Notes under the pieces: generated by a model
Seen by the model: only the letters and a program-made list of their open reading frames with translations
The model's database searches: none
Told to the model about the DNA's origin: nothing
Position numbers and translations under genes: made by a program
Shown: positions 1-64,000 of the stretch, one piece after another
Layout: the number at the start of each line of letters is the position of its first letter
Numbering within the stretch: the stretch's first letter is position 1
Source of the DNA: a virus
Taxonomy: Duplodnaviria > Caudoviricetes
Length of the DNA: 64,000 bases
Strand: one strand, 5' to 3'
IMG/VR virus record: IMGVR_UViG_3300042445_001485

Positions 1-455
1 TGGCTTTCTGCGGCAACCACACGGCTACGCAGACCCGAACTGGAGAACGAATGATCTCTGCCGTTGAACACTAGTTCAATCCCGCGCATTCCACATTCCT
101 CCATGCCAGAGAAATTTATATGTTGATATTCCACACCCAAGATGCGTACATCCACAGGCAAGATCAACAACAGGTCCCTAAGGTCCTGTTCAGTTTGATA
201 CACAACAACTTCGTCCACATAACGGCATGCGGCCAATTGTATTTGTCGTTCCACAATACTTTGTACAGGTTTGTTTTTGGTATCCGGGCGATCGATTGTG
301 GGATCTGTTTGCAAGCCACAAATTAGATAATCGCAATGATTCTTGGCTTCACTCAACATGGCAATATGTCCGGCATGGAGCATGTCGAATGTGCTGAATG
401 TTATACCAATTTTTTTACCTGCGTCTTTGAGTTCTCTAATGTGATTGAATATCAT
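1..455 (-). CDS. Cytidylyltransferase-family protein (TagD/glycerol-3-phosphate cytidylyltransferase-like), 3' end runs off the window
   Basis: Missing from the ORF track; manual translation from ATG at 455 gives MIFNHIRELKDAGKKIGITFSTFDMLHAGHIAMLSEAKNHCDYLICGLQTDP...RDHSFSSSGLR, with the HxGH motif and C-terminal SSS/T motif; ATGA overlap with the clpS stop. Confidence 0.9.
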   Translation of the reverse strand, partial: MIFNHIRELKDAGKKIGITFSTFDMLHAGHIAMLSEAKNHCDYLICGLQTDPTIDRPDTKNKPVQSIVERQIQLAACRYVDEVVVYQTEQDLRDLLLILPVDVRILGVEYQHINFSGMEECGMRGIELVFNGRDHSFSSSGLRSRVVAAES

Positions 456-763
456 GTTTCTATTTCAAGTTTGACACTCAGCGGGAATCCGTGACTGCGA
501 GCCAGCAAGGTGACTTCGACACCTTTTTGTTCTGCAATCTCATAGGGTAGTACTGCTACCACCGCCGATCCTGCTTCGTGAATCTTTTCTGTGATTGCCA
601 CAGCGGCCGATTCATCATAGTAAAACATTATCTTTAATGTTTCCACAACAAATTCCATGGTGGTTACTTCATCATTGATGTAGATCACTCTATATTGACT
701 AGGTTCTTTGAGTTTAACCTTAGGAGCAATCTTTGGTTTATTTTTAGTTTCAGGTTCTGCCAT
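452..763 (-). CDS. clpS: ATP-dependent Clp protease adaptor ClpS
   Basis: YRVIYINDEVTTMEFVV...IHEAGSAVVAVLPYEIAEQK...FPLSVKLE matches the ClpS core. Confidence 0.95.
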   Translation of the reverse strand: MAEPETKNKPKIAPKVKLKEPSQYRVIYINDEVTTMEFVVETLKIMFYYDESAAVAITEKIHEAGSAVVAVLPYEIAEQKGVEVTLLARSHGFPLSVKLEIET

Positions 764-778
764 AGTATAGTATTTAAC

Positions 779-805
779 ACAAGGGTGGATGAGTCCACCC
801 TTGCT
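779..805 (-). terminator. Stem-loop between the sHSP and clpS genes (probable terminator)
   Basis: caagggtgga-tgag-tccacccttg perfect inverted repeat. Confidence 0.55.
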
Positions 806-814
806 TAGATTATA

Positions 815-1258
815 TTACTTTGTGAAAGTAATTGCAATCTTTTTGGGCTTGTCTTCTTCAGGCACTAGTTGTTCTAGTGCAATAGAAAGAATACCGTTTT
901 TAACAGTGGCCCCACAAACTTCAATATGTTCTGCCAATGGAAATGTGCGAGCAAAATTGCGGGCACTAATACCTTTGTGTAGGTATTCAACTTCTGTTTC
1001 GTCTTTGGCTTTGTCGCCACGGACTGTCAAGATGTTGTCCTTTAGTTCTACATCAATTTCGCTGTCAGCAAAGCCAGCAACTGCCAACTCAATCACATAG
1101 TGTGTGTCGTCAATTTTGATTACATTATGTGGGGGATAGTTGCCATCGCTTTTGCTGTTGGCAAAAGTGCGATTTAACTGTGCAAACAATTGGTCAAAGC
1201 CAATGGCATGACGGTGTAGGCTAGGTAAATCGAGGGTGTGAAGTGTGAATTGTGTCAT
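815..1258 (-). CDS. Small heat-shock protein (Hsp20/IbpA family)
   Basis: AIGFDQLF, NYPPHNVIK, YVIELAVAGF, YLHKGISARNFARTF, NGILSIAL motifs; AAAGGAG RBS. Confidence 0.95.
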   Translation of the reverse strand: MTQFTLHTLDLPSLHRHAIGFDQLFAQLNRTFANSKSDGNYPPHNVIKIDDTHYVIELAVAGFADSEIDVELKDNILTVRGDKAKDETEVEYLHKGISARNFARTFPLAEHIEVCGATVKNGILSIALEQLVPEEDKPKKIAITFTK

Positions 1259-1331
1259 GTTGTTTCTCCTTTAATAAGCAAGTTATGACTTTTGTAATGT
1301 AGCCCCATAATGGGCGCTACATGTTTATTTA
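1259..1331 (-). promoter_or_regulatory. TAAATA late-type promoter plus structured 5' UTR of the sHSP gene (ROSE-like thermometer candidate)
   Basis: Minus strand TAAATA (1331-1326), hairpin GTAGCGCCC-ATTAT-GGGGCTAC, then CTTGCT-TATT-AAAGGAG placing UUGCU opposite the SD. Confidence 0.5.
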
Positions 1332-1349
1332 TTATACAGAAAAAATTAT

Positions 1350-1589
1350 TTAATACAACTTTTTTGGTAATTCTTGGTCACGCAACTTTTTACGCCAACG
1401 GGCCTGTGCCGCACCTCGTTTGCGTTTGCGTTCGGTTGTGGGTTTTTCAAAATGTTGGCGTTCTTTTATTTCTTCAAGTAGTCCCGACTCTTGGATTTTT
1501 TTCTTGAATTTGCGTAGAGCTTTATCCACTTGATCATTTTGAACAATTACGCTACATCCGCGAATTGGTTTTGGTTTGTAATATGACAT
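1350..1589 (-). CDS. rpsU: 30S ribosomal protein bS21
   Basis: VIVQNDQVDKALRKFKKKIQESGLLEEIKERQHFEKPTTERKRKRGAAQAR is a typical bS21 sequence. Confidence 0.95.
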   Translation of the reverse strand: MSYYKPKPIRGCSVIVQNDQVDKALRKFKKKIQESGLLEEIKERQHFEKPTTERKRKRGAAQARWRKKLRDQELPKKLY

Positions 1590-1600
1590 GTACTATTTAC

Positions 1601-3091
1601 TTAAATTTTACCTTGTTGTTGATTTTTTAAATATTCAGCTATTTGGGTTTGTTCTGTTTCACTGAGCTCGTCCGGATCGTACTCGCCCGAAGCAATTTTA
1701 TCTACCAGATGTTTGATATATGCTTCATTAAATACGTAGTTATCTGTTAGTGATTTATCACTTTCAACCCACTTGGACCCATTCCATTTGAACAATTTAC
1801 TGGGTAGATAATCTGTACGCAAAAACATGTCACCCTTGTTTGGCTTCAACGGAAACGATGTTCCGAAGTCAGCATTTGATGCGTTGCCTAAACTGGGATG
1901 ATTATCTGCTAGGGCACTTAATTCTGGAAACTGTTGTTTAAACGAGTCAATGCTATAACTACGGCCGTTATGCATTAAATGATCGCTGTTTGTTAAAAAT
2001 ACCAAGTTATCGTCGGGTGGTAGCGGTTCATCTAATGCCGCAACTTCCGCTTCAGTAAAAGGTCTAGTTTCAACAGCGGAAATCTCCCCAGGGGCGAGTA
2101 TAGCCATTGCGGCCGCATCTTCGTGTATGGCATGTGTGCTGGGTGGGGGTGGCGCCACCATGGGCATAAGATTCTTAAAATGTTCAAATGGCCGTTTTAA
2201 ATATGCCAAAGGGTCAAACTTAGTTTGAGGTTCATCGGGCTCGTTCTGAGCTATGGGCTCAGCGACTTCCGGCGCTGTTGGTGCCTCTACCGTTGGTTCA
2301 TCTAAAATTGATCCCGATTCTTTCTTGTCTCGTTCTTCTTGGGCCCACTTGATGCTTTGTTGTGCGGCTAGTATTAATACCAGTGCCAAGGGATCAAACA
2401 CCAGCACAATAATAATGATCACCAGCCTGACAGCTCGTTCTAATACATTCTGATCAGGATTGTCGCCATACACCAGGGCCGCTATGTATTTTATAGGACC
2501 GACTTCTGATTCGATCTTCCTGTTCTCTGCGGCGAGAGGTGCCCGGTCTTCATTAAGTTGACTAATTTTTTTCTGTTCGGCCTCGATCTCGGCTTGTAAA
2601 CGGGTTCGCTCTTTTTGCTGAGATCTGCGTATAGAGACTGCTTTATCGGCACCCTTTTCATCTGAGCTTCGGCCCATGACTTGATCCACTGCCTCATCAT
2701 ACTGTTTAAGAACTTTGCGGTTAGCATCGATATTGTCCCTTGCTATTTTGATTTTTTCATCGTATATGGCTACCCGGGCCATTGAATCACCTGATACTAA
2801 ACTTTGATCACTGTGTGCTTTACTCAGGAATCCAAAGATGCCCATGCTTGTTAACAGCATTAAGAATGCCACAGCCGGAACAAGATAAAACTTGTACAAC
2901 AGGCTGGCTCGTTCCCAATACATCTTTAGCCAAATAGCCGCAGTGACTTTGCCAACTTCTAGGCTGGCACCCATGATCATGATGGGGATCACAGCGGCTG
3001 AGAAAATGGCAGTTAGGCCTATAATACTGTAGTAGGCCGCAATGGCACTGATGATCAGTGCAACGATTAGAGTGAAGTATCCAAATATCAT
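1601..3091 (-). CDS. Membrane protein with N-terminal TM helices, coiled coil, second TM segment and C-terminal soluble domain
   Basis: Hydrophobic segments in the first ~90 aa and at ~aa 220-245, charged heptad region between; 496-aa ORF. Confidence 0.7.
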   Translation of the reverse strand: MIFGYFTLIVALIISAIAAYYSIIGLTAIFSAAVIPIMIMGASLEVGKVTAAIWLKMYWERASLLYKFYLVPAVAFLMLLTSMGIFGFLSKAHSDQSLVSGDSMARVAIYDEKIKIARDNIDANRKVLKQYDEAVDQVMGRSSDEKGADKAVSIRRSQQKERTRLQAEIEAEQKKISQLNEDRAPLAAENRKIESEVGPIKYIAALVYGDNPDQNVLERAVRLVIIIIVLVFDPLALVLILAAQQSIKWAQEERDKKESGSILDEPTVEAPTAPEVAEPIAQNEPDEPQTKFDPLAYLKRPFEHFKNLMPMVAPPPPSTHAIHEDAAAMAILAPGEISAVETRPFTEAEVAALDEPLPPDDNLVFLTNSDHLMHNGRSYSIDSFKQQFPELSALADNHPSLGNASNADFGTSFPLKPNKGDMFLRTDYLPSKLFKWNGSKWVESDKSLTDNYVFNEAYIKHLVDKIASGEYDPDELSETEQTQIAEYLKNQQQGKI

Positions 3092-3120
3092 AGTCGTATA
3101 TTTATAGGTTTTAGTCCTAT

Positions 3121-3149
3121 AGTATACGCAGATAAATGGGAGTTGTCAA
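3121..3149 (-). promoter_or_regulatory. sigma70-type promoter, followed by TATAAATA late-type motif
   Basis: TTGACA-17 bp-TATACT on the minus strand; CCTATAAATA about 15 nt downstream, just before the ATG at 3091. Confidence 0.7.
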
Positions 3150-3158
3150 TGATTATGG

Positions 3159-3310
3159 TTAATCTACTAACCAGGTTAAACCAATAGCAGACCTTGTTAA
3201 GGAGCCACCACTGCTGACAAACACACTGATTGTTTCGCCAGGTGCTAGTGTTAGATTATAATCCAACAGGTCAAATGTAGGTTGGTCGAGTTAGGATTTT
3301 GTACACCCAT
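3159..3310 (-). pseudogene. Probable internally deleted gene relic
   Basis: ATG at 3310 (TAATG overlap with upstream stop) reads MGVQNPNSTN, then a different frame reads PTFDLLDYNLTLAPGETISVFVSSGGSLTRSAIGLTWLVD-TAA ending at 3159; 152 nt, not a multiple of 3. Confidence 0.45.
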
Positions 3311-4170
3311 TATGCTTTAATACCAATAAAGAGTTGACTAGTACGATCAGCAGTCCATGTGTTGCTGTTAGTAGAACCATACCCATTATTGATTGCTGTT
3401 CTTACGGTGGCATTTAATGCAGAGGCATCCCAAACAGTAAGTACCACAATGTTACCACTGGCAACTCCGTTTAATGCGTTTGCCAACAAAGTTAAATCAC
3501 CAGCAACTCCATATGTGTCATAATTTGCTGTACTAACTAAATCACCATAAGAATCCAACACCACCATATTATGGCCTCTATCGCCAATATTCAATAGTTC
3601 AATGTCGTTTACAACTACTCTGCTATTCTGATATTCAGGTACATCCCATGTTGATGCATACACATAAATCTTATTACCACTCACATACTGTGTGGTTGTT
3701 AATGCCGCGGTTGTTCCAAATGCTTCGTAGAATGTAAATGCGGATACTGTTTCAATCCAAGGACGACCAGTAACAAGCCCGCCAACATTGGGATTGTCCA
3801 CGATAGAGTTGCCCGCAAATTGTGTGGGCAATGATGTAAGGTCATAAGTGGCTCTTGGTTTGCTTGATGCCGCCCGGTCTAGTGCGGCCAAATCTAATTT
3901 GGCTTTTTGTCTAATTTCTCTAGAAGCCAATCTGCCAATCTTGTTGTGTGTTCTTAGTGCTGTGCCAGTGATGATGCTCAAACTAGCAAGTGTGGCAGAT
4001 TCCGTCAAAATGGTTTCTGCCTTAGATATGTCGTACCAAGTAGAATTAAACCCACGGGCTGTGTTGATGGCTGTTTTTAACTGTGCCACGGTCTGACCAT
4101 TGTCGATGGTGTAGCTGTCATAAACGGCTGTGTTTAACAAGCTCTGTACTGTAATGGTGATATTGGCCAT
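3310..4170 (-). CDS. Putative virion protein: N-terminal ubiquitin-like (beta-grasp) domain, GRPW linker, C-terminal ILEI/FAM3-like lectin domain
   Basis: First ~80 aa follow ubiquitin spacing; C-terminal RGHNMVVLD..G....ANYDTY...LANALNGVASGNIVVLTVWDAS fits ILEI; TAAATA upstream. Confidence 0.6.
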   Translation of the reverse strand: MANITITVQSLLNTAVYDSYTIDNGQTVAQLKTAINTARGFNSTWYDISKAETILTESATLASLSIITGTALRTHNKIGRLASREIRQKAKLDLAALDRAASSKPRATYDLTSLPTQFAGNSIVDNPNVGGLVTGRPWIETVSAFTFYEAFGTTAALTTTQYVSGNKIYVYASTWDVPEYQNSRVVVNDIELLNIGDRGHNMVVLDSYGDLVSTANYDTYGVAGDLTLLANALNGVASGNIVVLTVWDASALNATVRTAINNGYGSTNSNTWTADRTSQLFIGIKA

Positions 4171-4222
4171 ATTTGTCCCTGTATAGGATATTTAGCCAAA
4201 AGACCACCCGCCGGGGCGGTGT

Positions 4223-4405
4223 TTACTGCACTACTGCTTGTAAGTATTCTTCACCAGCAACCTTAAGCATGGCAGTATGAGTTACCAATCTAGCAAATTC
4301 ATCAATTTCTTCAGCAGATGCATATATTTCTGGAAGTGTGCTGTGACATACTGCCCACAGGCGTTCAATGTCGGCTTCTGTTAACCAAGTATCAAATTCC
4401 ATCAT
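4223..4405 (-). CDS. Hypothetical protein
   Basis: 60-aa ORF, start overlaps the upstream stop (ATGA), followed by a hairpin near 4205-4225. Confidence 0.6.
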   Translation of the reverse strand: MMEFDTWLTEADIERLWAVCHSTLPEIYASAEEIDEFARLVTHTAMLKVAGEEYLQAVVQ

Positions 4406-4548
4406 TCTTCCACTCCGATCCTAATTAGAAAACCACGAGAGTTTCTTAACTTATCTAATTCAGAGAGTTCGTTGTCTGAACCCACTGTGGTCCAATTGGC
4501 GTATAATGCAACGATTGCAATAACTATGAAACCAATTGTTTCTTTCAT
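4402..4548 (-). CDS. Small hypothetical membrane protein (48 aa)
   Basis: Manual translation MKETIGFIVIAIVALYANWTTVGSDNELSELDKLRNSRGFLIRIGVEE; ATGA overlaps at both ends. Confidence 0.5.
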   Translation of the reverse strand: MKETIGFIVIAIVALYANWTTVGSDNELSELDKLRNSRGFLIRIGVEE

Positions 4549-5057
4549 TCTGCAACTCCAAACTGTTTTATCAATCGTGAGATATCGGTAATATCGTTTT
4601 TTGTAATATTAAACCATTCTCCTCTTACCCATTTTTTTTCAAAATGCTTGTGTAATTTTTTTTCAATAATATCTACTCGGTTCAGCAAGTCTGATTTCCA
4701 AACTAATTTAAGATCCAACCAATGCGCTGTCTGTAAAGATCTTTTTCTTTTATCTGTGTTTGATCCCGAAGTTATTCCAATTTTATAAGGTGTTCCTGGG
4801 ATATCTGGACCTATAACATAAATGGTTCCAGTAACAGCACCTGCCATGACCAATGTAGTTTTTTGACTACGAACTAGTCCTTTGGCCTTTATTGCGCTAC
4901 GCCATTGTGTGGCATATTGTTTGGCACAGGATTTACATTGGGGAATAGCAAGTTGATTCAAATTTTTAGCAACCTTCTTGAGACCGCTAGGAAAAAAATA
5001 CTCTTCTGTTGCTTCCAGTAACAGTTTACATTTTGAGCAGGTGTAATGTAATTTCAT
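4545..5057 (-). CDS. T5orf172/MUG113-type GIY-YIG-like endonuclease with N-terminal Cys-pair region
   Basis: IYVIG...YKIGIT...KRKRSLQT...IEKKLHKHF...RGEWF; start moved to MKLHYTCSKC (5057) because the longer ORF overlaps a separate small gene. Confidence 0.8.
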   Translation of the reverse strand: MKLHYTCSKCKLLLEATEEYFFPSGLKKVAKNLNQLAIPQCKSCAKQYATQWRSAIKAKGLVRSQKTTLVMAGAVTGTIYVIGPDIPGTPYKIGITSGSNTDKRKRSLQTAHWLDLKLVWKSDLLNRVDIIEKKLHKHFEKKWVRGEWFNITKNDITDISRLIKQFGVAE

Positions 5058-5058
5058 T

Positions 5059-5229
5059 CTAATTCCTATCCACTGGTAAACAAACATATTGTCGAGCAGT
5101 GGTATTGGGTTGTTTAGCAGATACACAATCCTGTTTGGTTCGATAATGCTCGACCACTTGATAATCCTTGATAGGACCATTATTGGATCCCGGAGACAAC
5201 AATACAACAACCAATACCCAATTGAGCAT
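5059..5229 (-). CDS. Small secreted/membrane protein (56 aa, two Cys)
   Basis: Manual translation MLNWVLVVVLLSPGSNNGPIKDYQVVEHYRTKQDCVSAKQPNTTARQYVCLPVDRN; abuts neighbours. Confidence 0.55.
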   Translation of the reverse strand: MLNWVLVVVLLSPGSNNGPIKDYQVVEHYRTKQDCVSAKQPNTTARQYVCLPVDRN

Positions 5230-5408
5230 CACAGACCTTTGATAAAGTCTATAACTGCACGGGCTTGAGTTAAATCCATGTCGGTGTCGTCTGCTGTTTT
5301 ATCTGCCGGACGGAATACATAGTGTGTATTCTTAATGGCATACAGACTGGTGTTGTTGGTGGGTACAACATTGAATCGGTCATAGCTCATTTGGCGTTTC
5401 TTGTTCAT
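5229..5408 (-). CDS. Hypothetical protein (59 aa)
   Basis: Manual translation MNKKRQMSYDRFNVVPTNNTSLYAIKNTHYVF...; AGGAG RBS upstream; TGATG overlap downstream. Confidence 0.55.
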   Translation of the reverse strand: MNKKRQMSYDRFNVVPTNNTSLYAIKNTHYVFRPADKTADDTDMDLTQARAVIDFIKGL

Positions 5409-5417
5409 ACTTGCTCC

Positions 5418-5798
5418 TTAGGTGATTAAAATATGTTTCTGGTTGGCTCGGTCGCTGTACAACTGGTTGCCACGCTCACGAATCATGTCGGCCGCTGTCT
5501 GCGGTGTGGACTCAAACAGGTCACGCAAATCTTGTTGAGTAATACCACGGTCTGTTGTTACTGTATAAATTTCGTAATGTCGCTGTGGGTTTTTTCGGGC
5601 TCGCATGATCATCATACCAACCATTTGGTTGACTTTTACCAGGTGTTCATTGCGTGGTACTGTGTCTGGATCGCGGATTATGTCGAACAGTTTTTCTTGT
5701 TCAAATGTTTCTGAGCGATCACGGTCTTGTGTAATGTCAACACAGGCTTCAAGTCCGGTGTTGTCCCAACTAAGAATAAAAAGATTTTGTTTCTTCAT
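5418..5798 (-). CDS. Hypothetical early protein
   Basis: ORF; start placed at MKKQNLF just downstream of a TTGACT-17-TACAAT promoter. Confidence 0.65.
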   Translation of the reverse strand: MKKQNLFILSWDNTGLEACVDITQDRDRSETFEQEKLFDIIRDPDTVPRNEHLVKVNQMVGMMIMRARKNPQRHYEIYTVTTDRGITQQDLRDLFESTPQTAADMIRERGNQLYSDRANQKHILIT

Positions 5799-5804
5799 AG
5801 TGCT

Positions 5805-5833
5805 ATTGTACAATAGATGCCATTGTTAGTCAA
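5805..5833 (-). promoter_or_regulatory. sigma70-type early promoter
   Basis: TTGACT-17 bp-TACAAT; the -10 sits in the palindrome CTATTGTACAATAG. Confidence 0.7.
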
Positions 5834-6224
5834 TGGCTCTACGGAACACAATTTCCTGTCGTGCAAAGGCTTCTTGTTCCCAGGGTTGATCCAAATACGG
5901 AGTGCGTCTTGAGTAGAACTTGCCACACCATTTTTTACCTCGTGGTGTTATCTTTAATATACCTTTGGCCATTTGACGCACATGCACCAATTCATGTGCA
6001 AGTGTTACTCCCAATTCCAGGCAATTGCGTTTGGGCTTTAACACAACCAAAACGGTATCTATGCCTGTCATTGGCACTGTGGTGCCGTGGTCTTTGAGAT
6101 CACGATCTACTTTAATCATTAAAAATTTACGGCTACTGTCCAACCCAAGTTGGGTCAGCATACTGGGCAGTACCGCTTCAATAAATCGTCGAGTCTTGGG
6201 GCCTGCTTCAACATGGAATTCCAT
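5826..6224 (-). CDS. Zn-metallopeptidase-like protein (HExxH)
   Basis: TLAHELVHVRQ and PWEQEAF motifs. Confidence 0.7.
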   Translation of the reverse strand: MEFHVEAGPKTRRFIEAVLPSMLTQLGLDSSRKFLMIKVDRDLKDHGTTVPMTGIDTVLVVLKPKRNCLELGVTLAHELVHVRQMAKGILKITPRGKKWCGKFYSRRTPYLDQPWEQEAFARQEIVFRRAID

Positions 6225-6234
6225 TGTGTGTTCC

Positions 6235-6561
6235 TTAGTGGCTGTTCAGAGCAGGATTAAATTCGGCAATCAATTCACGCTCACGAGCATGAGCAGGCTT
6301 GCGTCCACGCACAAACTCCACAATGCCGTAAGTGTGAGCCAATGTGCCGTATTCGCGAATTGACTTACACAAAGCCCAATCTTTGTTTTCTGTAACTGCA
6401 CGGCGTACATGTTTCTGCATACGCACTTTTAGAGCTTTACGAACTTGTTGTCCGCAAACTGTAATACCAATGTATTGTTGGCCTGTTGTTGTATTGGTAA
6501 TACAGTAAACGACATGCTTGGTATCTTGGCGTCTTTTTCGGGGTTGCTTTTTAAGTTCCAT
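6235..6561 (-). CDS. Small GIY-YIG nuclease-domain protein
   Basis: HVVYCITNTTTGQQYIGIT...RMQKH...AHARERELI. Confidence 0.75.
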   Translation of the reverse strand: MELKKQPRKRRQDTKHVVYCITNTTTGQQYIGITVCGQQVRKALKVRMQKHVRRAVTENKDWALCKSIREYGTLAHTYGIVEFVRGRKPAHARERELIAEFNPALNSH

Positions 6562-6567
6562 ACAAGT

Positions 6568-6596
6568 ATTATAGCAATGATTCCTTTTTCGGACAA
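6568..6596 (-). promoter_or_regulatory. sigma70-type early promoter
   Basis: TTGTCC-17 bp-TATAAT followed by ACTTGTATG. Confidence 0.7.
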
Positions 6597-6607
6597 ATTT
6601 CGGCCAT

Positions 6608-6684
6608 AAAAAAAGTACTACAAAAGTAGTACTTTTTGAGCCCTAAAAGTAGTACTTTTTATGTAGTACTTTAGTATTACTTTT
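6608..6684. repeat. Array of about five AAAAGTA(G/C)TACTTTT near-palindromes
   Basis: aaaagtactac, aaaagtagtacttttt twice, gtagtacttt, agtattactttt. Confidence 0.8.
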
Positions 6685-6910
6685 AGTGCAGAGTTGCGTC
6701 ATTGTCAATGTCGTCTATGTCCCTGACCCCAAATATTTTCAATATTCTTTGTACACTTTTAGGTGCAGTAAAGGATCCAGTTTCGGGTAACAATACGCTT
6801 TTTAATTTGCCATCGGGGCTAATAATAAAAGCATAGTCCTCGTCTGCCCAATCTACTTCATTAAGAAATTCGTCAATTTCTTCTTCCGACTCTCGCGTGA
6901 CCTTGGACAT
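6683..6910 (-). CDS. Hypothetical acidic protein
   Basis: 75-aa ORF with GGAGG RBS. Confidence 0.65.
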   Translation of the reverse strand: MSKVTRESEEEIDEFLNEVDWADEDYAFIISPDGKLKSVLLPETGSFTAPKSVQRILKIFGVRDIDDIDNDATLH

Positions 6911-6934
6911 GTCTGTCCTCCTTGTTATTATTAT

Positions 6935-7267
6935 TTACTTAAAAAGTATCATTGCCATTATGGTTGCTTGAGCAATAAACCCAATTCCGATTGTGACAAT
7001 ATTCAGGGTGTCTTTGAGAATCACTGCACGGCCAAACAGCAGTACAAGTCCGGCCCACATGAACAGCACAATGTCCAGTCCTGGAGTGCGATCACTGAGC
7101 CCGGTCAACAGAGCCAACAAACTGGGAACTGTGGCACAATGTATCACTATTGCGGCCAACCAACCCAGGGTGTCTGCTGAGATTTTACCAAAATGATCTT
7201 CAAAAAACTTGATGATGTTGAATTTAACTTTGGCCACAGTGAATAGATTCATGTCAGGAAATTTCAT
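6935..7267 (-). CDS. Hypothetical membrane protein (about 3 TM helices)
   Basis: Three hydrophobic segments; directly downstream of the cell-wall hydrolase. Confidence 0.7.
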   Translation of the reverse strand: MKFPDMNLFTVAKVKFNIIKFFEDHFGKISADTLGWLAAIVIHCATVPSLLALLTGLSDRTPGLDIVLFMWAGLVLLFGRAVILKDTLNIVTIGIGFIAQATIMAMILFK

Positions 7268-7270
7268 TGC

Positions 7271-7846
7271 TTAGTCCTTGTAAAAAATATGGCGGCCAAT
7301 TTGGCTAATTTTCTTCTTGCCCCAGTTGGGACTGACATAATCGCCATGGAAGTAAAGTGCATCACGCATTGTACTAAGTCCAAAGTTTTCTAGCAACACT
7401 TTCTTTGCCACTTCTTCACTTTCTCGATAAAGTGCAGGATATATGGGTCGGATTTTGTGTGTGGCTTCGCAGACCCAGCTGAATTGGCAAACTATTTTGC
7501 CAAGGTAATTGTTCTGTTGATATACCACTCCGCATACTCCTTCGCCAAATCGACCTGATGTAACTCGGTTCATGGTAACTTGAGCCACAGCAACTTTGCC
7601 TTCAAACGGCTCACTTGCGGCTTCCCAATAGATGTTCCTGGTCAAACAATCCAACTGACGAGTACGATCTGCTGTACTGACGAAACCTTGACGGTAAGCT
7701 TCTGAGCCTTCCCTTAGGTTTTCGAATTTAATATTGACTACCTGTACCAGTACAGCGGCAATTAACATTAAACCTAAAAATTTCAACAGCATTGTAGTGA
7801 ATGCCGCTAAAAGGTCTTGGTTGATACGAGACATGAGTGTCATCAT
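7271..7846 (-). CDS. Cell-wall hydrolase, SleB/Hydrolase_2 family, with N-terminal anchor
   Basis: CLTRNIYWEAASEPFEGKVAVAQVTMNRV...CGVVYQ...CQFSW...ALYFH...IGRHIFY. Confidence 0.9.
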   Translation of the reverse strand: MMTLMSRINQDLLAAFTTMLLKFLGLMLIAAVLVQVVNIKFENLREGSEAYRQGFVSTADRTRQLDCLTRNIYWEAASEPFEGKVAVAQVTMNRVTSGRFGEGVCGVVYQQNNYLGKIVCQFSWVCEATHKIRPIYPALYRESEEVAKKVLLENFGLSTMRDALYFHGDYVSPNWGKKKISQIGRHIFYKD

Positions 7847-7932
7847 ATTTTACCTCCTTCTATAGGTGTGTAGTTTTATATAACCCATTAAGTCTTGGGG
7901 TAAACGACTACTATAACCCAATGACTGAGTAT

Positions 7933-7961
7933 ATTATAGCGTTTTTTTCGTAGAAAAGCAA
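7933..7961 (-). promoter_or_regulatory. sigma70-type promoter for the cell-wall hydrolase, with ~85-nt structured leader
   Basis: TTGCTT-17 bp-TATAAT; upstream hairpin atgggc-agttaat-gcccat terminates the previous gene. Confidence 0.6.
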
Positions 7962-7985
7962 GTAATATGGGCAGTTAATGCCCAT

Positions 7986-9545
7986 TTATTTTTTGTATTT
8001 TGTACCAATCAGCAACGAGTTGCGAGACTGCACCAACAGATTTCTTCCCTCAACCAGAGCGGCATGAATGGCATCGCCACCAGCATTGCTCTGGCGGCAT
8101 CCTTCAAAAAGTGTGGCATAATTTAGTCCCTGACTATCAACTCCATAGTCATGTAAATTATTAACCATGCTCAAAATACCGGTAACTCCGGCTGGGGTTA
8201 TGTCGTCCAGTTGTATTCCCGCCAATAATAAATTATTCAATTCAGTTGTCACTTGAGATTGCATGGCAGTGACAGCAGAATTTCCTGTGGTGGCCGTTGA
8301 GCTGAGTGCTGTTGTGGTGTTGAAGGTATTGGCCGCCGACCAAAGCGCCACAAATGCATTATCAATTTTGCTGGCTAGGCCGGTTGCACATTGTGTAATG
8401 ACATTTGCTAAATTTGCGTTAAGGGCTGTACCTGCTGTGTCAGACTCTGCTGTGGTTAAACAACTGCTGATGGTTGTAAGTGCCGTACTGTGGGTAACTC
8501 CTGCTATAGAACCCATAACATCTGTTATAGTTGGGTTACCTAGACTGCCTGTACCTGTACCTATAGAAGCAGACAAATTGGCATAATCAGAATCTGATAT
8601 AATATCAGTATAGGCATCCAAGTAAGTGAGGACAGGAACTTCAATGTTGTTTAATAAATCAGCAACTTCTGTAAAAGATTTAAATCTGCCGCCTAAGTTA
8701 ATGAACTCATTGGCCAAGCCTGCAAAGTCACCACCGGGAACAACTGCCAGCTCTGCACTATTAAAGATCTTACTCAAGTCAAGCAATTGACTTAAATCTG
8801 TTATGGTAGAATTTGGTCTAAGGCCTGTTTGAGAAATAATTTTGTTTAGTGTGTCGCCTTTGATACTTGATAAGAATATAAGTAGTGTATTGGCGTCATC
8901 TGTTCTCCAAGTGGTAGGCAATAAGTAACCACCGATTATATAATCGGATTTCTGCGTTTCTGCAAAGCCATAGTCTATTAGATTCTGTATAAATGTTGCA
9001 GGGTCGCCTAATTTGTTTAGATTTTTAACATCATAGGCAGTACCAAAGCGGCGAATGCCATTGCTTAATGTGGCCATTTGTGCATCAGTGCCGAAGATGT
9101 TACTAAGTCCATTAGCAACTGCGCTACTGTGATTTGTAACACTGATACCCAGATCATCAAATGTTTGATCATAAAAAGTTTCCAACATGGTCTGTGTTGC
9201 TAGACTTGCTGTAACAAATGCACCGGCTTGTGATAGTATAGCAGTAAACTTTGTGATATCGTATAGGCCGTTGCCAATGCTGGGCAACATTTTATTGTAG
9301 TGTGATGACACCGTGGAAATTGTTGTGTTAGCGTTAGCAATATACAAGGGCAAGTATAAGTTAGTTACTGTCCATCCTCTAGCAGACAGGGTATTGCCGT
9401 GTGTGGTTCCAGGTTGTAGATTTGAATAGTTGCTGACTAGACCATTGGTGCTGATAGTGGTCATAGCCGAGGTCATAATGGCATTGGGTTGCAGGCCAAC
9501 ATTGCCAAGTAGATTTGACGCTGAGATCATCAATGACGGAGTCAT
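7986..9545 (-). CDS. Putative tail/baseplate-associated structural protein
   Basis: 519 aa, Ser/Thr/Asn/Ala-rich, immediately downstream of the PAAR-like gene. Confidence 0.5.
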   Translation of the reverse strand: MTPSLMISASNLLGNVGLQPNAIMTSAMTTISTNGLVSNYSNLQPGTTHGNTLSARGWTVTNLYLPLYIANANTTISTVSSHYNKMLPSIGNGLYDITKFTAILSQAGAFVTASLATQTMLETFYDQTFDDLGISVTNHSSAVANGLSNIFGTDAQMATLSNGIRRFGTAYDVKNLNKLGDPATFIQNLIDYGFAETQKSDYIIGGYLLPTTWRTDDANTLLIFLSSIKGDTLNKIISQTGLRPNSTITDLSQLLDLSKIFNSAELAVVPGGDFAGLANEFINLGGRFKSFTEVADLLNNIEVPVLTYLDAYTDIISDSDYANLSASIGTGTGSLGNPTITDVMGSIAGVTHSTALTTISSCLTTAESDTAGTALNANLANVITQCATGLASKIDNAFVALWSAANTFNTTTALSSTATTGNSAVTAMQSQVTTELNNLLLAGIQLDDITPAGVTGILSMVNNLHDYGVDSQGLNYATLFEGCRQSNAGGDAIHAALVEGRNLLVQSRNSLLIGTKYKK

Positions 9546-9546
9546 A

Positions 9547-9840
9547 TCACGATCCTACCGTTACTGTTGCGGCGCCCGGGCCTGTGATGGGACCTGGTCC
9601 CCAAAACTCTCTGCGATTTTTTTTAACTGATACTGTGGTAGTATCTCCAACAAAACTCAATGCTTTACCTTCAATGGTTACAGTACTGGATCCCGGACCC
9701 GTAACAGTTTCGCCGTGATCTGTTTTGTCGCTTGATACCAGTGTTGGTGGTTTGCCTTCAATCGTGACTGTACTTGCTCCAGGGCCTGCTACGCTTTCGC
9801 CCTTGGCAGTTGCATCACCGAGTAACGAAGGTACGGCCAT
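9547..9840 (-). CDS. PAAR-like spike-tip protein
   Basis: Repeats GPG(A/S)STVTIEGK, GD and DHG motifs typical of the PAAR-fold repeats. Confidence 0.75.
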   Translation of the reverse strand: MAVPSLLGDATAKGESVAGPGASTVTIEGKPPTLVSSDKTDHGETVTGPGSSTVTIEGKALSFVGDTTTVSVKKNRREFWGPGPITGPGAATVTVGS

Positions 9841-9841
9841 G

Positions 9842-10156
9842 TTATACTATGATCTTTTGTTTTGGTGCAACATCAATACCTGTTGTGGTTTTGATATAGT
9901 GCGATTTCATTTGTTCTAGAGACTCGGCATGGAACATGACATGTTGCCTACTTAGAAATACCTTGGCATCTTGTTCGGCACTGAATAAACTCTGAATCAA
10001 GCCTATACCTTGTTGACTTGGCATGACCGTACAGGGACTGGCAACACTGAAGCCTTCGCCTGTTTCTTCCACAACCTTGGCTACTAGCTCGTCACCGTTG
10101 ACCATTTTAAAACTTGCTATGTCGCCTGCGGCATATTGTTGATTTGTTACTAGCAT
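9842..10156 (-). CDS. Conserved hypothetical protein (Sm-like small beta protein)
   Basis: GDIASFKMVNGDELVAKV pattern common next to phage glutaredoxins. Confidence 0.6.
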   Translation of the reverse strand: MLVTNQQYAAGDIASFKMVNGDELVAKVVEETGEGFSVASPCTVMPSQQGIGLIQSLFSAEQDAKVFLSRQHVMFHAESLEQMKSHYIKTTTGIDVAPKQKIIV

Positions 10157-10157
10157 G

Positions 10158-10400
10158 TTATACCCTTAGTTCTGCCCAAAACTCTTCGCCTTTGCCAGCG
10201 ATGCCTTGGTAACCACCCGGAACAAGAGTTGTGCCATTGAATATCTGCGGAACACTACGCAGGCCCAAGTCTACCAGATGTTGTCTTGCATCCGAATCTT
10301 CTTCGATGCTGACTGTGGTATATTCTACACCACGACTCTCTAATAGACTTTTAGCCCGATCGCAAAACGGGCAATTACTTTTTGAATAAACTGTTATCAT
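10158..10400 (-). CDS. Glutaredoxin (NrdH/GrxC-like)
   Basis: CPFC active site, RSVPQIF, GGY; adjacent to nrdB. Confidence 0.92.
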   Translation of the reverse strand: MITVYSKSNCPFCDRAKSLLESRGVEYTTVSIEEDSDARQHLVDLGLRSVPQIFNGTTLVPGGYQGIAGKGEEFWAELRV

Positions 10401-11527
10401 TATAAACTAAAACCTTTAAATGTGTCGTTGTCGACATCTTGTTTTGTACCACCCACTACATAACTGCTGATTTCAGTTTCTTGCGGTGCCACTTGTACTT
10501 CTGCGCCTGCAATCCATTTAGCAGTCCACGGTAGGGGATTAGATCCGGGCTTCATACCACAATCCAATCCTACTGCTGTCATACGCTTGCAAGTCAACCA
10601 ATCAACATACTGTCCCAATAATTGCTCATTGAGTCCAATCATTGATCCGTCCTTAAACAAATATTTAGCCCATGCTTTTTCCTGTTCTGCGGCCTTTAAA
10701 AACATTGCTTCACATTCAGCTTTTGTTTCTTGTTTGAGTTCGGCAAACGCAGGATCATCGCCGGGCAACAATTTGATCAACATCTGAGTACTACCCAAGT
10801 GGACATTCTCGTCACGGCAGATTAATTTAATAATCTTGGCATTGCCTTCCATCTTCTTGAGCTCAGCAAAGGCCCAAGAGCAGGCAAACGAAACATAGAA
10901 GCGAATACCTTCTAGTGCGTTTACGCTATTGATAGCAAGCCATAGTTTCTTCTTGAGTTGGTATGTGTCAATCACTAGTTCTCGGCCGTTAATGACATGT
11001 GTGCCTGCGCCCAATAGGTTATAATAACCACCGTACTCAATCACATCATCATAGTATTTGCTAATGTCTTTGGCACAATTAACGATGGGCTCAATGTCCA
11101 TGAGTTCGTCAAAAATTCTACCGGGGTCTGAGTATACATTGCGAATAATGTGAGTATAACTGCGGCTATGGATGGTTTCATTAAATGCCCAAGTTTGTAT
11201 CCAGGTCTCTAACTCCGGAATCGAAACAAAGGGTAAGAACGCCAGATTAGGACTGCGTCCTTGTACGCTATCCAATAGAATTTGTCTTTTTAAGTTGCTG
11301 GTAAAAATATGCTGTTCAAATTCTGTTAACTCTTTGAAGTCTTTGCTGTCACGCATGACATCAACTTCTTCAGGCCTCCAAAAAAATCCCAACTGCTTGT
11401 CAGTTAGTTTGTCAAACTGTCTGTACTTCAGTGTCTCATATCGTTGTAGTGTTACTGACCCACTGGGGTCTAAAAAGGCCAGGGCCTCAGTATGTTTTTT
11501 ATTATTGTTAATATTGAATACACTCAT
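10400..11527 (-). CDS. nrdB: Ribonucleotide reductase class Ia beta subunit
   Basis: FFWRPEEV, ETIHSRSY, LEGIRFYVSF, RDENVH, VAPQETEISSY. Confidence 0.98.
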   Translation of the reverse strand: MSVFNINNNKKHTEALAFLDPSGSVTLQRYETLKYRQFDKLTDKQLGFFWRPEEVDVMRDSKDFKELTEFEQHIFTSNLKRQILLDSVQGRSPNLAFLPFVSIPELETWIQTWAFNETIHSRSYTHIIRNVYSDPGRIFDELMDIEPIVNCAKDISKYYDDVIEYGGYYNLLGAGTHVINGRELVIDTYQLKKKLWLAINSVNALEGIRFYVSFACSWAFAELKKMEGNAKIIKLICRDENVHLGSTQMLIKLLPGDDPAFAELKQETKAECEAMFLKAAEQEKAWAKYLFKDGSMIGLNEQLLGQYVDWLTCKRMTAVGLDCGMKPGSNPLPWTAKWIAGAEVQVAPQETEISSYVVGGTKQDVDNDTFKGFSL

Positions 11528-11542
11528 ACCACTATGTTATCC

Positions 11543-12238
11543 TTATGTTTTTTCAAATACGATCCTAACAGTACCATCAAGTTCATTCATGTACTCCATG
11601 GAGTCAAGATCAAATACCAAATACTTACAAGGCAAGTTACTCAGTTGATCTCTAACATAGTCGTCAACTTCATAATATGAAGGATCAGGAGTACCAAACA
11701 AACCATCTAGTACCTCAGCATCTTCTCTCTGCAACATGGGTGCCAAATCCAGGGCAATATAACCACGACCGCCAGGGCTAACAATGGATACAAAATTTTC
11801 AACTATTTCTTTGACCTGTGACAACGGACTATAATGCAAAGAACAGATACTTATAGCCGACTCGAATTGTCCTTCGTTGTACATAACAAAATTTTGATCA
11901 AAGAAATCATGACTATCGCCATAATAATTTGGATCTCCTTCCACATCAGGGGATATGCCCACAATTTGCGGAACATACTTTTTAAACATATTCCAACCAC
12001 AGCCAATGTCAAAAATGCTGTCGGGGGTTTTTTCTAATATGTACTGCAGGTAGTAAAAACTAGTTACCGTACAAATGCGTAGACCAAGGGCTTGTCGTAG
12101 TGTAGGGTATATGTTAAAGGGCATGGTGTGTTTGTCCCATATCAGAGTATCAAAATCTTTTTCAAGTTTTTGGAACATCTCAGTTTTACTAAACTGTTCT
12201 TCAAATTCTTCTTGGTTATATTCGTTTAAATTATGCAT
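11543..12238 (-). CDS. Class I SAM-dependent methyltransferase-like protein between nrdA and nrdB
   Basis: SIFDIGCGW motif I and SICSLHY post-motif. Confidence 0.65.
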   Translation of the reverse strand: MHNLNEYNQEEFEEQFSKTEMFQKLEKDFDTLIWDKHTMPFNIYPTLRQALGLRICTVTSFYYLQYILEKTPDSIFDIGCGWNMFKKYVPQIVGISPDVEGDPNYYGDSHDFFDQNFVMYNEGQFESAISICSLHYSPLSQVKEIVENFVSIVSPGGRGYIALDLAPMLQREDAEVLDGLFGTPDPSYYEVDDYVRDQLSNLPCKYLVFDLDSMEYMNELDGTVRIVFEKT

Positions 12239-14532
12239 GAGTCACAATCCTCTTGATTTTCAATTGTTTCTGCCATAGGGAGAGTTTGTTTTTCACCTAT
12301 TTTGTCAACATCAATTTCGCCCTGGCCGTCATTGGTGTTAAAATAGTATAATTGCTTAGTTCCATATTTATAGCACATGATCAAGTGCTTGAGCATTTCA
12401 CTCATGGGGATCTTTTCATCATCGTAAAACTTAGGGTTATACGAAGTGTTGGTACTGATACCTTGATCAATATATTTTTGCAATACTGCACAAATTTTTA
12501 GATATCCTTCTGGACTCTTTTGATCCCACAATAGTTCATATTTGTTTTTCAATTTACGATACTCTGGTACAACCTGTCGTAATACGCCATGTTTGCTTTG
12601 TTTAATGCTTACATAACTTCTAGGTGGTTCTATTCCGTTAGTAGCATTACTTATCTGTGCTGAGGTCTCTGCAGGCATTAATGCCATCAAAGTGGCATTG
12701 CGAATGCCTGTGTTGAGAATTTGCTCACGCAAGGCACGCCACGGCATGCGCTCTTGATGTGGCACTAATTCATCCACTTCTTGCTTTCGTGTATCGATTG
12801 GCAATAGGCCGTCTGCATACTTTAAATTTTTCCAGGCAAGGCATGGTCCCTGCTCAACGGCAAGATCAGCACTGGCTTTAATTAAATAATAACTCCAGGC
12901 TTCTGCATATTCATCTACTAATGCTAATGCTTTTGGATCACTGTAACTAATATCATGTTTGGCCAAAAAGTAAGCAAAGTTAATAATACCGTTACCCAGT
13001 GGGCGGTATTCTTGTGTTGATAGTTCAGCGGCTCGAACAGGATAATTCTGATAACTGAGTAACGCATCTAATCCACGAACACTCAATGTACACATACGCT
13101 CAAAATCTCGGGGGGATCGAACATTACCCCAATTTTGTGCGCTGAGTGTACACAATGCAATACGACCATTTTCATCCCGAATATCATTGAGTGGTACTGT
13201 TGGCAAGTCAATTTCACTGCATAAATTGCTCATCTTAATTGGAGCAATCTTTTCCTTAAATGGGCTGTGTGTGTTGGCATGATCTACATTTTGCAAATAG
13301 ATGCGGCCTGTATCTTTACGCTCAGTCATAAACCGGCTAAACAAGTCCGCGGCTCTGAATGTTTTCTTACGCAATTTAGTATTACGCTCGGCCTTTTCAT
13401 ATAACTCTTTAAAACGATCTTGATCGTTAAAAAATGCATTATACATTTCCGGAACATCATGCGGACTAAAACAAGTAATGTCTCCACCTGTTATCAATCG
13501 TTCATACATGAGTTTATTAAACTGAACACCATAATCCATTTGACGCACACGATTTTCTTCTGTGCCTTTATTGTTCTTTAGTACCAACAAGTCTTCAATT
13601 TCTAAATGCCATAGTGGATAATAAGCAGTGGCGGCACCATTGCGTACACCACCCTGACTGCAACTGCGAGTTGCGGCTTGAAATAGTTTTAAGAAGGGAG
13701 TAACACCAGTATGGTATGCATCACCGCTACGAATAGGGCTGCCAAGGGCTCTAATACTGCCTGCACCAATTCCGATTCCGGCTTTTTGGCTAACATACTT
13801 GACAATACTTGCGGCAGTAGCGTTAATGGAATCCAGACTATCATCAGACTCAATAAGAACACAACTGCTGAATTGTTTTTGCGGTGTTCGTACACCAGCC
13901 ATAACAGGGGTAGGTAAAGAGATATCAAAAGTACTGATTGCATCATAGTAATCCTTTACCCATTGTAGTCTAGTAGTTCGGGGATAGGCCATAAACAAGG
14001 TTGCGGCTATCATCATATAGGCCACTTGCGGAGTTTCGTAAATCTCATTGGTGACGCGATTTTGTACCAGGTACTTGCCGCGCCACTGCTCCATTGCCAC
14101 ATAAGTAAATGTTTCATCACGCTCATGCTTGATGTAAGTATCAAGTTGAACTATTTCATCTTCTGTGTAGTTGGCCAATAACTCCGGTGTATAATAGCCA
14201 ATATCTGTATTTCTTTTAATCAACCGTAGCAAGGGCCACGGTTTGTAACCACCATAGACCTGTTTGTGTATATGATATGTAAGTAACCGTCCGGCTACAT
14301 ATTGATAATTGGGTGTATCTTCAGATATTAAATCTGCCGCACTTTTAATCAGTGTTTCTTGAATGTCGGTACTTTTGATGCCATTATAAAATTGTATATG
14401 GCTTTTGATTTCAACTTCACTGGCGCTAACTCCTGTTATACCTTCTGTGGCCCAGAAAACAACCCGGTGTAGTTTTTCTAGATCCAGTGGTTCCCGACGA
14501 CCATCTCGCTTGGTGACTTGTATTTGACTCAT
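12226..14532 (-). CDS. nrdA: Ribonucleotide reductase class Ia alpha subunit with ATP cone
   Basis: VTKRDG ATP cone, QFSSCVLI, SNLCSEI, LMPAETSAQI, TKQLYY, C-terminal CDSC. Confidence 0.98.
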   Translation of the reverse strand: MSQIQVTKRDGRREPLDLEKLHRVVFWATEGITGVSASEVEIKSHIQFYNGIKSTDIQETLIKSAADLISEDTPNYQYVAGRLLTYHIHKQVYGGYKPWPLLRLIKRNTDIGYYTPELLANYTEDEIVQLDTYIKHERDETFTYVAMEQWRGKYLVQNRVTNEIYETPQVAYMMIAATLFMAYPRTTRLQWVKDYYDAISTFDISLPTPVMAGVRTPQKQFSSCVLIESDDSLDSINATAASIVKYVSQKAGIGIGAGSIRALGSPIRSGDAYHTGVTPFLKLFQAATRSCSQGGVRNGAATAYYPLWHLEIEDLLVLKNNKGTEENRVRQMDYGVQFNKLMYERLITGGDITCFSPHDVPEMYNAFFNDQDRFKELYEKAERNTKLRKKTFRAADLFSRFMTERKDTGRIYLQNVDHANTHSPFKEKIAPIKMSNLCSEIDLPTVPLNDIRDENGRIALCTLSAQNWGNVRSPRDFERMCTLSVRGLDALLSYQNYPVRAAELSTQEYRPLGNGIINFAYFLAKHDISYSDPKALALVDEYAEAWSYYLIKASADLAVEQGPCLAWKNLKYADGLLPIDTRKQEVDELVPHQERMPWRALREQILNTGIRNATLMALMPAETSAQISNATNGIEPPRSYVSIKQSKHGVLRQVVPEYRKLKNKYELLWDQKSPEGYLKICAVLQKYIDQGISTNTSYNPKFYDDEKIPMSEMLKHLIMCYKYGTKQLYYFNTNDGQGEIDVDKIGEKQTLPMAETIENQEDCDSCII

Positions 14533-14541
14533 TGATTCCTC

Positions 14542-14982
14542 TCAGTAACTGTCTAATTTTAATTCTGTTGGCCCATAACATTTATGGATTATTAATTTGT
14601 TAACTTGTGCTTTATTTACTACCGCTTGATCACTCATATTAAGTATATATTTTCCTTGCTCAATCCAAACTAAATTATATTGTACTCTGGATTCAGTATC
14701 ATTATATACTCGTATTTCTACTTCGGGGTTGTGTATTGTAAGTTTTATAGTATACAGCATTCCAAGACTTTTTGCAAGGTCACACCAATAATTTTCTTCC
14801 ACTAGTGTCCAAGGATCAGGCCAATTGTGTGGCTTATCTGGATCCAAGTAGTAGGCGTTGTACGGACAAGAACACCAAAATTCTGCAACCAAGTCGATTG
14901 CTTGGTCGAGAGGCATACCATCAAGAGTTTTTCGAAGTTCACGCCACCGAGACAGTCTCTCGGCAGGATTGAGTTTCCACAT
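14542..14982 (-). CDS. Hypothetical protein
   Basis: 146-aa ORF co-oriented and abutting nrdA. Confidence 0.65.
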   Translation of the reverse strand: MWKLNPAERLSRWRELRKTLDGMPLDQAIDLVAEFWCSCPYNAYYLDPDKPHNWPDPWTLVEENYWCDLAKSLGMLYTIKLTIHNPEVEIRVYNDTESRVQYNLVWIEQGKYILNMSDQAVVNKAQVNKLIIHKCYGPTELKLDSY

Positions 14983-14993
14983 TGGACTATGTT

Positions 14994-15584
14994 TTAATTA
15001 AATGAACTAATTCTGTATTGTAAATTACCAGCTGTTGTTGCTGTATAATTTAAACTTGCGGTGGTTGCATTGGCATTCATTGTAAACACAACATCTGTGT
15101 CTACCGTCTCTGTGTATTCTTCAGTAAAACTGACCGTGCTGGCTGATCGACTTAGAGTAATAGAACCAGTCCTAACCGAAGAACCTTGTCCCATGGTATA
15201 GTTAATTACTGAATTGTTTGCTGTTATAGTTGTTATAGTGGCTGCAGATGCTCCGGCTAGTAAATTAACAGAAGTAGATAAAAGCGATCCACTTTCTAGG
15301 GTGCTTACGCGAGTTGATAGTGCCGTTACATTGCCGTTAACCAGGACAAGATTACTCTGTAGTGCAATAATGTTGGCCGTAAATGTTGTCTGAAAATCAA
15401 TGATACTATACTGAGTTAATATTTCAGTTCGACCAAGGCTTGGTGCGCCTTCTTCGATTGTACCATTACCGATGTAAAGTTTGCGTGTGTCTACACTCCA
15501 TCCCAGTTCAGCTGATGCCAAATTGGGTAAATCTGATTCTAAACCGCGTCTGTGTTGAATTCTTGAGATTTGGATAACTGCCAC
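14994..15584 (-). CDS. Virion structural protein with Mtd-N-like tail-fibre attachment domain
   Basis: MAVIQISRIQHRRG...LASAELGWSVDTRKLYIGNG then coiled coil. Confidence 0.7.
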   Translation of the reverse strand: MAVIQISRIQHRRGLESDLPNLASAELGWSVDTRKLYIGNGTIEEGAPSLGRTEILTQYSIIDFQTTFTANIIALQSNLVLVNGNVTALSTRVSTLESGSLLSTSVNLLAGASAATITTITANNSVINYTMGQGSSVRTGSITLSRSASTVSFTEEYTETVDTDVVFTMNANATTASLNYTATTAGNLQYRISSFN

Positions 15585-15604
15585 GATGTATTCCTTTAAT
15601 TATA

Positions 15605-16285
15605 TTATTTATTGCGCCAAACCCGTTTATCATTAACAATAGTCCAAGTTTTTCCTAGACATCCGTTGTCTTTGATTACTTTTCCACGGTTATTTTCATA
15701 AGGACCAAGCAAAGGCATATCTGCTCTACGTATACGCCAACCTTTTGTTTGTTTTTGAAATAAATGGCTGTTAGGGTTGTTAAGGGACGACGGCATTGAC
15801 TTATCGACCTTATTTAACTCACACCATTTACTGATATTTTGCACATAAGTTTCGGTAGGGTTTGTTGTAGTACTAACATACCATCCTTTTGTCCTCTTGA
15901 GTGCTTGGGCGTGGTGCATAGATTGTTTTGCAATATCCGATAATGAGTTATACCAGACCTGCCTTCCGGCAAATCTATCCCCTGCTTTTCTTGCAGAATA
16001 ATCTATGTATCTACTCAAATCGCCACCTTCGCCACCACTAGCTAGATTGTAGCTTGTTGAGTCGTTTGTGGCATCTGTAGTTGCTATCCAGAATTTTTCT
16101 CTTTCCGATAAATGCTCTTTATTATTACAAGTTTCTAGGATAGTCTTTTCAAAATTTTCTTTCCCGTACTTGCCAATGGCATTTTTAATTGCAACGCCAG
16201 ATCCGTAATAGTAAGGTCGATTTGCCGCATCTTTGCCAATGTACCATTTGCCGTTTAACTTATTAATAACTTTATATATTACCAT
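15605..16285 (-). mobile_element. Free-standing GIY-YIG (Seg-like) homing endonuclease
   Basis: MVIYKVINKLNGKWYIGKD...YYGSG...ENFEKTILE...REKFWI...YNLASGGEGG. Confidence 0.85.
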
Positions 16286-16312
16286 ATAGTTATTTATCTG
16301 AACGACGGGCAT

Positions 16313-17023
16313 TTAGTTTGTTCGGTAATACTGCTCTACCCTCTTGGTCCACTCGTTGGTCCAGTGATCAAATTCGTCACCTTCAATAACAAATTCCAAG
16401 TATTCCGGCGTGGAATATGTCTGATCTGGCTGTAATCGAGGCTGTACTGCCATCAAAATTATCCCGGTATTGATTTCAGTGCTGTGTGTGGCATTGTGTG
16501 CCTGTGCATAGGCCGCCAACTGTACAAAATAATCATCAATATATTCACGCTTTTTAACTTTGTTGCTTTGTTTAAAGTCCATGATAGCAGGCCGACCCTT
16601 CCACAGACCCACACAGTCTGTAGTGCCGGCATATAACCCACTATAATACACAGGAACTTCATTGCCCCAGAATTCATCCACATGACACAATCCGTTTAGT
16701 ATGACTTCAGCGGCCATGTACCAACTTGCGTGTGCAAATGGATTTGTAGGCAAGGGTTTCATATCATCATTGAGTATAAATGATTCAAGATAACTATGCA
16801 TTCTAGTTCCGCGGTTGGCAGCTTCTGTGGTAATGGCCTGTGCTCTATCATGCCCAATGGCGTCGCGCCATTTTTGTAGTGCTTGTCTTGACTCTTCGCT
16901 TTTGGTTCGATCTAAGATGGTGGTAACACTGGGTACTGCACTACCATCGGGCAAACAGTAGTGTCGTTTGCCATCAATGGTTGTTCTTGATATTGGAGTA
17001 TAGTTGTAAGGTGATTTGATCAT
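16313..17023 (-). CDS. PD-(D/E)xK exonuclease (Cas4/RecB-like phage family)
   Basis: VPSVTTIL, RGTRMH, YAGTTDCV, IMDFKQS, YFVQLAAYA; start placed at MIKSPY downstream of a sigma70 promoter. Confidence 0.85.
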   Translation of the reverse strand: MIKSPYNYTPISRTTIDGKRHYCLPDGSAVPSVTTILDRTKSEESRQALQKWRDAIGHDRAQAITTEAANRGTRMHSYLESFILNDDMKPLPTNPFAHASWYMAAEVILNGLCHVDEFWGNEVPVYYSGLYAGTTDCVGLWKGRPAIMDFKQSNKVKKREYIDDYFVQLAAYAQAHNATHSTEINTGIILMAVQPRLQPDQTYSTPEYLEFVIEGDEFDHWTNEWTKRVEQYYRTN

Positions 17024-17030
17024 AATTTGT

Positions 17031-17065
17031 ATTATAACATCTACTTCGTACTTAGTCAATAAATA
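17031..17065. promoter_or_regulatory. Back-to-back promoters: sigma70-type on minus, TAAATA late-type on plus
   Basis: TTGACT(17059-17054)-17 bp-TATAAT(17036-17031) on minus; TAAATA at 17060-17065 on plus, 5 nt before the ATG at 17071. Confidence 0.65.
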
Positions 17066-17070
17066 TCAGC

Positions 17071-17796
17071 ATGAATATACTAATAAGTGGGTGTAGTTTT
17101 AGTCAATGGCCCGATCAACCCGGAGGCAAAAATATTTGTTGGCCTGCGTACATACAGGGACATCAAGTCAAAACGGTGGCCGAGGCAGCCGCGGGCAATC
17201 AATATATTTGCGACAGTGTCATACGAGAAGTACTGGAAGAGACGCCAGACATGGTATTGGTCATGTGGAGTGGGGTCAGCAGACTTGATTACTTAACCAG
17301 TTTAGAAGACTCTGCCTGGGACAGTCTGTTTGACAGCTATGGTTTCTACCGCAGGCTCCCCGGTAACAAATTGGGTTGGATCTTCAGTGGTGGACAAATG
17401 GGCACCTGGTTCAAACATCCAGTGGCACATAAAATGTTTTATGAAATGTACAAAGTGTCAAGTGAACTTAGTCTGGCACATATCAACTTGACAGAAATTG
17501 TAAAATTACAAAACTTCTTAAAAGCCAAGAGCATTCCTTATCGTTTCATGAGTTATGTAAACTACTGGGGAACTGGTGGTAATATTAGCCCCAATGGAGA
17601 CTTTGGTGTTGATCGGTTTCCTGAGTTGAGATACTTAGTCAACGAGATTGATTTTACCCAATGGATATTTACAAATACCAATAAAGATGGCATTTATGAA
17701 ATGGCAAAAGAAACAAATGATTTTATGCCCGACGGATTCCACCCCGGCACAGCAACACATCAAAGCTGGGCTGATTTAATTATGTCTTGTATTTGA
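17071..17796 (+). CDS. SGNH-like hypothetical protein
   Basis: ILISGCSFS, AGNQYI, VMWSGVSR, DGFHPG blocks; TAAATA upstream. Confidence 0.65.
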   Translation: MNILISGCSFSQWPDQPGGKNICWPAYIQGHQVKTVAEAAAGNQYICDSVIREVLEETPDMVLVMWSGVSRLDYLTSLEDSAWDSLFDSYGFYRRLPGNKLGWIFSGGQMGTWFKHPVAHKMFYEMYKVSSELSLAHINLTEIVKLQNFLKAKSIPYRFMSYVNYWGTGGNISPNGDFGVDRFPELRYLVNEIDFTQWIFTNTNKDGIYEMAKETNDFMPDGFHPGTATHQSWADLIMSCI

Positions 17797-18848
17797 TTTG
17801 CACCGTACCGTGTCCAATCAGTTTCCATGATGAGTCTGTGGTTATGTTCTAGCACAGGCTTTATCTTTTCAACAATTATATCAGGGTCTGTGCTACACAA
17901 ATATTTAACTTGTTCAAATGCCATTGTGTAGCGTTTTTCGTCATTGATCTCTAGGTCATAACTTTCGTCAATGACATCACTGAAAGTTTGAAAACCATAT
18001 TGTCTGAGGTTGTGTAAAAAATTATAACCAGTGAATGCCACAAACAATCGTCGTGCTATCAAGGGCTTGGCAGTTTTTTCACTAAAGAAACTCAGTGTAT
18101 TGTCATGATCAGTTTCTGCAACAACACTAAAGTAAGTGTCGTTAAACACCTGTATGGGAATAACTCGACTTAATCCTGTGCGTAATCCACAGTAGTCAAC
18201 AAAGTCAGCAGTTCCAATAATCTTCCCCACTGGTACACAGTCTGGTTCCCAAGCAAAGTACTGGTCTGCGTAAAAAGAGTTGTCGTTCCAGGCGCCACCA
18301 TAAGTCATTACAAACTTATCTTCTAAGTTATTAGACTTGACAGCGTTATACACAAAATCTCTATGTGGCTTTAACACACCCAGCAATGCATCAAACCTGC
18401 GTGGTTTAGCTATGTAAGGTTTTATTTCTGCTAGTTTTTGCGGCAAAGTCTTGTATACTTCACTGGTGGTTTTAAACCAATCACCCCAATAAACAATGTG
18501 ACTATTGATGTCTTCTCTATCATTTACTGCTCCTGGTACAACCCAGTACACATTATCACTATGACACAATTCCCATATACGCCAATGGAAGTTGTGTAAT
18601 TCACTTTCAAAAGTAAATACCAATTGGCTATGGCTACTCAATTGGCGTATTTTATCTTCAAAGCCTTGATAAGCAGTACAGTTACCATCATAGTCGCAAT
18701 GTAGTCGATGGGTGGTAAAAGCAATCTTCACAGGATCTGTGCTGGCCACATATTCGTCAAAGCTATGACATAATGTATACGCTTGATTAAATTCAATGTT
18801 GGGAAGCCATTCTAAATCAATGATTTCACTGTCACTGTAAACTATCAT
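17760..18848 (-). CDS. Hypothetical protein, possible glycosyltransferase-related (exostosin-like C-terminus)
   Basis: TYFSVVAET...FFSEKTAKPL...LRQYGFQTFSDVIDESYD...LEHN. Confidence 0.55.
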   Translation of the reverse strand: MIVYSDSEIIDLEWLPNIEFNQAYTLCHSFDEYVASTDPVKIAFTTHRLHCDYDGNCTAYQGFEDKIRQLSSHSQLVFTFESELHNFHWRIWELCHSDNVYWVVPGAVNDREDINSHIVYWGDWFKTTSEVYKTLPQKLAEIKPYIAKPRRFDALLGVLKPHRDFVYNAVKSNNLEDKFVMTYGGAWNDNSFYADQYFAWEPDCVPVGKIIGTADFVDYCGLRTGLSRVIPIQVFNDTYFSVVAETDHDNTLSFFSEKTAKPLIARRLFVAFTGYNFLHNLRQYGFQTFSDVIDESYDLEINDEKRYTMAFEQVKYLCSTDPDIIVEKIKPVLEHNHRLIMETDWTRYGANQIQDIIKSAQL

Positions 18849-18871
18849 ATTCTAAAACTTTTCCTGTCTTA

Positions 18872-19504
18872 TTACTCGTTCATGCGCCATTTGTTTTCTG
18901 GTAGGCCGTAGTCCCATTTTGGATCTATTTCAACATTCCATCTAGTAGTGGCAACATTAAAATCTGGTATCTTCATTTCTTTGGGATTACTTGCTGGTTC
19001 CAATATAACAATACGATTATTTGGCTGTGCGGCAAATTGCCCATTGTCACATTTTATAAAGTTAAAACTTTTATGATCCTCAACATCTTCACTGTGCCCA
19101 CAATCAAGAATGTTAAAATCTGGATGTGAAGAGTCCACTGTAAAAAGATATTCACCTTCCAACCAGGAGCCATCTTTCATTTTGATTTTACATCTCATAT
19201 TTGCTATCATTGCTTTTTTAATCACAGTGATATCATAGGACATGCTGTTCCATAATTGTAAAAAATCTAACGGATATGGGTCACCTTCTATAGGTTTCCA
19301 ACAGTAGGCATGTAGTGGAAGTTTGTCATATAGCGCACCATATTGATTCAAATACGATTCAATTCTAAACGCTTGGCTTCTTTGAGATTTTATTGTTATC
19401 CACCAGCAAGGTTCAAGTTCTCCATGACCTTTTTCAAAGTCGTACAGAAATTCTCTACGAACAAAACATTTTACTGGTGGTAGATTTGCAACGATATGTG
19501 CCAT
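18872..19504 (-). CDS. Conserved hypothetical phage protein
   Basis: 210-aa ORF (ANLPP...YGALYDKLP...GQFAAQPNNR) abutting iscA. Confidence 0.65.
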   Translation of the reverse strand: MAHIVANLPPVKCFVRREFLYDFEKGHGELEPCWWITIKSQRSQAFRIESYLNQYGALYDKLPLHAYCWKPIEGDPYPLDFLQLWNSMSYDITVIKKAMIANMRCKIKMKDGSWLEGEYLFTVDSSHPDFNILDCGHSEDVEDHKSFNFIKCDNGQFAAQPNNRIVILEPASNPKEMKIPDFNVATTRWNVEIDPKWDYGLPENKWRMNE

Positions 19505-19828
19505 TTATATCCTAAAACTTTCTCCACACCCGCAACGATCGCGTTCGTTTGGATTGGAGAACTCAAAGCCTTCGTTGAGTCCTTGGCGTACATAGTCCAC
19601 TGTCATGTTTTGCAGATAAACATTGTCTTTGACATCAACCAATACTACAAAATCATTTTGAGCGTAATTAATAATATAAGGGTCAGGGGTATACTCTTTA
19701 ACATACTCTAGCACATACGCAAGTCCCGAACAACCTGTAGTTTTTACTCCAAGGCGGATACCAGCATAGCCCTTGGCTGTGACTAATTTTTGTATTTTGT
19801 TTTGTGCTGTGTCACTGAACGAGATCAT
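19505..19828 (-). CDS. iscA: Fe-S cluster A-type carrier IscA (HesB family)
   Basis: GIRLGVKTTGCSGLAY and NPNERDRCGCGESF. Confidence 0.95.
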   Translation of the reverse strand: MISFSDTAQNKIQKLVTAKGYAGIRLGVKTTGCSGLAYVLEYVKEYTPDPYIINYAQNDFVVLVDVKDNVYLQNMTVDYVRQGLNEGFEFSNPNERDRCGCGESFRI

Positions 19829-20565
19829 AGTGTTTTAATAAATCCTGGTAAATCACTTTCCCATACTATCGTTACTGTGTAACCAAGTGATTCAAGGTGC
19901 TCGACCCTACCTTCGTCCGCTTGCCATTTTTCTTTAGCAGTCATCTTTAATTGAGAATGATAAAAGTCTTCTTTAAACAAATTTGGGTTGCAATGCCAAT
20001 AGTCGCCATACACTTCAATGATATGTTTTGTTTCTTCATTTAAGTAATCTGGTTTACATGTTCCTATACGCTTATTTGGATAATACCCAGGTAAGAGATT
20101 TTCTAATAGTCTTTCTTTTTTGCTTTGCGGAGAAGTTTTAGCAAGGTGTCCAACATTTTCTGTACCGTATCTTTCAAGATTAGTTTTTTTAACTTTCTCG
20201 AAATAACTAGGTTTATGTATCTTTCCTTTAAAATTACCAGGTAGCCCTTTATTCCATGCAACTTGTAATCCCTGTGTATCTTTATTCCAAGGAGTTCTTC
20301 CTTTGCAAGCATTTGACAAGTTTTTAACCCAAGTATCTCTATGCTGTTCTCTAGTAGCATATCGATCGGCATTCCAAGTTCTAGATTCTGCCATATCTGG
20401 ATTTCTTTGCCAGTGCAATTTAGCAGAACAAGATTTTGAACAGCACTCTATACCGGAACCCTTTACTAATGTCCCGCAAATAGGACACGGTTTATGACCT
20501 TTTTGGTATCCAGTTTTATTATCTTTTCTCAAAGATATGCCACATCCACATTTACACATATTCAT
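19825..20565 (-). mobile_element. Free-standing endonuclease (Vsr/DUF559-like C-terminus, PWNK repeats), putative homing endonuclease
   Basis: CKCGCG start, TPWNKD/VAWNKG repeats, KPDYLN...IIEVYGDYWH...GYTVTIVWESD. Confidence 0.8.
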
Positions 20566-20591
20566 AACTTTATTTAGTAAAGTTATTTGTT

Positions 20592-20978
20592 CTATGTTAG
20601 GTTATGTTTCTTTTTATAGTCTTCAACGGCTGCGTAAATTGCCGATTCGGCCAGGATACTGCAATGTATTTTGACTGGTGGAAGAGCCAACTCCTCAGCG
20701 ATGTCGCTGTTTTTAATACTTGACGCTTGATCAAGTGACATGCCTTTGACAAGTTCTGTGATGAGCGAAGAGGAAGCGATTGCAGATCCGCATCCATATG
20801 TCTTGAAACGAGCATCTCTAATAATACCATGTTCATCTACCTTTATTTGTAACTTCATTACATCGCCACAAGCCGGCGCTCCCACCATGCCGGTGCCAAC
20901 ATCGGCATCACTGGCATCAAATTTGCCCACATTGCGCGGATTTTCGTAGTGGTCAACCACTTTTTCTGAATAGGCCAT
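20592..20978 (-). CDS. iscU: Fe-S cluster scaffold IscU
   Basis: DHYENPRNVG, GAPACGDVM, FKTYGCGSAIASS, LPPVKIHCS. Confidence 0.97.
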   Translation of the reverse strand: MAYSEKVVDHYENPRNVGKFDASDADVGTGMVGAPACGDVMKLQIKVDEHGIIRDARFKTYGCGSAIASSSLITELVKGMSLDQASSIKNSDIAEELALPPVKIHCSILAESAIYAAVEDYKKKHNLT

Positions 20979-21109
20979 TATTGTACATCTTCCGTGTGTT
21001 TATGTTTGTGAGACTTTTTAAGAATCTTGAGCCATACCTGTTTCTCTTTGACACCATCATGTGCAAAGATGGCCTTGTACATCTTTTTTCTTAGTTTGCG
21101 TAGCTTCAT
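20978..21109 (-). CDS. Small basic hypothetical protein (43 aa)
   Basis: Manual translation MKLRKLRKKMYKAIFAHDGVKEKQVWLKILKKSHKHKHTEDVQ; stop/start overlaps at both ends. Confidence 0.55.
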   Translation of the reverse strand: MKLRKLRKKMYKAIFAHDGVKEKQVWLKILKKSHKHKHTEDVQ

Positions 21110-21420
21110 TGTGAGCAGGTCCTTGTTCTAGTAATGGTTCCATCAAAGTTTTGTACTTCGGTCCACACAGTACATTGTTGACTTTGTCCATAATAAACTG
21201 TGGACGGCGCCTGTTGTATTACAACAGGTTGTTGCACAATTACAGGAGGATAGTTCCGTGCAATTTCATAACCAATTACGCCACCGATTATGGTAGGAGC
21301 AATCCAGTTGTAATTGTGACCTGAGTGATATCCATGATGGTGATGATGATGCCTAAAACCATGTTGGGCCATGGCTGACGCACTAGCAAATGCTAAAATC
21401 AAAACTAGGATTCTTTTCAT
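21106..21420 (-). CDS. Secreted His/Gly/Pro-rich hypothetical protein
   Basis: Signal peptide MKRILVLILAFASASAMA, His run, C-terminal Cys pair; AAAGGAG RBS. Confidence 0.7.
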   Translation of the reverse strand: MKRILVLILAFASASAMAQHGFRHHHHHHGYHSGHNYNWIAPTIIGGVIGYEIARNYPPVIVQQPVVIQQAPSTVYYGQSQQCTVWTEVQNFDGTITRTRTCSQ

Positions 21421-21508
21421 AACTATCTCCTTTAAGACTGTACATATACAACGCCATACAGGGCAGAAATGTTGACGGTCTTATATAGTTATTTACATTA
21501 TATAGGAA

Positions 21509-21928
21509 TTAACTACGATTTGCAATGGCTTTGTTAGCCATACTGGATACAACTTTTTCCGGTTCAGTTTTAACTACATTCGCCCCTTCGGCTGATCCAT
21601 CTATTTGATCTGGATCGTCCGATTCTGTGGGTTGTAGGTACACATATTTGATACCGGTGCTTTCATCATCTTTGATATCTGCAATCAAATTCTTGACCAC
21701 TTCATTGGATTTGAATGCATTCATTAGACTGGGATTACTGAAAGTTTCGTTGCCATTGTGCATGTTTATCATGTTGATCAAACTGTCCACACGCACACGA
21801 GGTACCAGGTGTTTGCCAGCACTTTGATTTCTTAGGAATTCCAAAGTGGTGATAAGGTCTATATCTCCGCGGGCTTCTGCCTCGTCTTCAACGATGTCCT
21901 CATCATAAACAAATTCATTTAAACGCAT
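21509..21928 (-). CDS. Hypothetical virion-associated protein
   Basis: 139-aa acidic ORF in a tightly packed late block. Confidence 0.6.
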   Translation of the reverse strand: MRLNEFVYDEDIVEDEAEARGDIDLITTLEFLRNQSAGKHLVPRVRVDSLINMINMHNGNETFSNPSLMNAFKSNEVVKNLIADIKDDESTGIKYVYLQPTESDDPDQIDGSAEGANVVKTEPEKVVSSMANKAIANRS

Positions 21929-22629
21929 TATCTGCGCTCTCTGCCCAATTCTGCTTCACCGCCTGCGGCTGCATCAGTGGCGCCAAATGCATCACCTTCT
22001 GGTTCACCACCCATTGGTGCTTCTGCACCAGGTAGTCCGCCTTCTGGTGCGCCAGGCATACCACCCATACCACCACCCATACCCATGTCCATACCAGCTT
22101 CTTGTTCGCCGGCCAATACACGAGCGGCACTGTCTGCTGATTCACGACCTTGCTGTAATGTCTGTGATAGGTCTTGTAGGATTGGGCTGACTGCGTTCTT
22201 AAAGCCGTCGGCCTTCTCTGAACTAATTTGATCACGGATTGTGTCTAACAGTGCAGGCATCTGCTCGTTCTGCATCTTGCTGATCTTTTCCAACATGTCT
22301 TGGATTTCATCAACCATGCTCTTGGCGGCCAGGATTGCTTCTGACTTGGCCATTTCACTTTCAACAATGAAGTGGCGCTTGTTTTGTGCCATCCAACTGT
22401 GAATACCTTCACGGACCATCAACAATTCCATATACTGAGGATTCTTTTCAGCAACATGAATACCATGTGTACGCTTAATAGTATCTAGTCCTTCTGTAAT
22501 ACCAGTGGCTAGACTGTAAGCCTTTTTAAAGGTCATATTGTCAAAGTCAATTTTGAAGCCAAAGCGGCTTTCAGTAACTTTGTTTATTTTCCGTGGTGTT
22601 GGCTTGTAGCCCAGATCATTTAGTTTCAT
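21928..22629 (-). CDS. Hypothetical virion-associated protein (possible scaffold-like)
   Basis: 233 aa, helical, Gly/Glu-rich tail. Confidence 0.6.
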   Translation of the reverse strand: MKLNDLGYKPTPRKINKVTESRFGFKIDFDNMTFKKAYSLATGITEGLDTIKRTHGIHVAEKNPQYMELLMVREGIHSWMAQNKRHFIVESEMAKSEAILAAKSMVDEIQDMLEKISKMQNEQMPALLDTIRDQISSEKADGFKNAVSPILQDLSQTLQQGRESADSAARVLAGEQEAGMDMGMGGGMGGMPGAPEGGLPGAEAPMGGEPEGDAFGATDAAAGGEAELGRERR

Positions 22630-23191
22630 AGTTGTTTCCAGTTTCCCAAACTTTTAAGTATTTATTCATTCTTAAAGTTTTTTCTAATTCATTTCTAGCT
22701 TCGTTTAGCAGAAGTTGTGTATCATAGTATCTAGCGGCCAAAATATCAATGACTTCATGGTTTTTACGCTCAATTGCTCGATGCATGTTATACGAATAAT
22801 GATTAAAGTCTGCTTCTAACTTACTTAGCATTTGATCTGTTCGTAGTACAGTATCAGCTGATGAATATTTTGACTGTTGATAAAGAATGCTGTATAGAAC
22901 AGCACTTTTCTTGTGAGAGAATTCTGCTATCTGCTCATTGTAACGATTAAACAGTTTCCAACATGCATTGTTGTGTTTTATTACCTTGTGCAGGTTAACT
23001 TGAAGTCCATTTTTAATAGGTACAATCACTGGATTTGCACTATCAAGTATTAGTTTGTTGACTTCGGTCTTGGCCCAACTTTTTACATATGAGCTGGCCA
23101 AATCTGCGGCAGTCTCGACCAGTTCAATTTTGACTTGCCTAACTGCTTGGCGTTTGATTTTAGACTTTTTTGCTGTAGGTGATTTTGCCAT
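22616..23191 (-). CDS. Hypothetical protein
   Basis: 191-aa ORF overlapping neighbours. Confidence 0.6.
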   Translation of the reverse strand: MAKSPTAKKSKIKRQAVRQVKIELVETAADLASSYVKSWAKTEVNKLILDSANPVIVPIKNGLQVNLHKVIKHNNACWKLFNRYNEQIAEFSHKKSAVLYSILYQQSKYSSADTVLRTDQMLSKLEADFNHYSYNMHRAIERKNHEVIDILAARYYDTQLLLNEARNELEKTLRMNKYLKVWETGNNYETK

Positions 23192-23366
23192 CTGTATTTT
23201 TTCGAATTAAGACATCTTTGTTGACTAGTTGATTGGCTATGTATATTTCGCGCTCGTTTAGCTCACTGCGTGACACTCGAGTATTTGTGAATTTTCCCAG
23301 CACTTCTGCTTCTTCGTTTGTGATAGGAAGCTGTAGTTTGCCGCCGGCAATTTCAATGATTTTCAT
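23160..23366 (-). CDS. Hypothetical protein
   Basis: 68-aa ORF, ATGA overlap. Confidence 0.6.
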   Translation of the reverse strand: MKIIEIAGGKLQLPITNEEAEVLGKFTNTRVSRSELNEREIYIANQLVNKDVLIRKNTDGKITYSKKV

Positions 23367-23620
23367 TTTTGCGCTAGATGAATAACTAGAGCAACTATGG
23401 CTGTAATCAGTACACCAATTATGGTGGTACCAATGGCAATCAATTGCTTGCTCTGGCCATTATTAGATTGTTCAATGGCTTCTTTGATGTCCACCATATG
23501 GCCCTCAATTTTTTCCATTCGGGTTTCAACCCCTATAAGTCTTTTGTCCAATTGTTCATACCTTTCAGCACATAATTCTACGTGCGCCTCAAGGCTTTTC
23601 TTTTCAATCTCGGTGGCCAT
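23363..23620 (-). CDS. Coiled-coil plus single C-terminal TM protein (XhlA-like/holin-like)
   Basis: LEAHVELCAERYEQL coiled coil followed by one TM helix. Confidence 0.6.
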   Translation of the reverse strand: MATEIEKKSLEAHVELCAERYEQLDKRLIGVETRMEKIEGHMVDIKEAIEQSNNGQSKQLIAIGTTIIGVLITAIVALVIHLAQK

Positions 23621-23749
23621 ACTCTAAATTCGCTTTCAAAATGAGCGATGCGTTTCTTTGTGCCTAAGTAAGCCGTAATTGTGAGCCTTGATGGTGCCGT
23701 AGCATCAATGTAGTATTTAGTGTTTGTGCTAAAATGATATAGGTAATGT

Positions 23750-24202
23750 TTATCTTAGCAAGCCGGGCTTGAATGCAATGTTCTTGATAGCACCGTGGCT
23801 GTAAAATATAGGTAGTATAAATCTAGCTGTTTCATCTAGGCCTGTGATCACCGGTACTTGATTAAAATCTTCTTCTAATAGTGCCAACTGATCTTCATCT
23901 TTTTTATAAACATCTCTATGTTCAATGCTAAACCCCACAGCCCATATACGCTGTTCGCCTGAGTACATGTCCCCAAACAAATTTTTAACAACAAACTCTT
24001 CAACTGTGTCTGTGATGGGACCATCAGTAACAGTGGGCTGAGCCCTTATACCTAACACCTGTAATACTGTTTCCCAGTTACGCTGTTGATCACGAAGATG
24101 CTCTTCGCCGGTGTAGTTGCGAGTTATACCAGTCCTGGTAATATCAACCAGTGTAATTATTGTAAAGTGTTCTAGGTTGCTCATGCTATTACTTATGGCC
24201 AT
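23750..24202 (-). CDS. Hypothetical virion-associated protein
   Basis: 150-aa ORF (TLVDIT.TG...QQRNWETVLQVLGIRAQP). Confidence 0.6.
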   Translation of the reverse strand: MAISNSMSNLEHFTIITLVDITRTGITRNYTGEEHLRDQQRNWETVLQVLGIRAQPTVTDGPITDTVEEFVVKNLFGDMYSGEQRIWAVGFSIEHRDVYKKDEDQLALLEEDFNQVPVITGLDETARFILPIFYSHGAIKNIAFKPGLLR

Positions 24203-24234
24203 AAAAAAAGCACAGTCGAAACTGTGCTCTTTTC
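24203..24234 (-). terminator. Rho-independent terminator
   Basis: gcacag-tcgaaa-ctgtgc stem followed by a T-run on the minus strand. Confidence 0.7.
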
Positions 24235-24251
24235 GTTGAGTTAATTAAAAA

Positions 24252-24623
24252 TTAACCAAAAGTTGCGCCACTTAGGCCGCTGTAAATAGTCCATGTAGAT
24301 GTCAAACCATTGGCTGCATCTGCGTCAGTTGCTAGTTTACTAGCAATTGCTGTACCACCACTTTGGTCTGCTGAGCTATCACCAACTTTAGTTGGCAAAC
24401 CTTCAACCATGAATACACAGTTATCAGCGGCTGGAGTACCAACTACTGTAATTGTGCAATACTTGGCCAACACATTAACTGCCTTTTCAAAGTTGCTGCC
24501 TGCTGCCGCATAAGCGGTATGTATACCTGTTGCCGCACATTTTACGAATTTGATATCGCGTCCAACAAATTCACCGCCTGCGCCGCCAACTGCCCAACCG
24601 TTTGTTCTTGTAAATTCTGCCAT
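24252..24623 (-). CDS. Small virion protein, paralog A (MAEFTRTNG)
   Basis: 123 aa; shares N-terminus and leader with 24733..25158. Confidence 0.65.
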   Translation of the reverse strand: MAEFTRTNGWAVGGAGGEFVGRDIKFVKCAATGIHTAYAAAGSNFEKAVNVLAKYCTITVVGTPAADNCVFMVEGLPTKVGDSSADQSGGTAIASKLATDADAANGLTSTWTIYSGLSGATFG

Positions 24624-24684
24624 TTTATTTTTCCTTTAAAATATATGGGCTATTCGCCTCATGTAAATATTTATCATTTAGACA

Positions 24685-24710
24685 AAAAAAGCCCGCTTCA
24701 TTGCGGGCTT
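24685..24710 (-). terminator. Rho-independent terminator
   Basis: aagcccgc-ttcatt-gcgggctt with T-run on minus. Confidence 0.7.
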
Positions 24711-24732
24711 GTCTTTATGCCAAAAACAACTA

Positions 24733-25158
24733 TTAGGCTAGTTTGATACCGCCAGTTGATGAAACTGTTGCGGCGCCAACCCAGGTGTTAGCTAGTTTGC
24801 CGATGTTACCAGCACCATCACCAGCTGTAGTAGCACGAATGTTGGCTTGCAGGAACGTATCTGTCCAACTTGAACGCTCAACAATCACGCTCAACTGTTG
24901 ATTAGAGTCTGTTTGGTATGCCAAGATCGATGCCTGACCAGCAACGATGCGTAAGATTGTCTCAACTGCACCGCCGGTTGTTAATTCTGCTGCCAAGTTG
25001 CCTGCGCCGCCGCCTGTTGGGATGATACCGGCAATTTTGTATGCTGTGATTGGAGACCCAATGCCTGTGTTGATGATGGTTGCGTTGGCGAAAGCACGGC
25101 CGCCGCCTACATTGTTAACACCAGCTGAATCGCCGTTTGTTCTTGTAAATTCTGCCAT
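24733..25158 (-). CDS. Small virion protein, paralog B (MAEFTRTNG)
   Basis: 141 aa, Gly/Ala/Thr-rich; AAAGGA RBS; TAAATA upstream. Confidence 0.65.
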   Translation of the reverse strand: MAEFTRTNGDSAGVNNVGGGRAFANATIINTGIGSPITAYKIAGIIPTGGGAGNLAAELTTGGAVETILRIVAGQASILAYQTDSNQQLSVIVERSSWTDTFLQANIRATTAGDGAGNIGKLANTWVGAATVSSTGGIKLA

Positions 25159-25236
25159 TTTGTTTTTCCTTTAAGATATATGGGCGTATAGCCTCATGTA
25201 AATATTTATCATTTAGACAAAAACTATCCGTTACCG

Positions 25237-26301
25237 TTACTTGTTAAAGTGCGCCGCACCAAAACCTGCGCGATTTACCAGTTTGATCAAGCCTTGACTA
25301 GTGGGGAATACAAATCCCTCGCCAGCTCGTTGTCCGCCTGTCCACTGTTCAAAGCCCTTGACCTGCGGTTCCAGCTGTTGAGCCAGGTTGTCCTTGAGGC
25401 GGTAAATTGCGTTCCAAATAGCAAAAACAGCCGTGAGTCCTGCTTCATTTTGTATCAAATAGCCATCGTTATTGGCACCTATTAGCAACTGCACTTGTTT
25501 GTTACTGACATTGCTCTGTAACCAGGTGGCCAATTCGTCATTGGTCTGTTTGGTAATCTTCTTGTTCATGTAGGTTTGTATTGCACTCTTGACTGTACCG
25601 GCAAGACCCGCCATGAAATCATCTGCCAACTTGCCCTGTGTGGCAACTGCTTTTTCTGCGTCTGACAATAACTTAACAGGATTCTTTAGAGTGAATGTGA
25701 TGCCTGCTGTGGGTGTCAATATGGCCACATTGCCGGCGTTGGTCAATCCTGATTTGCCATCCCATGGAGCATCATTGAATTGATGTACAACTAGGCCACC
25801 AACTTTGCCTGCAACCAATTTTCCTAGGGCACTGGCCACAGGAATCCGATATTGTACTGTAACAGGCCCAAAAACATACTGACCGTCTTGGGGTTGTAAT
25901 ACTCCAGTCCACATCAAGTCGCCTTTGAACAGGCCTTGTGTTGAGCCCACTGCGGCTTCTAGTCCTGGCCAAATTAGTTCTATCTTGGCGTACAGGTCAC
26001 TGCGGTCTGCACCGCGTTGACGATCGTACTCCACCCAGGCTTCGGGGCTGGTGGGATACACACCCTTGGCCGGCATGTACTTGTCAGCGCACACAAACTG
26101 GCCTGCTTGATTGCGACCAAAGAACAGGGCAATACCACCATCCCACTTGATACTGCCTTTGCCGGGGTTGGCAATAATTTCTTTTAAGGCACCAATGGAT
26201 TTGGTGGCGGCCGCACTACCTGCAAAGATACTGTCCTCGGGGTGGGGAATACGGGGACCTTCGCCGGCCTCAAATATGTAATCTAAAAAATCTAATTTCA
26301 T
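25237..26301 (-). CDS. Conserved phage protein (DUF6267-like)
   Basis: RIPHPED...SIKWDGG.ALFFGR...LFKGDLMW...GEGFV...KLVNR. Confidence 0.6.
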   Translation of the reverse strand: MKLDFLDYIFEAGEGPRIPHPEDSIFAGSAAATKSIGALKEIIANPGKGSIKWDGGIALFFGRNQAGQFVCADKYMPAKGVYPTSPEAWVEYDRQRGADRSDLYAKIELIWPGLEAAVGSTQGLFKGDLMWTGVLQPQDGQYVFGPVTVQYRIPVASALGKLVAGKVGGLVVHQFNDAPWDGKSGLTNAGNVAILTPTAGITFTLKNPVKLLSDAEKAVATQGKLADDFMAGLAGTVKSAIQTYMNKKITKQTNDELATWLQSNVSNKQVQLLIGANNDGYLIQNEAGLTAVFAIWNAIYRLKDNLAQQLEPQVKGFEQWTGGQRAGEGFVFPTSQGLIKLVNRAGFGAAHFNK

Positions 26302-27125
26302 ATACGATCAGCCATCACCCGGAACCAGTGGGCCGAACCGGCAGCAGGTGCTGATTCTGGAAGTTGTATGCCACTCTTGCCCAGGGTTTCACGGGCCGCG
26401 GCAATGATGGTTTGGTAGTCGGGACGCCGTTGTACAGCCGCAATGATCTTGTCTGCTGACATTAAACTGGCTAACGGAATGCCTGTTACTTGGCTCAACA
26501 TCTGTGGATCCTGGCCGCCTTCTATAGTTTGATTTGTGGCACGGTCAACCAGCCCATGTTTGTAACTCCACTTTAGTTCAGGAGCAACAGCATTAACTAT
26601 GCTGGACAATATAATTTGTTTGCTCATGCCAGAGTATTGGTCGCCTTGTCGGGCACCTTTCATGGCAAATGCTTGCCACTTGGGATCGCCAAACATAAAG
26701 TCTGTTTGTGCGAATCCATTTTTGGCATTGCCATTGATGGGTGTTTTAAAGTGTACTGAGTCACCAGTTAACTCAATCCAACCTTCTTTCCAAGCAGGAG
26801 CCAGTTTTGTTTTGGCACGATTGCGTATTTGGTCTGGGGGAATACCTTGTTGCTGACACCAACGGCTCAGTACATCTGCCAATACTTCTTTGGTAATGGC
26901 CTTGTCGTCAACTGCTAGATCCAAGTCTCCGCTGTCGTCTTTGCGTCCTGTGCTTCCTAGCCATTTGGTAGGAACATCTTCTTCGTCCCGTTCTTCACTG
27001 AAATCCAATCCAGTGATTTTTTCTAGCCAGGCAATGGTGGTAGGAATTTCAGCACGAACAATGCGACGAGTGAGTTCAGCACCCTCGGCATTTTTAAATA
27101 TGTTTCCACCTTCAGTTAACATCAT
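26298..27125 (-). CDS. Pol-beta-superfamily nucleotidyltransferase-like protein
   Basis: LGSTGRKDDSGDLDLAV and downstream QTDFMF. Confidence 0.65.
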   Translation of the reverse strand: MMLTEGGNIFKNAEGAELTRRIVRAEIPTTIAWLEKITGLDFSEERDEEDVPTKWLGSTGRKDDSGDLDLAVDDKAITKEVLADVLSRWCQQQGIPPDQIRNRAKTKLAPAWKEGWIELTGDSVHFKTPINGNAKNGFAQTDFMFGDPKWQAFAMKGARQGDQYSGMSKQIILSSIVNAVAPELKWSYKHGLVDRATNQTIEGGQDPQMLSQVTGIPLASLMSADKIIAAVQRRPDYQTIIAAARETLGKSGIQLPESAPAAGSAHWFRVMADRI

Positions 27126-30100
27126 ACTCGTTCTTTCATTTTGCGTAACAATGCGGCACTAAAGTCAATGCCGGCTGTAAGTACAGGTTCTGGTTGTTTT
27201 ACACCGCCACCGTTTAGTTTGGTCTGCTGGAATCCTGGTACTGCTGGAGCAGTTTGTTGTGCTTTTTTAGCGGCTTGGTCTTTCCTGAACTGATCCAAAT
27301 CCAATGTGGTACCTTGTGGCTCTGGTTGTGCCGGTTGTGTAGTGGCATTGGTAGTGACAGGTACTGCCGGTTTGGTCACAGCAGGAACACCTGTGGGCGC
27401 ATTGATTGTGGTCTTGCCATAGCCAGTCATTTGTTTGCTGAAGTCTGGTGTGGGCTGTGCAGGACCGCCTGCGGGTGGTGTGCCCAACTGCTTGGTCATG
27501 CGGTTCATCACATCGTTGGTGGCTGTTTGAGCTTGCTGTGTAGAAGCAGCCATTTGTCCCTGCGCCGCTGTTGCGGCATCGGCTTGCTTGGCCTTGCGAA
27601 TGTCTTCTGGGCTCTGTCCAGCCGGTGTTGTAGTTGCGGCCGGAGGTGTTGCACCTGTTTTGGCCCGGTTTTTAGCAATAGATTTCTCTGTTGCATCAAC
27701 TGTGCCGTCTTTGTTAAGATCGCGTGGATCCAATTTGGCAGGTGCTTGCTGTGTTGTTGCCGGAGGTGCGGCATCTGGCTGTTGCGCCAGTGGTTTGCCT
27801 GTTTCTGTATCAAACTTCTGACCTGGTTTGATGGGTTTGCCGTCGCTTTGTGTACCAAGGTCGGGAGGTGTTGCACCTGTTGCAGGCGCTGTTTGTCCTG
27901 CTTGTTGTGTGCCACCCGGGGCTTGTTGTACTTGTGCAATTAACTTGGCACTGGCTGGATCTTTGGGATCTAATTTCTGACCACCAATTGATATTGGCTC
28001 CGCTTTGGCCGAGGCGGCAGGAGCCGTTGTGGCTACTGGTTCTTGTGCTGTTTGCTGTGCAGGTGTTTTTGCCTTGGTCAAGGCCGCTTGCTGTTCTGCT
28101 TGTTTGGCCAACATGGCCGCTATGGCAGATGGTACTTCTTTGTTTTCTGTATCGTACCATTTGTTTCCAACTTTTTTGTAGGCATGATCTTGGCCATATT
28201 CGTCTTTGATCTTGACTGAGTCTCGGCCTGCGCCCTCGCCTCCGGGTGCGTAGGCACCGCGTACTAGACTCTGTCCACCGGCGCCCATGCCCTTGCCCGA
28301 CTGCACAGCTCTATTTAAATCGTTAACAGTGTCTGCAACCGCTGTGCCGCCTGTGTTGACGGCAGATCCCATATTATCCAGGCTTTTTTGGTAGTTACTT
28401 GTCCTGCGATCGGAGGTGGTAACATCATTGCCGGTGTCTGTGGTACCCTGTGCTGTGGCGGATGCAGAACCAGGTGCCGCAGGTCCTTGTGATCTTGGAG
28501 TTGAGCGAGGTGCTACTCCGTATGCTTGCGGTGCCGCCCCTTGACCATAACTGGGTTGTTGTCCTTGTGGATCTTGGCCCGGCTGTGCATCTTGTTTTGC
28601 ATAGGGATTGGCTTCGCCTGTGGCGCCAACTGCGTCTCCGGCTTGACTGGTACGAGCTGAATCAAAGCCGGTTTCTTGGCCTTTGGCAAATGCATCTTTG
28701 GTGCCGGCAATGGCTCCTTTGACTCCACCAATTGCGCCACCAATTGCTCCAGCGGCCTTGCCCAATAAACCTTGTCCGGGTGCTTTTGCTGGTGCTTCTG
28801 GTGCCGCTGTCACCGTGCTGGCACCTGCAGGTAATCCCAGATTTTGAAACACTTGGTCTACAGTTTCTTGCGGAACTCCAGCACTGACCATGATGCCGGC
28901 AACTTGTCCCGAATCTGTGGGGTTGCCGGCCTTCTTCCAGGCCTGTTGCAGTTTGTCTGCTGTGACCTTGTTGGTCACATTACCGGCCTTGGTCTTTAAC
29001 CAATTGCCGGCTTTCTTAAACATGTCACCAATGCCAGCTTCGGTCAAGTGTATGTTGCCACGAGGCTTGCCAACGCTTTCACGGATGTACCACATGCGGG
29101 CTGTTAGCTCGTAGTCCACATATTCGTTAATGGCCGCTACTGGGCTATGTCCTGATCTTAATAAGATACCGTTAGCCCGGGCCGCCGCTTTGTTGGCCCA
29201 ATAGTTTTGTGCATTTTGTGTACCTTGGGCATCATCGGCGGCTTGCTGTTGTTGTTTTGCTGTAACTGCGGCCTGTTGGTCCGGAGTCATTTGATCCCAG
29301 GTTGGTGCAGGTTCAAATGGTTTTCCTGTTAATCTATTAGTGTCCGGCTGAGTTGCCGCGGCAGCACTGGTATCGGTTGGTGCAGGAATAGCTCCTGTAT
29401 CAACTTTGTTTTGAACCATCTTGTTCAAATCAACTTGTTGTTGTCCAGCATTGGGATTGATGGGAGCTTCACCACCTTGGTTTGGTTGTTCGCCACCAAA
29501 TTGTTTCATATAGCCAGGAGACGAATTTCCACCAGATCGTTCAATTGGTGTACCATCGGGAAAAGTATCTTTACCCACTATTGGATTAGGGCTTCGTGCC
29601 TGTCCATCCCAGCCTTTGCCCGGCCCCGAATCAAATGCGCCCAAGTCCGTGCTGGATTTTAAATCATTGCTTACAGCAATATCCTGTAGTTGTGCACCGG
29701 GCATTCCGGTTGTTTGTTCAATTCTTGCTCGCTCTGCTGGATCGGCATTGATCCATTCTTGTGCGGCTTTGATATCAACACTTTGATTTTGTGCTTGGGC
29801 ATCCACTGGTAATTCACCGGTTGTTGCTTGCTGTTGTGCTTCTGCACCCCGATTCTGCATGTATGCTTGAGCACCTTGTGCCACTGCTCCGGCTATACCA
29901 CCGCCTGCGGCGCCAAGTCCGGCGCCCATGGCACCTTGCTTCAATGCACCTGTTAGGCCTTGACCTTGCATGAGTCCTCTAACAGCACCTGTCAGGCCAC
30001 CCACCACAGTACCTGTTAAAGCACCTGTGGCTGCCATACCTAGGCCTAGTCCAGCAATGGCAGGACCAGCCACCACAGTGGCAATGCCAGCAATACCTGC

Positions 30101-30631
30101 CAACACCAGGGTCTGTACCGCAGGATTCTTGGCAGCCTGTTTGACCAAGTCCATTAGACTTTTCTTGGCTTTGGGGTCTTGTACCTGTGCAATTTGTTCT
30201 TGTGCTTTTTGTTCAAATCCCTCAACAGGACCTGCATCTGCAGGCGGCAAACTCTGTACCAGTTTGTCTTTGTTTTGTGCCAATAATTTGTTGGCAAGTT
30301 CTTTGACACCCGACGCACCTTTTTTGGCTAGATCAACTGCACCCGCACCAACTGCACCCGCGGCATCTGCGCCCTTGCCCAACATGCTACGATTGTCTCC
30401 GCCAGCTGTGGCAATCTTTTCTGCTGATCCAAATGCGTTTTGAATCTGCTGTGCGGTCATTGCCGCTTCTGTTAGGATATCAATATTATTAATGCTGGCA
30501 ATAAATGGTAGGGTAAAATTCTCACGCACCTTCTGCATATAACCCGTAGTCTTAGGATCCATACCTGCTGTCAAGCGTGAATACATTTTGGTTTCGTATA
30601 GTCGTTGTTCTAGGATAATGCTGGGTTTCAT
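27122..30631 (-). CDS. Large low-complexity Ala/Gly/Gln/Pro/Thr-rich protein, putative internal virion protein
   Basis: 1169-aa ORF; conserved-looking island AGIGDMFKKAG...KVTADKLQQAWKKAGNPTDS. Confidence 0.65.
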   Translation of the reverse strand: MKPSIILEQRLYETKMYSRLTAGMDPKTTGYMQKVRENFTLPFIASINNIDILTEAAMTAQQIQNAFGSAEKIATAGGDNRSMLGKGADAAGAVGAGAVDLAKKGASGVKELANKLLAQNKDKLVQSLPPADAGPVEGFEQKAQEQIAQVQDPKAKKSLMDLVKQAAKNPAVQTLVLAGIAGIATVVAGPAIAGLGLGMAATGALTGTVVGGLTGAVRGLMQGQGLTGALKQGAMGAGLGAAGGGIAGAVAQGAQAYMQNRGAEAQQQATTGELPVDAQAQNQSVDIKAAQEWINADPAERARIEQTTGMPGAQLQDIAVSNDLKSSTDLGAFDSGPGKGWDGQARSPNPIVGKDTFPDGTPIERSGGNSSPGYMKQFGGEQPNQGGEAPINPNAGQQQVDLNKMVQNKVDTGAIPAPTDTSAAAATQPDTNRLTGKPFEPAPTWDQMTPDQQAAVTAKQQQQAADDAQGTQNAQNYWANKAAARANGILLRSGHSPVAAINEYVDYELTARMWYIRESVGKPRGNIHLTEAGIGDMFKKAGNWLKTKAGNVTNKVTADKLQQAWKKAGNPTDSGQVAGIMVSAGVPQETVDQVFQNLGLPAGASTVTAAPEAPAKAPGQGLLGKAAGAIGGAIGGVKGAIAGTKDAFAKGQETGFDSARTSQAGDAVGATGEANPYAKQDAQPGQDPQGQQPSYGQGAAPQAYGVAPRSTPRSQGPAAPGSASATAQGTTDTGNDVTTSDRRTSNYQKSLDNMGSAVNTGGTAVADTVNDLNRAVQSGKGMGAGGQSLVRGAYAPGGEGAGRDSVKIKDEYGQDHAYKKVGNKWYDTENKEVPSAIAAMLAKQAEQQAALTKAKTPAQQTAQEPVATTAPAASAKAEPISIGGQKLDPKDPASAKLIAQVQQAPGGTQQAGQTAPATGATPPDLGTQSDGKPIKPGQKFDTETGKPLAQQPDAAPPATTQQAPAKLDPRDLNKDGTVDATEKSIAKNRAKTGATPPAATTTPAGQSPEDIRKAKQADAATAAQGQMAASTQQAQTATNDVMNRMTKQLGTPPAGGPAQPTPDFSKQMTGYGKTTINAPTGVPAVTKPAVPVTTNATTQPAQPEPQGTTLDLDQFRKDQAAKKAQQTAPAVPGFQQTKLNGGGVKQPEPVLTAGIDFSAALLRKMKERV

Positions 30632-30897
30632 AACTGCTCTTTATTTTTTTTGGCTGCTTCTCTGATACCGCGTACTTTACGGGTAAATTTTGCCGGATCT
30701 TGACTGCGTATGCTGTTTAATAGTCTACGTTCAAGCTCGTCGGCTGTGTCAGCATCGTAGTTTTCCTTGATATACTTCATCAAATTGATTGCACTAGTAA
30801 TCACATTATTAGCACGGCTTTCAACAAGGCTTTCCTTGTCTCTTTGCACACTAATACTGGTTAGCTCTTCCAGAATACTACGGGTCTGTTTACGCAA
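30628..30897 (-). CDS. Conserved hypothetical protein
   Basis: MRKQTRSILEEL...RLLNSIRSQDPAKF; TAAATA upstream. Confidence 0.65.
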   Translation of the reverse strand: MRKQTRSILEELTSISVQRDKESLVESRANNVITSAINLMKYIKENYDADTADELERRLLNSIRSQDPAKFTRKVRGIREAAKKNKEQL

Positions 30898-30957
30898 GAT
30901 TTACTCCAATTTAGTATATTTAGTTGTTGTTTTAATTATGAGTATTTCAGTTTACCA

Positions 30958-32082
30958 TTAAATATACTTGCCTGATATAGCAAACTTACTGTAAAACTCT
31001 GCAACTTCGGGAAATACCTTGGTCCAGTCTTGATTCCTTAGTGTATCAAACTTGTGTATTTCTTCTAGCATTTTCTTTATACCTCTGGAACTTTCGTTAA
31101 ATTCCGGTCTAAGCATCTTTTTAAAATTTGAATCAATTGATCTAATATACTCGTTGGATAGATTATGTATTCCAAATATGCCTTCTGCCATGTGTCTAGT
31201 GTGATTTACAGCATCACCCAATCTATTGATTTTAAAGTTCTGCTCAATCCAGGTGGCCAATTCCTGTTGATAATACAAATTAAAAATACTAACTGTTTCT
31301 TCTATTAAAAACATAACATTAACTGGTAAGTTTTGATTCGATTGCAATACGTTGTTGGTTACTTGATTCCAATCGGCGGGCCAACGCAAATAGTTAAATC
31401 TTTCTTTAATGCCGTCAAGACTAATGTGTAGTTTAACCAAATGAAACTTTTCAATAATACTGTAATATTCTTTATCAATAGTTTGTGTGCCATTGGTTTG
31501 AAAACTAACTGTTAGTTTTTCCTTGGCGTTGGGCACAAGTCTTGCTAGTTCTTCGGCAACTTGCCAGTAGCTGTTGCCCAGTAGAGTTTCGCCACCACAA
31601 AAAACAACTAACCCAAGGTTTGAAAGATCTAGTGTTCTTAATAAATCAATCATGTCATCCACACGACTAACAGGACGAGGTGCGGTAAATGCTATTTTGT
31701 GTTCTTTAAGATGTCGTTGCCAGTAGGTGCTTAACTGTGGTCCACATGTCCTACAGGCCAGGTTGCAACCAATATCAAACATAAGGTCAAGTCTAACCGG
31801 TCCGGACAAGTTGGTCTGCACACCGAATTGTTCAAGCGTGCCTGTACGCAGACTGGGTGTATTGACTTTTTCATTTGCTTGACAAGTCCAACAGGCACTA
31901 TCCCAAATATTTTGATTGTTCTTTTCTCGAAGTTTAGTAAACTGCTGATTGTTCCACAGATCGTCAGTGACTTCAATCATGTCTGGTCGAAGACAGCACT
32001 GATTTACAAAAACCTTATTGTGATCTTTTTTTAAGTTTATCTGTAGACCGCCATGAATCATGGGGCAATGTATATTGCTCAT
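30958..32082 (-). CDS. Radical SAM protein
   Basis: CNLACRTC (CxxxCxxC), GGETLL, QTNGT, ISLDG; N-terminal Cys cluster. Confidence 0.88.
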   Translation of the reverse strand: MSNIHCPMIHGGLQINLKKDHNKVFVNQCCLRPDMIEVTDDLWNNQQFTKLREKNNQNIWDSACWTCQANEKVNTPSLRTGTLEQFGVQTNLSGPVRLDLMFDIGCNLACRTCGPQLSTYWQRHLKEHKIAFTAPRPVSRVDDMIDLLRTLDLSNLGLVVFCGGETLLGNSYWQVAEELARLVPNAKEKLTVSFQTNGTQTIDKEYYSIIEKFHLVKLHISLDGIKERFNYLRWPADWNQVTNNVLQSNQNLPVNVMFLIEETVSIFNLYYQQELATWIEQNFKINRLGDAVNHTRHMAEGIFGIHNLSNEYIRSIDSNFKKMLRPEFNESSRGIKKMLEEIHKFDTLRNQDWTKVFPEVAEFYSKFAISGKYI

Positions 32083-33506
32083 TCTGCTTTCTTGAGTCCT
32101 GCCAACATGCTCTTGAGTCTATTGCTGTTGACTTCTCCGGTGGCCTTGGGAGCCTGTTCCCACGCAGGGGTTCCAGTAGCACGCTCAAAACTAGTTTCTT
32201 CTGCGGACTCTGCAACCTTGCTTTTTATTTGACTCATGATACTGGAAACTTTAGCAGGTCCACCCGAATCGTTGGCATCAAGTCCAGGATCTGTGATACG
32301 CATGGATTCAATGTTGTATTCAAGATCAATCTTTTGTCCAACACCGGTACTACTACGCGACTTCATACACTGAATTTGATAACGACCACGCTCACGCATT
32401 TGCCTGCTGGTAAAGATACCAAACACATTGTCTGCTGTGTTGATCTTACTAATACCACCAGCAATGTGGCTATGGTCAAATTCCACTTCTTCAACAGCAC
32501 TACGATTCAACTGACTGGCTGTGACCAGTAATACGCCCAGTTCTTTGGCCAAGTTACGCAATTCTTCTGCCACATATTTGTCTTTGATAAACTGATCATT
32601 GGGGTTGACCTTGACACTCACAGGCATGACCAAGTCCAGATAGTCTACCATAACAAAGTCTACTCGAATCCCGGTCTGTATCTGCACTTCTTTCAAGTAA
32701 CTGCGAATGTCGTTCACTGTGCTCTGCGCCGGCAGGGCCTTGACACGATACTGTCCGGCTTTTTTACTGACCAGGCGCACTTTCATTGTGGTTGTGTCAA
32801 TGTCCTTGCGAATTTCTTTGGTACCTGTGCCAGTCAACATGGCATCTGTACGTAGACTTGTAAGTTCTTCACTCAGTTCCAGTGTGATGTAAACTCCGCT
32901 GAGTCCGGCCTGCAACCAACTCAGCGCAATGTTCATCATCACAAGGCTCTTGCCCGAACCCGATCCGCCAGCAAAGATGTTGAGTTCACCCCTACTAAAA
33001 CCGCCATACAACAATCTATCTAATTGCGGCCATCCTGTTGAGACCTGCCCGCCCGAGTTGAAGTATCGGTCAATGCGAGCCTTAGGATCAGCAAAGTAAT
33101 CCGTACCCATGTCTTTGGTGAGTGATATCTGTACTGCGTCTTTGATAAGTTTTTCAACTGGGTCATATTCGCCCTTTTCCAGCAAGTCTGCTGATTTTAA
33201 AATTGCTCGCTCTAGTTCTTGTCTACGGGTAAAACTTTCAAACTCGGTCATGAACCATTCATAGTGGCCTTCATTTAGTTCAGGTACCGGTTTCAAGTCC
33301 ACACCTGTGGTGGCTTTTATTTGCTCGTATGTGGGTAGAGTTTTGTGATCTTCACTATGCTTTTTAAGAAACTCTGCCACTGCTCGCAGACTACGATCAA
33401 AGTTTTCAGGATTGTAAATGTTCTGCACCCGCACATAACTAGTGGCATCCTGCAACATCATTTCTAAAAACAACTGCTGTAGTTCTCTTGTGTATTCTTT
33501 GTTCAT
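32079..33506 (-). CDS. dnaB: DnaB-like replicative helicase (T4 gp41-type)
   Basis: Walker A AGGSGSGKS, VDYLDL, TASQLNR, KINTADNV, KSRSS. Confidence 0.93.
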   Translation of the reverse strand: MNKEYTRELQQLFLEMMLQDATSYVRVQNIYNPENFDRSLRAVAEFLKKHSEDHKTLPTYEQIKATTGVDLKPVPELNEGHYEWFMTEFESFTRRQELERAILKSADLLEKGEYDPVEKLIKDAVQISLTKDMGTDYFADPKARIDRYFNSGGQVSTGWPQLDRLLYGGFSRGELNIFAGGSGSGKSLVMMNIALSWLQAGLSGVYITLELSEELTSLRTDAMLTGTGTKEIRKDIDTTTMKVRLVSKKAGQYRVKALPAQSTVNDIRSYLKEVQIQTGIRVDFVMVDYLDLVMPVSVKVNPNDQFIKDKYVAEELRNLAKELGVLLVTASQLNRSAVEEVEFDHSHIAGGISKINTADNVFGIFTSRQMRERGRYQIQCMKSRSSTGVGQKIDLEYNIESMRITDPGLDANDSGGPAKVSSIMSQIKSKVAESAEETSFERATGTPAWEQAPKATGEVNSNRLKSMLAGLKKAE

Positions 33507-34549
33507 AAGTTAGTATTTAATTTTTTCTTTAGTAGTTCAATTTTTAAGCGACTCGTTTGCTTGGCCTCCAGGATACTTTTCAACACAAACAGTCTACCAT
33601 AGGCCACAACTGCTGAGTTGACATCTTTGTGTGTTTCTTGCCATATGGGATAACTCACACTCCAACCATACTCAATGGCCGCATCAATCAACTTGATACC
33701 TGCACGGTCCACATCAGGTACCACAATAACTTCTCGTCCCAGGCTGTCAATGATGTCGGCCTGCACTTCACTACATTCATTACTTAACACAGCAATACCA
33801 TCAATGGCCATGGCATCAAACGGACCTTCCACAACGATAACAAATTTACTAGTGGGCCGTTGTCTATCCACATTGAACACATAGTTGCCTTCATAACTGT
33901 TGTGATACTTGGGTCGGACATCATCTTGTGTGGCACGGGCAGTATATCCAATGATCTTGTTCTGCCAAGTACAGGGCACAATTACTCGCCGATCTAAATT
34001 GTACTGGCGCTCAGGAGTCCAATAAAAATCATATTTACTTAGATCAATAGCCCTGGCCGCTGGATATAACACGGCATTGTGAAACGACGCAGGTACATTG
34101 GTGACCGCAGGATTATCTGCACTCAATGTATGAAACATTTCCCAGGCATGAAGTGTCTGTGCTTCCTCAGGCAAGGACCTGGCCTTAAAGACGACTTCTT
34201 CTCGGACTACTTCCGCCGTCTCAGGCTCTACCAGTTCCTTGATACGGATGGCATCTATGACCAATCGCTTGATGGTATTTTCATCAGCACCCAGCCAACT
34301 CAGGAGCTTTCTAAACTTGTAGTTTAGGTGGCGTCCTGGTGTGTAGTTGGTGGTGTAATTGCAGTTAAAACAACTATAACTAATGCTACCTGTAGGATTG
34401 GTAATAATGCCGCCTCTGCCTCGAGAGTCCGAGGACTCCCCACGGTGATGACAGCAGACGGCATTAAAACTGGTCCACCCTGATACCGAATTGGTCTTTC
34501 GCCGAACCGGAAGCAATGAGTTTACTGTGTCAAGAATCGAGTTTAGCAT
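33503..34549 (-). CDS. DNA primase (T4 gp61-like; Zn-binding plus TOPRIM)
   Basis: CCHH...CFNC Zn domain, VVEGPFDAM, PDVDRAG, KDVN. Confidence 0.92.
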   Translation of the reverse strand: MLNSILDTVNSLLPVRRKTNSVSGWTSFNAVCCHHRGESSDSRGRGGIITNPTGSISYSCFNCNYTTNYTPGRHLNYKFRKLLSWLGADENTIKRLVIDAIRIKELVEPETAEVVREEVVFKARSLPEEAQTLHAWEMFHTLSADNPAVTNVPASFHNAVLYPAARAIDLSKYDFYWTPERQYNLDRRVIVPCTWQNKIIGYTARATQDDVRPKYHNSYEGNYVFNVDRQRPTSKFVIVVEGPFDAMAIDGIAVLSNECSEVQADIIDSLGREVIVVPDVDRAGIKLIDAAIEYGWSVSYPIWQETHKDVNSAVVAYGRLFVLKSILEAKQTSRLKIELLKKKLNTNL

Positions 34550-34555
34550 CCTACT

Positions 34556-34584
34556 ATTATATAGGAAAATTTGGACAAGGTCAA
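34556..34584 (-). promoter_or_regulatory. sigma70-type promoter for primase-helicase operon
   Basis: TTGACC-17 bp-TATAAT. Confidence 0.75.
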
Positions 34585-34594
34585 TTAAATTGAA

Positions 34595-35971
34595 CTAGAT
34601 TCCATAGGTTGACCTATTTGCATTGTAGTTCTGTAGTACTTGTTCGGCTGTGAGTGCGGCATTGTACAGTCTGGTTATACCTATTTTACCATCAAAATAT
34701 TGCGAGTATTCTCCACCGTTGTATGATCCTATATACAAGTTTGTTGATGCATTGAGTATGCTTGAAAAACTGTGTGCAGTTGATCCTATGCTTACGCCAT
34801 TTATATAGGCTTCTAAACTATTAGATGCTACATTTTTCCAAACATAAACTACTTGTACCCAAGTACTCAGTACAGTTTGGTAGTTTGGACTGTTTACAAC
34901 TGTTGTGCCATTGCCAATTTGAGCATACACAATACCGGTGTTGTTAGTTCTAATACTATATGACACATCTTGTGACGCACCACCTGGATCAAATTTGCCT
35001 AATATCGTGCCAGCACTGCCTGTTTTAAATGCAGTGGTATTGAACCATGCTTCCATAGTCCAGTCACCTGCACCGGGTTCTAGTAGTGCGTTGTCAGCGA
35101 TATTAACCTGACTACTAGTACCATTGTAAGTAAAGTACGGATCAGTGTAAGTGATGTTGCTCATTGTGCCGTTTAGGCCGTTACCGGAAATATCAAATAG
35201 TGTGGTGCCTGATCCTGGGTAACTGGTTGTTAAGTCGGGATTGTAGTAAGCAACCAAGTTAGTGGTCACCGCAGTATCAACTCTACCGCGTAGTGCGTTA
35301 AAGTTTTGCGTGATTTCATCAGCTGACAAGGCACGATTGTAGATCACTGCTGTGGCTATCTTACCATTGAAATATCTAATGTCAACTTCATCTCGACCAA
35401 TTTTTATATCGTCTAGGATGGTGCTGGTATGATTAACGGTATTAGTGGCAGAGGTGATTCCACTGGATTGACACAGATATGCCGTCGCTGTGGTGCTGGT
35501 AACGGAAACTGCGATCATGCACCATGTCAAATCTGGTATGGTCAATCCACTATCCCAACTCCAGGTATTAACGGCATCGTTCCAGGTATATGAAATTTTA
35601 TTAGTTGTACCAAAAAACGATATTCCGGTAGCAACCGATCCTCTAGAATATATGATACCGGCATAATTGGCTTGACTTCCGTTTCGTCTCATCCAAACTA
35701 AAAAAGTGGCTGCTGTTACTGTAGGTGATCCTAAACATTGAACGTAATCATTTGTTCCATCAAAAACCATAGAACCGCCATCTGCTCTGTTATAAGTTGG
35801 TCCACTTATTAATGTTCCATTACGACCATTACCACTTAAATCAGTCCAGGCTGTTCCTGTGCCAGGATAACTGGCGGTGTTGCCAGCATCTACATATAGT
35901 AACGCACCGTTACTGTTAAACGATGCGTCATATACATTTATATTCCTTAGAGTTATCCCTTGGATGATCAT
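34595..35971 (-). CDS. Tandem LamG/concanavalin-A-like lectin domain protein (tail associated)
   Basis: Two repeats of YPG(T/S)GT...DLSGNG.NGT...FDG...YNRAL(S/T)A.EI.QN(F/Y)NA; start placed at MIIQGITL. Confidence 0.85.
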   Translation of the reverse strand: MIIQGITLRNINVYDASFNSNGALLYVDAGNTASYPGTGTAWTDLSGNGRNGTLISGPTYNRADGGSMVFDGTNDYVQCLGSPTVTAATFLVWMRRNGSQANYAGIIYSRGSVATGISFFGTTNKISYTWNDAVNTWSWDSGLTIPDLTWCMIAVSVTSTTATAYLCQSSGITSATNTVNHTSTILDDIKIGRDEVDIRYFNGKIATAVIYNRALSADEITQNFNALRGRVDTAVTTNLVAYYNPDLTTSYPGSGTTLFDISGNGLNGTMSNITYTDPYFTYNGTSSQVNIADNALLEPGAGDWTMEAWFNTTAFKTGSAGTILGKFDPGGASQDVSYSIRTNNTGIVYAQIGNGTTVVNSPNYQTVLSTWVQVVYVWKNVASNSLEAYINGVSIGSTAHSFSSILNASTNLYIGSYNGGEYSQYFDGKIGITRLYNAALTAEQVLQNYNANRSTYGI

Positions 35972-35981
35972 GATTGATCCA

Positions 35982-38900
35982 TTAACTGATTGCGATCCAA
36001 CCGTAACGCACAGTGACATTACCGCCACTGGTGTTGTTGAGGCCAAAGTCAAATCTATTGGTAGTTGCACTGGGAGCCGTATTGCTACGAACTATGGTGT
36101 TGGCAGTGCCTGTAAACTGATTGGGTATGCTGACAAAGTCAATGGGTGTGCCGCCCCCGTTGTAGACCCAGGCATACTGAGCACCCACAACAGGCACATT
36201 GGTATTGCTAACAGTAGCCATGGCGTTCCAAACCAAGATACCATTGGGGATATTGCAATCAACCCACAACTGATATGTGCCTGATGCTGGAACAGTGAAA
36301 CTGTAGGTGTTGGTACCAGTGGTCACTGTCCAAGAGCCTGTGGTTTTTAAGGCAACTCCGGTTAGCCCTGAGCCGCTGCCACTTAGGGTACCTGTTGCTG
36401 TTATATTGCCGCCAACTGTAACACCAGTATTGGCCACTGTCATAGCAATTGCCGATGATGTTGTGCCGCCGGTAAAGAATTTAATAGTCTTGCCTGTGGT
36501 TGTTGTACCAATTGCTAGGTTACCACCACTTTGATTTGCATTGCTGGTGTTACCTTGTGCATAGATGTAGGAATCTGCGGCAAATACAATATTGCCCAGG
36601 CTATTACTTGGCGTAGTGTTATCGTATCCACTGTTGATAATACCTAGATCCAGAAAGTTAACTGTGTCACTGCCGTTATTGGCAGTCACAATATAATCTG
36701 CTGTGGCATCGTTACCACTGTTCTTGTTCTGCAGGGTCACCTGAGAATAATAATTAACATTGGCACTAAAACTAGCCACGGTGTTTGGTAAGAAGGTATT
36801 GGTCACACCAACAAACACATTGGCCGGAAGTGTAACATTGCCAGTATTATCAAACGTATATGAATAGTTACCAGCCACCAAGGTTACATTGCTACTTGTA
36901 CCAACAATATTGCCAGCCGCACTCACTGTCACATTAGTTAGGCCCGCCCCATTACCAACAAAATTAGTTGCTATCACATTGGCTGTGGTTGTGATATTAG
37001 CTGATGTGCTGATTGAAGTTACAAAGTTTTGTAGGTTGGCAATTACATTGGCATTGGCATAACTACTGGTGCCATAGTTCAAGTTGGCATAGGTATAAAA
37101 ACTGCCAATGTTGGCTGTGATAGCATTGATGCTGGTGGCCTGTGTGGCCGCATTGGAATACAATGTGCCAATATTGGCACCAATGTAGGCTTCAACGTTG
37201 GTGTTGCTGTATGTCCCAGTCACAGTGGACAGGATGTTTACACCATTGCCTTGGAATTTAAAATTCTCTGCACTGATGCTACTGAATCCAGAAATAACCG
37301 GAGCCGGACTTGATGCAAATCCAGCCACAATGCCCGAGCCCACCTTCAGGTATCCAGTTTCGGGTAATGTTAGGTTACCATTGGTGCCAAACTGCCAACT
37401 GTTTCGGCCTCCGATAACAATAATGAATGTGGCATCGGATGTGCCGCTTGTGACTGTTATAACATCGCCGTTGGTGTATCCTGTACCGGCAGTGGCTATA
37501 GCAATAGTACTGGCATATCCACCAGTCTCAGTGACATCTACAGTTAGTCCAGTTCCCGAGCCTCCTGTTGTGGCCAAGTTGGACCTGGGATTGACTTCCC
37601 AACTGCCAGTAGTGCTGTTGATAACAGCAACATTGGTTGGCACACCATTGGGAACCTTTATGCCCAATGCTTGGATGGTATCTATATTGCCAGTGGTGTC
37701 AAATGTCCAGGCCGCCTGAGCAGACAAATTTGCAGTGGTAGCTCGTATTTCTACGTTGCCGCCATCAACCAACTTGACATAGTGAAGGTCATTGCCAAGA
37801 TACAGTTCAGTTGAGCCGCCACCTGCGGTCAAGTGTACATGATCACCGTCTCCTGCCGCAGTTGGATAAATCAACAATGCTTGATTAGCATTGGCACCGC
37901 CTGCCGGTGTGAGTCGAATAGCACCAGTGAGTCCGCCACCTTCTGAAATGACGCCGCCTGCAGGAAATGTTGTAGTACCATCTGTGCCAAAAGCCCAGGT
38001 GTATCCGTTCTTGGCAATGTTGCTGGCAATGTTGCCTGTGTATGTGGGCAAGTATTCAGCCACATTACTATTAGTATATGTACCACCAATTCCCGCCAAT
38101 ATACTTGTGCCGTTTGCATAGGTAAAACTATTTGCAGAAATAACGTTGGTACTAAAATTGTTGACGACTGTCAGGTTTCCTGCGCCAACATTGCTGGTAG
38201 TGCTGGCTGACAAGTATGCGGCCACATTGGTGTTGCTGTAGGTTCCGCTTGCGGCTGCAATGGCCAGATTGGCCGCTGTGATGTTGGCCTGTAGGCTCGT
38301 AATGGCATCTGCTTGTACACCAGCATTGGCAGTCAATGAGACGATAGCATCAGCTTGTACACCTGCGTTGGCTTGCCAAGCAGTATTGGCCGCAGTGATA
38401 CTGCCGTACAGGCCAGCAACGTTGGCATTAGCCCAGATATAGTAGCCGCCCAGGTTGGCTTGTAATGTGTCTATTGCAGTGTTGGCGGCAGTTATGTTTG
38501 CAGTTATGTTGCCTAACCAAGTTACCATTACACCCGAGAAGTTGGCGTTGTTGCCCAATGCATTACCAATTTCCAATAGTGTATCTAGTGCTGTTGATGC
38601 TCCATTGGTTAGAGTACTGAGTTGAGTGTCAACATAACCTTTTACTGCTGTATTGGCTGTGATGATTGCGGCATTAGCACCAGCAATGGCATCTGCTTGT
38701 ACTCCGGCATTGGCGGTTAGTGATGTAATAGCATCTGCTTGTACTCCGGCATTGGCAACCAAAGTAGCAATATTTGCAGACTGTATACCTGCATTGGACC
38801 ATAGATTTGTGATTTGTAGATTAGCGGCTGTTACATTGGCGTCAATACCCGTGATGACATTGCTTGTTGTCAAGTAACTGGCCACATTGGAATTGCCAAA

Positions 38901-39236
38901 GTTACTGGTACCAAATGTGGTATTGGCATAAGTTTGAAATGCACTTAAATTTGCACCAAGATTGGCTGTTGTGGTGTTGGCATAAGTCTGGAATGCACTT
39001 AAATTTGCACTGAGGTTGGCAGTTGTGGTCTGTAGGTTGGCAATGTTTCCGGATAACTGATTAAATCCAGTTAGTGTGGACAGTACTGCCATACCGCCGG
39101 CTGTTACACCGTCCTGAACTCGAACTGTTTGTAATCCTGTGTCGACCAATAGCTCACCCAAGGGACCTATATAGTTTCCGGCCGCGGCTGTATTGCCACG
39201 TTTCATCAAGATCTGTGATATTCTGATATTGGCCAT
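35982..39236 (-). CDS. Long tail-fibre protein
   Basis: Mtd-N-like start (MKRGNTAAAGNYIGPLGELLVDT...VQDGVTAGG), Ala/Asn coiled-coil repeats, repeated W.F.T.G...P motifs. Confidence 0.8.
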   Translation of the reverse strand: MANIRISQILMKRGNTAAAGNYIGPLGELLVDTGLQTVRVQDGVTAGGMAVLSTLTGFNQLSGNIANLQTTTANLSANLSAFQTYANTTTANLGANLSAFQTYANTTFGTSNFGNSNVASYLTTSNVITGIDANVTAANLQITNLWSNAGIQSANIATLVANAGVQADAITSLTANAGVQADAIAGANAAIITANTAVKGYVDTQLSTLTNGASTALDTLLEIGNALGNNANFSGVMVTWLGNITANITAANTAIDTLQANLGGYYIWANANVAGLYGSITAANTAWQANAGVQADAIVSLTANAGVQADAITSLQANITAANLAIAAASGTYSNTNVAAYLSASTTSNVGAGNLTVVNNFSTNVISANSFTYANGTSILAGIGGTYTNSNVAEYLPTYTGNIASNIAKNGYTWAFGTDGTTTFPAGGVISEGGGLTGAIRLTPAGGANANQALLIYPTAAGDGDHVHLTAGGGSTELYLGNDLHYVKLVDGGNVEIRATTANLSAQAAWTFDTTGNIDTIQALGIKVPNGVPTNVAVINSTTGSWEVNPRSNLATTGGSGTGLTVDVTETGGYASTIAIATAGTGYTNGDVITVTSGTSDATFIIVIGGRNSWQFGTNGNLTLPETGYLKVGSGIVAGFASSPAPVISGFSSISAENFKFQGNGVNILSTVTGTYSNTNVEAYIGANIGTLYSNAATQATSINAITANIGSFYTYANLNYGTSSYANANVIANLQNFVTSISTSANITTTANVIATNFVGNGAGLTNVTVSAAGNIVGTSSNVTLVAGNYSYTFDNTGNVTLPANVFVGVTNTFLPNTVASFSANVNYYSQVTLQNKNSGNDATADYIVTANNGSDTVNFLDLGIINSGYDNTTPSNSLGNIVFAADSYIYAQGNTSNANQSGGNLAIGTTTTGKTIKFFTGGTTSSAIAMTVANTGVTVGGNITATGTLSGSGSGLTGVALKTTGSWTVTTGTNTYSFTVPASGTYQLWVDCNIPNGILVWNAMATVSNTNVPVVGAQYAWVYNGGGTPIDFVSIPNQFTGTANTIVRSNTAPSATTNRFDFGLNNTSGGNVTVRYGWIAIS
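38305..39035. repeat. In-frame coding tandem repeats of 42 nt and 54 nt in the tail fibre
   Basis: gcatctgcttgtac... at 38305, 38347, 38689, 38731; gcataagt...aatgcacttaaatttgcac at 38926 and 38980. Confidence 0.8.
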
Positions 39237-39237
39237 A

Positions 39238-39747
39238 TTACAGTGATCCGCCGTCTAGTGTGTATGTGTCTGATTCTGCAGGTGGTGTTGAGTTGGCATA
39301 GTAAGCTGGGAGAATCTCCAAATCTAAAGGAACACCGTAGTTGTCATCAATGTATACCGGACGAGTAACATCTGTGCTGGTAACTGTTGAACTAAACGCC
39401 AATTTGTAAAATCTTTGCTCTAATCCGTTGATTGTGTTGGCGTCAAATGTAAAAGTACCCTGTCCCAACTGTATGTTTCCGCCCACATTGGCATTGAAGT
39501 TAACAGCGTAGCTCTTTACTGTGAGCAAGTTAACCGGATCTTGTATGCTGGCAGTTACACTACTGCCAGTGAGATTGACCTTCTTCTGGTCTTGGTTCTT
39601 AACTACAACTTGTATGGGATTGTCTACACCTTGGTAAACTTTGATTGGGCGGCTGTACACGGTTCTATTCCTCACGGTGAATATTGCTGGGTCCATAATT
39701 TGAACCTCCGCAATTTGGTTTACTAAATATAGTTTGATAGTCTGCAT
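39238..39747 (-). CDS. Baseplate/tail-fibre adaptor-like protein (BppU-N-like)
   Basis: IKVYQGVDNPIQVVVKNQDQKKVNLTG Ig-like pattern; precedes the tail fibre. Confidence 0.6.
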   Translation of the reverse strand: MQTIKLYLVNQIAEVQIMDPAIFTVRNRTVYSRPIKVYQGVDNPIQVVVKNQDQKKVNLTGSSVTASIQDPVNLLTVKSYAVNFNANVGGNIQLGQGTFTFDANTINGLEQRFYKLAFSSTVTSTDVTRPVYIDDNYGVPLDLEILPAYYANSTPPAESDTYTLDGGSL

Positions 39748-39781
39748 TTTTTAGGCAATCTTTAACATATTTATAGCAAAA

Positions 39782-40156
39782 GTGGAAATAGATATTAAGG
39801 CATTATTAGCACAGTACCCGTATTTGACTTACATAGTTTATGGAGGAAACGACTATGTAGGCATTGTGCAAAATGCCGACGAACAAATCACCACCATTTA
39901 TGACTACGGTATCCTGCGTACCACCGAACAAAAAGCATATTTCCTAGAGCTAGGCGAGCAGTGGTGGTGGGAAAGCAACAGAATAATCCCAATCAATGTG
40001 TTTCTAAAACAAGATTGGGCCATTTTCAAGTTCTGTGTTAGAACCATGAACAGCAAAGATGTGGAAATCAAGTACGGCCCGCAGACCAGCCTGAAAGAAA
40101 TGGCCATGAAGCGTAGCAAGCGTCGTTCAATTACCTTGGTGCGTAAAACCAGTTAA
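39782..40156 (+). CDS. Conserved hypothetical protein
   Basis: YPYLT...YVGIVQN...TTIYDYG...WWWESNR.IPINVFLK. Confidence 0.65.
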   Translation: MEIDIKALLAQYPYLTYIVYGGNDYVGIVQNADEQITTIYDYGILRTTEQKAYFLELGEQWWWESNRIIPINVFLKQDWAIFKFCVRTMNSKDVEIKYGPQTSLKEMAMKRSKRRSITLVRKTS

Positions 40157-40743
40157 CTGTATTGGTAGCTGATGCCTTCGACAATCAAGTTGATGTGTAC
40201 CGCCACCAGGTGTGCGTAGGCCACAGCATGAGCCTTTTTAAACACATACCCGTCTTCTGTGGCCGTCCATATGGTTTCGGCCACTTTGTCCCAAGGCAGT
40301 CCAATTAGATTCCTTTTACCCGGGCGGATAATGGCCAGAAACATGGCCAGTCTGGGAATTGTGTTCACAGGCTCGGGCATTTTCATCAGTGTGTCGTAGT
40401 GATTGCCGATGTGTATCAGCAGACTACAAAAATCTCTGTCTTGTAACAAGTCCCATACAGGTTCTTGCGCCATCAATGCTGTAAGATGTTGCTCGTTTCT
40501 AATCTGCGTGTACAACGACACATTCAAAAAGTCTAGTTTTGTGTATCCACGGTCTTCGGCCACTTTGTAATCAATGCTGGCAATGCCTGTGAATGGATCT
40601 GTGGGAATGTCTGTTGCATACACACCAGTGTTGTGCCGGATCAAAGAACCATCACGCATGATGCCTGCAGGATGATACCGTAACAGATTCAACGCCTGTG
40701 TGCGATCTGCGAAATCAATATCAATGTCTGACTTAAATTTCAT
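40153..40743 (-). CDS. Miniature DNA polymerase III alpha (DnaE)-like protein
   Basis: SDIDIDF, HNTGV, KLDFLNV, LAIIRPG, FKKAHAVAYA motifs in only 196 aa. Confidence 0.75.
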   Translation of the reverse strand: MKFKSDIDIDFADRTQALNLLRYHPAGIMRDGSLIRHNTGVYATDIPTDPFTGIASIDYKVAEDRGYTKLDFLNVSLYTQIRNEQHLTALMAQEPVWDLLQDRDFCSLLIHIGNHYDTLMKMPEPVNTIPRLAMFLAIIRPGKRNLIGLPWDKVAETIWTATEDGYVFKKAHAVAYAHLVAVHINLIVEGISYQYS

Positions 40744-41440
40744 TTAATTTGTTCTCTAATAGATACTCAGCAAAGTCTAGATGTGCCGGTTCTGCATGAT
40801 GTCCATAAATTCCAAATTGGTCCGAATCGTAGGGAATATATCCTTTGATTATACTACAGTACTTAGAAAAACTAAAATCAAATATGTCCAGTACATTAGG
40901 GTCTGATTGCACTTGTTTGTAAAAACTACTGATAAATGGTGTAGTAAAGTCCGAAGATTTGAGAGACTGTGAGCCTTGCCAAATCAAATATTTTATATCA
41001 TTGTTTTTAAAAAACGCAGTTAATAAAATTATATCTACAAACAAGTTGGTATTGGCCGCTTCATCATTGTGGGTTTCGATATGTGCTCGTTGTAGTCGTT
41101 TTGCCGATTCGGGAACAACTGATCCGGGTTGGAAACTTGTAAAGTGCCCGTCATTGTTGGTTGCAATATCTCCCCAATATTCAGATCTATTGATATCACC
41201 CAATCCAATAATTGCAGTAATATCTGTATTTTGTTTTTTCAGGGATAACAAATCTCTTATAGTGGTTCTAACAATTCTACGGTTACAACTACCCCTTACC
41301 CCACTGTTGATCGCTTGGGTTGCATTTAGTGCAGATCCAATAAAGTCTACGTATGTTTTTCCGGTACTACATACACCATAACTATCGCTATTGGCATATA
41401 AAATCATAGTCCTGCCTCTGCCAGTACTGCCTTGGTCCAC
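40733..41440 (-). CDS. SGNH-like hypothetical protein
   Basis: ILYANSDSYG, GSCNRRIVRTT, GHHAEPAH; related in pattern to 17071..17796. Confidence 0.6.
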   Translation of the reverse strand: MDQGSTGRGRTMILYANSDSYGVCSTGKTYVDFIGSALNATQAINSGVRGSCNRRIVRTTIRDLLSLKKQNTDITAIIGLGDINRSEYWGDIATNNDGHFTSFQPGSVVPESAKRLQRAHIETHNDEAANTNLFVDIILLTAFFKNNDIKYLIWQGSQSLKSSDFTTPFISSFYKQVQSDPNVLDIFDFSFSKYCSIIKGYIPYDSDQFGIYGHHAEPAHLDFAEYLLENKLNEI

Positions 41441-42141
41441 TCAGTATCTGCCATATGGTCCACGAATTTGCGTTGCCAATAGTCCGGATCTATATAGGCA
41501 ATGATCATTGCTACTTGGTCTTCCATGAGTTGATCAAGAAACGCCACGCCGCTGGCACAATTGAATACAATCCAAGGACTAATGCGACCGGTAACAATAT
41601 GATGGCAAATACGATTACCATTACCATATCGAAAATAGTCATTAAATCCGTTTTTAAGCTCTGAGTGGTCATCGGCATAGTCTTGCATTTCCTTCAATGC
41701 CCGCTCTAAGGCATCTTGCACTGCTTCTCGTTTGAGATATTCTGGAAGCCACTCTGTATATAGTCGATCACTGCACCAATTATCTAACTTCTTATTATTC
41801 TTCAACAGCCAATCGCAGAAATTAATAAAGTTTATACAGCGAATGCCAACACAATAGCGACCAAACTTTACAAATGCATTGTAGTATGGACTGGTCGCAA
41901 AGTCATCGTATGTTTTCAACTTGGCACTGCCCTGTGCATATTCGTAAAATCGCAAGTATGCTCTAAGACCAAACTGTACACCAGTTTCCTTTTCCTGTTG
42001 CCATCTGCGTTTTTGCTCACACAGATGCACAGTTAATGTGCTTTCTTTGCGAAATTCTTTTTCGCAATAGCGACATTTATAGATCTGATTTAATTCGCTT
42101 GTCATCCCATCCATGTGCTCGTGCCAACTGTTTGAGGTCAT
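41404..42141 (-). CDS. Conserved protein with N-terminal C2H2-like Zn finger
   Basis: YKCRYCEKEF...LTVHLC; exact start uncertain because of overlap. Confidence 0.65.
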   Translation of the reverse strand: MTSNSWHEHMDGMTSELNQIYKCRYCEKEFRKESTLTVHLCEQKRRWQQEKETGVQFGLRAYLRFYEYAQGSAKLKTYDDFATSPYYNAFVKFGRYCVGIRCINFINFCDWLLKNNKKLDNWCSDRLYTEWLPEYLKREAVQDALERALKEMQDYADDHSELKNGFNDYFRYGNGNRICHHIVTGRISPWIVFNCASGVAFLDQLMEDQVAMIIAYIDPDYWQRKFVDHMADTEWTKAVLAEAGL

Positions 42142-42541
42142 CTGTGGAATTCAATTCCACCATTAATTGTATTTCATCCGACTTGGCTGTGGGGTATATT
42201 TCGCGCAGGAACCGGCTGGCTTTGTTTGTGTTTTCTTTTTTATTCCCGGCTAACCATTTGTGATATTGCTTGCCTATGCCTGGACTAACTGTGGTGGCCA
42301 ACAACCAGTGTAATTTTTTATGTTGTGTAGTACTGATGTCAAAGAAGTGTTTGTTTATTCGCTCATTGGCACTGATCAAGTAGTAGGCCTGTAGATCTGC
42401 ATCACCTTCTACTGTTGCACCCCACCGAATCATCAAGAAAGGACTAAACTTTTTCTTTTCATCTTCTGTTAAGTCGTCGTAAAAGTCGCGGTTCTTCCTA
42501 TCGAACTGCAACATTTCGTTTGAGATGGCCAGTTTATCCAT
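42077..42541 (-). CDS. Clamp-loader small subunit (T4 gp62-like)
   Basis: FSPFLMIRW...NERINKHFF...HKKLHWLL pattern. Confidence 0.65.
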   Translation of the reverse strand: MDKLAISNEMLQFDRKNRDFYDDLTEDEKKKFSPFLMIRWGATVEGDADLQAYYLISANERINKHFFDISTTQHKKLHWLLATTVSPGIGKQYHKWLAGNKKENTNKASRFLREIYPTAKSDEIQLMVELNSTDDLKQLARAHGWDDKRIKSDL

Positions 42542-42803
42542 TGTCTTTGATCAAGTGATAGGTTGCAATCACACGATCTACTTCTTCTTGTAGTGTAGCA
42601 TTGGTTCGTGCCAGGCGCCTGATTTCGCCCCACATCTGGTCTTCCTGAATATGGTCACGCAGGGGTCTACCATCAGGAGTTCGGCTATCGTAGTCCCAAC
42701 TTACCGGTGTACGAGTAGATGGATCTGCACCAGACTCTCTAGAATACACAATACCATCGGCTCGTTCGTATACGAGTGTCACACCTTCTTTAAGTCGTCC
42801 CAT
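42534..42803 (-). CDS. Hypothetical protein
   Basis: 89-aa ORF in operon. Confidence 0.6.
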   Translation of the reverse strand: MGRLKEGVTLVYERADGIVYSRESGADPSTRTPVSWDYDSRTPDGRPLRDHIQEDQMWGEIRRLARTNATLQEEVDRVIATYHLIKDNG

Positions 42804-42812
42804 AACATCTCC

Positions 42813-43316
42813 TTACCAACATTTACTGTAGTTTACTACTTCACTTTGCCTTGATATGTCTTTGACAAAGTAAGCACACAAGGGCTTGTCTGCATTTTCT
42901 TCTAGTGGTATGGCCAACATCTGTCCAGGCTTTAGTTTTGGAAAGTACCATTTGACATCCTGATAGATGTCTACAATCTCAACTGGTTTAAATTCCGGCC
43001 TAAAACTACTCATTGGGTTAAAACAAAACACACTAAAGCCACGATCATTGATACTGGTCAGCGGAACAACTTCTAAATCGCCCAGGTCAGGCTCACCTAT
43101 TAGTAATTGCCAATCCACCGGCATCTTAATAATGCTGTCGCCAATCTTTAACACCAGTGCAGGGCTATTGAAACTCTCTAAAAAGATCAGGGGAATGTAA
43201 AAGTAATCAGGTTCCTTGGGGTCGCTGTTGTCAAGTACACAAAATCTCAGATCCTCAACTTCGTCTGGGATTTCATTCATTTCAAAACTGCGATTGTCTA
43301 AGGTCAATATTCTCAT
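42813..43316 (-). CDS. Conserved hypothetical protein
   Basis: 167-aa ORF downstream of a TTGACT...TATAAT promoter at about 43338-43369. Confidence 0.65.
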   Translation of the reverse strand: MRILTLDNRSFEMNEIPDEVEDLRFCVLDNSDPKEPDYFYIPLIFLESFNSPALVLKIGDSIIKMPVDWQLLIGEPDLGDLEVVPLTSINDRGFSVFCFNPMSSFRPEFKPVEIVDIYQDVKWYFPKLKPGQMLAIPLEENADKPLCAYFVKDISRQSEVVNYSKCW

Positions 43317-43439
43317 AAGTTAAGTTCTTTGTTAAATGTATTATAATATAATGTATTAGTACTAGTCAACCATTTAGAGTGCAATGTCTGAATAGACAGG
43401 TTGCCGCTTGCGCCCGAGAAAAATACACAACAACCGACT

Positions 43440-44897
43440 CTACTGCCATTCTGCTTTCTCTGTAGAGAAGGGATAACTGGCTTCTCGATAAAAAGCCTTG
43501 CGTTTGGTCAAATGTCTCTTGGCAAATTTACATGTACTGGTGATATCCCAGATCTGGACGAAGTCTTTGTCTTCGGCTTTCCTAATACCTCGCCCAATTG
43601 ATTGTATAACCCTAACAAAGCTCTTTCCGGGCTCCACAAGAACCAAATTAAAAATCCTAGGGATATTAATACCCACAGCGGCCACACCGTAAGTCGCCAC
43701 AATAATCTTGTCATCGCTAATCGCAACATCATCGTACTCCTGTTTTCGATTCTTTGCTTTGGTTGATCCACTAACAAATACTGCTCTATCACCCAGGCGC
43801 TCCGTCAACATCTGCCCGGTGGCAATACGGTCTACCAACACTAGAGTATTGCCTGTTTCGTTTACACCGGTAACCAACCGGCTCATGTAGTCTAGTCGAC
43901 CTTCTGTTTCAGTCAAATACTTGAGCTCGTCTTGATATTCTCGGTACTCCACATGGTCTACCAACTGCACAATATTAACATGACAGTTGGCAAGATGGCC
44001 GGCTTGTTGTAGTTCGCTGGCACTGAGCCGGCCCACAACAGGACCTAGACTGCAAAAGATACTGACCTTTTCAAAGTCCTCTTTGGGAATAGTTCCTGTT
44101 AGTCCCCAACGAATTGGCACATGTGCAAACACCCCAGTCAATAAAGTCTTTAGTGCATCTGCTTTAGCCATGTGTACTTCGTCAACCATGATACAAACCA
44201 CACCTTCAATAAACTCACCTATAGTAACTTCTGCTTCGTAATTCTTTGTATTCTTTAACAAGATGTTTAGACTCTGCCAAGTACAGATGGTATGTGTTTT
44301 GCCAAACTCCTTGCGGTCTCCAAAGTAAACCCCAACATCTAGTCCTAGGTTAATATAATCTTCTTCTGTTTGTGTAACTAGACTTTTGTTGGGTACAATA
44401 ATGATACTGCGGCCATAGGCTTCGATGCTCCGACTCAGTGCGGCAGTCATAATGGTCTTACCTGCACCTGTGGCCACTTCCTGTACGCATTGAGGATTCT
44501 CTAGGAACCTGTTTAAGATCTCAACCTGGTAGTCACGTAACATGATAGGTTCGCCTTCAGCAGTATGTCCTTTGGGCCAAGGTGTGTCAGCAAAAGTATC
44601 CTCGGCAACTGGGGCCAAATCAAACTTGGTTGAGTATGTGCGTAGGTCTTCAACTTCAATGTCATAGCCCTCGCTGTCAAGGAATGGGATGATCTCGGGC
44701 AACAAGTTAATGTAAGTACTGCCACCTAATTGTGCAAACGCAACTTTACCATCCCACCGGCCTAATCGCACACTTGGTTGATAACGGGCACCAGGAATTT
44801 CGTACTTGAATTTATCTACCAGTTTCTTCCTAGTACTTAATTCTAAGCCTTCAATTTTGACATTAACTTCATCACGAATTATGAGTTTAGCCTGCAA
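43440..44897 (-). CDS. uvsW: SF2 helicase UvsW-like
   Basis: LRDYQ, ATGAGKT, VDEVH, GLTGT, VATYGVAAVGINIPR, QSIGRGIR. Confidence 0.92.
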   Translation of the reverse strand: MQAKLIIRDEVNVKIEGLELSTRKKLVDKFKYEIPGARYQPSVRLGRWDGKVAFAQLGGSTYINLLPEIIPFLDSEGYDIEVEDLRTYSTKFDLAPVAEDTFADTPWPKGHTAEGEPIMLRDYQVEILNRFLENPQCVQEVATGAGKTIMTAALSRSIEAYGRSIIIVPNKSLVTQTEEDYINLGLDVGVYFGDRKEFGKTHTICTWQSLNILLKNTKNYEAEVTIGEFIEGVVCIMVDEVHMAKADALKTLLTGVFAHVPIRWGLTGTIPKEDFEKVSIFCSLGPVVGRLSASELQQAGHLANCHVNIVQLVDHVEYREYQDELKYLTETEGRLDYMSRLVTGVNETGNTLVLVDRIATGQMLTERLGDRAVFVSGSTKAKNRKQEYDDVAISDDKIIVATYGVAAVGINIPRIFNLVLVEPGKSFVRVIQSIGRGIRKAEDKDFVQIWDITSTCKFAKRHLTKRKAFYREASYPFSTEKAEWQ

Positions 44898-46056
44898 GTT
44901 TCTTTACCTCGTTAGTCTTTCTATTATACACTTCAGATGCACAATATACAATCTTTTCGGCTTGCTGTAGCATGATCTCTTTCTGGCCGCCGTATATCAT
45001 ACCTGCTGTACTTATCAATAACGGAATTGTTGTATTAACCGGTTTAGTTATGTAGACCACTTTGGTCTTGCTATTGATTGCGTCTAAAACCGCGTTGTGT
45101 TTAACTTCAACAAGTTCTTCCTCAGCAAACATCAATTTAACTTTGTTTAATAGTTTATAACTTAAATCAGGTTCATAGATATACACAGGTAACCGATCAC
45201 AAGTAATAGCGTAGTCAATTATACTAGCAAAATTATCATCTGCTAACATTGTATTGGGATCTAGTTTGAGTTCTCTGTTGGTTAGTAAATGTGTAAACCT
45301 GTAACCATATTCCTGTGCCAATGCTGTTTCAAGATCAGGATGCAATGTATAACCCAATATACTGCTATAGTCTGCTAGTTGTAATAAATTATTGAATGTC
45401 AACTCACCTATGTATGTTGAAATATATTCAGTCAAGGACTCTGGCGCATTACATAACTGTAACTGATTGTCACTTACACTCAATTCAATTTGGTATTGGG
45501 TTGTTTCTGCGGCTAATAACAATTCGACTAGGTCTTGCACACTTGACACAATTTCAAATTTGTTGATACTGGCAAAGGTGGCGGTCCAAGTTAAGTTGTA
45601 CTCTGTTAATGCTACTTTCCATACCTTGTCGTCCGGACTCCATCGACACGAACCTTGGCTTTCTTTACCAAAAGTTCTTAGTTGGTCAATTAGATTAGTT
45701 TGGTATGGAAACTTTAACCATAACACATTATCGACGATGGTCAGACTACAACTGTAATCCATTGCTCTCAACGGGTGTCGAAAGATTGGAGTTTCCATTG
45801 GAGTAACATCAACACCTTTTTGTGCTAATTGTCTACGATAAGTTAATACTATTTTTTGTGCAAGGGTAGCCTGGCGTTCGGTTAATGCTGTTCCGGTCAT
45901 GACCTGTTCGCACATCTTGTTCACTACACTTACATCATATCGTGCCAAACTAATTAAAGGCTCGTTCAGCCAACCACCCACAAGTTTACCTGTAGCAGGA
46001 TCACGCTCGCCGGCTATTACTTCAATGTAATCTTCGATGGTTGCAAATTGATTCAT
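44887..46056 (-). CDS. Hypothetical protein co-transcribed with UvsW
   Basis: 389-aa ORF; TTGTGA-17-TACAAT upstream. Confidence 0.65.
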   Translation of the reverse strand: MNQFATIEDYIEVIAGERDPATGKLVGGWLNEPLISLARYDVSVVNKMCEQVMTGTALTERQATLAQKIVLTYRRQLAQKGVDVTPMETPIFRHPLRAMDYSCSLTIVDNVLWLKFPYQTNLIDQLRTFGKESQGSCRWSPDDKVWKVALTEYNLTWTATFASINKFEIVSSVQDLVELLLAAETTQYQIELSVSDNQLQLCNAPESLTEYISTYIGELTFNNLLQLADYSSILGYTLHPDLETALAQEYGYRFTHLLTNRELKLDPNTMLADDNFASIIDYAITCDRLPVYIYEPDLSYKLLNKVKLMFAEEELVEVKHNAVLDAINSKTKVVYITKPVNTTIPLLISTAGMIYGGQKEIMLQQAEKIVYCASEVYNRKTNEVKKLAG

Positions 46057-46095
46057 ATTGTTTATTGTAGCATAGTATTTACAGAATCACAAATG

Positions 46096-46124
46096 AAAAA
46101 GCCCCGAATGTTTCCACTCGGGGC
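46096..46124 (-). terminator. Rho-independent terminator
   Basis: gccccga-atgtttccac-tcggggc with T-run on minus. Confidence 0.75.
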
Positions 46125-46328
46125 TAAGACTACAGACAAGGAGCCATCCAAATTCTGTAGTCTTTAAACTAACCAACCGCCTCGTATAATTTCAGCGACC
46201 AGTATTACAACCATTGCTATTGCGGTATTCATTTTCTTTCTACCCTATAACCTTCTGACCGATACATGTCAGCTTCCTCGGCAATGCAATCAAACAAATA
46301 CAAATCACCTTCAAATACTCGATACATA

Positions 46329-47357
46329 TTAAACCGCCTTCATGCAAGTAACACGAGCCATTTCTTTCCAACGCAATGGAAAGCTCTTACGCAAGTCAGC
46401 AATCTTAATTGCCATACGCAAGCTCATCTCACGCATGTTATTGGCGTTCTCTGTCAAGAACTCAATAATGTCGTCTTGTTCACATTGTTCAAACTCGTAG
46501 TCTACAAACAAAGCGCCATCTTGTGCAATCTGTTTGATACGCAGGATCTTGTCACGCATGGTGTCCAAGGTCAAGTCAAGATAATGACAACGACTCTGCA
46601 ATGCATCCAGGTGATCACGCAATTTTTGCGATTTCATCTTGTCAAACTTCAAGTTGGTAATAAAGATCACACTACCTTTGAACTCAAAACTGTCTGGAAT
46701 GCCTTCGCGGCGCAGAGTGCTACTCTCCGACAACCATGAAATCTTGCGTTTCTTGCCTGAGTCCAATGCACCTTTCAACAGGTTCAAACACACATCATCA
46801 AGCAGGATGCTATCACAGTCATCAAACACCAATACGCAATTAGGATCTGAATATTTGTACAAGGCTTGATACAGGCCAATTGGGGTTGCACTACCTTTGA
46901 CAACTTCTGCACGGAGACGCTTGCCGGCAATCTGATCAAACAAACATGCCTTTTCAACAATTTGTTCAACACCGTAGCTCTTGCCCACTCCAGGAGGCCC
47001 GGATACAATCATAGCACGGATGTCGCCGTTGGTTGCGGCCTTGGTCATCTCGTCTAAGATTTCAAAGCGCTCGCGAATACGAGCAATAATTTGTTCGTCT
47101 GTTTCGCCGGACTCTCGTGCAGTCTGCTCAACTTCTACTACACTGGTGTCACCTTCTGCGACAAATTCATAAGCAGATACAGCATCTACTTTGATACGCA
47201 ATTCTTCTGGCATACCAGGAAACGCTCCATTGTTTTTAACAGTCACATAGCCGCCTTTGGCGCCCGAACGGAACTGCTGAACTAGTTCAAAAACCATACC
47301 GGAAACATCTGAGTTACGATATGCACCTACTTTAATGCGAACAAATGTGTTAGACAA
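46329..47357 (-). CDS. AAA+ ATPase
   Basis: GPPGVGKS, LVFDDCD, IFITN, ALQSRC; start placed at TTG 47357 behind AAAAAGGAG and a TTGTGC-17-TATAAT promoter. Confidence 0.85.
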   Translation of the reverse strand: MSNTFVRIKVGAYRNSDVSGMVFELVQQFRSGAKGGYVTVKNNGAFPGMPEELRIKVDAVSAYEFVAEGDTSVVEVEQTARESGETDEQIIARIRERFEILDEMTKAATNGDIRAMIVSGPPGVGKSYGVEQIVEKACLFDQIAGKRLRAEVVKGSATPIGLYQALYKYSDPNCVLVFDDCDSILLDDVCLNLLKGALDSGKKRKISWLSESSTLRREGIPDSFEFKGSVIFITNLKFDKMKSQKLRDHLDALQSRCHYLDLTLDTMRDKILRIKQIAQDGALFVDYEFEQCEQDDIIEFLTENANNMREMSLRMAIKIADLRKSFPLRWKEMARVTCMKAV

Positions 47358-47425
47358 TTTTGGCTCCTTTTTAAACACAATACAAGTATTATATATTAGA
47401 TTTCTTTTCTGCACAACCGGTGTTG

Positions 47426-47608
47426 TTATTCTGCAACAGGGGCAAACAACTGACGACCCTGTGCTGTAAACACACGATAGGCCTGCATGGTTTTGTTGCT
47501 GTAAACCATGGATCCTTCTTTTTGTATGTCTTGCAACGTTTCTAGCAGACCCAAACCCAAAAATTCTGCTTCTTTTTGCAGTTGGGCGATTGCTGTAGTT
47601 ATTTCCAT
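47426..47608 (-). CDS. Small early hypothetical protein
   Basis: 60-aa ORF with AAGGAG RBS behind a sigma70 promoter. Confidence 0.65.
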   Translation of the reverse strand: MEITTAIAQLQKEAEFLGLGLLETLQDIQKEGSMVYSNKTMQAYRVFTAQGRQLFAPVAE

Positions 47609-47638
47609 TTCTGACTCCTTTTTAGCTTCAATACATGT

Positions 47639-47667
47639 ATTGTATATTAGATGCCATTTCGGGTCAA
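47639..47667 (-). promoter_or_regulatory. sigma70-type early promoter
   Basis: TTGACC-17 bp-TACAAT; palindrome CAATACATGTATTG overlaps -10/+1. Confidence 0.75.
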
Positions 47668-47684
47668 ATTCTGGACAAAAAAAT

Positions 47685-47766
47685 GTGGCTAAAAAGCCAC
47701 AAAAAGTAGTACTTTTTAGTAGTACACAAGTACTACTTTTTGTAGGTTTAAAAAGTACTACTTTTA
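47685..47766. repeat. Second array of AAAAGTA(G/C)TACTTTT near-palindromes plus gtggct-aaaa-agccac stem
   Basis: aaaagtagtactttt, agtagtac, aagtactactttt, aaaagtactactttt. Confidence 0.8.
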
Positions 47767-48132
47767 TTGAAGTAACATAAAATCACTCCAATAACTTTTA
47801 CAAGCAAATGCAAAACTACGGGAATTGATATCCACAGGTTGAAATTTTGTGACTTCGGGTTTGTGTTTAAAGTTCAATTCTCCGCTGTCGTAAAAATGGG
47901 CTTTGCCTACCAGACGATGGGTTTTTTCTTTGCAATTGAAATGTTCTACAGTGAATGTCATGGGTCCATTAGACCAATATTGTTCAACCCTGGCACCCAC
48001 AACGTTATTATCCAATACTCTTGCATATGAATGTTCTATGTGGTCAGGCATTTGGTATAAAGTAGTCCACTCTTCGGCACTGGCCAAAGTGGATAATACC
48101 AAAGTTAGTATTCCAAGGATTTGTTTTAGCAT
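47764..48132 (-). CDS. Secreted hypothetical protein
   Basis: Start placed at MLKQILGILTLVLSTLASA (signal peptide). Confidence 0.65.
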   Translation of the reverse strand: MLKQILGILTLVLSTLASAEEWTTLYQMPDHIEHSYARVLDNNVVGARVEQYWSNGPMTFTVEHFNCKEKTHRLVGKAHFYDSGELNFKHKPEVTKFQPVDINSRSFAFACKSYWSDFMLLQ

Positions 48133-48160
48133 TGTATCTATTATAGAATAGAATACCGTT

Positions 48161-48316
48161 TCAGTCAACAGTTTCGGATTTATATTGTCTACGAAGCCAC
48201 CATTTATATTTGCTGAAATATTCAGCACTTAGGTACTGGGGGCTGTGCCCGGTCCAGGCTTCCACTTCCGCACAATGTTCATACCATTTTTCAGTACACC
48301 ATCTGCGGAAGTTCAT
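48161..48316 (-). CDS. Small Trp/Tyr-rich hypothetical protein (51 aa)
   Basis: Manual translation MNFRRWCTEKWYEHCAEVEAWTGHSPQYLSAEYFSKYKWWLRRQYKSETVD. Confidence 0.6.
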   Translation of the reverse strand: MNFRRWCTEKWYEHCAEVEAWTGHSPQYLSAEYFSKYKWWLRRQYKSETVD

Positions 48317-48317
48317 G

Positions 48318-48800
48318 TTAGACCTTTCTAACTAGATTGAGATAAGATGGTTGTTGATTGTTAACAAACTCAGGCCATATCTCATCAAGTTCAGCAATGG
48401 TTGCTGGCTTGTAAATTCGAATATTGGGCAAGCTGGCCAACACAGCTTCATCATCGTGGGCCCAATGGCTGATACCATCGTGTTCGTAGTCTCGATCTCG
48501 ACCCGAACCAATCAATTTGACTGCGGTACCTTCATGGTTCAAGTAATTGCGTAAAAACTCAAATGGACGATACAAGACAAAACTGCTCATGCTGTAACAG
48601 AAAGGTATTAGTCCTTCGTTGGCCATACCAACAGCCGCACCAATCATGAGTTGTTCTGCGGCTCCCACATTGTGGCTGCGGTCAGGATACGACTCGCGTA
48701 CCGAGTCCAACACCCCATAACCTAGGTCAGCTGTGATTAATCTAACAGCAGGATTAATGGCCATTTCGGCATGTAGTAATTTAGCAAAGTGTCGTCTCAT
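48318..48800 (-). CDS. Transketolase-like pyrimidine-binding subunit
   Basis: LITADLGYG, NVGAAEQLMIGAAVGMA, RPFEFLRN, GISHWA. Confidence 0.9.
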   Translation of the reverse strand: MRRHFAKLLHAEMAINPAVRLITADLGYGVLDSVRESYPDRSHNVGAAEQLMIGAAVGMANEGLIPFCYSMSSFVLYRPFEFLRNYLNHEGTAVKLIGSGRDRDYEHDGISHWAHDDEAVLASLPNIRIYKPATIAELDEIWPEFVNNQQPSYLNLVRKV

Positions 48801-49395
48801 AGTCTTCCTGATTCATTACATAGTAGTGGCTTTGCAAGCCTTGTACAAAAGGTAGTTTGGTTGGCTCGCTTTCGCGAATATTGACGGTGGGCAAGAATGC
48901 CTGTAATCGTTGTTTAAGGTAAGTGGTGTTGATCATGTCATATGCACCCATGCCGTTGATGTTGACATAGACATGTAGGTTATGCAATCTGGCTTCGTGT
49001 ATATAACGCAACGATTCCCATATTGAACCTTCTGCACATTCACCATCACTAATCATACAGTACACATTCCGGTCAGGAGTTGCCATGGCATGTCCCACTG
49101 CTATAGGTAGCCCAGATCCAAGACTGCCTGTGCTACAATGCAAATGATTAGGCAGGTCCCTACTAGGATGAATACCGTGTTTGTGTAATAGTGCCACTGG
49201 GTCGATTCCATATAGTTCCTCTAGTTTACAATACAGTGCTAGTCCGGCGTGTCCGTTGCTGAGAATAAAAACTTCATCATCTCGTTTGACTGCAAAGATT
49301 TCATCGATGATAGGAGCCGCACTTAGGCAACTGCTGAGGTGGCTCATACGCTCTTGGTATGTTATTTCAATTATTCGTTGTTCCAATTTGGTCAT
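48781..49395 (-). CDS. Transketolase-like ThDP-binding (N-terminal) subunit
   Basis: SHLSSCLS, FILSNGHA, GSLGSGL, SDGECAEGSIWE...N. Confidence 0.9.
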   Translation of the reverse strand: MTKLEQRIIEITYQERMSHLSSCLSAAPIIDEIFAVKRDDEVFILSNGHAGLALYCKLEELYGIDPVALLHKHGIHPSRDLPNHLHCSTGSLGSGLPIAVGHAMATPDRNVYCMISDGECAEGSIWESLRYIHEARLHNLHVYVNINGMGAYDMINTTYLKQRLQAFLPTVNIRESEPTKLPFVQGLQSHYYVMNQEDYETTLC

Positions 49396-49976
49396 TGCAT
49401 ACTCCGTATCTGGATAGATGCCGTGGCACCGTCGGCACCAATTTGAGTTGCATTACTGCCGCCCCGGTACATAAATTCTTTAAAAGCTCTGGCAACATCG
49501 GGTACATCAATATCGTCAAATATAACAACACCGCCGTGCTTGCCCAGTAGGTCTACTGCCAATAATGCATCGTTGACTACAAAATCATAATGATGGTTAC
49601 CGTCAATCAACACTACACCAATGTCAAGTTGGTGTGCGTACTCTGGCGTGAGTTCTGTGCGAAATTGATTGCTGGTCATAACATGTAGATAAGCATTAGA
49701 CAAATCTTTGATATGCTCTAGTGTAGATTGATGTTGGTTTGACAATGCATCACCGCGGGCTTGACCACTAGACGCTACAGTATGACCATCTTCGATAAAC
49801 GGGTCTATTGCATGACAACTGCGTGTTGGGTAGTCTTTGGCTACTTGTGCAAAGCCGGCACCATTGAATACACCAATTTCTAAATAATTGCCAACAACAG
49901 TTTTCATAGCTTGAGACACCAAGTTGTATGCGTGACTGCTTAAAATATGATTGTTTGCAGACATTATTGTTTCCAT
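49392..49976 (-). CDS. Class I SAM methyltransferase (Methyltransf_24-like)
   Basis: YLEIGVFNG, VLIDGNHHY, GGVVIFDD. Confidence 0.8.
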   Translation of the reverse strand: METIMSANNHILSSHAYNLVSQAMKTVVGNYLEIGVFNGAGFAQVAKDYPTRSCHAIDPFIEDGHTVASSGQARGDALSNQHQSTLEHIKDLSNAYLHVMTSNQFRTELTPEYAHQLDIGVVLIDGNHHYDFVVNDALLAVDLLGKHGGVVIFDDIDVPDVARAFKEFMYRGGSNATQIGADGATASIQIRSMQ

Positions 49977-50674
49977 GCAAAGATTTGGTCATGGATAACG
50001 GACTCCACTGAGTAGCCGGCACCCGTAAGGATCACCATCAAGTCTTGTCTGTTTTGTTCTAAGTTGCCGGGCCATGCTGACTCTGCTGTGTTGGTTTGAT
50101 GCACTTCAATAAACCAACTGCCAATTTTGTCTTTGACTGGCTCTAGTGTAGCGGCAGTGATGGCACGGATTTCTGAACCCTCAATGTCGCACTTGACAAA
50201 GTCCACCCAGTCAAGTCCTTGTTCTTGTAAAACAGTGGCCAGTGTGCGAGCTTGTACAGTTACCCGTGTGTTAGATTCGTTCACAATAGAATTGATAGTG
50301 GGGTTGTCGTTGACATAAAAATCAATTTCGCCATCGGCATCACTTAGTGCCACGGCCACTGGTGTAATATGGTCGACGCCTTGTGTTAGTTTTTGCAAAA
50401 TGCCAAATGTGTTGGGAGTTGGTTCTAGCGCAACGATCTTGTCTGCACAGTCGTGTGCATACAAACTAAACAGGCCAATATTGGCACCAATGTCTAATAT
50501 AACCAAATTATCGTGCTCGCTTAATACAGGATCATACAAACGATCCGTGTTGATTTGGTTCAGAATAACATCAGTCATTGTTTCGTTGGGTCGTGAAAAC
50601 CAATCAACAACTTCTGCGTCTTCTGTGTCAATGTCAAAGTTGTTTTGTTTGGCCGTTTTAATTGTTTTAATCAT
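49964..50674 (-). CDS. FkbM-family methyltransferase
   Basis: LDIGANIGLFS, ALEP, FVKCDIEGSE. Confidence 0.9.
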   Translation of the reverse strand: MIKTIKTAKQNNFDIDTEDAEVVDWFSRPNETMTDVILNQINTDRLYDPVLSEHDNLVILDIGANIGLFSLYAHDCADKIVALEPTPNTFGILQKLTQGVDHITPVAVALSDADGEIDFYVNDNPTINSIVNESNTRVTVQARTLATVLQEQGLDWVDFVKCDIEGSEIRAITAATLEPVKDKIGSWFIEVHQTNTAESAWPGNLEQNRQDLMVILTGAGYSVESVIHDQIFAWKQ

Positions 50675-51485
50675 TTAATTTCCTAATCATATCTTCAATG
50701 CCTTGTTCTAGACTGTATTCTGCTTGAAAGCCGTATTCTGTTTCTGCGTATCCTGTGTCGCAACACCAGAACTTGGTATCATGTGGTCGATAAAAATGAT
50801 CATGATACTCGACCGGAGCACGACGCCCTGTTACTCGTTCCCACGCTTCAAGTACTTGTAAGTTTGTTGACTGTTGTCCCGATCCAAAGTTGATGATTTC
50901 TCCCTTGGGCCACTGCTTATTTAATGCCAGTTCGATTCCGCGTACAAAATCTGCGATGTAGATAAAGTCATGCACACCTGCATATAACTTCATCGGAGCA
51001 TCGGCAAAGAACGCACGATATAAGGTAGGAAACAGTCTGTGCGGGCGCTCGTTGGCACCATAACCACTGTATATACGAGCCACTAGAACCTGTAGATCAA
51101 AATGCCTGCTGTAGCCTTGGCACAACAATGTGGCTGCGCCTTTGGTTGCTTCGTAGGCATTTTGTGGGTCAATCCGATCCTGTTCACTGGTGGGGTAATC
51201 CACAGGACCATACTCACTGCTGGAGCCAATCTGTATCATTCTAGTCATGGGATTACGCTTGATCCACTCTAGTATTTCTTCCACCATACCAACATTGGTG
51301 CTGAACATTCTGTCAGGGTTGTATATCTCGCCAGCCGAATGAATAACAACATTGGGTTGGTTGATGTTTAACATGTCTGTCAAACTGGCACCGCGAATGT
51401 ATTCTACAATTTCGTATCGGGACTCAAAGTGTTGTTTTAAACTTTGTCCAAGGAATCCTGTGGTGCCTGTTATAAAAATTTTCAT
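50667..51485 (-). CDS. NAD-dependent epimerase/dehydratase/reductase (extended SDR)
   Basis: ITGTTGFLG, GSSSEYG, YEATK. Confidence 0.9.
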   Translation of the reverse strand: MKIFITGTTGFLGQSLKQHFESRYEIVEYIRGASLTDMLNINQPNVVIHSAGEIYNPDRMFSTNVGMVEEILEWIKRNPMTRMIQIGSSSEYGPVDYPTSEQDRIDPQNAYEATKGAATLLCQGYSRHFDLQVLVARIYSGYGANERPHRLFPTLYRAFFADAPMKLYAGVHDFIYIADFVRGIELALNKQWPKGEIINFGSGQQSTNLQVLEAWERVTGRRAPVEYHDHFYRPHDTKFWCCDTGYAETEYGFQAEYSLEQGIEDMIRKLND

Positions 51486-52288
51486 TCTAAAAAAGCTTCT
51501 AGTTTTGTTCTATGTATCAACAGCAGGTCTTCGCTGACTTCGCTTGCGTCGGCCAATTTGAATGTCTTGGGATACAGTGCAACATAGTCCATGCTGGCAA
51601 TGATTTCAAACATGGCATCTGCTTGTGCTTGATCAAATCCCGAAAACCACTCAATAATGATCTTTGGGCGGATACGGTCAATAAATTCCCTACTGCTGTC
51701 TAGTATTAAACAATCATGCCCTTCGGTATCAATCTTAATTAAGTCGATATTGGCAATTTCTTCCACAGTCAAGTACTTGTTACACAAAGTTTCTAATCTG
51801 ATTCCCGGTACTTCGATACTGTTGCTGCCTGATCCTATACCCCATGCATGATCAACTAGTCCACCGTTGCACATCTGGTTGCCGTGATCACTGAATGTCA
51901 CAGTGACATCATCTTCGGTTGTTACTGCTTCATGTGCTACCACAAACCGGCCCAAGTGGCGATTCATTTCGCAGGCAAACTCTAACCAGGGACGAATTGT
52001 GGGATTACATTCTACTGTTAGCACCACCCCGTTGGTCATGGCCATCATAGGTACTGCTGTGTCTCCACTGTGTCCACCAATGTCCACCACTGTGGTGTTG
52101 GGTTTTAGTATCTTTTGCCAATTGTATGTATTGAGATAAATGTCGTTGGTGTCAGAAAAGTTTCTATGTCCTTCAAAAGGATGGTCCATTTCAAACCAAT
52201 AGCCAATCACACCCGGGCGACCAAATCGTGTAAAGTCATCGCTGTAGGCCTGCTTAATAGCGGGCACTTTAAATTGGTGTTCCATCAT
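51482..52288 (-). CDS. FkbM-family methyltransferase
   Basis: VDIGGHSGD, LIKIDTEGHD. Confidence 0.85.
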   Translation of the reverse strand: MMEHQFKVPAIKQAYSDDFTRFGRPGVIGYWFEMDHPFEGHRNFSDTNDIYLNTYNWQKILKPNTTVVDIGGHSGDTAVPMMAMTNGVVLTVECNPTIRPWLEFACEMNRHLGRFVVAHEAVTTEDDVTVTFSDHGNQMCNGGLVDHAWGIGSGSNSIEVPGIRLETLCNKYLTVEEIANIDLIKIDTEGHDCLILDSSREFIDRIRPKIIIEWFSGFDQAQADAMFEIIASMDYVALYPKTFKLADASEVSEDLLLIHRTKLEAFLE

Positions 52289-52929
52289 CTAACAATCTCG
52301 GTTAACATCTGTTCAGCCAAAGCCAATCTAATGTGTTTGTGTGTTCCGGGCCAATGTACGATCCAATCACCCGACTGCCATTCGCCACGATTGCCCAAGA
52401 TGTCAACTGCAACATCACAGTAATCGTAACCCTTTTGTTGATAGCTGTTCATGTAGTTCTGTGGAACCAGTTTAACAATGTCCAAGTTGTCATCTATGGT
52501 GTCAATGATGACCTGTTGTTCGGCCCATTCCACTTTTAAATATTCCTCTTCCCGGTCTAGGATCATCTGCAGATACCCACGCCCTTGTTCTGTGTTACGC
52601 ACTAGGTAGTTGCCCGAATTGATGTTTAGTCTATCTGTGGGCACAATGAAATGATAATCATTGTCTATCTTGTCAGCAATAGGAATAGTCAAGTTAGTAA
52701 TTGTAGCATCACATTCGCTGAATAGCAACCACTCTACATCGGGATTTTCTTTCAACACTTCCAAACTGTAGTGTATTTTGTTGAAGCCCATAACAGGGCT
52801 GTAACGGGTTTCTTTGAGTACAAAGAACTTGTAGCCATAGCGTTCACAATATTCGCGCTTGGGTACATCTGTTAAGTCGGCTAGGTCTTGATAATTGTCT
52901 GTGTTGATACTGGCTATAGCGTAGGTCAT
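52285..52929 (-). CDS. Glycosyltransferase, GT34-like
   Basis: KREYCERYGY, FNKI, WLLFSECDA, INSGNYLVRN, AEQQVI, IVHWPG. Confidence 0.8.
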   Translation of the reverse strand: MTYAIASINTDNYQDLADLTDVPKREYCERYGYKFFVLKETRYSPVMGFNKIHYSLEVLKENPDVEWLLFSECDATITNLTIPIADKIDNDYHFIVPTDRLNINSGNYLVRNTEQGRGYLQMILDREEEYLKVEWAEQQVIIDTIDDNLDIVKLVPQNYMNSYQQKGYDYCDVAVDILGNRGEWQSGDWIVHWPGTHKHIRLALAEQMLTEIVR

Positions 52930-52930
52930 A

Positions 52931-53692
52931 TTAAAAGTACTGTATGTTGGGTCTTGGGAAATAACACTCGTTGTTTTGCAAAGGTTTAATTTTGATTGTT
53001 TCTAGCACTGAATCTTTGCCTAGTCCCATAGCAAGACTATAACCAAAACTTTGATTGCCTAGAAACAGGTCACATCCAGCAATGATATTGGCCATTTCTA
53101 AGAAATCGTTAACCGGATGATGGGGGATATGTACCTCAGTAGCTCGAACAAAATCTTCATGCTCGGCCTGTGTTCCCAAAAAGATTCCTACTTGATCCAA
53201 GTTGGTACTGTGTGCAATTTCTCGCCAACTTTGATCACCGGTGGGATCTCTATATCTGAATGTACGACTGACCACAACGGATGCAACAGGGGTAGCGTCG
53301 GCTTCCAACCAGGTGGTGGAATAGTCTTCTTGTGTGAAAGGTAAATCAAATGTACGATGAAAGGCTTCTACATAGTTTCCTTCAAAGCCCCGAAATAGCA
53401 CTCCGCGAAAACGGTCAAGATCAACATCAGGCTCTGGGTCGCCCGGATGCCAGGTACAGATTTCTTTGATATAGCTTTGTCGTTCCAACAAGGGTGCTAG
53501 CCATTCAAAGTCTTGTGTAGTGAAACGACCTCGATGTGCTGGATCAACTTCGTCGGGTCTGTAACCATACTGTACTACACAGGCTTCAATGTTGTTGATG
53601 GCAACCATAAAGCGGCCTGGCTCCATTTTCTTCACAACCGAAAGACTATAAATCAAATCACCCAGTGTGCCAGAATGTCTATATGTTTTCAT
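52931..53692 (-). CDS. GT9-like glycosyltransferase
   Basis: HSGTLGDLIYSL, ANIIAGCDLFLGNQS. Confidence 0.7.
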   Translation of the reverse strand: MKTYRHSGTLGDLIYSLSVVKKMEPGRFMVAINNIEACVVQYGYRPDEVDPAHRGRFTTQDFEWLAPLLERQSYIKEICTWHPGDPEPDVDLDRFRGVLFRGFEGNYVEAFHRTFDLPFTQEDYSTTWLEADATPVASVVVSRTFRYRDPTGDQSWREIAHSTNLDQVGIFLGTQAEHEDFVRATEVHIPHHPVNDFLEMANIIAGCDLFLGNQSFGYSLAMGLGKDSVLETIKIKPLQNNECYFPRPNIQYF

Positions 53693-54588
53693 TCTAATAC
53701 TTTCAATATTGCTTGTGCAATTGCATCAGTATCAAAGTTACTGGTGCACGGCGTATTTCCTTTTCGACAAACTATCTGTCTAATGGGTATTTGTTGATCA
53801 TCATTGCAACCAGCACAGTCTTCTCGGGTCTGTATTGGTGTTGCATTCCAGTTGGTGTCAAGCCGGCGATGTGGCACAATGCGCTCAGGCTTCAAGTGCG
53901 TCAACAGGGGAATAATATGTGTACTACTAGCGGCCGCACATTGTAGTGGTGCGCTGTCTACACCAACAAAACATCGTGCATGATCCATTAGATGTTTTAA
54001 TTCTTGTATGTTGTATTGATCTCTAGCATCAACCAATAAGGGATGATCAACATAATGATCAGTTGCTCCACCAACACATACCACTTTAAAATCTGTGCGC
54101 TCGGTAAAGATCTTGGCCAATACATCAAACCAAACATCTAGATCAATGTTCTTGGCCTGCCAATGCCAATTACGCATGTGAACGACCACAAAGCGATCAC
54201 CAATGTCTTTCAGGTTGCGGTTGACATTTTTCTTATCTTCATCTGTGGGAAACAACTCAACACTACGATCCAAATTGGTATGACCAAATACTCTATAAAA
54301 GTAACTGTCCACATAATGATTTTTGGGGTTAAGTTCGTAAGCATCATCTAGGTTGTATACCACATTGAAAGGAGCAACGCCAGCTTCCTCATAAGGAATA
54401 ACGCCAAGAATATGCGGATTATTTTTGTATGCTTCTATGGCATCGGTTGATACGACTATGCTGGCATTGTCACCATACATGCGTTTCAGCTCACGCACCA
54501 CACCAGTGGTCATGATGACATCACCTATGGCGGCTCGACGCTTTACACAAATACTAATGGGTACATTAATCTTCAATTGCAACTCCAT
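53689..54588 (-). CDS. GT9 (heptosyltransferase-like) glycosyltransferase
   Basis: RRAAIGDVIMTT, CFVGVDSAPL. Confidence 0.85.
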   Translation of the reverse strand: MELQLKINVPISICVKRRAAIGDVIMTTGVVRELKRMYGDNASIVVSTDAIEAYKNNPHILGVIPYEEAGVAPFNVVYNLDDAYELNPKNHYVDSYFYRVFGHTNLDRSVELFPTDEDKKNVNRNLKDIGDRFVVVHMRNWHWQAKNIDLDVWFDVLAKIFTERTDFKVVCVGGATDHYVDHPLLVDARDQYNIQELKHLMDHARCFVGVDSAPLQCAAASSTHIIPLLTHLKPERIVPHRRLDTNWNATPIQTREDCAGCNDDQQIPIRQIVCRKGNTPCTSNFDTDAIAQAILKVLE

Positions 54589-55279
54589 TGGGTCCTAATA
54601 GGCCGCGCAAGCCAACTCGAGGGATCTCAGTTACCAAATCCTGGGGCAAGTAAGCAAACAACATGTGTTCGATATCAAAGTAGCCACCTTCTGCATATCT
54701 TTCTGCCATGGCAACAAAGCCGTCATTGTATGCATCAACAACTTGTTCAGTCACATCAGCAGGCCACGACCACAAGCGACTCATGTATTGAAATTGTTTT
54801 CCGCCTGTGACTTCGGGAGGAAATTGGCTGTGCTTACGCTCCAACATCACAATACGATCAGTGACCGATTCATAATAAGCAGGATCAAAGTTTTCAGTTA
54901 GCAAGTAACGGCCCGACATTTTAAATACACGATCGTATTCGGCTATTGCTCCAGTCTCAAGCAACTTGGTGAGTACATTTGTAAAGCACATGACCTCTGT
55001 GGTGTTCTTTACGATATCCCAATTATCTGTGCTGTTGTAAATGTCAACGACCGCCGGTTCTCGTGTGCAATCAAAAAAATAATCAGTCTGAGCATTGATA
55101 ATTTGTATTTGTTCTTCCGGGATTGGTACTCCGGTCATTTCTACAACACAAATATCTGCACTGGGCCAGCGTTGTTTAACACTGGCAATGCTATCTAGTG
55201 TTTGCTGTAGTCGTTCAGCGGGTGTAAATTTGCCAAACTTACTGTTAATGGCACTAGATAAAATAAAAAGTGAGTTCAT
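54566..55279 (-). CDS. Hypothetical glycosyltransferase-like protein
   Basis: ERLQQTL, VFKMSGRY, DIEH; embedded in the glycan cluster. Confidence 0.55.
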   Translation of the reverse strand: MNSLFILSSAINSKFGKFTPAERLQQTLDSIASVKQRWPSADICVVEMTGVPIPEEQIQIINAQTDYFFDCTREPAVVDIYNSTDNWDIVKNTTEVMCFTNVLTKLLETGAIAEYDRVFKMSGRYLLTENFDPAYYESVTDRIVMLERKHSQFPPEVTGGKQFQYMSRLWSWPADVTEQVVDAYNDGFVAMAERYAEGGYFDIEHMLFAYLPQDLVTEIPRVGLRGLLGPNGVAIED

Positions 55280-56304
55280 TTACGCAACCAACGAGTATTG
55301 GCCAAACTCCACTGTACCATGCCAGTGATGCGTTCGCTTAATTTGATCTTGGGTTCCCAACCCAGGCTCTTCAAGTAGTCACCACTCATGGCATAACGCA
55401 AGTCATGTCCCGGGCGACTTGAATGGAAGTCAACCATTTCATAGTTGAGTTCTTTGCCCTGTGCTTGAGCAATCAGTTGTGCTAGGGTCAGGTTATCTAC
55501 TTCTTCTAGGCCACAGATGTTGAACTTGGGACATTTGGCACCACCAAAGTCACGCTCTAATCGACTGGGATCCAAGTTAAGCACAAACATTAGACCATCT
55601 GCTACATCTAGTGCATGTACATAGTGACGGCTGCCTGCACGAGTTTTGTCTGCATTGCTGTGAATAGTAACTTTCTCGCCATCGCGGGCCTTTTGTATCA
55701 CCATGGGAATAAACTTTTCTGGATGTTGACGCTCACCAAACACATTCATGGTGTGTGTGATGTAAATAGGCAAACTGTATGTGTTTTCAAAGGCCACACA
55801 CATTTCTTCTCCGGCGGCCTTGCTGGCACTATATGGGTTGGTGGCATTGTAACGATCACGCTCAGCGTAGTTAACACCATCTGGGGCAGGACCAAATACT
55901 TCATCTGTGGAGAAGTAAACAAAACGCTCAAGATTCTTGAGTGTGCGGGCATACTGTAACAGGTTCACAGTACCAACCACATTGTCCATGACAAATTCCA
56001 TGGGGAATTGGATACTGCGATCCACATGGCTACCTGCGGCCAGATGCAGTACAATGTTTACATCACCGATCATGTCTTGGATCTGTGGGTTTAGTTCTGC
56101 TTTGAGATCGTGATACACCACTCGAATACGCTGACGGTCCGATTGTGGAAATTCTTGCATGATATCATGCAGGCGATTTAAGTTGCCGCTAAAATCCAAA
56201 CGATCCAAACTGATGATATTCCAGTCTGTGTTTTTGATGATATTTGCGATTACATGATGTGCGATAAAACCAGCGCCGCCAGTGACTAGAACATTCTTTG
56301 ACAT
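55276..56304 (-). CDS. rmlB: NDP-glucose 4,6-dehydratase (RmlB-like)
   Basis: TGGAGFI, HLAAGSHVDRS, STDEVFG, YSASK, QHPEKFIP, RPGHDLRY. Confidence 0.9.
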   Translation of the reverse strand: MSKNVLVTGGAGFIAHHVIANIIKNTDWNIISLDRLDFSGNLNRLHDIMQEFPQSDRQRIRVVYHDLKAELNPQIQDMIGDVNIVLHLAAGSHVDRSIQFPMEFVMDNVVGTVNLLQYARTLKNLERFVYFSTDEVFGPAPDGVNYAERDRYNATNPYSASKAAGEEMCVAFENTYSLPIYITHTMNVFGERQHPEKFIPMVIQKARDGEKVTIHSNADKTRAGSRHYVHALDVADGLMFVLNLDPSRLERDFGGAKCPKFNICGLEEVDNLTLAQLIAQAQGKELNYEMVDFHSSRPGHDLRYAMSGDYLKSLGWEPKIKLSERITGMVQWSLANTRWLRK

Positions 56305-56359
56305 TGAAATCCCATTGTTAATTGATAATTGTATTTATTTTAGTTGAAACTGTCAACAG

Positions 56360-57205
56360 TTAAAACTTAGGAAGATAGTTCCACACACTGACATCAGACT
56401 CAATGATACAGTCTTGATACTGAGCAATGTTTTCAACTATGGTAGATGGAAAGTAGTCATCTACTTCGACTGCGGCAAAACGGTAATCAGTATTGGTTCT
56501 AATAATACCAACACCGTTGTTGATGCTGTCTTGGATATCCAATTGATTTAGGATTTCCGGTCTATTGCTTTCAGCATGAGCAAAACTGGTCAACTTGTTT
56601 CGTGCAAAATCTTCATTGCCAAAATAAGTAAAATGCCAACCTGCATGTTCAATTACAGCCAATTCCGGACTTCGAAAGTTGGCCGGAAATGAATTAAGGG
56701 CGTGTCGCTCTCGCCTAAAGTTTTCCGGAGTATCCAATGCCGCACGACGAATGGCAGCGGGCCAAACTTGATATACATCCTGTGTGATCAACATGTAGTT
56801 GAATTTGAAATTGAACAAGGGCATACGGAATGCGTAAATTTCATGTTCGTTGTCGCGCATATAGTCAATGGTGTTACGATGTAACAGTTCATCTACATCA
56901 CCGATGATCACAATGTCTCTGGCATCAGCATCTGCCAGTCCACGCATGATTGCATCACGCTGATGTCTTTCGTTGGCCCACGGATCTCCACCGGGCATGT
57001 CTTCAACTGTGACCAGGCGCATCTTGTCATGCCACTGACTGAATCTGTGCCAATTCTGTTTTAGCAACAGATCTTTGGGTTGATTTTGAAATGTTGTGTT
57101 GGCTTCTACAATGACAAAGTGATCTATTAAATCATATGTTTCTCGTAGTCTAAGTTCTAGTAGGTCAAATTCGTTATAAAATGTAAAGCAATCGTATATT
57201 TTCAT
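56360..57205 (-). CDS. GT17-family glycosyltransferase (beta-1,4-GlcNAc transferase-like)
   Basis: YDCFTFYNEFDLLELRL, ERHQRD, GDVDE, GWHFTY, KLTSFAH. Confidence 0.88.
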   Translation of the reverse strand: MKIYDCFTFYNEFDLLELRLRETYDLIDHFVIVEANTTFQNQPKDLLLKQNWHRFSQWHDKMRLVTVEDMPGGDPWANERHQRDAIMRGLADADARDIVIIGDVDELLHRNTIDYMRDNEHEIYAFRMPLFNFKFNYMLITQDVYQVWPAAIRRAALDTPENFRRERHALNSFPANFRSPELAVIEHAGWHFTYFGNEDFARNKLTSFAHAESNRPEILNQLDIQDSINNGVGIIRTNTDYRFAAVEVDDYFPSTIVENIAQYQDCIIESDVSVWNYLPKF

Positions 57206-58053
57206 CGAGGTACTGCATCAGTGCAGGTTCTACATAGGCTGTTGGTGGAGAATTCACTGCGAGCATTTTCTATCAGTATCGATCGGAATTCGGTGCCCTG
57301 TCTAATTTCTTCTATGGTGTTTGTTTTGATGTTGCCAAGAACATGTTTACAATCATAATCCATACAGCACAACACAACATCTCCATTGGGCAACAATACA
57401 TTTTGATCGTATGTATTTGTTTTGCCACACTTGATTGGCTTTGCATGTCTAGGAGAAATTTGTATAGATTGTTCTTTGACCTGCTCAACAGGCAAACTAC
57501 CAGCACGGTCATGACCAATCCAATTCCAGAGTCTAATACCCAAATGTTGCAAATCCTGATGTACTTCTCCCTGGTCACTCATGGTCATGCCTTCGGATTT
57601 AATACCGGCATGTTGGCAAACACCTTGCACCACATGGAGTGCATATTCCCAGTCTTCGTTGTACTTCCAACCCTTCATGTTGCCGTTGGCATCGGGATAG
57701 TGTACACTAAATGTATCAAATTGGTCTGCGTATTCAACCATTAAGTCCGCAACACGATCTGTTGTGGCGCGATCCCAATTATACAAAGTGGTGTAGACTC
57801 CCACACGGAAACCGCGTTCCAGAGTCATTTCAAACATGTCAGTACAAGCAGGATTGACCCAGGGTTCTGCCATGCCCGAAAAATCTATACGAGTATTGGG
57901 TAATGTGCTGTCTAATGCTTGCCCGAAAGTTTCTAATGTCATGTACTTGACATCATCGCCGTAGCTGTCTCGTAGATTATCCTGTGGACAGTAGGTGCAC
58001 ATCAATGGGCAACCAATCATGGTGGTAAGTTCTAAGGTGGAAAATGCGGCCAC
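57202..58053 (-). CDS. Radical SAM protein with SPASM/twitch-type C-terminus
   Basis: CPLMCTYC, FSGMAEP, NGDVVLCCMD, CRTC. Confidence 0.88.
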   Translation of the reverse strand: MAAFSTLELTTMIGCPLMCTYCPQDNLRDSYGDDVKYMTLETFGQALDSTLPNTRIDFSGMAEPWVNPACTDMFEMTLERGFRVGVYTTLYNWDRATTDRVADLMVEYADQFDTFSVHYPDANGNMKGWKYNEDWEYALHVVQGVCQHAGIKSEGMTMSDQGEVHQDLQHLGIRLWNWIGHDRAGSLPVEQVKEQSIQISPRHAKPIKCGKTNTYDQNVLLPNGDVVLCCMDYDCKHVLGNIKTNTIEEIRQGTEFRSILIENARSEFSTNSLCRTCTDAVPR

Positions 58054-58077
58054 AAATATTCCTTTTACTACTACTTA

Positions 58078-58227
58078 TCACACAGCTTTGCTGGATTCCA
58101 AATATTCCTTGATAACACGCAGAGCTTTACGACTTGTATCATATACATATTCTTTAGTTTCCTCTTCGGTAGTAACTACCAAAATAAAACCATTTGCGGC
58201 CTTGCGGATTTCGATTGATTCAAACAT
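58078..58227 (-). CDS. Small hypothetical protein (49 aa)
   Basis: Manual translation MFESIEIRKAANGFILVVTTEEETKEYVYDTSRKALRVIKEYLESSKAV; TTGACT-17-TATACT promoter at 58255-58283. Confidence 0.65.
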   Translation of the reverse strand: MFESIEIRKAANGFILVVTTEEETKEYVYDTSRKALRVIKEYLESSKAV

Positions 58228-58317
58228 AGTATTCCTAAGTTAAGTTGAACCACTAGTATAGCAGGTCTAGAAATAAAAGTCAAAAAAAAATCCTGCCGAA
58301 GCAGGATATTATTTTAT

Positions 58318-58776
58318 CTAAACCACATATAGTATGACATGTTCAGATGACATTGCGGGTTTGTCAAAGCCTTCAATTTCTATTGAGACACCAAATACAG
58401 CCTGTACACCTCTTGATGTTTTTTCTACTGCATTAAGTGTAATCCTACCTCTAACACGACTGCCAACAGGTACTGGATTTATAAATCGTAATCGATTAAT
58501 TCCATAATTAATAGTAGATTTAGATTTAAATTCCATTTCATTTAATGGTCCCGTTAATACTTCTTTCATTATATGGCTTACTAAACTTAGTGTAAGAAAT
58601 CCATGTGCAATTGTGCCTGTGTTGGGATTAAACTTTCGAGCCTTTTCAACATCCATATGTATCCATTGCTCATCTAAAGTTAACCGGCCAAATCTATCCA
58701 CAAGATCCTGGTCAATCATTATCCATTTGCTAACACCCAATTCTGTACCGATTAAATCTTCAAGTTGTTTCATCAT
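58318..58776 (-). CDS. MaoC-family dehydratase
   Basis: DEQWIHMD, TIAHGFLTLSL, NYGINRLRFINPVPVGSRV. Confidence 0.9.
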   Translation of the reverse strand: MMKQLEDLIGTELGVSKWIMIDQDLVDRFGRLTLDEQWIHMDVEKARKFNPNTGTIAHGFLTLSLVSHIMKEVLTGPLNEMEFKSKSTINYGINRLRFINPVPVGSRVRGRITLNAVEKTSRGVQAVFGVSIEIEGFDKPAMSSEHVILYVV

Positions 58777-58797
58777 CTACCTTTTGTTTCATATATT

Positions 58798-58873
58798 TGG
58801 TGCCCCCACCATGATTCGAACACGGGACAACCTGATTACAAATCAGGTGCTCTACCAGCTGAGCTATAAGGGC
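58798..58873 (-). tRNA. tRNA-Thr(TGT)
   Basis: Cloverleaf GCCCTTA...CCTGA-TTTGTAA-TCAGG...TTCGAAT...ACCA, 76 nt. Confidence 0.95.
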
Positions 58874-59443
58874 TTATTTAAATTTTGGTCCTGCTATCCA
58901 ACCCACTAGACTACGACGAATACCTTCGGTTACCGGAGTAACATCGTGTAATGTCCAACTAGGGAAGAATATCAATTTTCCTCTTTCCTTTGGTAATACC
59001 AGCGGTTCGCTGGTGTGATGTAATCTTACTTCACCACCCGAATATTCTTCGGGATTGCTTAACTGTAAAATAAAACTTAACTTACGACTACCACCCATGT
59101 TGCGACCAATATCAAGATGTTTTCCGTAGTGACCTTGATAACTGCTGTTGTACTCAGTAAATTGAAGTGGTTCTATGTGTGTTAACTCGTACTCAAAATA
59201 ATCTTTGTTTACAGTTTGAACATTCCATGCCAATGTATTATATATCCAGGCATGTTCATCTGATACATTAATCCAACCAATTTGACTACGACGGTATTCG
59301 GGATCGGCCCCCAAGGCAACTCCTTGTTGACTCGACAGTTCTTGTCCTGTACTAACAATACGGTCAAGTTCTTCTGACGAGAACATGCCTGATCGCCAGG
59401 TCCAAAACTTGTTATCTTTTGATTGATTTAATATCCAGCTCAT
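58874..59443 (-). CDS. Fe(II)/2-oxoglutarate oxygenase (prolyl-4-hydroxylase-like)
   Basis: KHLD, RKLS, YSGGE, LHDVTPVTEGIRRSLVGW. Confidence 0.9.
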   Translation of the reverse strand: MSWILNQSKDNKFWTWRSGMFSSEELDRIVSTGQELSSQQGVALGADPEYRRSQIGWINVSDEHAWIYNTLAWNVQTVNKDYFEYELTHIEPLQFTEYNSSYQGHYGKHLDIGRNMGGSRKLSFILQLSNPEEYSGGEVRLHHTSEPLVLPKERGKLIFFPSWTLHDVTPVTEGIRRSLVGWIAGPKFK

Positions 59444-59458
59444 AATTATGGTACTAAT

Positions 59459-59542
59459 TGGTGCGGGATACCAGATTTGAACTGGTACGCATTACGCGGC
59501 GGATTTTAAGTCCGCTGGGTCTGCCAATTCCCCCAATCCCGC
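59459..59542 (-). tRNA. tRNA-Leu(TAA)
   Basis: GCGGA-CTTAAAA-TCCGC anticodon arm, long variable arm, CCA end, 84 nt. Confidence 0.93.
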
Positions 59543-59548
59543 TTTTAG

Positions 59549-59822
59549 AAATTTGAGTACTCTAAATTCTGCTTTCCAACCGTGGACTATCTGGCATGTG
59601 ATGATCAAATCACCATTGCTAACTCCATCATTGATTCACTTCACAGCAAGTGCTGATAGTGTATTTGCATAGACTCTAACCGTGTTCGTAACTTTGAAAT
59701 GATTTTGCCGCCTCGGCAGTCGCCGATATTTTGATTGTAAAGGGCGAACTGATATACTGCGAGTTGTTACTACTGGGACTACCACTGGTATCAGAAGGTT
59801 GCTAAACCAAGTACTCAAATTT
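59549..59822 (-). ncRNA. Candidate 274-nt structured non-coding RNA
   Basis: Perfect 13-bp terminal stem AAATTTGAGTACT/AGTACTCAAATTT, internal helices, own consensus promoter, ends 6 nt before tRNA-Leu. Confidence 0.55.
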
Positions 59823-59838
59823 TTAAAGAACAGTACAC

Positions 59839-59867
59839 ATTATATATAGAATAATGTGTACTGTCAA
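59839..59867 (-). promoter_or_regulatory. Consensus sigma70 promoter embedded in a 13-bp inverted repeat
   Basis: TTGACA-17 bp-TATAAT; cagtacacattat (59831-59843) / ataatgtgtactg (59851-59863). Confidence 0.85.
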
Positions 59868-59869
59868 CC

Positions 59870-60472
59870 TCACATTGTGGGCCCATTGCCATTTCGAAAT
59901 CCAATTTCACCACCTTCTGCCGCAATGCGTTTAAATACATCTTCTAGCAAAATGGGCGCAAAGTCTGTTTGCTCTACACATACACAATGGTAACGAACAT
60001 CGTTCTCATCACTGTACAAAAGTTCTCCGGTCTTGGCATTTACACCGCGGATTTTCTTCACACGGTTTGCGTGAGTATGTCCGTGGATGTTTACTCCAAA
60101 GCGACCCAAGCTCTCCGTATGCACAGGGATATGACTCAAGATACAACCATTCATTACATGGTATGCTCGTAATTCACGAAAGTATTCACGATACTCATCG
60201 TCACGGAAGATGTCGTGGTTGCCGCGAATCAGGACCTTGTCGCCGTTTAAGCGACTTAATGTTTTTAAGGCTTTGCGGTTAATTACAACATCACCCAAAT
60301 GATAGACCTTGTCAATGGGTTTTACTCGTTCGTTCCACGCCTTGACCATTGCTTCATCCATCTCGTCGGCGTCATTCCAAGGACGCAATTTTGTAACTCC
60401 ATCGTTACGAGTAAAGCGACATACACCGGTGTGTCCAAAGTGAGTATCGCTTACTAAAAATACACTAGGCAT
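59870..60472 (-). CDS. Calcineurin-like metallophosphoesterase
   Basis: SDTHFGH, HLGDV, RGNHD, LSHIP, IHGHTH. Confidence 0.92.
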   Translation of the reverse strand: MPSVFLVSDTHFGHTGVCRFTRNDGVTKLRPWNDADEMDEAMVKAWNERVKPIDKVYHLGDVVINRKALKTLSRLNGDKVLIRGNHDIFRDDEYREYFRELRAYHVMNGCILSHIPVHTESLGRFGVNIHGHTHANRVKKIRGVNAKTGELLYSDENDVRYHCVCVEQTDFAPILLEDVFKRIAAEGGEIGFRNGNGPTM

Positions 60473-60492
60473 ATCTTGCTCCTTTTTTTAAA

Positions 60493-60798
60493 TTAATCTT
60501 CATCTTCTTCATCATCCCACTCACCGGTATTGTGTGTGTAACCTTTTATGGTTCCCATCAATACTTCAGCATCATTTACTACAAAAACATTGTATTCTTC
60601 CCTGATCAGGCGCCTTGGGGGAGGTGGTGGTCTACGCCCGCCTGTGGTAACTTGCAAAGGTAATACCGTAACTTTTTTTGTGTCGGGATTTGCTTTGGAG
60701 ATTTTACCCAAAACAATTCTGTTGTTGTGCGTACACAATACAGTGGCATCAAGTTGAATTTCCGTTCCTATGATGTCCCTAAGTCCTTTGCAGTACAT
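60493..60798 (-). CDS. Hypothetical protein
   Basis: 101-aa ORF with AAAGGA RBS, Pro run and acidic tail. Confidence 0.6.
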   Translation of the reverse strand: MYCKGLRDIIGTEIQLDATVLCTHNNRIVLGKISKANPDTKKVTVLPLQVTTGGRRPPPPPRRLIREEYNVFVVNDAEVLMGTIKGYTHNTGEWDDEEDED

Positions 60799-60818
60799 GA
60801 CTATCCTTTCAAGTTGAA

Positions 60819-60895
60819 TGGCGACCCCGGATGGATTTGAACCACCGACATTTGGTTTTGGAGACCAACGTTCTGCCGGACTGAACTACGGAGCC
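60819..60895 (-). tRNA. tRNA-Trp(CCA)
   Basis: TTGGT-CTCCAAA-ACCAA anticodon arm, CCA end, 77 nt; TTGACA-17-TACAAT promoter at 60904-60932. Confidence 0.93.
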
Positions 60896-60940
60896 AAGTA
60901 TGTATTGTAGTATTGGTGCCTTTAATTGTCAAATAAAGGA

Positions 60941-61025
60941 TGGTGCCCTAGGACGGACTCGAACCGTCACAACTTTCGTCGCTGGAACCTAAATCCAGTG
61001 CGTCTACCAATTTCGCCACCAGGGC
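60941..61025 (-). tRNA. tRNA-Leu(TAG)
   Basis: CTGGA-TTTAGGT-TCCAG, long variable arm, CCA end, 85 nt. Confidence 0.95.
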
Positions 61026-61032
61026 AGTTCTA

Positions 61033-61106
61033 TGGAGCGGGATAGGAGAATCGAACTCCTTTAACTAGCTTGGAAGGCTAGGACACAACCAATATGCCAA
61101 TCCCGC
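61033..61106 (-). tRNA. tRNA-Gly(TCC)
   Basis: CTAGC-CTTCCAA-GCTAG, CCA end, 74 nt; TTGACT-17-TATAAT promoter at 61117-61145. Confidence 0.93.
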
Positions 61107-61141
61107 ATTACTGTGTATTATAACACATAGTCGATTCTAAG

Positions 61142-61717
61142 TCAATCTGTTTTTGCTTTTATCCTGTTGACAATGTTGTCAAATGTTTCATTCTTCTCAA
61201 GTCGCACACTTAGAATTAATCTGTATGTACCATCTTGACGACTATAAGCACCATGTGGTATATTGACCTTGACCAATGTTGGGTTTACTATTTCTTCTTC
61301 GTACACTATCACTGCTGGCTTGTTCCAATGTACATCCATTCTGGAATTGCCCATATGGTCGCGACCTTTGCTCAAAGTATAATCGCCCGAAGTCCAGTAC
61401 ATGCCTGTGCCCAAACATTCACTAACTGGTACAATTATACTGGCATTTGTTATGGCATCTGTGTGGTCGCTGTAGTCAACATGAGTATACTGGCCTTTGT
61501 TGAATTCTGCACTGGTATTCCTTTTAAATGCCACTGTGCCAACAGATTGACTCAATCCAAGACCAACAAGTTCTACATCTAATATCTGTTTAACACGGTC
61601 AGGCAATGTAACCTTGACCATGTACACTGATTCTGTGTTGTACTGCGCCATGTATTGCTCCGTAAAGGCCGCAAGCAGTTTATAACACTTTAGTGGAAAT
61701 GGATGACTGTATTTCAT
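61142..61717 (-). CDS. Putative 2OG-Fe(II)/cupin-fold protein
   Basis: THVD, IPHG, RLILSVR; start placed at MKYSHPF because the longer ORF begins inside tRNA-Arg. Confidence 0.6.
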   Translation of the reverse strand: MKYSHPFPLKCYKLLAAFTEQYMAQYNTESVYMVKVTLPDRVKQILDVELVGLGLSQSVGTVAFKRNTSAEFNKGQYTHVDYSDHTDAITNASIIVPVSECLGTGMYWTSGDYTLSKGRDHMGNSRMDVHWNKPAVIVYEEEIVNPTLVKVNIPHGAYSRQDGTYRLILSVRLEKNETFDNIVNRIKAKTD

Positions 61718-61732
61718 ATGATATTTATAGCT

Positions 61733-61809
61733 TGGCCGGCCCTGAGGGACTCGAACCCCCAACCTCCGGTTTCGAAGACCGGCACTCTAATCCATTGAGT
61801 TAAGGACCG
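61733..61809 (-). tRNA. tRNA-Arg(TCG)
   Basis: CCGGT-CTTCGAA-ACCGG, TTCGAGT T-loop, CCA end, 77 nt. Confidence 0.93.
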
Positions 61810-61814
61810 ATGTC

Positions 61815-61890
61815 TGGTACCTGGGACTGGACTCGAACCAGTATCGCTCTCCGTGTAAAGGAGACGTATAACCTCTCTACGCACCCAGGC
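61815..61890 (-). tRNA. tRNA-Val(TAC)
   Basis: TCTCC-TTTACAC-GGAGA, CCA end, 76 nt. Confidence 0.9.
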
Positions 61891-61902
61891 TTTTATATTC
61901 TC

Positions 61903-62610
61903 TTAAGTAGCTATTTCTTTTTGCCACACAAACGGTGGCAAGTTTTGTGCTTCGTAGGCAGGATCATGTGGAGCGCCTGGCTCCATTCCAATTGCTTCAC
62001 GATCTAAATCTATTAAACAACACAGTCGCCATTCATCTGTGTAGTTATGTGCTGAGTGTGCAAATTGATTATGAAAGGCCCATATGTCTGACCAATCAAT
62101 CACTTCGCCTGCGGCTTCAAAGAATACATCACCTTCGGGAATGATCAACGGAATATGTATGCGAATGGTCTTGCCATCTCTGTTTTCAGGACCTGTGTGT
62201 CGTTCAATTATACTATGCGGTGCTAGTACACTATAATTGGCAATGGGGCAAATCTTATCCCACTTCATCAACAACTTACGCATGGTAGGATACTTGCCCA
62301 TGTCTCTGAAGTCCATGGCTTGTTTAAACACAGCCCGTTCATCTCTGCGTTCATACCGAAAGTTCAATGCTTTCCAACTGTTGACATTGGGTTTGTTATC
62401 GGTCTTTATATACTGTTCTGTTTCACTAATAGGTATACCTAGATGTGTACGATCCATGGTGTTGGTACACTGTGCTTTGGCTGCTTCTTCCAGTGTGGCG
62501 TAACCACTCATAAAGTCGTCTAATAGGGCCTGTTGATGTTTCATCAAGAATTCTGCTACAGGCAGTTCATGTCTGCGCCAAAATGCTTTAGGTCTAGTTT
62601 TTTCTGTCAT
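61903..62610 (-). CDS. Aspartyl/asparaginyl beta-hydroxylase-like dioxygenase
   Basis: YSVLAPHSIIERHTG...IRIHIPLIIP...FHNQFAHSAHN...RLCCLIDL; start placed at MTEKTRP downstream of tRNA-Gly. Confidence 0.82.
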   Translation of the reverse strand: MTEKTRPKAFWRRHELPVAEFLMKHQQALLDDFMSGYATLEEAAKAQCTNTMDRTHLGIPISETEQYIKTDNKPNVNSWKALNFRYERRDERAVFKQAMDFRDMGKYPTMRKLLMKWDKICPIANYSVLAPHSIIERHTGPENRDGKTIRIHIPLIIPEGDVFFEAAGEVIDWSDIWAFHNQFAHSAHNYTDEWRLCCLIDLDREAIGMEPGAPHDPAYEAQNLPPFVWQKEIAT

Positions 62611-62631
62611 ATTAATTCCTTGTATATTGGT

Positions 62632-62707
62632 TGGAGCGGGAGATCGGATTCGAACCGACGACAATCACGTTGGCAACGTGGCGCTCTACCAGCTGAGCTA
62701 CACCCGC
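62632..62707 (-). tRNA. tRNA-Gly(GCC)
   Basis: CACG-TTGCCAA-CGTG, canonical D and T arms, CCA end, 76 nt. Confidence 0.95.
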
Positions 62708-62739
62708 ATGTTGTTGTCACATTTATTTATGTATGCAAC

Positions 62740-62813
62740 TGGTGCCTGGACTAAGAATTGAACTTAGAATAAAGGCTTATCAAGCCTCCGTTATACCATT
62801 TAACTATCCGGGC
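62740..62813 (-). tRNA. tRNA-Ile(GAT)
   Basis: GAGGC-TTGATAA-GCCTT, TTCAATT T-loop, CCA end, 74 nt. Confidence 0.9.
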
Positions 62814-62825
62814 TTAAATATATAA

Positions 62826-63038
62826 ATGAGTGTTCAACGCAATATAGAATTGGTCAAACAAATACTGCATAATCTCGATAAAAAAGATTATAAAGATTCT
62901 CACGAACAGCTTGTGTACGAATTGGGCTATTTAATTGGTCTGCTTGCAAAACTTGCCAACGACAACGGGCAATTACACGGTGATTTAAAACGCATACTAG
63001 ACAAAAAAATCAAAGAAAGCCAACAGCCTAAACCTTAG
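62826..63038 (+). CDS. Hypothetical protein
   Basis: 70-aa helical ORF directly after TAAATA. Confidence 0.6.
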   Translation: MSVQRNIELVKQILHNLDKKDYKDSHEQLVYELGYLIGLLAKLANDNGQLHGDLKRILDKKIKESQQPKP

Positions 63039-63426
63039 TGATCTTGCTAAAAATACCATTTAAAATTTTACCAGCAGGAACAAAATTGTCTTCCATTATG
63101 TGTCCGGCTAGACCATAGGCTGTAGTGCCCATGTCTTGAAAATATGTAGCAGTGGGCCATCGCTGGCGTCGGATTGGATAACTGTGTATCAGTAGTGCTT
63201 CGTCTGCTACTCGTAAATAATCATCTCTACGCCCTGCTTGTACTGCCTCCAGCATTTGTATTGCTATAGGAACTGTGCCAATATCTGTGCGTTCAAAGTT
63301 GCTGGCCATTAGGTGCACAACATAGGCTTCAACTTCATGTTGTAGTATCAAGGCACTTGCACCCTCAGATTCCACTACTAGATCGTAGCAGGACTTAACA
63401 TAATCAAACCAGTGGTTGTTCATGTT
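63028..63426 (-). CDS. Conserved hypothetical protein
   Basis: YDLVVESEG...EVEAYVVHL...YFQDMG; start near MNNHWF after TAAATA (exact start uncertain). Confidence 0.6.
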   Translation of the reverse strand, partial: NMNNHWFDYVKSCYDLVVESEGASALILQHEVEAYVVHLMASNFERTDIGTVPIAIQMLEAVQAGRRDDYLRVADEALLIHSYPIRRQRWPTATYFQDMGTTAYGLAGHIMEDNFVPAGKILNGIFSKITKV

Positions 63427-63489
63427 TATATTTATTACCAAATAAATACTGTATGATCACAGCAGACCAAGCATTAATATCTTTGTATG

Positions 63490-63603
63490 AGTACGCTAAA
63501 GGCACCTACACTGTTAGCGAAAGTTACACATGCACACCGGGGTTTGGTGATGCATTTCCTGACCGAAGTCATCCGGCTTTTCGAGCAGATGGCCTGCCGC
63601 CGC
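63490..63603 (-). ncRNA. Candidate structured RNA of four hairpins downstream of tRNA(CAT)
   Basis: GCAG-GCCAT-CTGC, TGAC-TTCG-GTCA, ATGCA(T)CACC-AAACCCC-GGTGTGCAT, CGCTAA-14 nt-TTAGCG. Confidence 0.45.
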
Positions 63604-63607
63604 AAAT

Positions 63608-63683
63608 TGGTGGTAATGGCCGGACTCGAACCAGCGATAAACTGCGTATGAAGCAGTCGCATTAGCCGCTATGCTACATTACC
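63608..63683 (-). tRNA. tRNA with CAT anticodon (elongator Met or lysidine-type Ile2)
   Basis: ACTGC-TTCATAC-GCAGT, G1-C72 paired, CCA end, 76 nt. Confidence 0.9.
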
Positions 63684-63757
63684 TGGTAGGTCCGGAAGGT
63701 ACTGCCCCTTCTTTTACTGGTTAAAAGCCAGTTACTTTACTTTTAAGTTACGAACCC
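63684..63757 (-). tRNA. tRNA-Lys(TTT) with non-canonical T-loop
   Basis: ACTGG-CTTTTAA-CCAGT; T-arm GAAGG-GGCAGTA-CCTTC; CCA end, 74 nt. Confidence 0.8.
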
Positions 63758-63763
63758 AATTCA

Positions 63764-64000
63764 TTAGATATCGTCAATCCAGCCTGGCCTAACACCGTTG
63801 ACTGTGTGACTTTCATTTTCATCATAAGTCCAACCCAAGACTTTCATCATTTTGTGCTTGACCAACAAGTTGGGGCTACGGAATGCTTCAGAATCGTCAA
63901 AGCCCAGCATGACACCCACTTCACATACCGCGCCTGATCGGCACACACCTGCCACACAATGTACTATGACATTCATGCGATGGTCAAGTGCATGTTGTAA
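63764..64000 (-). CDS. Protein-tyrosine/dual-specificity phosphatase-like protein, 5' end outside the window
   Basis: IVHCVAGVCRSGAV (HCxxGxxRS); frame stays open to the window edge (LQHALDHRM...). Confidence 0.85.
   Translation of the reverse strand, partial: LQHALDHRMNVIVHCVAGVCRSGAVCEVGVMLGFDDSEAFRSPNLLVKHKMMKVLGWTYDENESHTVNGVRPGWIDDI

What the first reader, a model, noticed from the sequence alone, without database searches (positions are those of the whole stretch)
3310..4170. Ubiquitin-like domain fused to an ILEI/FAM3-type lectin in a late phage gene
Seen: residues 3-80 (ITITVQSLLN-TAVYDSYTIDNGQTVAQLKTAINTARG-FNSTWYDISKAETILTESATLASLSIITGTALRT) follow the spacing and hydrophobic pattern of ubiquitin ([69 protein letters not shown]) but without a C-terminal diglycine. 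Next come a LPTQFAGN...NPNVGGLVTGRPW linker and a domain matching ILEI. Established: ILEI/FAM3 folds include sugar-binding modules such as the POMGNT1 stem domain, and bacterial ubiquitin-like conjugation systems act in antiphage defence on virion proteins. Inference: a virion-displayed lectin whose Ubl module serves as an assembly adaptor or as a decoy for host ubiquitination-like defence.
Basis: partly seen in the sequence, partly recalled or inferred. Interest (0 to 1): 0.65.

Follow-up and report, generated by a model that had tools for sequence, protein, structure and literature searches.

The report
Ubiquitin-fold, adapter and lectin phage protein
A large T4-like phage from lake metagenomes encodes a 286-residue protein that joins a true ubiquitin-family domain, a new conserved 65-residue adapter and a sugar-binding ILEI/GG domain like that of the T4 tail-fibre knee-cap; it is most likely a fibre-associated adhesin, and its usual partner gene has been deleted here.

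Summary
The ORF lies on the minus strand (3310-4170). Residues 1-75 are a ubiquitin-family beta-grasp: AF2 pLDDT 91.7, ISG15/ubiquitin Z 12-13, family profile against ubiquitin E 4e-8. Residues 141-286 are an ILEI/FAM3/GG domain: Pfam E 2e-11, POMGnT1 stem Z 14.2. They keep the stem's GlcNAc-binding triad as invariant R198/D248/R276.

It occurs alone, with the Ubl, or with swapped glycan-binding heads (Laminin_G_3, GLEYA/PA14, Calx-beta, ILEI). It is usually coupled to a downstream fibre-like 'virion structural protein' gene.

In this window that partner is reduced to a remnant (3159-3310). The gene still evolves under purifying selection (dN/dS 0.13).

T4 gp35, the long-tail-fibre knee-cap, carries the same domain, and the relatives are T4-like jumbo phages. 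Three complete relatives encode no JAB or E1.

Best reading: a late-expressed, fibre- or virion-docked lectin. A role for the Ubl in assembly is unproven, and the decoy idea has no support.

The scan met this family before on other DNA (e1-5408720), with the same reading. It is a new variant of a known kind.

The parts
3310..4170 (-). Whole gene, 286 aa plus stop (protein P0001)
   Evidence: ORF list and translation. The identical protein is found on 17 metagenome contigs.
3946..4170 (-). Residues 1-75: ubiquitin-family beta-grasp domain without a C-terminal Gly-Gly
   Evidence: AF2 secondary structure. Foldseek and VIA matches to ubiquitin, ISG15 and NEDD8. Pfam ubiquitin hit in orthologues. 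Family profile against PDB ubiquitin, E 4e-8.
3751..3945 (-). Residues 76-140: conserved adapter module. It has a helix at 84-101, a hairpin at 116-125, and the motifs RQxAKLxLA, LPTQ, NPN and GRPW.
   Evidence: Alignments A1 and A4. 217 related loci in IMG/VR. It occurs alone or with other domains. No Pfam or PHROG family covers it.
3313..3750 (-). Residues 141-286: ILEI/FAM3/GG lectin-type domain (Pfam ILEI on residues 198-285, nt 3316-3579)
   Evidence: 32% identity to an internal domain of the 2201-aa tail protein of Alteromonas phage AD45-P1.
3343..3579 (-). Codons of the putative sugar-binding triad: R198 (3577-3579), D248 (3427-3429), R276 (3343-3345)
   Evidence: All three are invariant in alignment A3. 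The HMM alignment puts R198 on POMGnT1 R129 and D248 on D179. The VIA ranges give one constant offset of 69 for all three, including R276 = R207. The triad's role is stated in PMC9802357.
4203..4220 (-). Intrinsic-terminator-like hairpin ending the upstream gene
4189..4194 (-). TAAATA box (core of the T4-type late promoter) 18 nt before the ATG
   Evidence: Sequence. 13 of the 34 coding-strand TAAATA lie within 45 nt upstream of gene starts, against about 2 expected.
3159..3310 (-). Deletion remnant of the partner gene (phrog_1645-type virion structural protein). Its ATG overlaps the P0001 stop (TAATG). It keeps the first 10 codons (MGVQNPNSTN), then the last ~40 codons out of frame, plus a stop.
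   Evidence: Sequence. blastx matches the C-termini of the partners in L086 and L130 at 71-77% identity, E 4e-17. The N-terminus is identical to the partners in L052 and L092.

Best explanation
P0001 is a modular adhesin or accessory protein of a T4-like jumbo phage.

- The C-terminal ILEI/GG domain is a lectin head that probably binds a beta-linked sugar such as GlcNAc on the host envelope.
- The 65-residue adapter is the docking element. It attaches this head, and in other phages other lectin heads, to a virion fibre-type structure.
- In most relatives the docking target would be the fibre-like structural protein encoded immediately downstream. This recalls the monomeric, ILEI-bearing gp35 knee-cap that sits on the T4 long tail fibre.
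- The N-terminal ubiquitin-family domain is an optional cis module. It may aid folding or assembly, or give a second protein contact. It is not a conjugatable modifier.

Shown: the three-part anatomy, the conserved sugar triad, the modularity, the gene pairing in relatives, the loss of the partner here, and purifying selection.

Inferred: virion location, docking by the adapter, the sugar ligand, and the role of the Ubl.
For: Folds and motifs.

Triad R198/D248/R276 = POMGnT1 R129/D179/R207.

The same adapter carries Laminin_G_3, GLEYA/PA14, Calx-beta, Gly_rich_2 or ILEI heads. Domains are also found inserted inside it.

Gene pairing. Among the unique adapter genes in the fetched loci, 34 of 37 Ubl-bearing ones, and 14 of 15 Ubl-ILEI ones, are followed within a few bases by a phrog_1645 gene. 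That gene has a conserved N-terminus and a variable body. Its homologues are annotated 'virion structural protein' in Synechococcus phages S-T4 and S-B05. The same domain occurs in 967-2065-aa proteins, some near the capsid gene.

Link to known fibres:
- T4 gp35 carries Pfam ILEI and is the knee-cap that binds gp36 (PMC3004832).
- The GG domain of gp35 is in the literature.
- BFVD hits include gp35 homologues, Bacillus phage tail fibre and RBP, and a Lactobacillus phage ILEI protein.
- POMGnT1-stem-like CBMs are described in Streptococcus phage Tal.

Context. The relatives have a gp23-type capsid protein and only this one ILEI gene per genome. A PAAR spike-tip gene and a cell-wall hydrolase lie 3-5 kb upstream in the same gene block. 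A late-type TAAATA box precedes the gene. dN/dS is 0.13 against a 96%-identical orthologue that also lacks the partner.
Against: - No virion proteomics or structure exists for any member.
- The gene lies among nucleotide-metabolism, replication and proteostasis genes, about 85 kb from the capsid gene in a complete relative.
- The partner is deleted here, yet the gene is kept. Docking on that partner therefore cannot be its only role, unless another target exists outside the 64-kb window.
- Many family members are adapter-only or Ubl+adapter with no binding head. That fits a connector or chaperone as well as an adhesin.
- No sequence similarity links the adapter or the partner to T4 gp35, gp36 or gp37.
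- T4 gp35 itself lacks the sugar triad.
Confidence: 0.55

Rival explanations
1. Non-virion assembly factor. The Ubl+adapter acts as a chaperone or attachment catalyst for the downstream fibre-like protein and is not kept in the mature particle. This would resemble lambda gpI (a Ubl-bearing tail assembly protein next to the host-specificity fibre gene) or T4 gp38/gp57A.
For: Stand-alone adapter (66-70 aa) and Ubl+adapter (136-153 aa) genes sit 1-4 nt before the partner gene. The Ubl co-occurs with the partner: 34 of 37 Ubl-bearing genes have it, against 17 of 41 Ubl-less ones. Lambda TAPI has an N-terminal Ubl, flanks the fibre gene and is not in the mature tail (PMC1779556).
Against: The window's protein carries a lectin head with an intact sugar triad. 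It stays under purifying selection after the partner was deleted. Three complete relatives have no JAB peptidase. The swapped heads are all adhesion-type domains.
Confidence: 0.17
2. Capsid or neck decoration adhesin, like T4 Hoc. The adapter would dock on the head or collar rather than on a fibre and display a lectin for weak adherence to glycans.
For: It is a single-copy gene outside the core tail module. The exchangeable surface-type lectin heads resemble decoration proteins. The gene persists without the fibre-like neighbour.
Against: The tight pairing with a fibre-like gene in most relatives. The closest phage matches of the ILEI domain are tail fibre, RBP and gp35 proteins.
Confidence: 0.1
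3. Intracellular counter-defence. The ubiquitin-family domain would act as a decoy, inhibitor or handle for host ubiquitin-like conjugation systems (Bil, CBASS Cap2/Cap3) or for host proteolysis.
For: The domain is closer to ubiquitin proper than to ThiS/MoaD. Bil systems target phage tail fibres (bioRxiv 10.1101/2023.09.04.556158, listed). ClpS and Hsp20 genes lie nearby.
Against: There is no Gly-Gly or free C-terminus. The Ubl is dispensable in about half of the family. It is always fused to the adapter, and no stand-alone Ubl was seen. No JAB or E1 was found in relatives. No host is known.
Confidence: 0.05
4. Cell-wall-binding accessory of lysis or entry. The GlcNAc-type lectin would bind peptidoglycan and work with the nearby SleB-type hydrolase.
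For: The POMGnT1-type triad recognises beta-linked GlcNAc. A Hydrolase_2 gene lies in conserved synteny upstream.
Against: Nine small genes and a terminator separate the two. The pairing is with the downstream structural gene, not with the hydrolase. Other family members carry PA14 or LamG heads instead.
Confidence: 0.05

Closest known systems
T4 gp35, hinge connector ('knee-cap') of the long tail fibre
   Same: Both come from T4-type phages (gp23-like capsid in relatives). gp35 carries a Pfam ILEI/GG domain (Guo et al. 2006, cited in PMC10276149). It is a small accessory protein encoded just upstream of a fibre gene and binds the fibre as a monomer (PMC3004832). BFVD fold hits include gp35 homologues.
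   Different: In gp35 the ILEI domain is N-terminal and lacks the R/D sugar residues. gp35 has no Ubl and no adapter. The relatives have no Phage_T4_gp36 domain. Outside ILEI there is no detectable similarity (hhalign probability 8%).
POMGnT1-stem-like carbohydrate-binding modules in phage adhesion devices (Streptococcus phage TP-778L Tal CBM_1; Bacillus phage JL/pW4 fibre and RBP; Alteromonas AD45 tail protein)
   Same: They share the fold, and the Arg/Asp sugar residues are conserved (PMC9437275).
   Different: Those modules are internal domains of very long trimeric tail proteins. Here the domain is the C-terminal head of a 286-aa protein with its own adapter and Ubl.
Lambda/T1 tail assembly protein I (TAPI, gpI)
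   Same: It is a phage protein with an N-terminal ubiquitin-like beta-grasp fused to a further domain, encoded beside the host-specificity fibre gene (PMC1779556).
   Different: The TAPI Ubl is ThiS/MoaD-like, has a conserved terminal Gly and a Gly-rich linker, and comes with a JAB/NlpC peptidase (gpK). Here the Ubl is of the ubiquitin family proper. It has no Gly and is joined to a helix, and relatives have no JAB.
Ubiquitin family proper (PF00240), including integral Ubl domains and ubiquitin-ribosomal protein fusions
   Same: Sequence and fold both match. The N-terminal position on another polypeptide is also shared.
   Different: There is no Gly-Gly, no known protease site and no E1/E2/DUB in the phage relatives. 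The context is bacterial-virus rather than eukaryotic.
T4 Hoc and similar decoration adhesins
   Same: Both are small non-essential-looking proteins that display a glycan-binding domain through a short docking element.
   Different: [quoted passage not shown] No sequence or fold relation was seen.

Membership tests
Ubiquitin family (Pfam PF00240) | beta-grasp fold b-b-a-b-b-(3-10)-b | tested here: met
   AF2 model, pLDDT 83-96 over residues 1-80. Ubiquitin/ISG15/NEDD8 at rmsd 1.5-1.7 A over 72-77 residues, Z 12-13.3.
Ubiquitin family (Pfam PF00240) | Sequence match to the family model | tested here: met
   P0001 alone falls below threshold. Orthologues pass the curated cut-off: P0071 41.5 bits, P0157 34 bits, P0035 27 bits. 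The family profile hits ubiquitin at E 4e-8.
Ubiquitin family (Pfam PF00240) | C-terminal Gly-Gly, or a Gly available for conjugation | tested here: not met
   The domain ends ...LRTHNKI and runs on into the adapter helix. This holds across the family.
Ubiquitin-like conjugation system | Associated E1 (ThiF) and JAB/DUB genes | tested here: not met
   No PF00899 or PF14464 match in 5 related records, 3 of them complete 355-360 kb genomes. The window's own full genome was not available.
ILEI/FAM3/GG domain (Pfam PF15711) | Match to the family model above the curated cut-off | tested here: met
   44.5 bits against a cut-off of 27, E 2.3e-11.
ILEI/FAM3/GG domain (Pfam PF15711) | Three-layer beta-beta-alpha fold shared with FAM3B/C and the POMGnT1 stem | tested here: met
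   POMGnT1 stem Z 14.2, rmsd 1.7 A over 113 residues. FAM3B Z 13.5. FAM3A Z 12.6. Foldseek TM(query) 0.58-0.67.
ILEI/FAM3/GG domain (Pfam PF15711) | Sugar-binding triad (POMGnT1 R129, D179, R207) | tested here: met
   R198, D248 and R276 are invariant in 34 sequences. They align by HMM and by a constant offset of 69 in the structural alignment. The R276 = R207 equivalence rests on that offset, not on a printed residue alignment.
ILEI/FAM3/GG domain (Pfam PF15711) | Actual carbohydrate binding | not testable with these tools
   This needs a glycan array or resin binding with the recombinant domain.
T4 gp35-type knee-cap | ILEI domain in a small protein of a T4-type phage | tested here: met
T4 gp35-type knee-cap | Similarity to gp35 outside ILEI, and neighbouring gp34/gp36/gp37-type genes | tested here: not met
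   hhalign probability 8%, limited to the ILEI part. The adapter against gp35 and gp36 shows no match. No Phage_T4_gp36 domain in relatives, though that search also rang in no control genome.
Lambda TAPI (gpI)-type Ubl tail assembly protein | N-terminal Ubl, gene beside a fibre or host-specificity gene | tested here: met
   This holds in relatives. In this window only a remnant of the neighbour is left.
Lambda TAPI (gpI)-type Ubl tail assembly protein | ThiS/MoaD-type Ubl with terminal Gly, Gly-rich linker, JAB/NlpC partner | tested here: not met
   The best sequence matches are to ubiquitin proper. There is no Gly and no JAB.

The most novel reading that the evidence does not exclude
A bona fide ubiquitin-family domain has been recruited by a widespread group of T4-like jumbo phages as a working part of the host-recognition apparatus. 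One possibility is a cis-chaperone that is clipped off at the LRT|HNK boundary, as ubiquitin is from eS31/eL40; Ubl-less family members start exactly at that boundary. Another is a virion-exposed or intracellular mimic that blunts host ubiquitin-like tagging of tail fibres (Bil-type defence). The 65-residue adapter would then be a new universal plug for mounting lectin heads on phage fibres.
Probability: 0.12. Interest if true: 0.8.

Novelty: new variant of a known kind. Interest (0 to 1): 0.5.

Why it matters
ILEI/GG lectins on phage fibres and Ubl domains in tail-assembly genes are each known. Their fusion through an undescribed, highly conserved adapter is not in Pfam, PHROGs or the papers searched.

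The family is large: 1465 close homologues, 360 clusters at 50% identity, and 217 IMG/VR loci. It is strikingly modular, so the adapter may be a general plug for exchanging glycan-binding heads. That bears on host-range evolution in uncultured freshwater jumbo phages.

The family is also an unusually ubiquitin-like prokaryotic-virus Ubl. It is a natural test case for what a non-conjugatable ubiquitin fold does in a bacterial setting.

The partner-gene deletion in this lineage is a natural experiment that separates the protein's function from its neighbour.

Tried and rejected
- **Complex prediction.** Complex prediction was run on the natural pair from a relative (L007: Ubl-adapter-ILEI 286 aa + partner 541 aa, both as alignments). 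The result was 'no answer', score 0.00. It is not used for or against binding.
- **Window's genome.** It is not held, and records behind the ENA/NCBI loci are not searchable. Whole-genome questions were asked of IMG/VR relatives instead.
- **Cultured phages.** Megablast of 8 kb against them found no match. tblastn of residues 1-141 found no match even at E 1. The adapter and Ubl seem absent from cultured phages in that collection.
- **Paralogues.** None of the adapter, the C-domain or the partner was found elsewhere in the window.
- **Partner protein.** It has no Pfam family, no PDB sequence match, and only weak leads in the ESM Atlas.
- **Cyanophage S-T4.** It has the partner homologue, but the small upstream gene is not an adapter.
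- **T4 fibre proteins.** hhalign of the adapter against T4 gp35 and gp36, and of the partner against gp37, found nothing.
- **Rosetta-stone fusion.** No adapter-partner fusion was found among the 270 fetched proteins.
- **Full late promoter.** The 8-mer TATAAATA is not enriched (4 found, 3.96 expected). Only the TAAATA core is enriched before genes.
- **Readthrough or frameshift.** This was considered for the ORFs that stop right after GRPW and rejected. The next gene lies in any of the three frames and has its own start.

Full report
**The object.** The ORF at window 3310-4170 is on the minus strand and encodes 286 residues. The identical protein is called on 17 metagenome contigs. It has 1465 homologues at E <= 1e-3 in the 90%-clustered protein collection, most of them about 286 aa. 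The window carries RNR, glutaredoxin, DnaB, primase, helicase, Hsp20, ClpS and bS21 genes. Related contigs of 355-400 kb carry a gp23-type capsid gene. This is therefore an uncultured T4-like jumbo phage. No cultured phage shares DNA with it.

**N-terminal domain.**
- An AF2 model built on a 51-row alignment has pLDDT 91.7 and pTM 0.75. It shows strands at 3-9, 17-23, 46-50 and 71-76 around a helix at 28-39.
- Foldseek matches ubiquitin, ISG15, NEDD8 and Hub1 at rmsd about 1.5 A over about 75 residues, TM(target) 0.79-0.89.
- The Foldseek-independent VIA search gives ISG15 Z 13.3 and many ubiquitins at Z 12-13.
- By sequence, P0001 alone does not reach Pfam ubiquitin. Orthologues of 66-74% identity do: P0071 at 41.5 bits, E 1e-10. 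More distant family members with other C-termini do as well: P0157 at 34 bits.
- A 30-sequence profile of the domain finds mono-ubiquitin at E about 4e-8 as its best solved relatives.
- The domain ends ...LRTHNKI. It has no Gly-Gly.

**C-terminal domain.**
- Pfam ILEI scores 44.5 bits against a cut-off of 27.
- A family profile finds the POMGnT1 stem (E 7e-8), FAM3C, FAM3A, FAM3B and TMEM2.
- A separate model of residues 139-286 has pLDDT 95.1. It superposes on the POMGnT1 stem at Z 14.2, rmsd 1.7 A over 113 residues and 26% identity, and on FAM3B at Z 13.5.
- In the POMGnT1 stem, Arg129, Asp179 and Arg207 bind beta-linked GlcNAc directly. FAM3 proteins that keep them bind GlcNAc (PMC9802357).
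- In the phage family R198, D248 and R276 are invariant.
- The HMM alignment places R198 on R129 and D248 on D179.
- The structural alignment (model 164-286 on chain 97-217) gives the same offset of 69 for all three residues. The R276 = R207 equivalence rests on that offset only.

**The 'linker' is the core of the family.** Residues 76-140 are the best-conserved part. They comprise a helix at 84-101, a hairpin at 116-125, and the motifs RQxAKLxLA, LPTQ, NPN and GRPW. An exhaustive search of 1.84 billion cluster representatives found 360 relatives, in four kinds:
- proteins sharing only residues 1-140;
- proteins that start exactly at residue ~76, with no Ubl;
- proteins with the C-domain behind other N-termini;
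- proteins with whole domains inserted between NPN and GRPW.

The heads fused after GRPW are Laminin_G_3, GLEYA/PA14, Calx-beta, Gly_rich_2 or ILEI. All of these are adhesion or carbohydrate-binding types. No Pfam or PHROG family covers the adapter. It was not found in cultured phages. There are one or two adapter genes per jumbo-phage genome.

**A conserved gene pair.** In IMG/VR loci about 35 of 80 adapter ORFs stop 1-4 residues after GRPW. These are stand-alone adapters of 66-70 aa or Ubl+adapter proteins of 136-153 aa.

The next gene starts 1-4 nt later, or overlaps as TAATG, in any of the three frames. This looks like translational coupling, not readthrough. That gene matches phrog_1645 'virion structural protein'. 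It has a conserved ~45-residue N-terminus (N-S/T-T-x-Y-x-H-P-x-E-x-N-L-L-x-L-H-K-A-M) and a variable body of 270-860 aa.

Homologues are annotated as virion structural proteins in Synechococcus phages S-T4, S-B05 and S-B43. In S-T4 the gene lies between terS and terL. The domain also occurs in proteins of 967-2065 aa in relatives, some near the capsid gene.

| Adapter gene class (unique, enough downstream DNA) | With adjacent partner | Total |
|---|---|---|
| Ubl-bearing | 34 | 37 |
| Ubl-ILEI | 14 | 15 |
| Ubl-less | 17 | 41 |

These counts are not phylogenetically independent.

**The partner is deleted here.** The 219-nt gap after P0001 is a remnant of that gene. Its ATG overlaps the P0001 stop. 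Ten codons follow (MGVQNPNSTN), identical to the partner N-termini in L052 and L092. Then, out of frame, come the last ~40 codons and the stop, 71-77% identical to the C-termini of the 725-aa and 757-aa partners in L086 and L130 (blastx E 4e-17).

A 96%-identical orthologue (L151) has lost even that remnant. An 85%-identical one (L152) instead has a diverged adapter-like 108-aa gene and a 306-aa gene with a tail-fibre-like N-terminus.

Between the window and L151, both partner-less, dN/dS is 0.13. In the Ubl there is 1 non-synonymous against 16 synonymous changes. The protein therefore has a selected function that does not need the adjacent gene. A target elsewhere in the unseen genome cannot be excluded.

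**Comparison with known systems.**
- The GG/ILEI domain was first noted in phage gp35 (Guo et al. 2006, cited in PMC10276149).
- I confirmed Pfam ILEI in T4 gp35 at E 1e-8.
- gp35 is the monomeric knee-cap that binds gp36 on the long tail fibre (PMC3004832).
- BFVD fold hits of my model include gp35 homologues, a Bacillus phage tail fibre and RBP, and a Lactobacillus phage ILEI protein.
- tblastn finds the domain inside the 2201-aa tail protein of Alteromonas phage AD45-P1.
- POMGnT1-stem-like CBMs that keep the Arg/Asp pair are described in Streptococcus phage Tal proteins (PMC9437275).
- In related complete genomes the P0001 orthologue is the only ILEI gene.
- gp35 lacks the sugar residues and shows no other similarity. 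The adapter and the partner do not resemble gp35, gp36 or gp37.
- For the Ubl, the precedent is lambda gpI (TAPI), a Ubl-bearing assembly protein beside the host-specificity fibre gene. It has a terminal Gly and a JAB partner (PMC1779556).
- Here three complete relatives have neither Prok-JAB nor ThiF.

**Expression and context.** An intrinsic-terminator-like hairpin (4220-4203) ends the upstream gene. A TAAATA box lies 18 nt before the ATG. TAAATA is enriched before genes on the coding strand, 13 of 34 occurrences against about 2 expected. Late expression is therefore plausible but not shown. A PAAR-motif protein (32.5 bits, cut-off 27) and a SleB-type hydrolase lie upstream in the same block. 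That fits a partly tail-related neighbourhood.

**Verdict.** The most likely reading (0.55) is a fibre- or virion-docked lectin in which the adapter, not the Ubl, is the docking element. The Ubl would be an optional cis module of unknown role. The rivals are a non-virion assembly factor (0.17), a capsid decoration (0.10), a counter-defence decoy (0.05) and a cell-wall-binding accessory (0.05).

An earlier follow-up in this scan, on another genome (e1-5408720), reached the same reading for a Ubl+adapter-only member. My tests were done independently, before I saw it.

Noticed in passing
window 3159-3310 (minus): A pseudogene remnant of a phrog_1645-type virion structural gene lies in what looks like an intergenic gap. 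The N-terminal 10 codons are fused out of frame to the last ~40 codons. A near-identical contig (L151) has lost it completely. This locus is a deletion and replacement hot spot.
   Followed up: yes
window 9547-9840 (minus), with 7986-9545 and 7271-7846: A 97-aa PAAR-motif protein (Pfam 32.5 bits) is followed by a 519-aa unknown protein and a SleB-type cell-wall hydrolase. Together they may form a tail-spike or cell-puncturing set, placed between the RNR genes and the gene studied. The 519-aa protein has a 611-aa homologue in the same position in L046.
   Followed up: partly
window 4545-5210 (minus) and 6235-6561 (minus): These are T5orf172/MUG113 and GIY-YIG (SegE-like) homing-endonuclease-type genes. 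The first is 170-221 aa on some near-identical contigs and is replaced by a 67-aa ORF in L151. It is a mobile-element polymorphism just upstream of the gene studied.
   Followed up: partly
window, coding (minus) strand, e.g. 4189-4194, 3099-3104, upstream of 1589 and 763: The TAAATA hexamer is strongly enriched within 45 nt upstream of gene starts, 13 of 34 occurrences against about 2 expected. In several cases it lies only 4-7 nt before the start codon, which suggests leaderless or very short-leader late mRNAs.
   Followed up: partly
window 3121-3149 and 3099-3106 (minus): The 496-aa membrane/coiled-coil gene (1601-3091; weak phrog_11591 'virion structural protein') has two upstream elements. 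One is a near-consensus TTGACA-N17-TATACT box and the other is TATAAATA 7 nt before its ATG. Both are conserved in L151.
   Followed up: no
L152:4882-5208 and 5213-6133: In an 85%-identical relative the partner slot holds two different genes. One is a 108-aa protein with a diverged adapter-like pattern (...KLAKRNIKLDLIA...HRPW). The other is a 306-aa protein with a tail-fibre-like N-terminus (MSIVKISELPEL...).
   Followed up: partly
G002:C1:251766-252353, G002:C1:86242-86829, G007:C1:242834-243454, G009:C1:269039-269659: The central domain of the partner protein also occurs inside giant proteins of 967-2065 aa in related jumbo phages. Some lie within about 15-20 kb of the gp23-type capsid gene.
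   Followed up: no
window 452-1589 (minus): A bS21, Hsp20 and ClpS gene block lies just downstream. It is conserved in synteny with the gene studied across relatives (L001, L003, L152).
   Followed up: no
window 27122-30631 and 35982-39236 (minus): Two very large ORFs (1169 and 1084 aa) lie in a region of higher GC (0.46-0.48). Neither has any PHROG match.
   Followed up: no

What the first reader, a model, noticed from the sequence alone, without database searches (positions are those of the whole stretch)
59549..59822. 274-nt non-coding element closed by a perfect 13-bp stem, with its own consensus promoter and co-transcribed with tRNA-Leu
Seen: on the minus strand the element starts AAATTTGAGTACT (59822-59810) and ends AGTACTCAAATTT (59561-59549). 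It begins about 10 nt after the expected start site of a perfect TTGACA-17-TATAAT promoter and ends 6 nt before tRNA-Leu(TAA). Inside are further complementary pairs: CAACC/GGTTG; CTGATA/TATCAG; ACTATC/GATAGT enclosing the hairpins CACTT-GCTGTG-AAGTG and GTGAT-TTGATC-ATCAC; GTAAC/GTTAC; and two mutually exclusive GC hairpins TCGGC-GACT-GCCGA versus TGCCG-AGG-CGGCA. The only ORF (60 aa) needs a TTG start with no RBS. It lacks tmRNA, RNase P and SRP hallmark motifs. Inference: an abundant phage structured RNA released from a tRNA precursor (RNase P cleavage at the tRNA 5' end would free its 3' end), possibly a polymerase decoy like 6S RNA, a defence-protein sponge or a two-state switch. Large structured RNAs beside phage tRNA clusters are a known theme, but I cannot match this one to a named family.
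Basis: partly seen in the sequence, partly recalled or inferred. Interest (0 to 1): 0.8.

Follow-up and report, generated by a model that had tools for sequence, protein, structure and literature searches.

The report
New folded, possibly circular, phage RNA
A freshwater jumbo phage makes, from its own strong promoter, a roughly 260-290-base non-coding RNA with a conserved fold that matches no known RNA family, turns up in many lake RNA data sets, and in two of four examined is joined head to tail as a circle would be.

Summary
The perfect 13-bp end stem, the TTGACA-17-TATAAT promoter and tRNA-Leu(UAA) 6 nt downstream are all at the stated coordinates.

The element is a real structured non-coding RNA.
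- I recovered seven distinct variants from freshwater phage contigs.
- On 10 aligned sequences, 70 pairs in 10 helices are 96.6% paired, against 35-45% in slid controls.
- 30 pairs show compensatory changes on both sides. A pseudoknot is also likely.
- The end stem is the core of a helix (P1) of up to 27 bp.
- No reading frame is conserved.
- Five of the seven variants keep a sigma70-type promoter in identical register.
- No Rfam family, GenBank phage, GTDB genome or paper matches it.

Expression evidence comes from lake and river metatranscriptomes. Six runs hold 89-96% of the element's sampled words, and five more hold at least half of a variant's. In four runs laid on the window, contigs identical to it span 247-268 nt. 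Two of these are closed cycles, joined head to tail inside P1 (268 and 254 nt).

This fits a circular RNA. It does not prove one, because the two joints differ and sit at short self-complementary repeats where reverse transcriptase can switch template.

tRNA-Leu is not obligatory: three variant types run straight into the oxygenase gene. The proposed two-state switch is not supported. Function is unknown; a stable protein-binding decoy or scaffold is my best guess.

The parts
59839..59867 (-). sigma70-type promoter: TTGACA (59867-59862), 17-nt spacer, TATAAT (59844-59839). Predicted start is about 59832-59831, at the G of GTTCTTTAAAA.
   Evidence: 12 of 12 matches. In window, L151, L237, L239 and L231 a 10-12/12 promoter ends exactly 7 nt before alignment column 1, although the spacers differ.
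59830..59864 (.). Perfect 14-bp inverted repeat (59830-59843 with 59851-59864) overlapping the promoter spacer and the -10 hexamer. Could be an operator, or a hairpin ending the upstream phosphoesterase gene. Specific to this window.
   Evidence: the upstream sequences of relatives do not keep it.
59541..59831 (-). Whole conserved RNA unit (alignment A3, columns 1-313), from the predicted transcript start to the base of helix P1.
   Evidence: Homology blocks in all relatives start and stop here while the flanks differ.
59801..59829 (-). P1, 5' strand (columns 3-31).
   Evidence: 27 pairs in the family, 6 with changes on both sides, 97.8% of cells paired. In the window itself: 14 bp, then 5 bp, then 2 bp, plus a weak outer extension.
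59542..59572 (-). P1, 3' strand (columns 282-312).
   Evidence: The invariant G.U pairs (24/289, 25/288) fit only the minus strand.
59781..59799 (-). P2 hairpin inside the invariant block GCAACCTYCTGATACYAGTGG.
   Evidence: It is invariant, so it carries no covariation information.
59679..59779 (-). P3/P4 domain. P3 is 59779-59777 with 59681-59679; P4 is 59770-59766 with 59692-59688. It encloses hairpin P5 (59726-59722 with 59717-59713) and the invariant GGCGGCAAA.
   Evidence: P3 has 2 of 3, P4 4 of 5 and P5 3 of 5 pairs with changes on both sides; all are 100% paired.
59623..59661 (-). P6 (59661-59655 with 59629-59623) enclosing hairpin P8 (59651-59648 with 59641-59638). The L242-247 type carries an extra ~20-nt hairpin here.
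   Evidence: P6 has 6 of 7 pairs with changes on both sides; the insertion is seen.
59756..59762 (-). Pseudoknot, 5' strand (TCGCAGT, columns 70-76). It pairs with the P8 loop at 59647-59641 (GCTGTGA).
   Evidence: CGCAG/CUGUG, UGUAG/CUACA, UGCAG/CUGCA and AAUAGUA/UACUAUU in four variant types. 91.3% paired against 22-62% slid; 0 of 500 shuffles reach the paired fraction. Moderate support.
59594..59619 (-). P9 hairpin (59619-59610 with 59601-59594), variable in sequence.
   Evidence: 4 of 7 pairs with changes on both sides.
59573..59593 (-). Nearly invariant block, about GATAGTCCACGGTTGGAAA, containing hairpin P10 (59586-59583 with 59578-59575). The invariant run continues into the P1 3' strand.
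59555..59808 (-). Core covered by identical contigs in all four metatranscriptomes laid. It closes as a 254-nt cycle in X16. In X15 the cycle is 268 nt (59549-59816, equally placeable as 59555-59822).
   Evidence: tables 5 and 8: joints 59808->59555 and 59816->59549, zero other letters, shorter sides of 119 and 145 nt.
59459..59542 (-). tRNA-Leu(UAA), directly after the base of P1. Present after the element in window, L151/L248, L081 and L231; absent in L237, L239 and L242-247.
58874..59443 (-). 2OG-Fe(II) oxygenase gene, the downstream neighbour in every variant.
   Evidence: Pfam PF13640; synteny.

Best explanation
This is a new family of phage-encoded structured non-coding RNA.

Proposed course of events:
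1. A consensus sigma70 promoter starts transcription at about 59831.
2. The first bases of the transcript pair with bases about 280 nt downstream to form a long helix, P1 (up to 27 bp).
3. P1 closes a multi-branched core: P2-P10, a loop-to-internal-strand pseudoknot, and several invariant blocks.
4. The same transcript continues into tRNA-Leu(UAA) and/or the 2OG-Fe(II) oxygenase gene.
5. The folded unit is cut out within P1, most plausibly by a double-strand-specific nuclease such as host RNase III, with RNase P trimming where a tRNA follows.
6. It persists as a discrete species of about 254-268 nt.
7. At least part of it is joined head to tail into a covalently closed circle, with the P1 stub capped by a loop.
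8. It most likely acts in trans as a stable protein-binding decoy or scaffold early in infection.

Shown: the fold, the strand, non-coding status, promoter conservation, presence in RNA libraries, and head-to-tail joints in two of four libraries.
Inferred: the nuclease, the ligation, true circularity in the cell, and the function.
For: Structure:
- 10 sequences, 70 pairs, 96.6% of cells paired against 35-45% when partners are slid.
- 30 pairs changed on both sides against 3-11 when slid; 0 of 500 shuffles reach this.
- Pseudoknot.
- Invariant G.U pairs fix the strand.

Non-coding: frames and stops differ between variants, and L081 carries a 1-nt deletion.

Own promoter: a 10-12/12 sigma70 match whose -10 ends exactly 7 nt before column 1 in five variant types with unrelated spacers.

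Discrete module: homology starts at the predicted transcript start and stops at the base of P1, while the flanks differ. The tRNA-Leu alleles are only 74% identical next to elements that are 85% identical.

RNA:
- 6 metatranscriptome runs of 6 studies hold 89-96% of the sampled words.
- 5 further runs hold 50-89% of the L081 variant.
- In all four runs laid, contigs with zero differences span 247-268 nt.
- X15 and X16 give closed cycles with 30-nt end overlap and same-strand joints 59816->59549 and 59808->59555.
- This joined order is absent from all ~20 DNA contigs, which carry one linear copy.

Compatibility with RNase III: one of the seven equivalent placements of the X15 joint (59818|59551) is exactly what a cut with a 2-nt 3' overhang in P1, followed by ligation, would give (my reading).

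Candidate ligase: the window encodes a protein with invariant KWDG, EGFV and K340 motifs whose model aligns best to ATP-dependent RNA and DNA ligases (Z 5-6.5).
Against: - The two cycles differ (268 and 254 nt).
- Both joints lie at short repeats created by the self-complementary words AAATTT and AGTACT: 6 nt is ambiguous in X15, and 0 nt in X16, or 8 nt if that strain has C at 59809 as four relatives do. Reverse transcriptase can switch template at such sites.
- Assemblers clip short dead ends, so a minority of chimeric reads could close a cycle.
- X17 and X20 gave linear contigs.
- Contigs cannot show ends, strand or level.
- The runs were chosen because they hold the element, so their depths cannot rank it against its neighbours.
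- The single-sequence fold is not better than shuffles (z = -1.38).
- The ligase-like fold match is middling (Z below 8), and its family (DUF6267) is common in relatives, so it is not tied to the RNA.
- Nothing bears directly on function.
Confidence: 0.6

Rival explanations
1. The RNA is the same structured, processed and stable molecule but is only linear in the cell. The head-to-tail joints arise during library construction, by reverse-transcriptase template switching at the AAATTT and GAGTACT microhomologies of the two P1 arms. The assembler then closes them into cycles after clipping the true short ends.
For: - Two different joints in two runs, each at a microhomology, and two runs with linear contigs.
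- The repeats exist only because this variant's arms are self-complementary; the L237, L239 and L231 arms are not.
- Established knowledge: reverse transcriptases jump between short repeats and from template ends.
Against: - Cycles formed in two independent studies, with no letters inserted between the joined sides.
- All four contigs end or join at about 59555 and 59801-59808, not at the ends expected for a linear RNA (about 59831 and 59543).
Confidence: 0.33
2. The element works mainly in cis as a 5' leader, acting as a processing or regulatory device for the downstream tRNA-Leu and oxygenase. P1 masks the ribosome-binding region or the tRNA 5' end until it is cleaved, or until a ligand or protein binds the conserved core. 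The abundant fragment is a by-product. This reading is compatible with the main explanation.
For: - It always lies between a promoter and the oxygenase gene.
- In the L242-247 type, the AGG of the ribosome-binding site pairs with the first bases of the transcript at the base of P1.
- A related leader word, GTTCTTTAAAAATT, follows consensus promoters in front of tRNAs in relatives that lack the element.
Against: - L237 and L239 have no clear ribosome-binding site in P1.
- There is no terminator or antiterminator alternative, and the one alternative hairpin proposed is not conserved.
- About 290 nt with a pseudoknot is large for a leader.
- The downstream genes differ (tRNA or none).
- Two near-complete relatives of about 340 kb do without it.
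Confidence: 0.2
3. It is a self-processing RNA: a new ribozyme or intron-like element that cuts itself out of the leader and ligates its own ends, with no protein enzyme.
For: - Long invariant unpaired blocks next to covarying helices, plus a pseudoknot, are typical of catalytic RNAs.
- Head-to-tail joints.
Against: - No match to any group I or II intron or self-cleaving ribozyme model, even at E <= 10 or E <= 1.
- The nucleotides at the joints are not G.
- There are no exons to join, only a 10-20-nt leader.
- The joint position is not constant.
Confidence: 0.07
4. It is a DNA-level mobile element (MITE-like, with 13-bp terminal inverted repeats) or a small protein gene.
For: - Terminal inverted repeat; the homology block has sharp borders; the element is absent from most relatives.
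- A 60-aa ORF exists.
Against: - There is a single copy per contig and none elsewhere in the window.
- It always sits at the same locus, with no target duplication.
- The arms change in a compensatory way, as do nine internal helices.
- The ORF is frameshifted or truncated in relatives, and no such protein is on record.
Confidence: 0.02

Closest known systems
Phage T4 stable RNAs C and D (species 1 and 2) in the T4 tRNA cluster
   Same: Small non-coding phage RNAs encoded among tRNA genes. [quoted passage not shown]
   Different: No sequence similarity to any GenBank phage. This RNA is about twice as long, has its own consensus early-type promoter rather than late expression, has a 27-bp closing helix, and shows head-to-tail joints.
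Large structured phage and prophage RNAs often found near tRNAs (GOLLD, ROOL)
   Same: Elaborate conserved folds with pseudoknots, phage context, tRNA neighbourhood, no known function (own knowledge).
   Different: No match to these Rfam models. It is 2-3 times smaller. It is restricted so far to one lineage of freshwater jumbo phages.
DucS, a linear and circular dual-form non-coding RNA of Bacillus altitudinis (PMC10504365)
   Same: A DNA-encoded bacterial-world non-coding RNA detected in both linear and permuted or circular form, with no known circularisation mechanism.
   Different: DucS is chromosomal and was validated experimentally. Here the circle rests on assembled contigs only, and the RNA is phage-encoded with a long closing helix.
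RNase III processing stems (rRNA precursors, phage T7 and lambda early transcripts) and circular RNAs excised from helices (archaeal introns and rRNA spacers, tricRNAs; PMC4536317)
   Same: The unit is bracketed by a long helix formed by its two flanks, and the ends of the released species map inside that helix. In the archaeal and animal cases the excised piece is ligated into a circle.
   Different: P1 has no bulge-helix-bulge motif, and a bacterial host lacks the splicing endonuclease. RNase III products are not known to be religated in bacteria. Cleavage here is inferred, not shown.
Viroid-like covalently closed circular RNAs from metatranscriptomes (10.1101/2022.07.19.500677)
   Same: Size of 250-270 nt and detection as a closed cycle in metatranscriptome assemblies.
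   Different: It is DNA-encoded in a phage genome, with a promoter. It has no ribozyme match. It is not rod-like. There is no sign of RNA replication.

Membership tests
Any Rfam 15 family (6S, tmRNA, RNase P, SRP, YrlA, GOLLD, ROOL, riboswitches, group I/II introns, self-cleaving ribozymes) | Score at or above the family's gathering threshold | tested here: not met
   Only tRNAs pass in the window. Nothing meaningful at E <= 10 over 59400-59950. Nothing on the element in six relatives at E <= 1.
6S RNA | Rod of about 185 nt with a large central bubble that mimics an open promoter | tested here: not met
   The consensus fold is multi-branched, with 10 helices and a pseudoknot. Only the closing stem resembles 6S.
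Group I intron | Interrupts a gene; P3-P9 core; 3'-terminal G; a circle that joins the intron ends | tested here: not met
   The flanks are a promoter leader and a tRNA or start codon. No RF00028 match. The nucleotides at the joints are C, A or U.
Ribozyme-bearing circular RNAs (viroid-like, retrozyme-like) | Hammerhead, hairpin, twister or HDV-like motif | tested here: not met
   No such Rfam match. A ribozyme of unknown type cannot be excluded.
Circular RNA (any origin) | Covalently closed molecule | tested here: inconclusive
   Closed cycles with head-to-tail joints in 2 of 4 RNA runs. The joints differ and lie at microhomologies, and contigs cannot prove a circle.
MITE or insertion sequence | Several copies at unrelated sites, with target-site duplication | tested here: not met
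   One copy, always at the same locus. There is no duplication at the borders. The arms covary like an RNA helix.
Retron or DRT-type template RNA | Adjacent reverse transcriptase gene | tested here: not met
   The neighbours are a metallophosphoesterase, a 2OG oxygenase, a MaoC dehydratase and tRNAs. There is no endless frame on the circle.
T4 RNA C / RNA D | Sequence homology to T4 rnaC or rnaD | tested here: not met
   blastn with 11-nt words against 50,697 phage records finds only tRNA-Leu matches. The context is analogous, but that is not membership.
Riboswitch or cis-regulatory leader | Conserved aptamer before functionally coherent genes, plus an expression platform | tested here: inconclusive
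   It always lies upstream of the oxygenase. The ribosome-binding site is paired in P1 in one variant type only. There is no terminator.
RNase III substrate | Helix of about two turns or more; cleavage leaving a 2-nt 3' overhang | tested here: inconclusive
   The helix length is met (21-27 bp). Cleavage itself is not testable with these tools.

The most novel reading that the evidence does not exclude
A DNA-encoded circular non-coding RNA of a bacteriophage. The folded unit is excised from the 5' end of an early transcript by cleavage inside its 27-bp closing helix. It is then sealed, possibly by the phage's own ligase-like DUF6267 protein, into an exonuclease-proof circle of about 254-268 nt. 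The invariant loops of the circle would sequester a host or phage factor during infection. This would be a new way of making circular RNA in bacteria and a new class of phage RNA.
Probability: 0.35. Interest if true: 0.88.

Novelty: new variant of a known kind. Interest (0 to 1): 0.72.

Why it matters
Structured phage RNAs of unknown function are few, and almost none has evidence of expression in nature. This one combines three things:
- strong covariation support (30 compensatory pairs and a pseudoknot);
- a consensus promoter conserved in register;
- direct presence in at least eleven lake and river metatranscriptomes.

If the head-to-tail joints reflect real circles, it would be the first phage-encoded, protein-free circular non-coding RNA that is not an intron. 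Its biogenesis (helix excision plus ligation) could be tested in E. coli.

It also shows that some of the 'circular RNAs without ribozymes' seen in metatranscriptome surveys may be DNA-encoded phage transcripts rather than RNA replicons.

Tried and rejected
RNA family and homology searches
- Rfam at gathering and permissive thresholds on the window and on six relatives: nothing but tRNAs.
- blastn against GenBank phages: only tRNA-Leu matches.
- No whole genome is held for the window.
- The single-sequence MFE is not significant, so it is not used as support.

Collection scans
- The metagenome scan with the P5 word was a poor choice. 
- IMG/VR scans with three conserved words found only the L081/L110 contig.
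- The 18-nt word gave only chance hits in IMG/VR and GTDB.
- The 21-nt invariant block is absent from GTDB genomes.

Relatives without the element
- 80 loci carrying the neighbouring phosphoesterase, and the more distant oxygenase loci, lack it.
- Two near-complete relatives of about 340 kb lack it.

Coding reading
- The 60-aa ORF is not on record as a protein and has no homologue.
- Using the 39-aa ORF called in the L244 type to fetch RNA contigs returned only DNA assemblies.
- There is no endless ORF on either circle.

Pairings rejected
- The two-state GC hairpin, CTGATA/TATCAG and ACTATC/GATAGT all fail in relatives.

Read-laying results that are not evidence
- The rest of the 10 kb laid has almost no contigs at 99-100% identity in the four RNA runs.
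- The element's contig depths (40.7, 129.4, 23.4, 6.4) exceed those of the few identical pieces elsewhere (2-5).
- Table 5b (the joined form in DNA runs) was not given, so a rare tandem DNA form cannot be excluded directly.

Ligase-like protein
- phmmer against the PDB and Foldseek gave nothing for the DUF6267 protein.
- Only VIA-align gave the ligase series, at middling Z.

Literature
- No paper holds the conserved sequence blocks.
- No supplement is held for the phage structured-RNA survey.

Full report
**Observation.** On the minus strand the element starts AAATTTGAGTACT (59822-59810) and ends AGTACTCAAATTT (59561-59549). The inverted repeat extends to 18 nt at 94%. TTGACA-17-TATAAT lies at 59867-59839 and scores 12 of 12. 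tRNA-Leu(taa) is at 59459-59542. The only sizeable ORF is 60 aa with a TTG start.

Taken alone it is weak evidence. The window holds 13 inverted repeats of similar quality within 400 nt. The minimum-energy fold of the 274 nt (-65.9 kcal/mol) is no better than shuffles (z = -1.38).

**Context.** All genes of the window lie on the minus strand. It encodes ribonucleotide reductase, a DnaB-like helicase and virion proteins. The helicase is 48% identical to those of the PA5oct-like and Atu_ph07 jumbo phages. The neighbouring metallophosphoesterase has more than 590 relatives in IMG/VR, on contigs of up to 345 kb. The window therefore comes from an uncultured freshwater jumbo phage. The element sits in its tRNA island of 10 tRNAs, between the phosphoesterase (59870-60472) and a 2OG-Fe(II) oxygenase (58874-59443).

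**Relatives.**
- No GenBank phage matches beyond the tRNA.
- 80 loci with the phosphoesterase lack the element.
- L081/L110 (85% identical) came from the oxygenase search, and L151 (92%) from a metagenome scan.
- Oxygenase homologues and their contigs gave L231-236, L237/238, L239/240, L242-247 and L248.
- In all there are seven clearly different variants, each a single copy at the same locus.
- The family is absent from GTDB genomes, from all other IMG/VR contigs by the words tried, and from two near-complete relatives of about 340 kb.

**It is a structured RNA.** RNAalifold on 10 sequences (A3; window 59541-59831, minus strand) predicts 71 pairs, 30 of them with compensatory changes. I counted 70 of these explicitly.

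| Measure | Observed | Control |
|---|---|---|
| Cells paired | 96.6% | 35-45% with partners slid by 1-3 columns |
| Pairs changed on both sides | 30 | 3-11 slid |
| Shuffles reaching the paired fraction, both-side changes or covariation score | 0 of 500 | n/a |

P1 has up to 27 bp, six of them covarying: A-U to G-C at two places, G-C to A-U, C-G to U-A, and U-A, C-G or U.G at column 23/292.
- P3, P4, P5, P6, P8 and P9 covary as well.
- P2, P10 and long unpaired blocks are invariant: GCAACCUYCUGAUACYAGUGG, GGCGGCAAA, and GUCCACGGUUGGAAAGCAGAAUUUA.
- A seven-pair interaction joins 59762-59756 to the loop of P8 (59647-59641). It is kept with four different sequences, is 91% paired against 22-62% slid, and crosses P3/P4, so it is a pseudoknot.
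- Invariant G.U pairs fit only the minus strand.

Three are not kept in relatives, including the alternative GC hairpin, so the two-state switch is not supported. One is invariant and cannot be tested.

**It is not coding and not a mobile DNA element.**
- Open frames differ in frame, length and stops between variants, and L081 has a 1-nt deletion.
- No such protein is on record.
- There is one copy per contig, always at the same site, with no target duplication.

**Transcription unit.** In the window, L151, L237, L239 and L231 a sigma70-type promoter scores 10-12 of 12. Its -10 hexamer ends exactly 7 nt before column 1, although the spacers are unrelated. The homology block therefore begins at the predicted transcript start, GUUCUUUAAAA. 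These first bases form the outer part of P1 with the bases just before the downstream gene.

The downstream gene is not constant. tRNA-Leu(UAA) follows in the window, L151/L248, L081 and L231, with alleles only 74% identical to the window's tRNA. In L237, L239 and L242-247 the oxygenase start codon follows within about 8-17 nt. In the L242-247 type the AGG of the ribosome-binding site pairs with the transcript's first bases. The word GTTCTTTAAAAATT also follows consensus promoters in front of tRNAs in relatives that lack the element.

**RNA evidence.**
- Six lake or freshwater metatranscriptome runs from six studies hold 89-96% of the element's sampled words. One of them has only 38 million letters.
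- Five further RNA runs hold 50-89% of the L081 variant.
- I laid four RNA runs on 54001-64000. Each has a contig identical to the window over the element:

| Run | Contig | Window range | Joint |
|---|---|---|---|
| X17 | 247 nt, linear | 59555-59801 | none |
| X20 | 253 nt, linear | 59557-59807 | none |
| X15 | 298 nt | 59672-59816 then 59549-59701 | 59816->59549, goes back 268 |
| X16 | 284 nt | 59690-59808 then 59555-59719 | 59808->59555, goes back 254 |

- In X15 and X16 the first and last 30 letters coincide. That is how a closed cycle of a 31-mer graph is written out.
- The joints are on the same strand, have long sides (145 and 119 nt), and have no other letters.
- None of the roughly 20 DNA contigs shows this order, so these molecules are not genomic DNA.

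**Circle or artefact?** Both joints lie within P1.
- The X15 joint is ambiguous by 6 nt, because AAATTT is self-complementary and occurs in both arms.
- One of its seven placements (59818|59551) is what an RNase III-type cut with a 2-nt 3' overhang, followed by ligation, would give. It leaves a 268-nt product whose P1 stub is capped by an AAAUUU loop.
- The X16 joint (C59555|G59808) has no ambiguity with the window's sequence. It would have 8 nt (GAGTACTC) if that strain carries C at 59809, as four relatives do.
- Two different joints at microhomologies are also what reverse-transcriptase template switching would produce.
- Assemblers clip short dead ends, so a minority of chimeric reads could close a cycle.

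I therefore hold the circle at roughly even odds. The existence of a discrete processed RNA with ends inside P1 is more likely than not. A decisive test is available: the L237, L239 and L231 variants have non-palindromic arms.

**A possible ligase.**
- Pfam gives only DUF6267.
- The family keeps KWDG, a GDLM-type motif, EGFV and a following lysine invariant.
- The AlphaFold model is confident (pLDDT 89).
- Foldseek finds nothing.
- The exhaustive structural search ranks almost only ATP-dependent RNA and DNA ligases at the top: Naegleria and trypanosome RNA ligases, T4 Rnl1 and Rnl2, and tRNA ligase, at Z 5-6.5.

This is a plausible but middling assignment. The family is widespread among relatives, so it is not specifically linked to the RNA.

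**Comparison with known things.** No Rfam family matches, and no paper holds the conserved blocks.
- The closest analogues in context are the T4 stable RNAs C and D, whose function is still unknown (PMC9697503), and the large phage RNAs GOLLD and ROOL.
- In form, the closest is the linear and circular non-coding RNA DucS of Bacillus altitudinis (PMC10504365).
- In biogenesis, the closest are RNase III processing stems and helix-excised circular RNAs of archaea and animals (PMC4536317).
- Metatranscriptome surveys of circular RNAs explicitly left aside cycles without known ribozymes and warned of DNA-encoded sequences (10.1101/2022.07.19.500677). This RNA would fall in that class.

**Verdict.**
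- The element is a new family of phage structured non-coding RNA with its own promoter.
- It is present in many environmental RNA data sets.
- It is probably cut out within its closing helix and possibly circularised.
- Its function is unknown. My best guess is a stable decoy or scaffold for a protein, with a cis role in maturing the downstream tRNA or mRNA as a compatible alternative.

Noticed in passing
window 25237-26301 (-), with 26298-27125 (-): The DUF6267 protein has invariant KWDG, EGFV and lysine motifs. Its confident model (pLDDT 89) aligns best to ATP-dependent RNA and DNA ligases (Z 5-6.5). It is probably a divergent polynucleotide ligase, widespread in uncultured phages. The overlapping 275-aa neighbour has no Pfam or PHROG match.
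   Followed up: partly
window 59830-59864: A perfect 14-bp inverted repeat (ACAGTACACATTAT / ATAATGTGTACTGT) spans the promoter spacer and the -10 hexamer. It could be an operator, or a hairpin ending the phosphoesterase gene. Relatives do not keep it.
   Followed up: partly
L345 1440-1530; L347 1440-1530: In related jumbo-phage contigs that lack the element, a consensus TTGACA-17-TATAAT promoter is followed by the same leader word, GTTCTTTAAAAATT, and then directly by a tRNA (Leu-UAG, Tyr). In L345 the similarity runs on into what is the 5' strand of P1 here. This hints that the element arose within, or was inserted into, a common tRNA-operon leader.
   Followed up: partly
window 59459-59542 versus L081 3528-3612 and L151 1983-2066: The tRNA-Leu(UAA) genes next to 85-92% identical elements are only about 74% identical to the window's tRNA. 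The tRNA is missing altogether in three variant types. The borders of P1 therefore look like recombination boundaries.
   Followed up: partly
window 60932-60904 and 61145-61117 (-): Two more near-consensus sigma70 promoters (11 of 12) lie in the tRNA island, in front of tRNA-Trp and of the tRNA-Gly/Leu pair. The island seems to be built from many short, strongly promoted units.
   Followed up: no
window 6610-6672 and 47693-47765: Clusters of inverted repeats are built on the word AAAAGTAGTACTTTTT. They share the AGTACT core with P1 and with the promoter repeat. This may be a recurrent protein-binding word of this phage.
   Followed up: no
window 60150-60485 (phosphoesterase gene): In the RNA runs, many short contigs at 85-90% identity with high depth cover this gene. 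Relatives of the phage therefore seem to be transcribed in the same lakes. The element itself was seen only as the exact window variant in those four runs.
   Followed up: no
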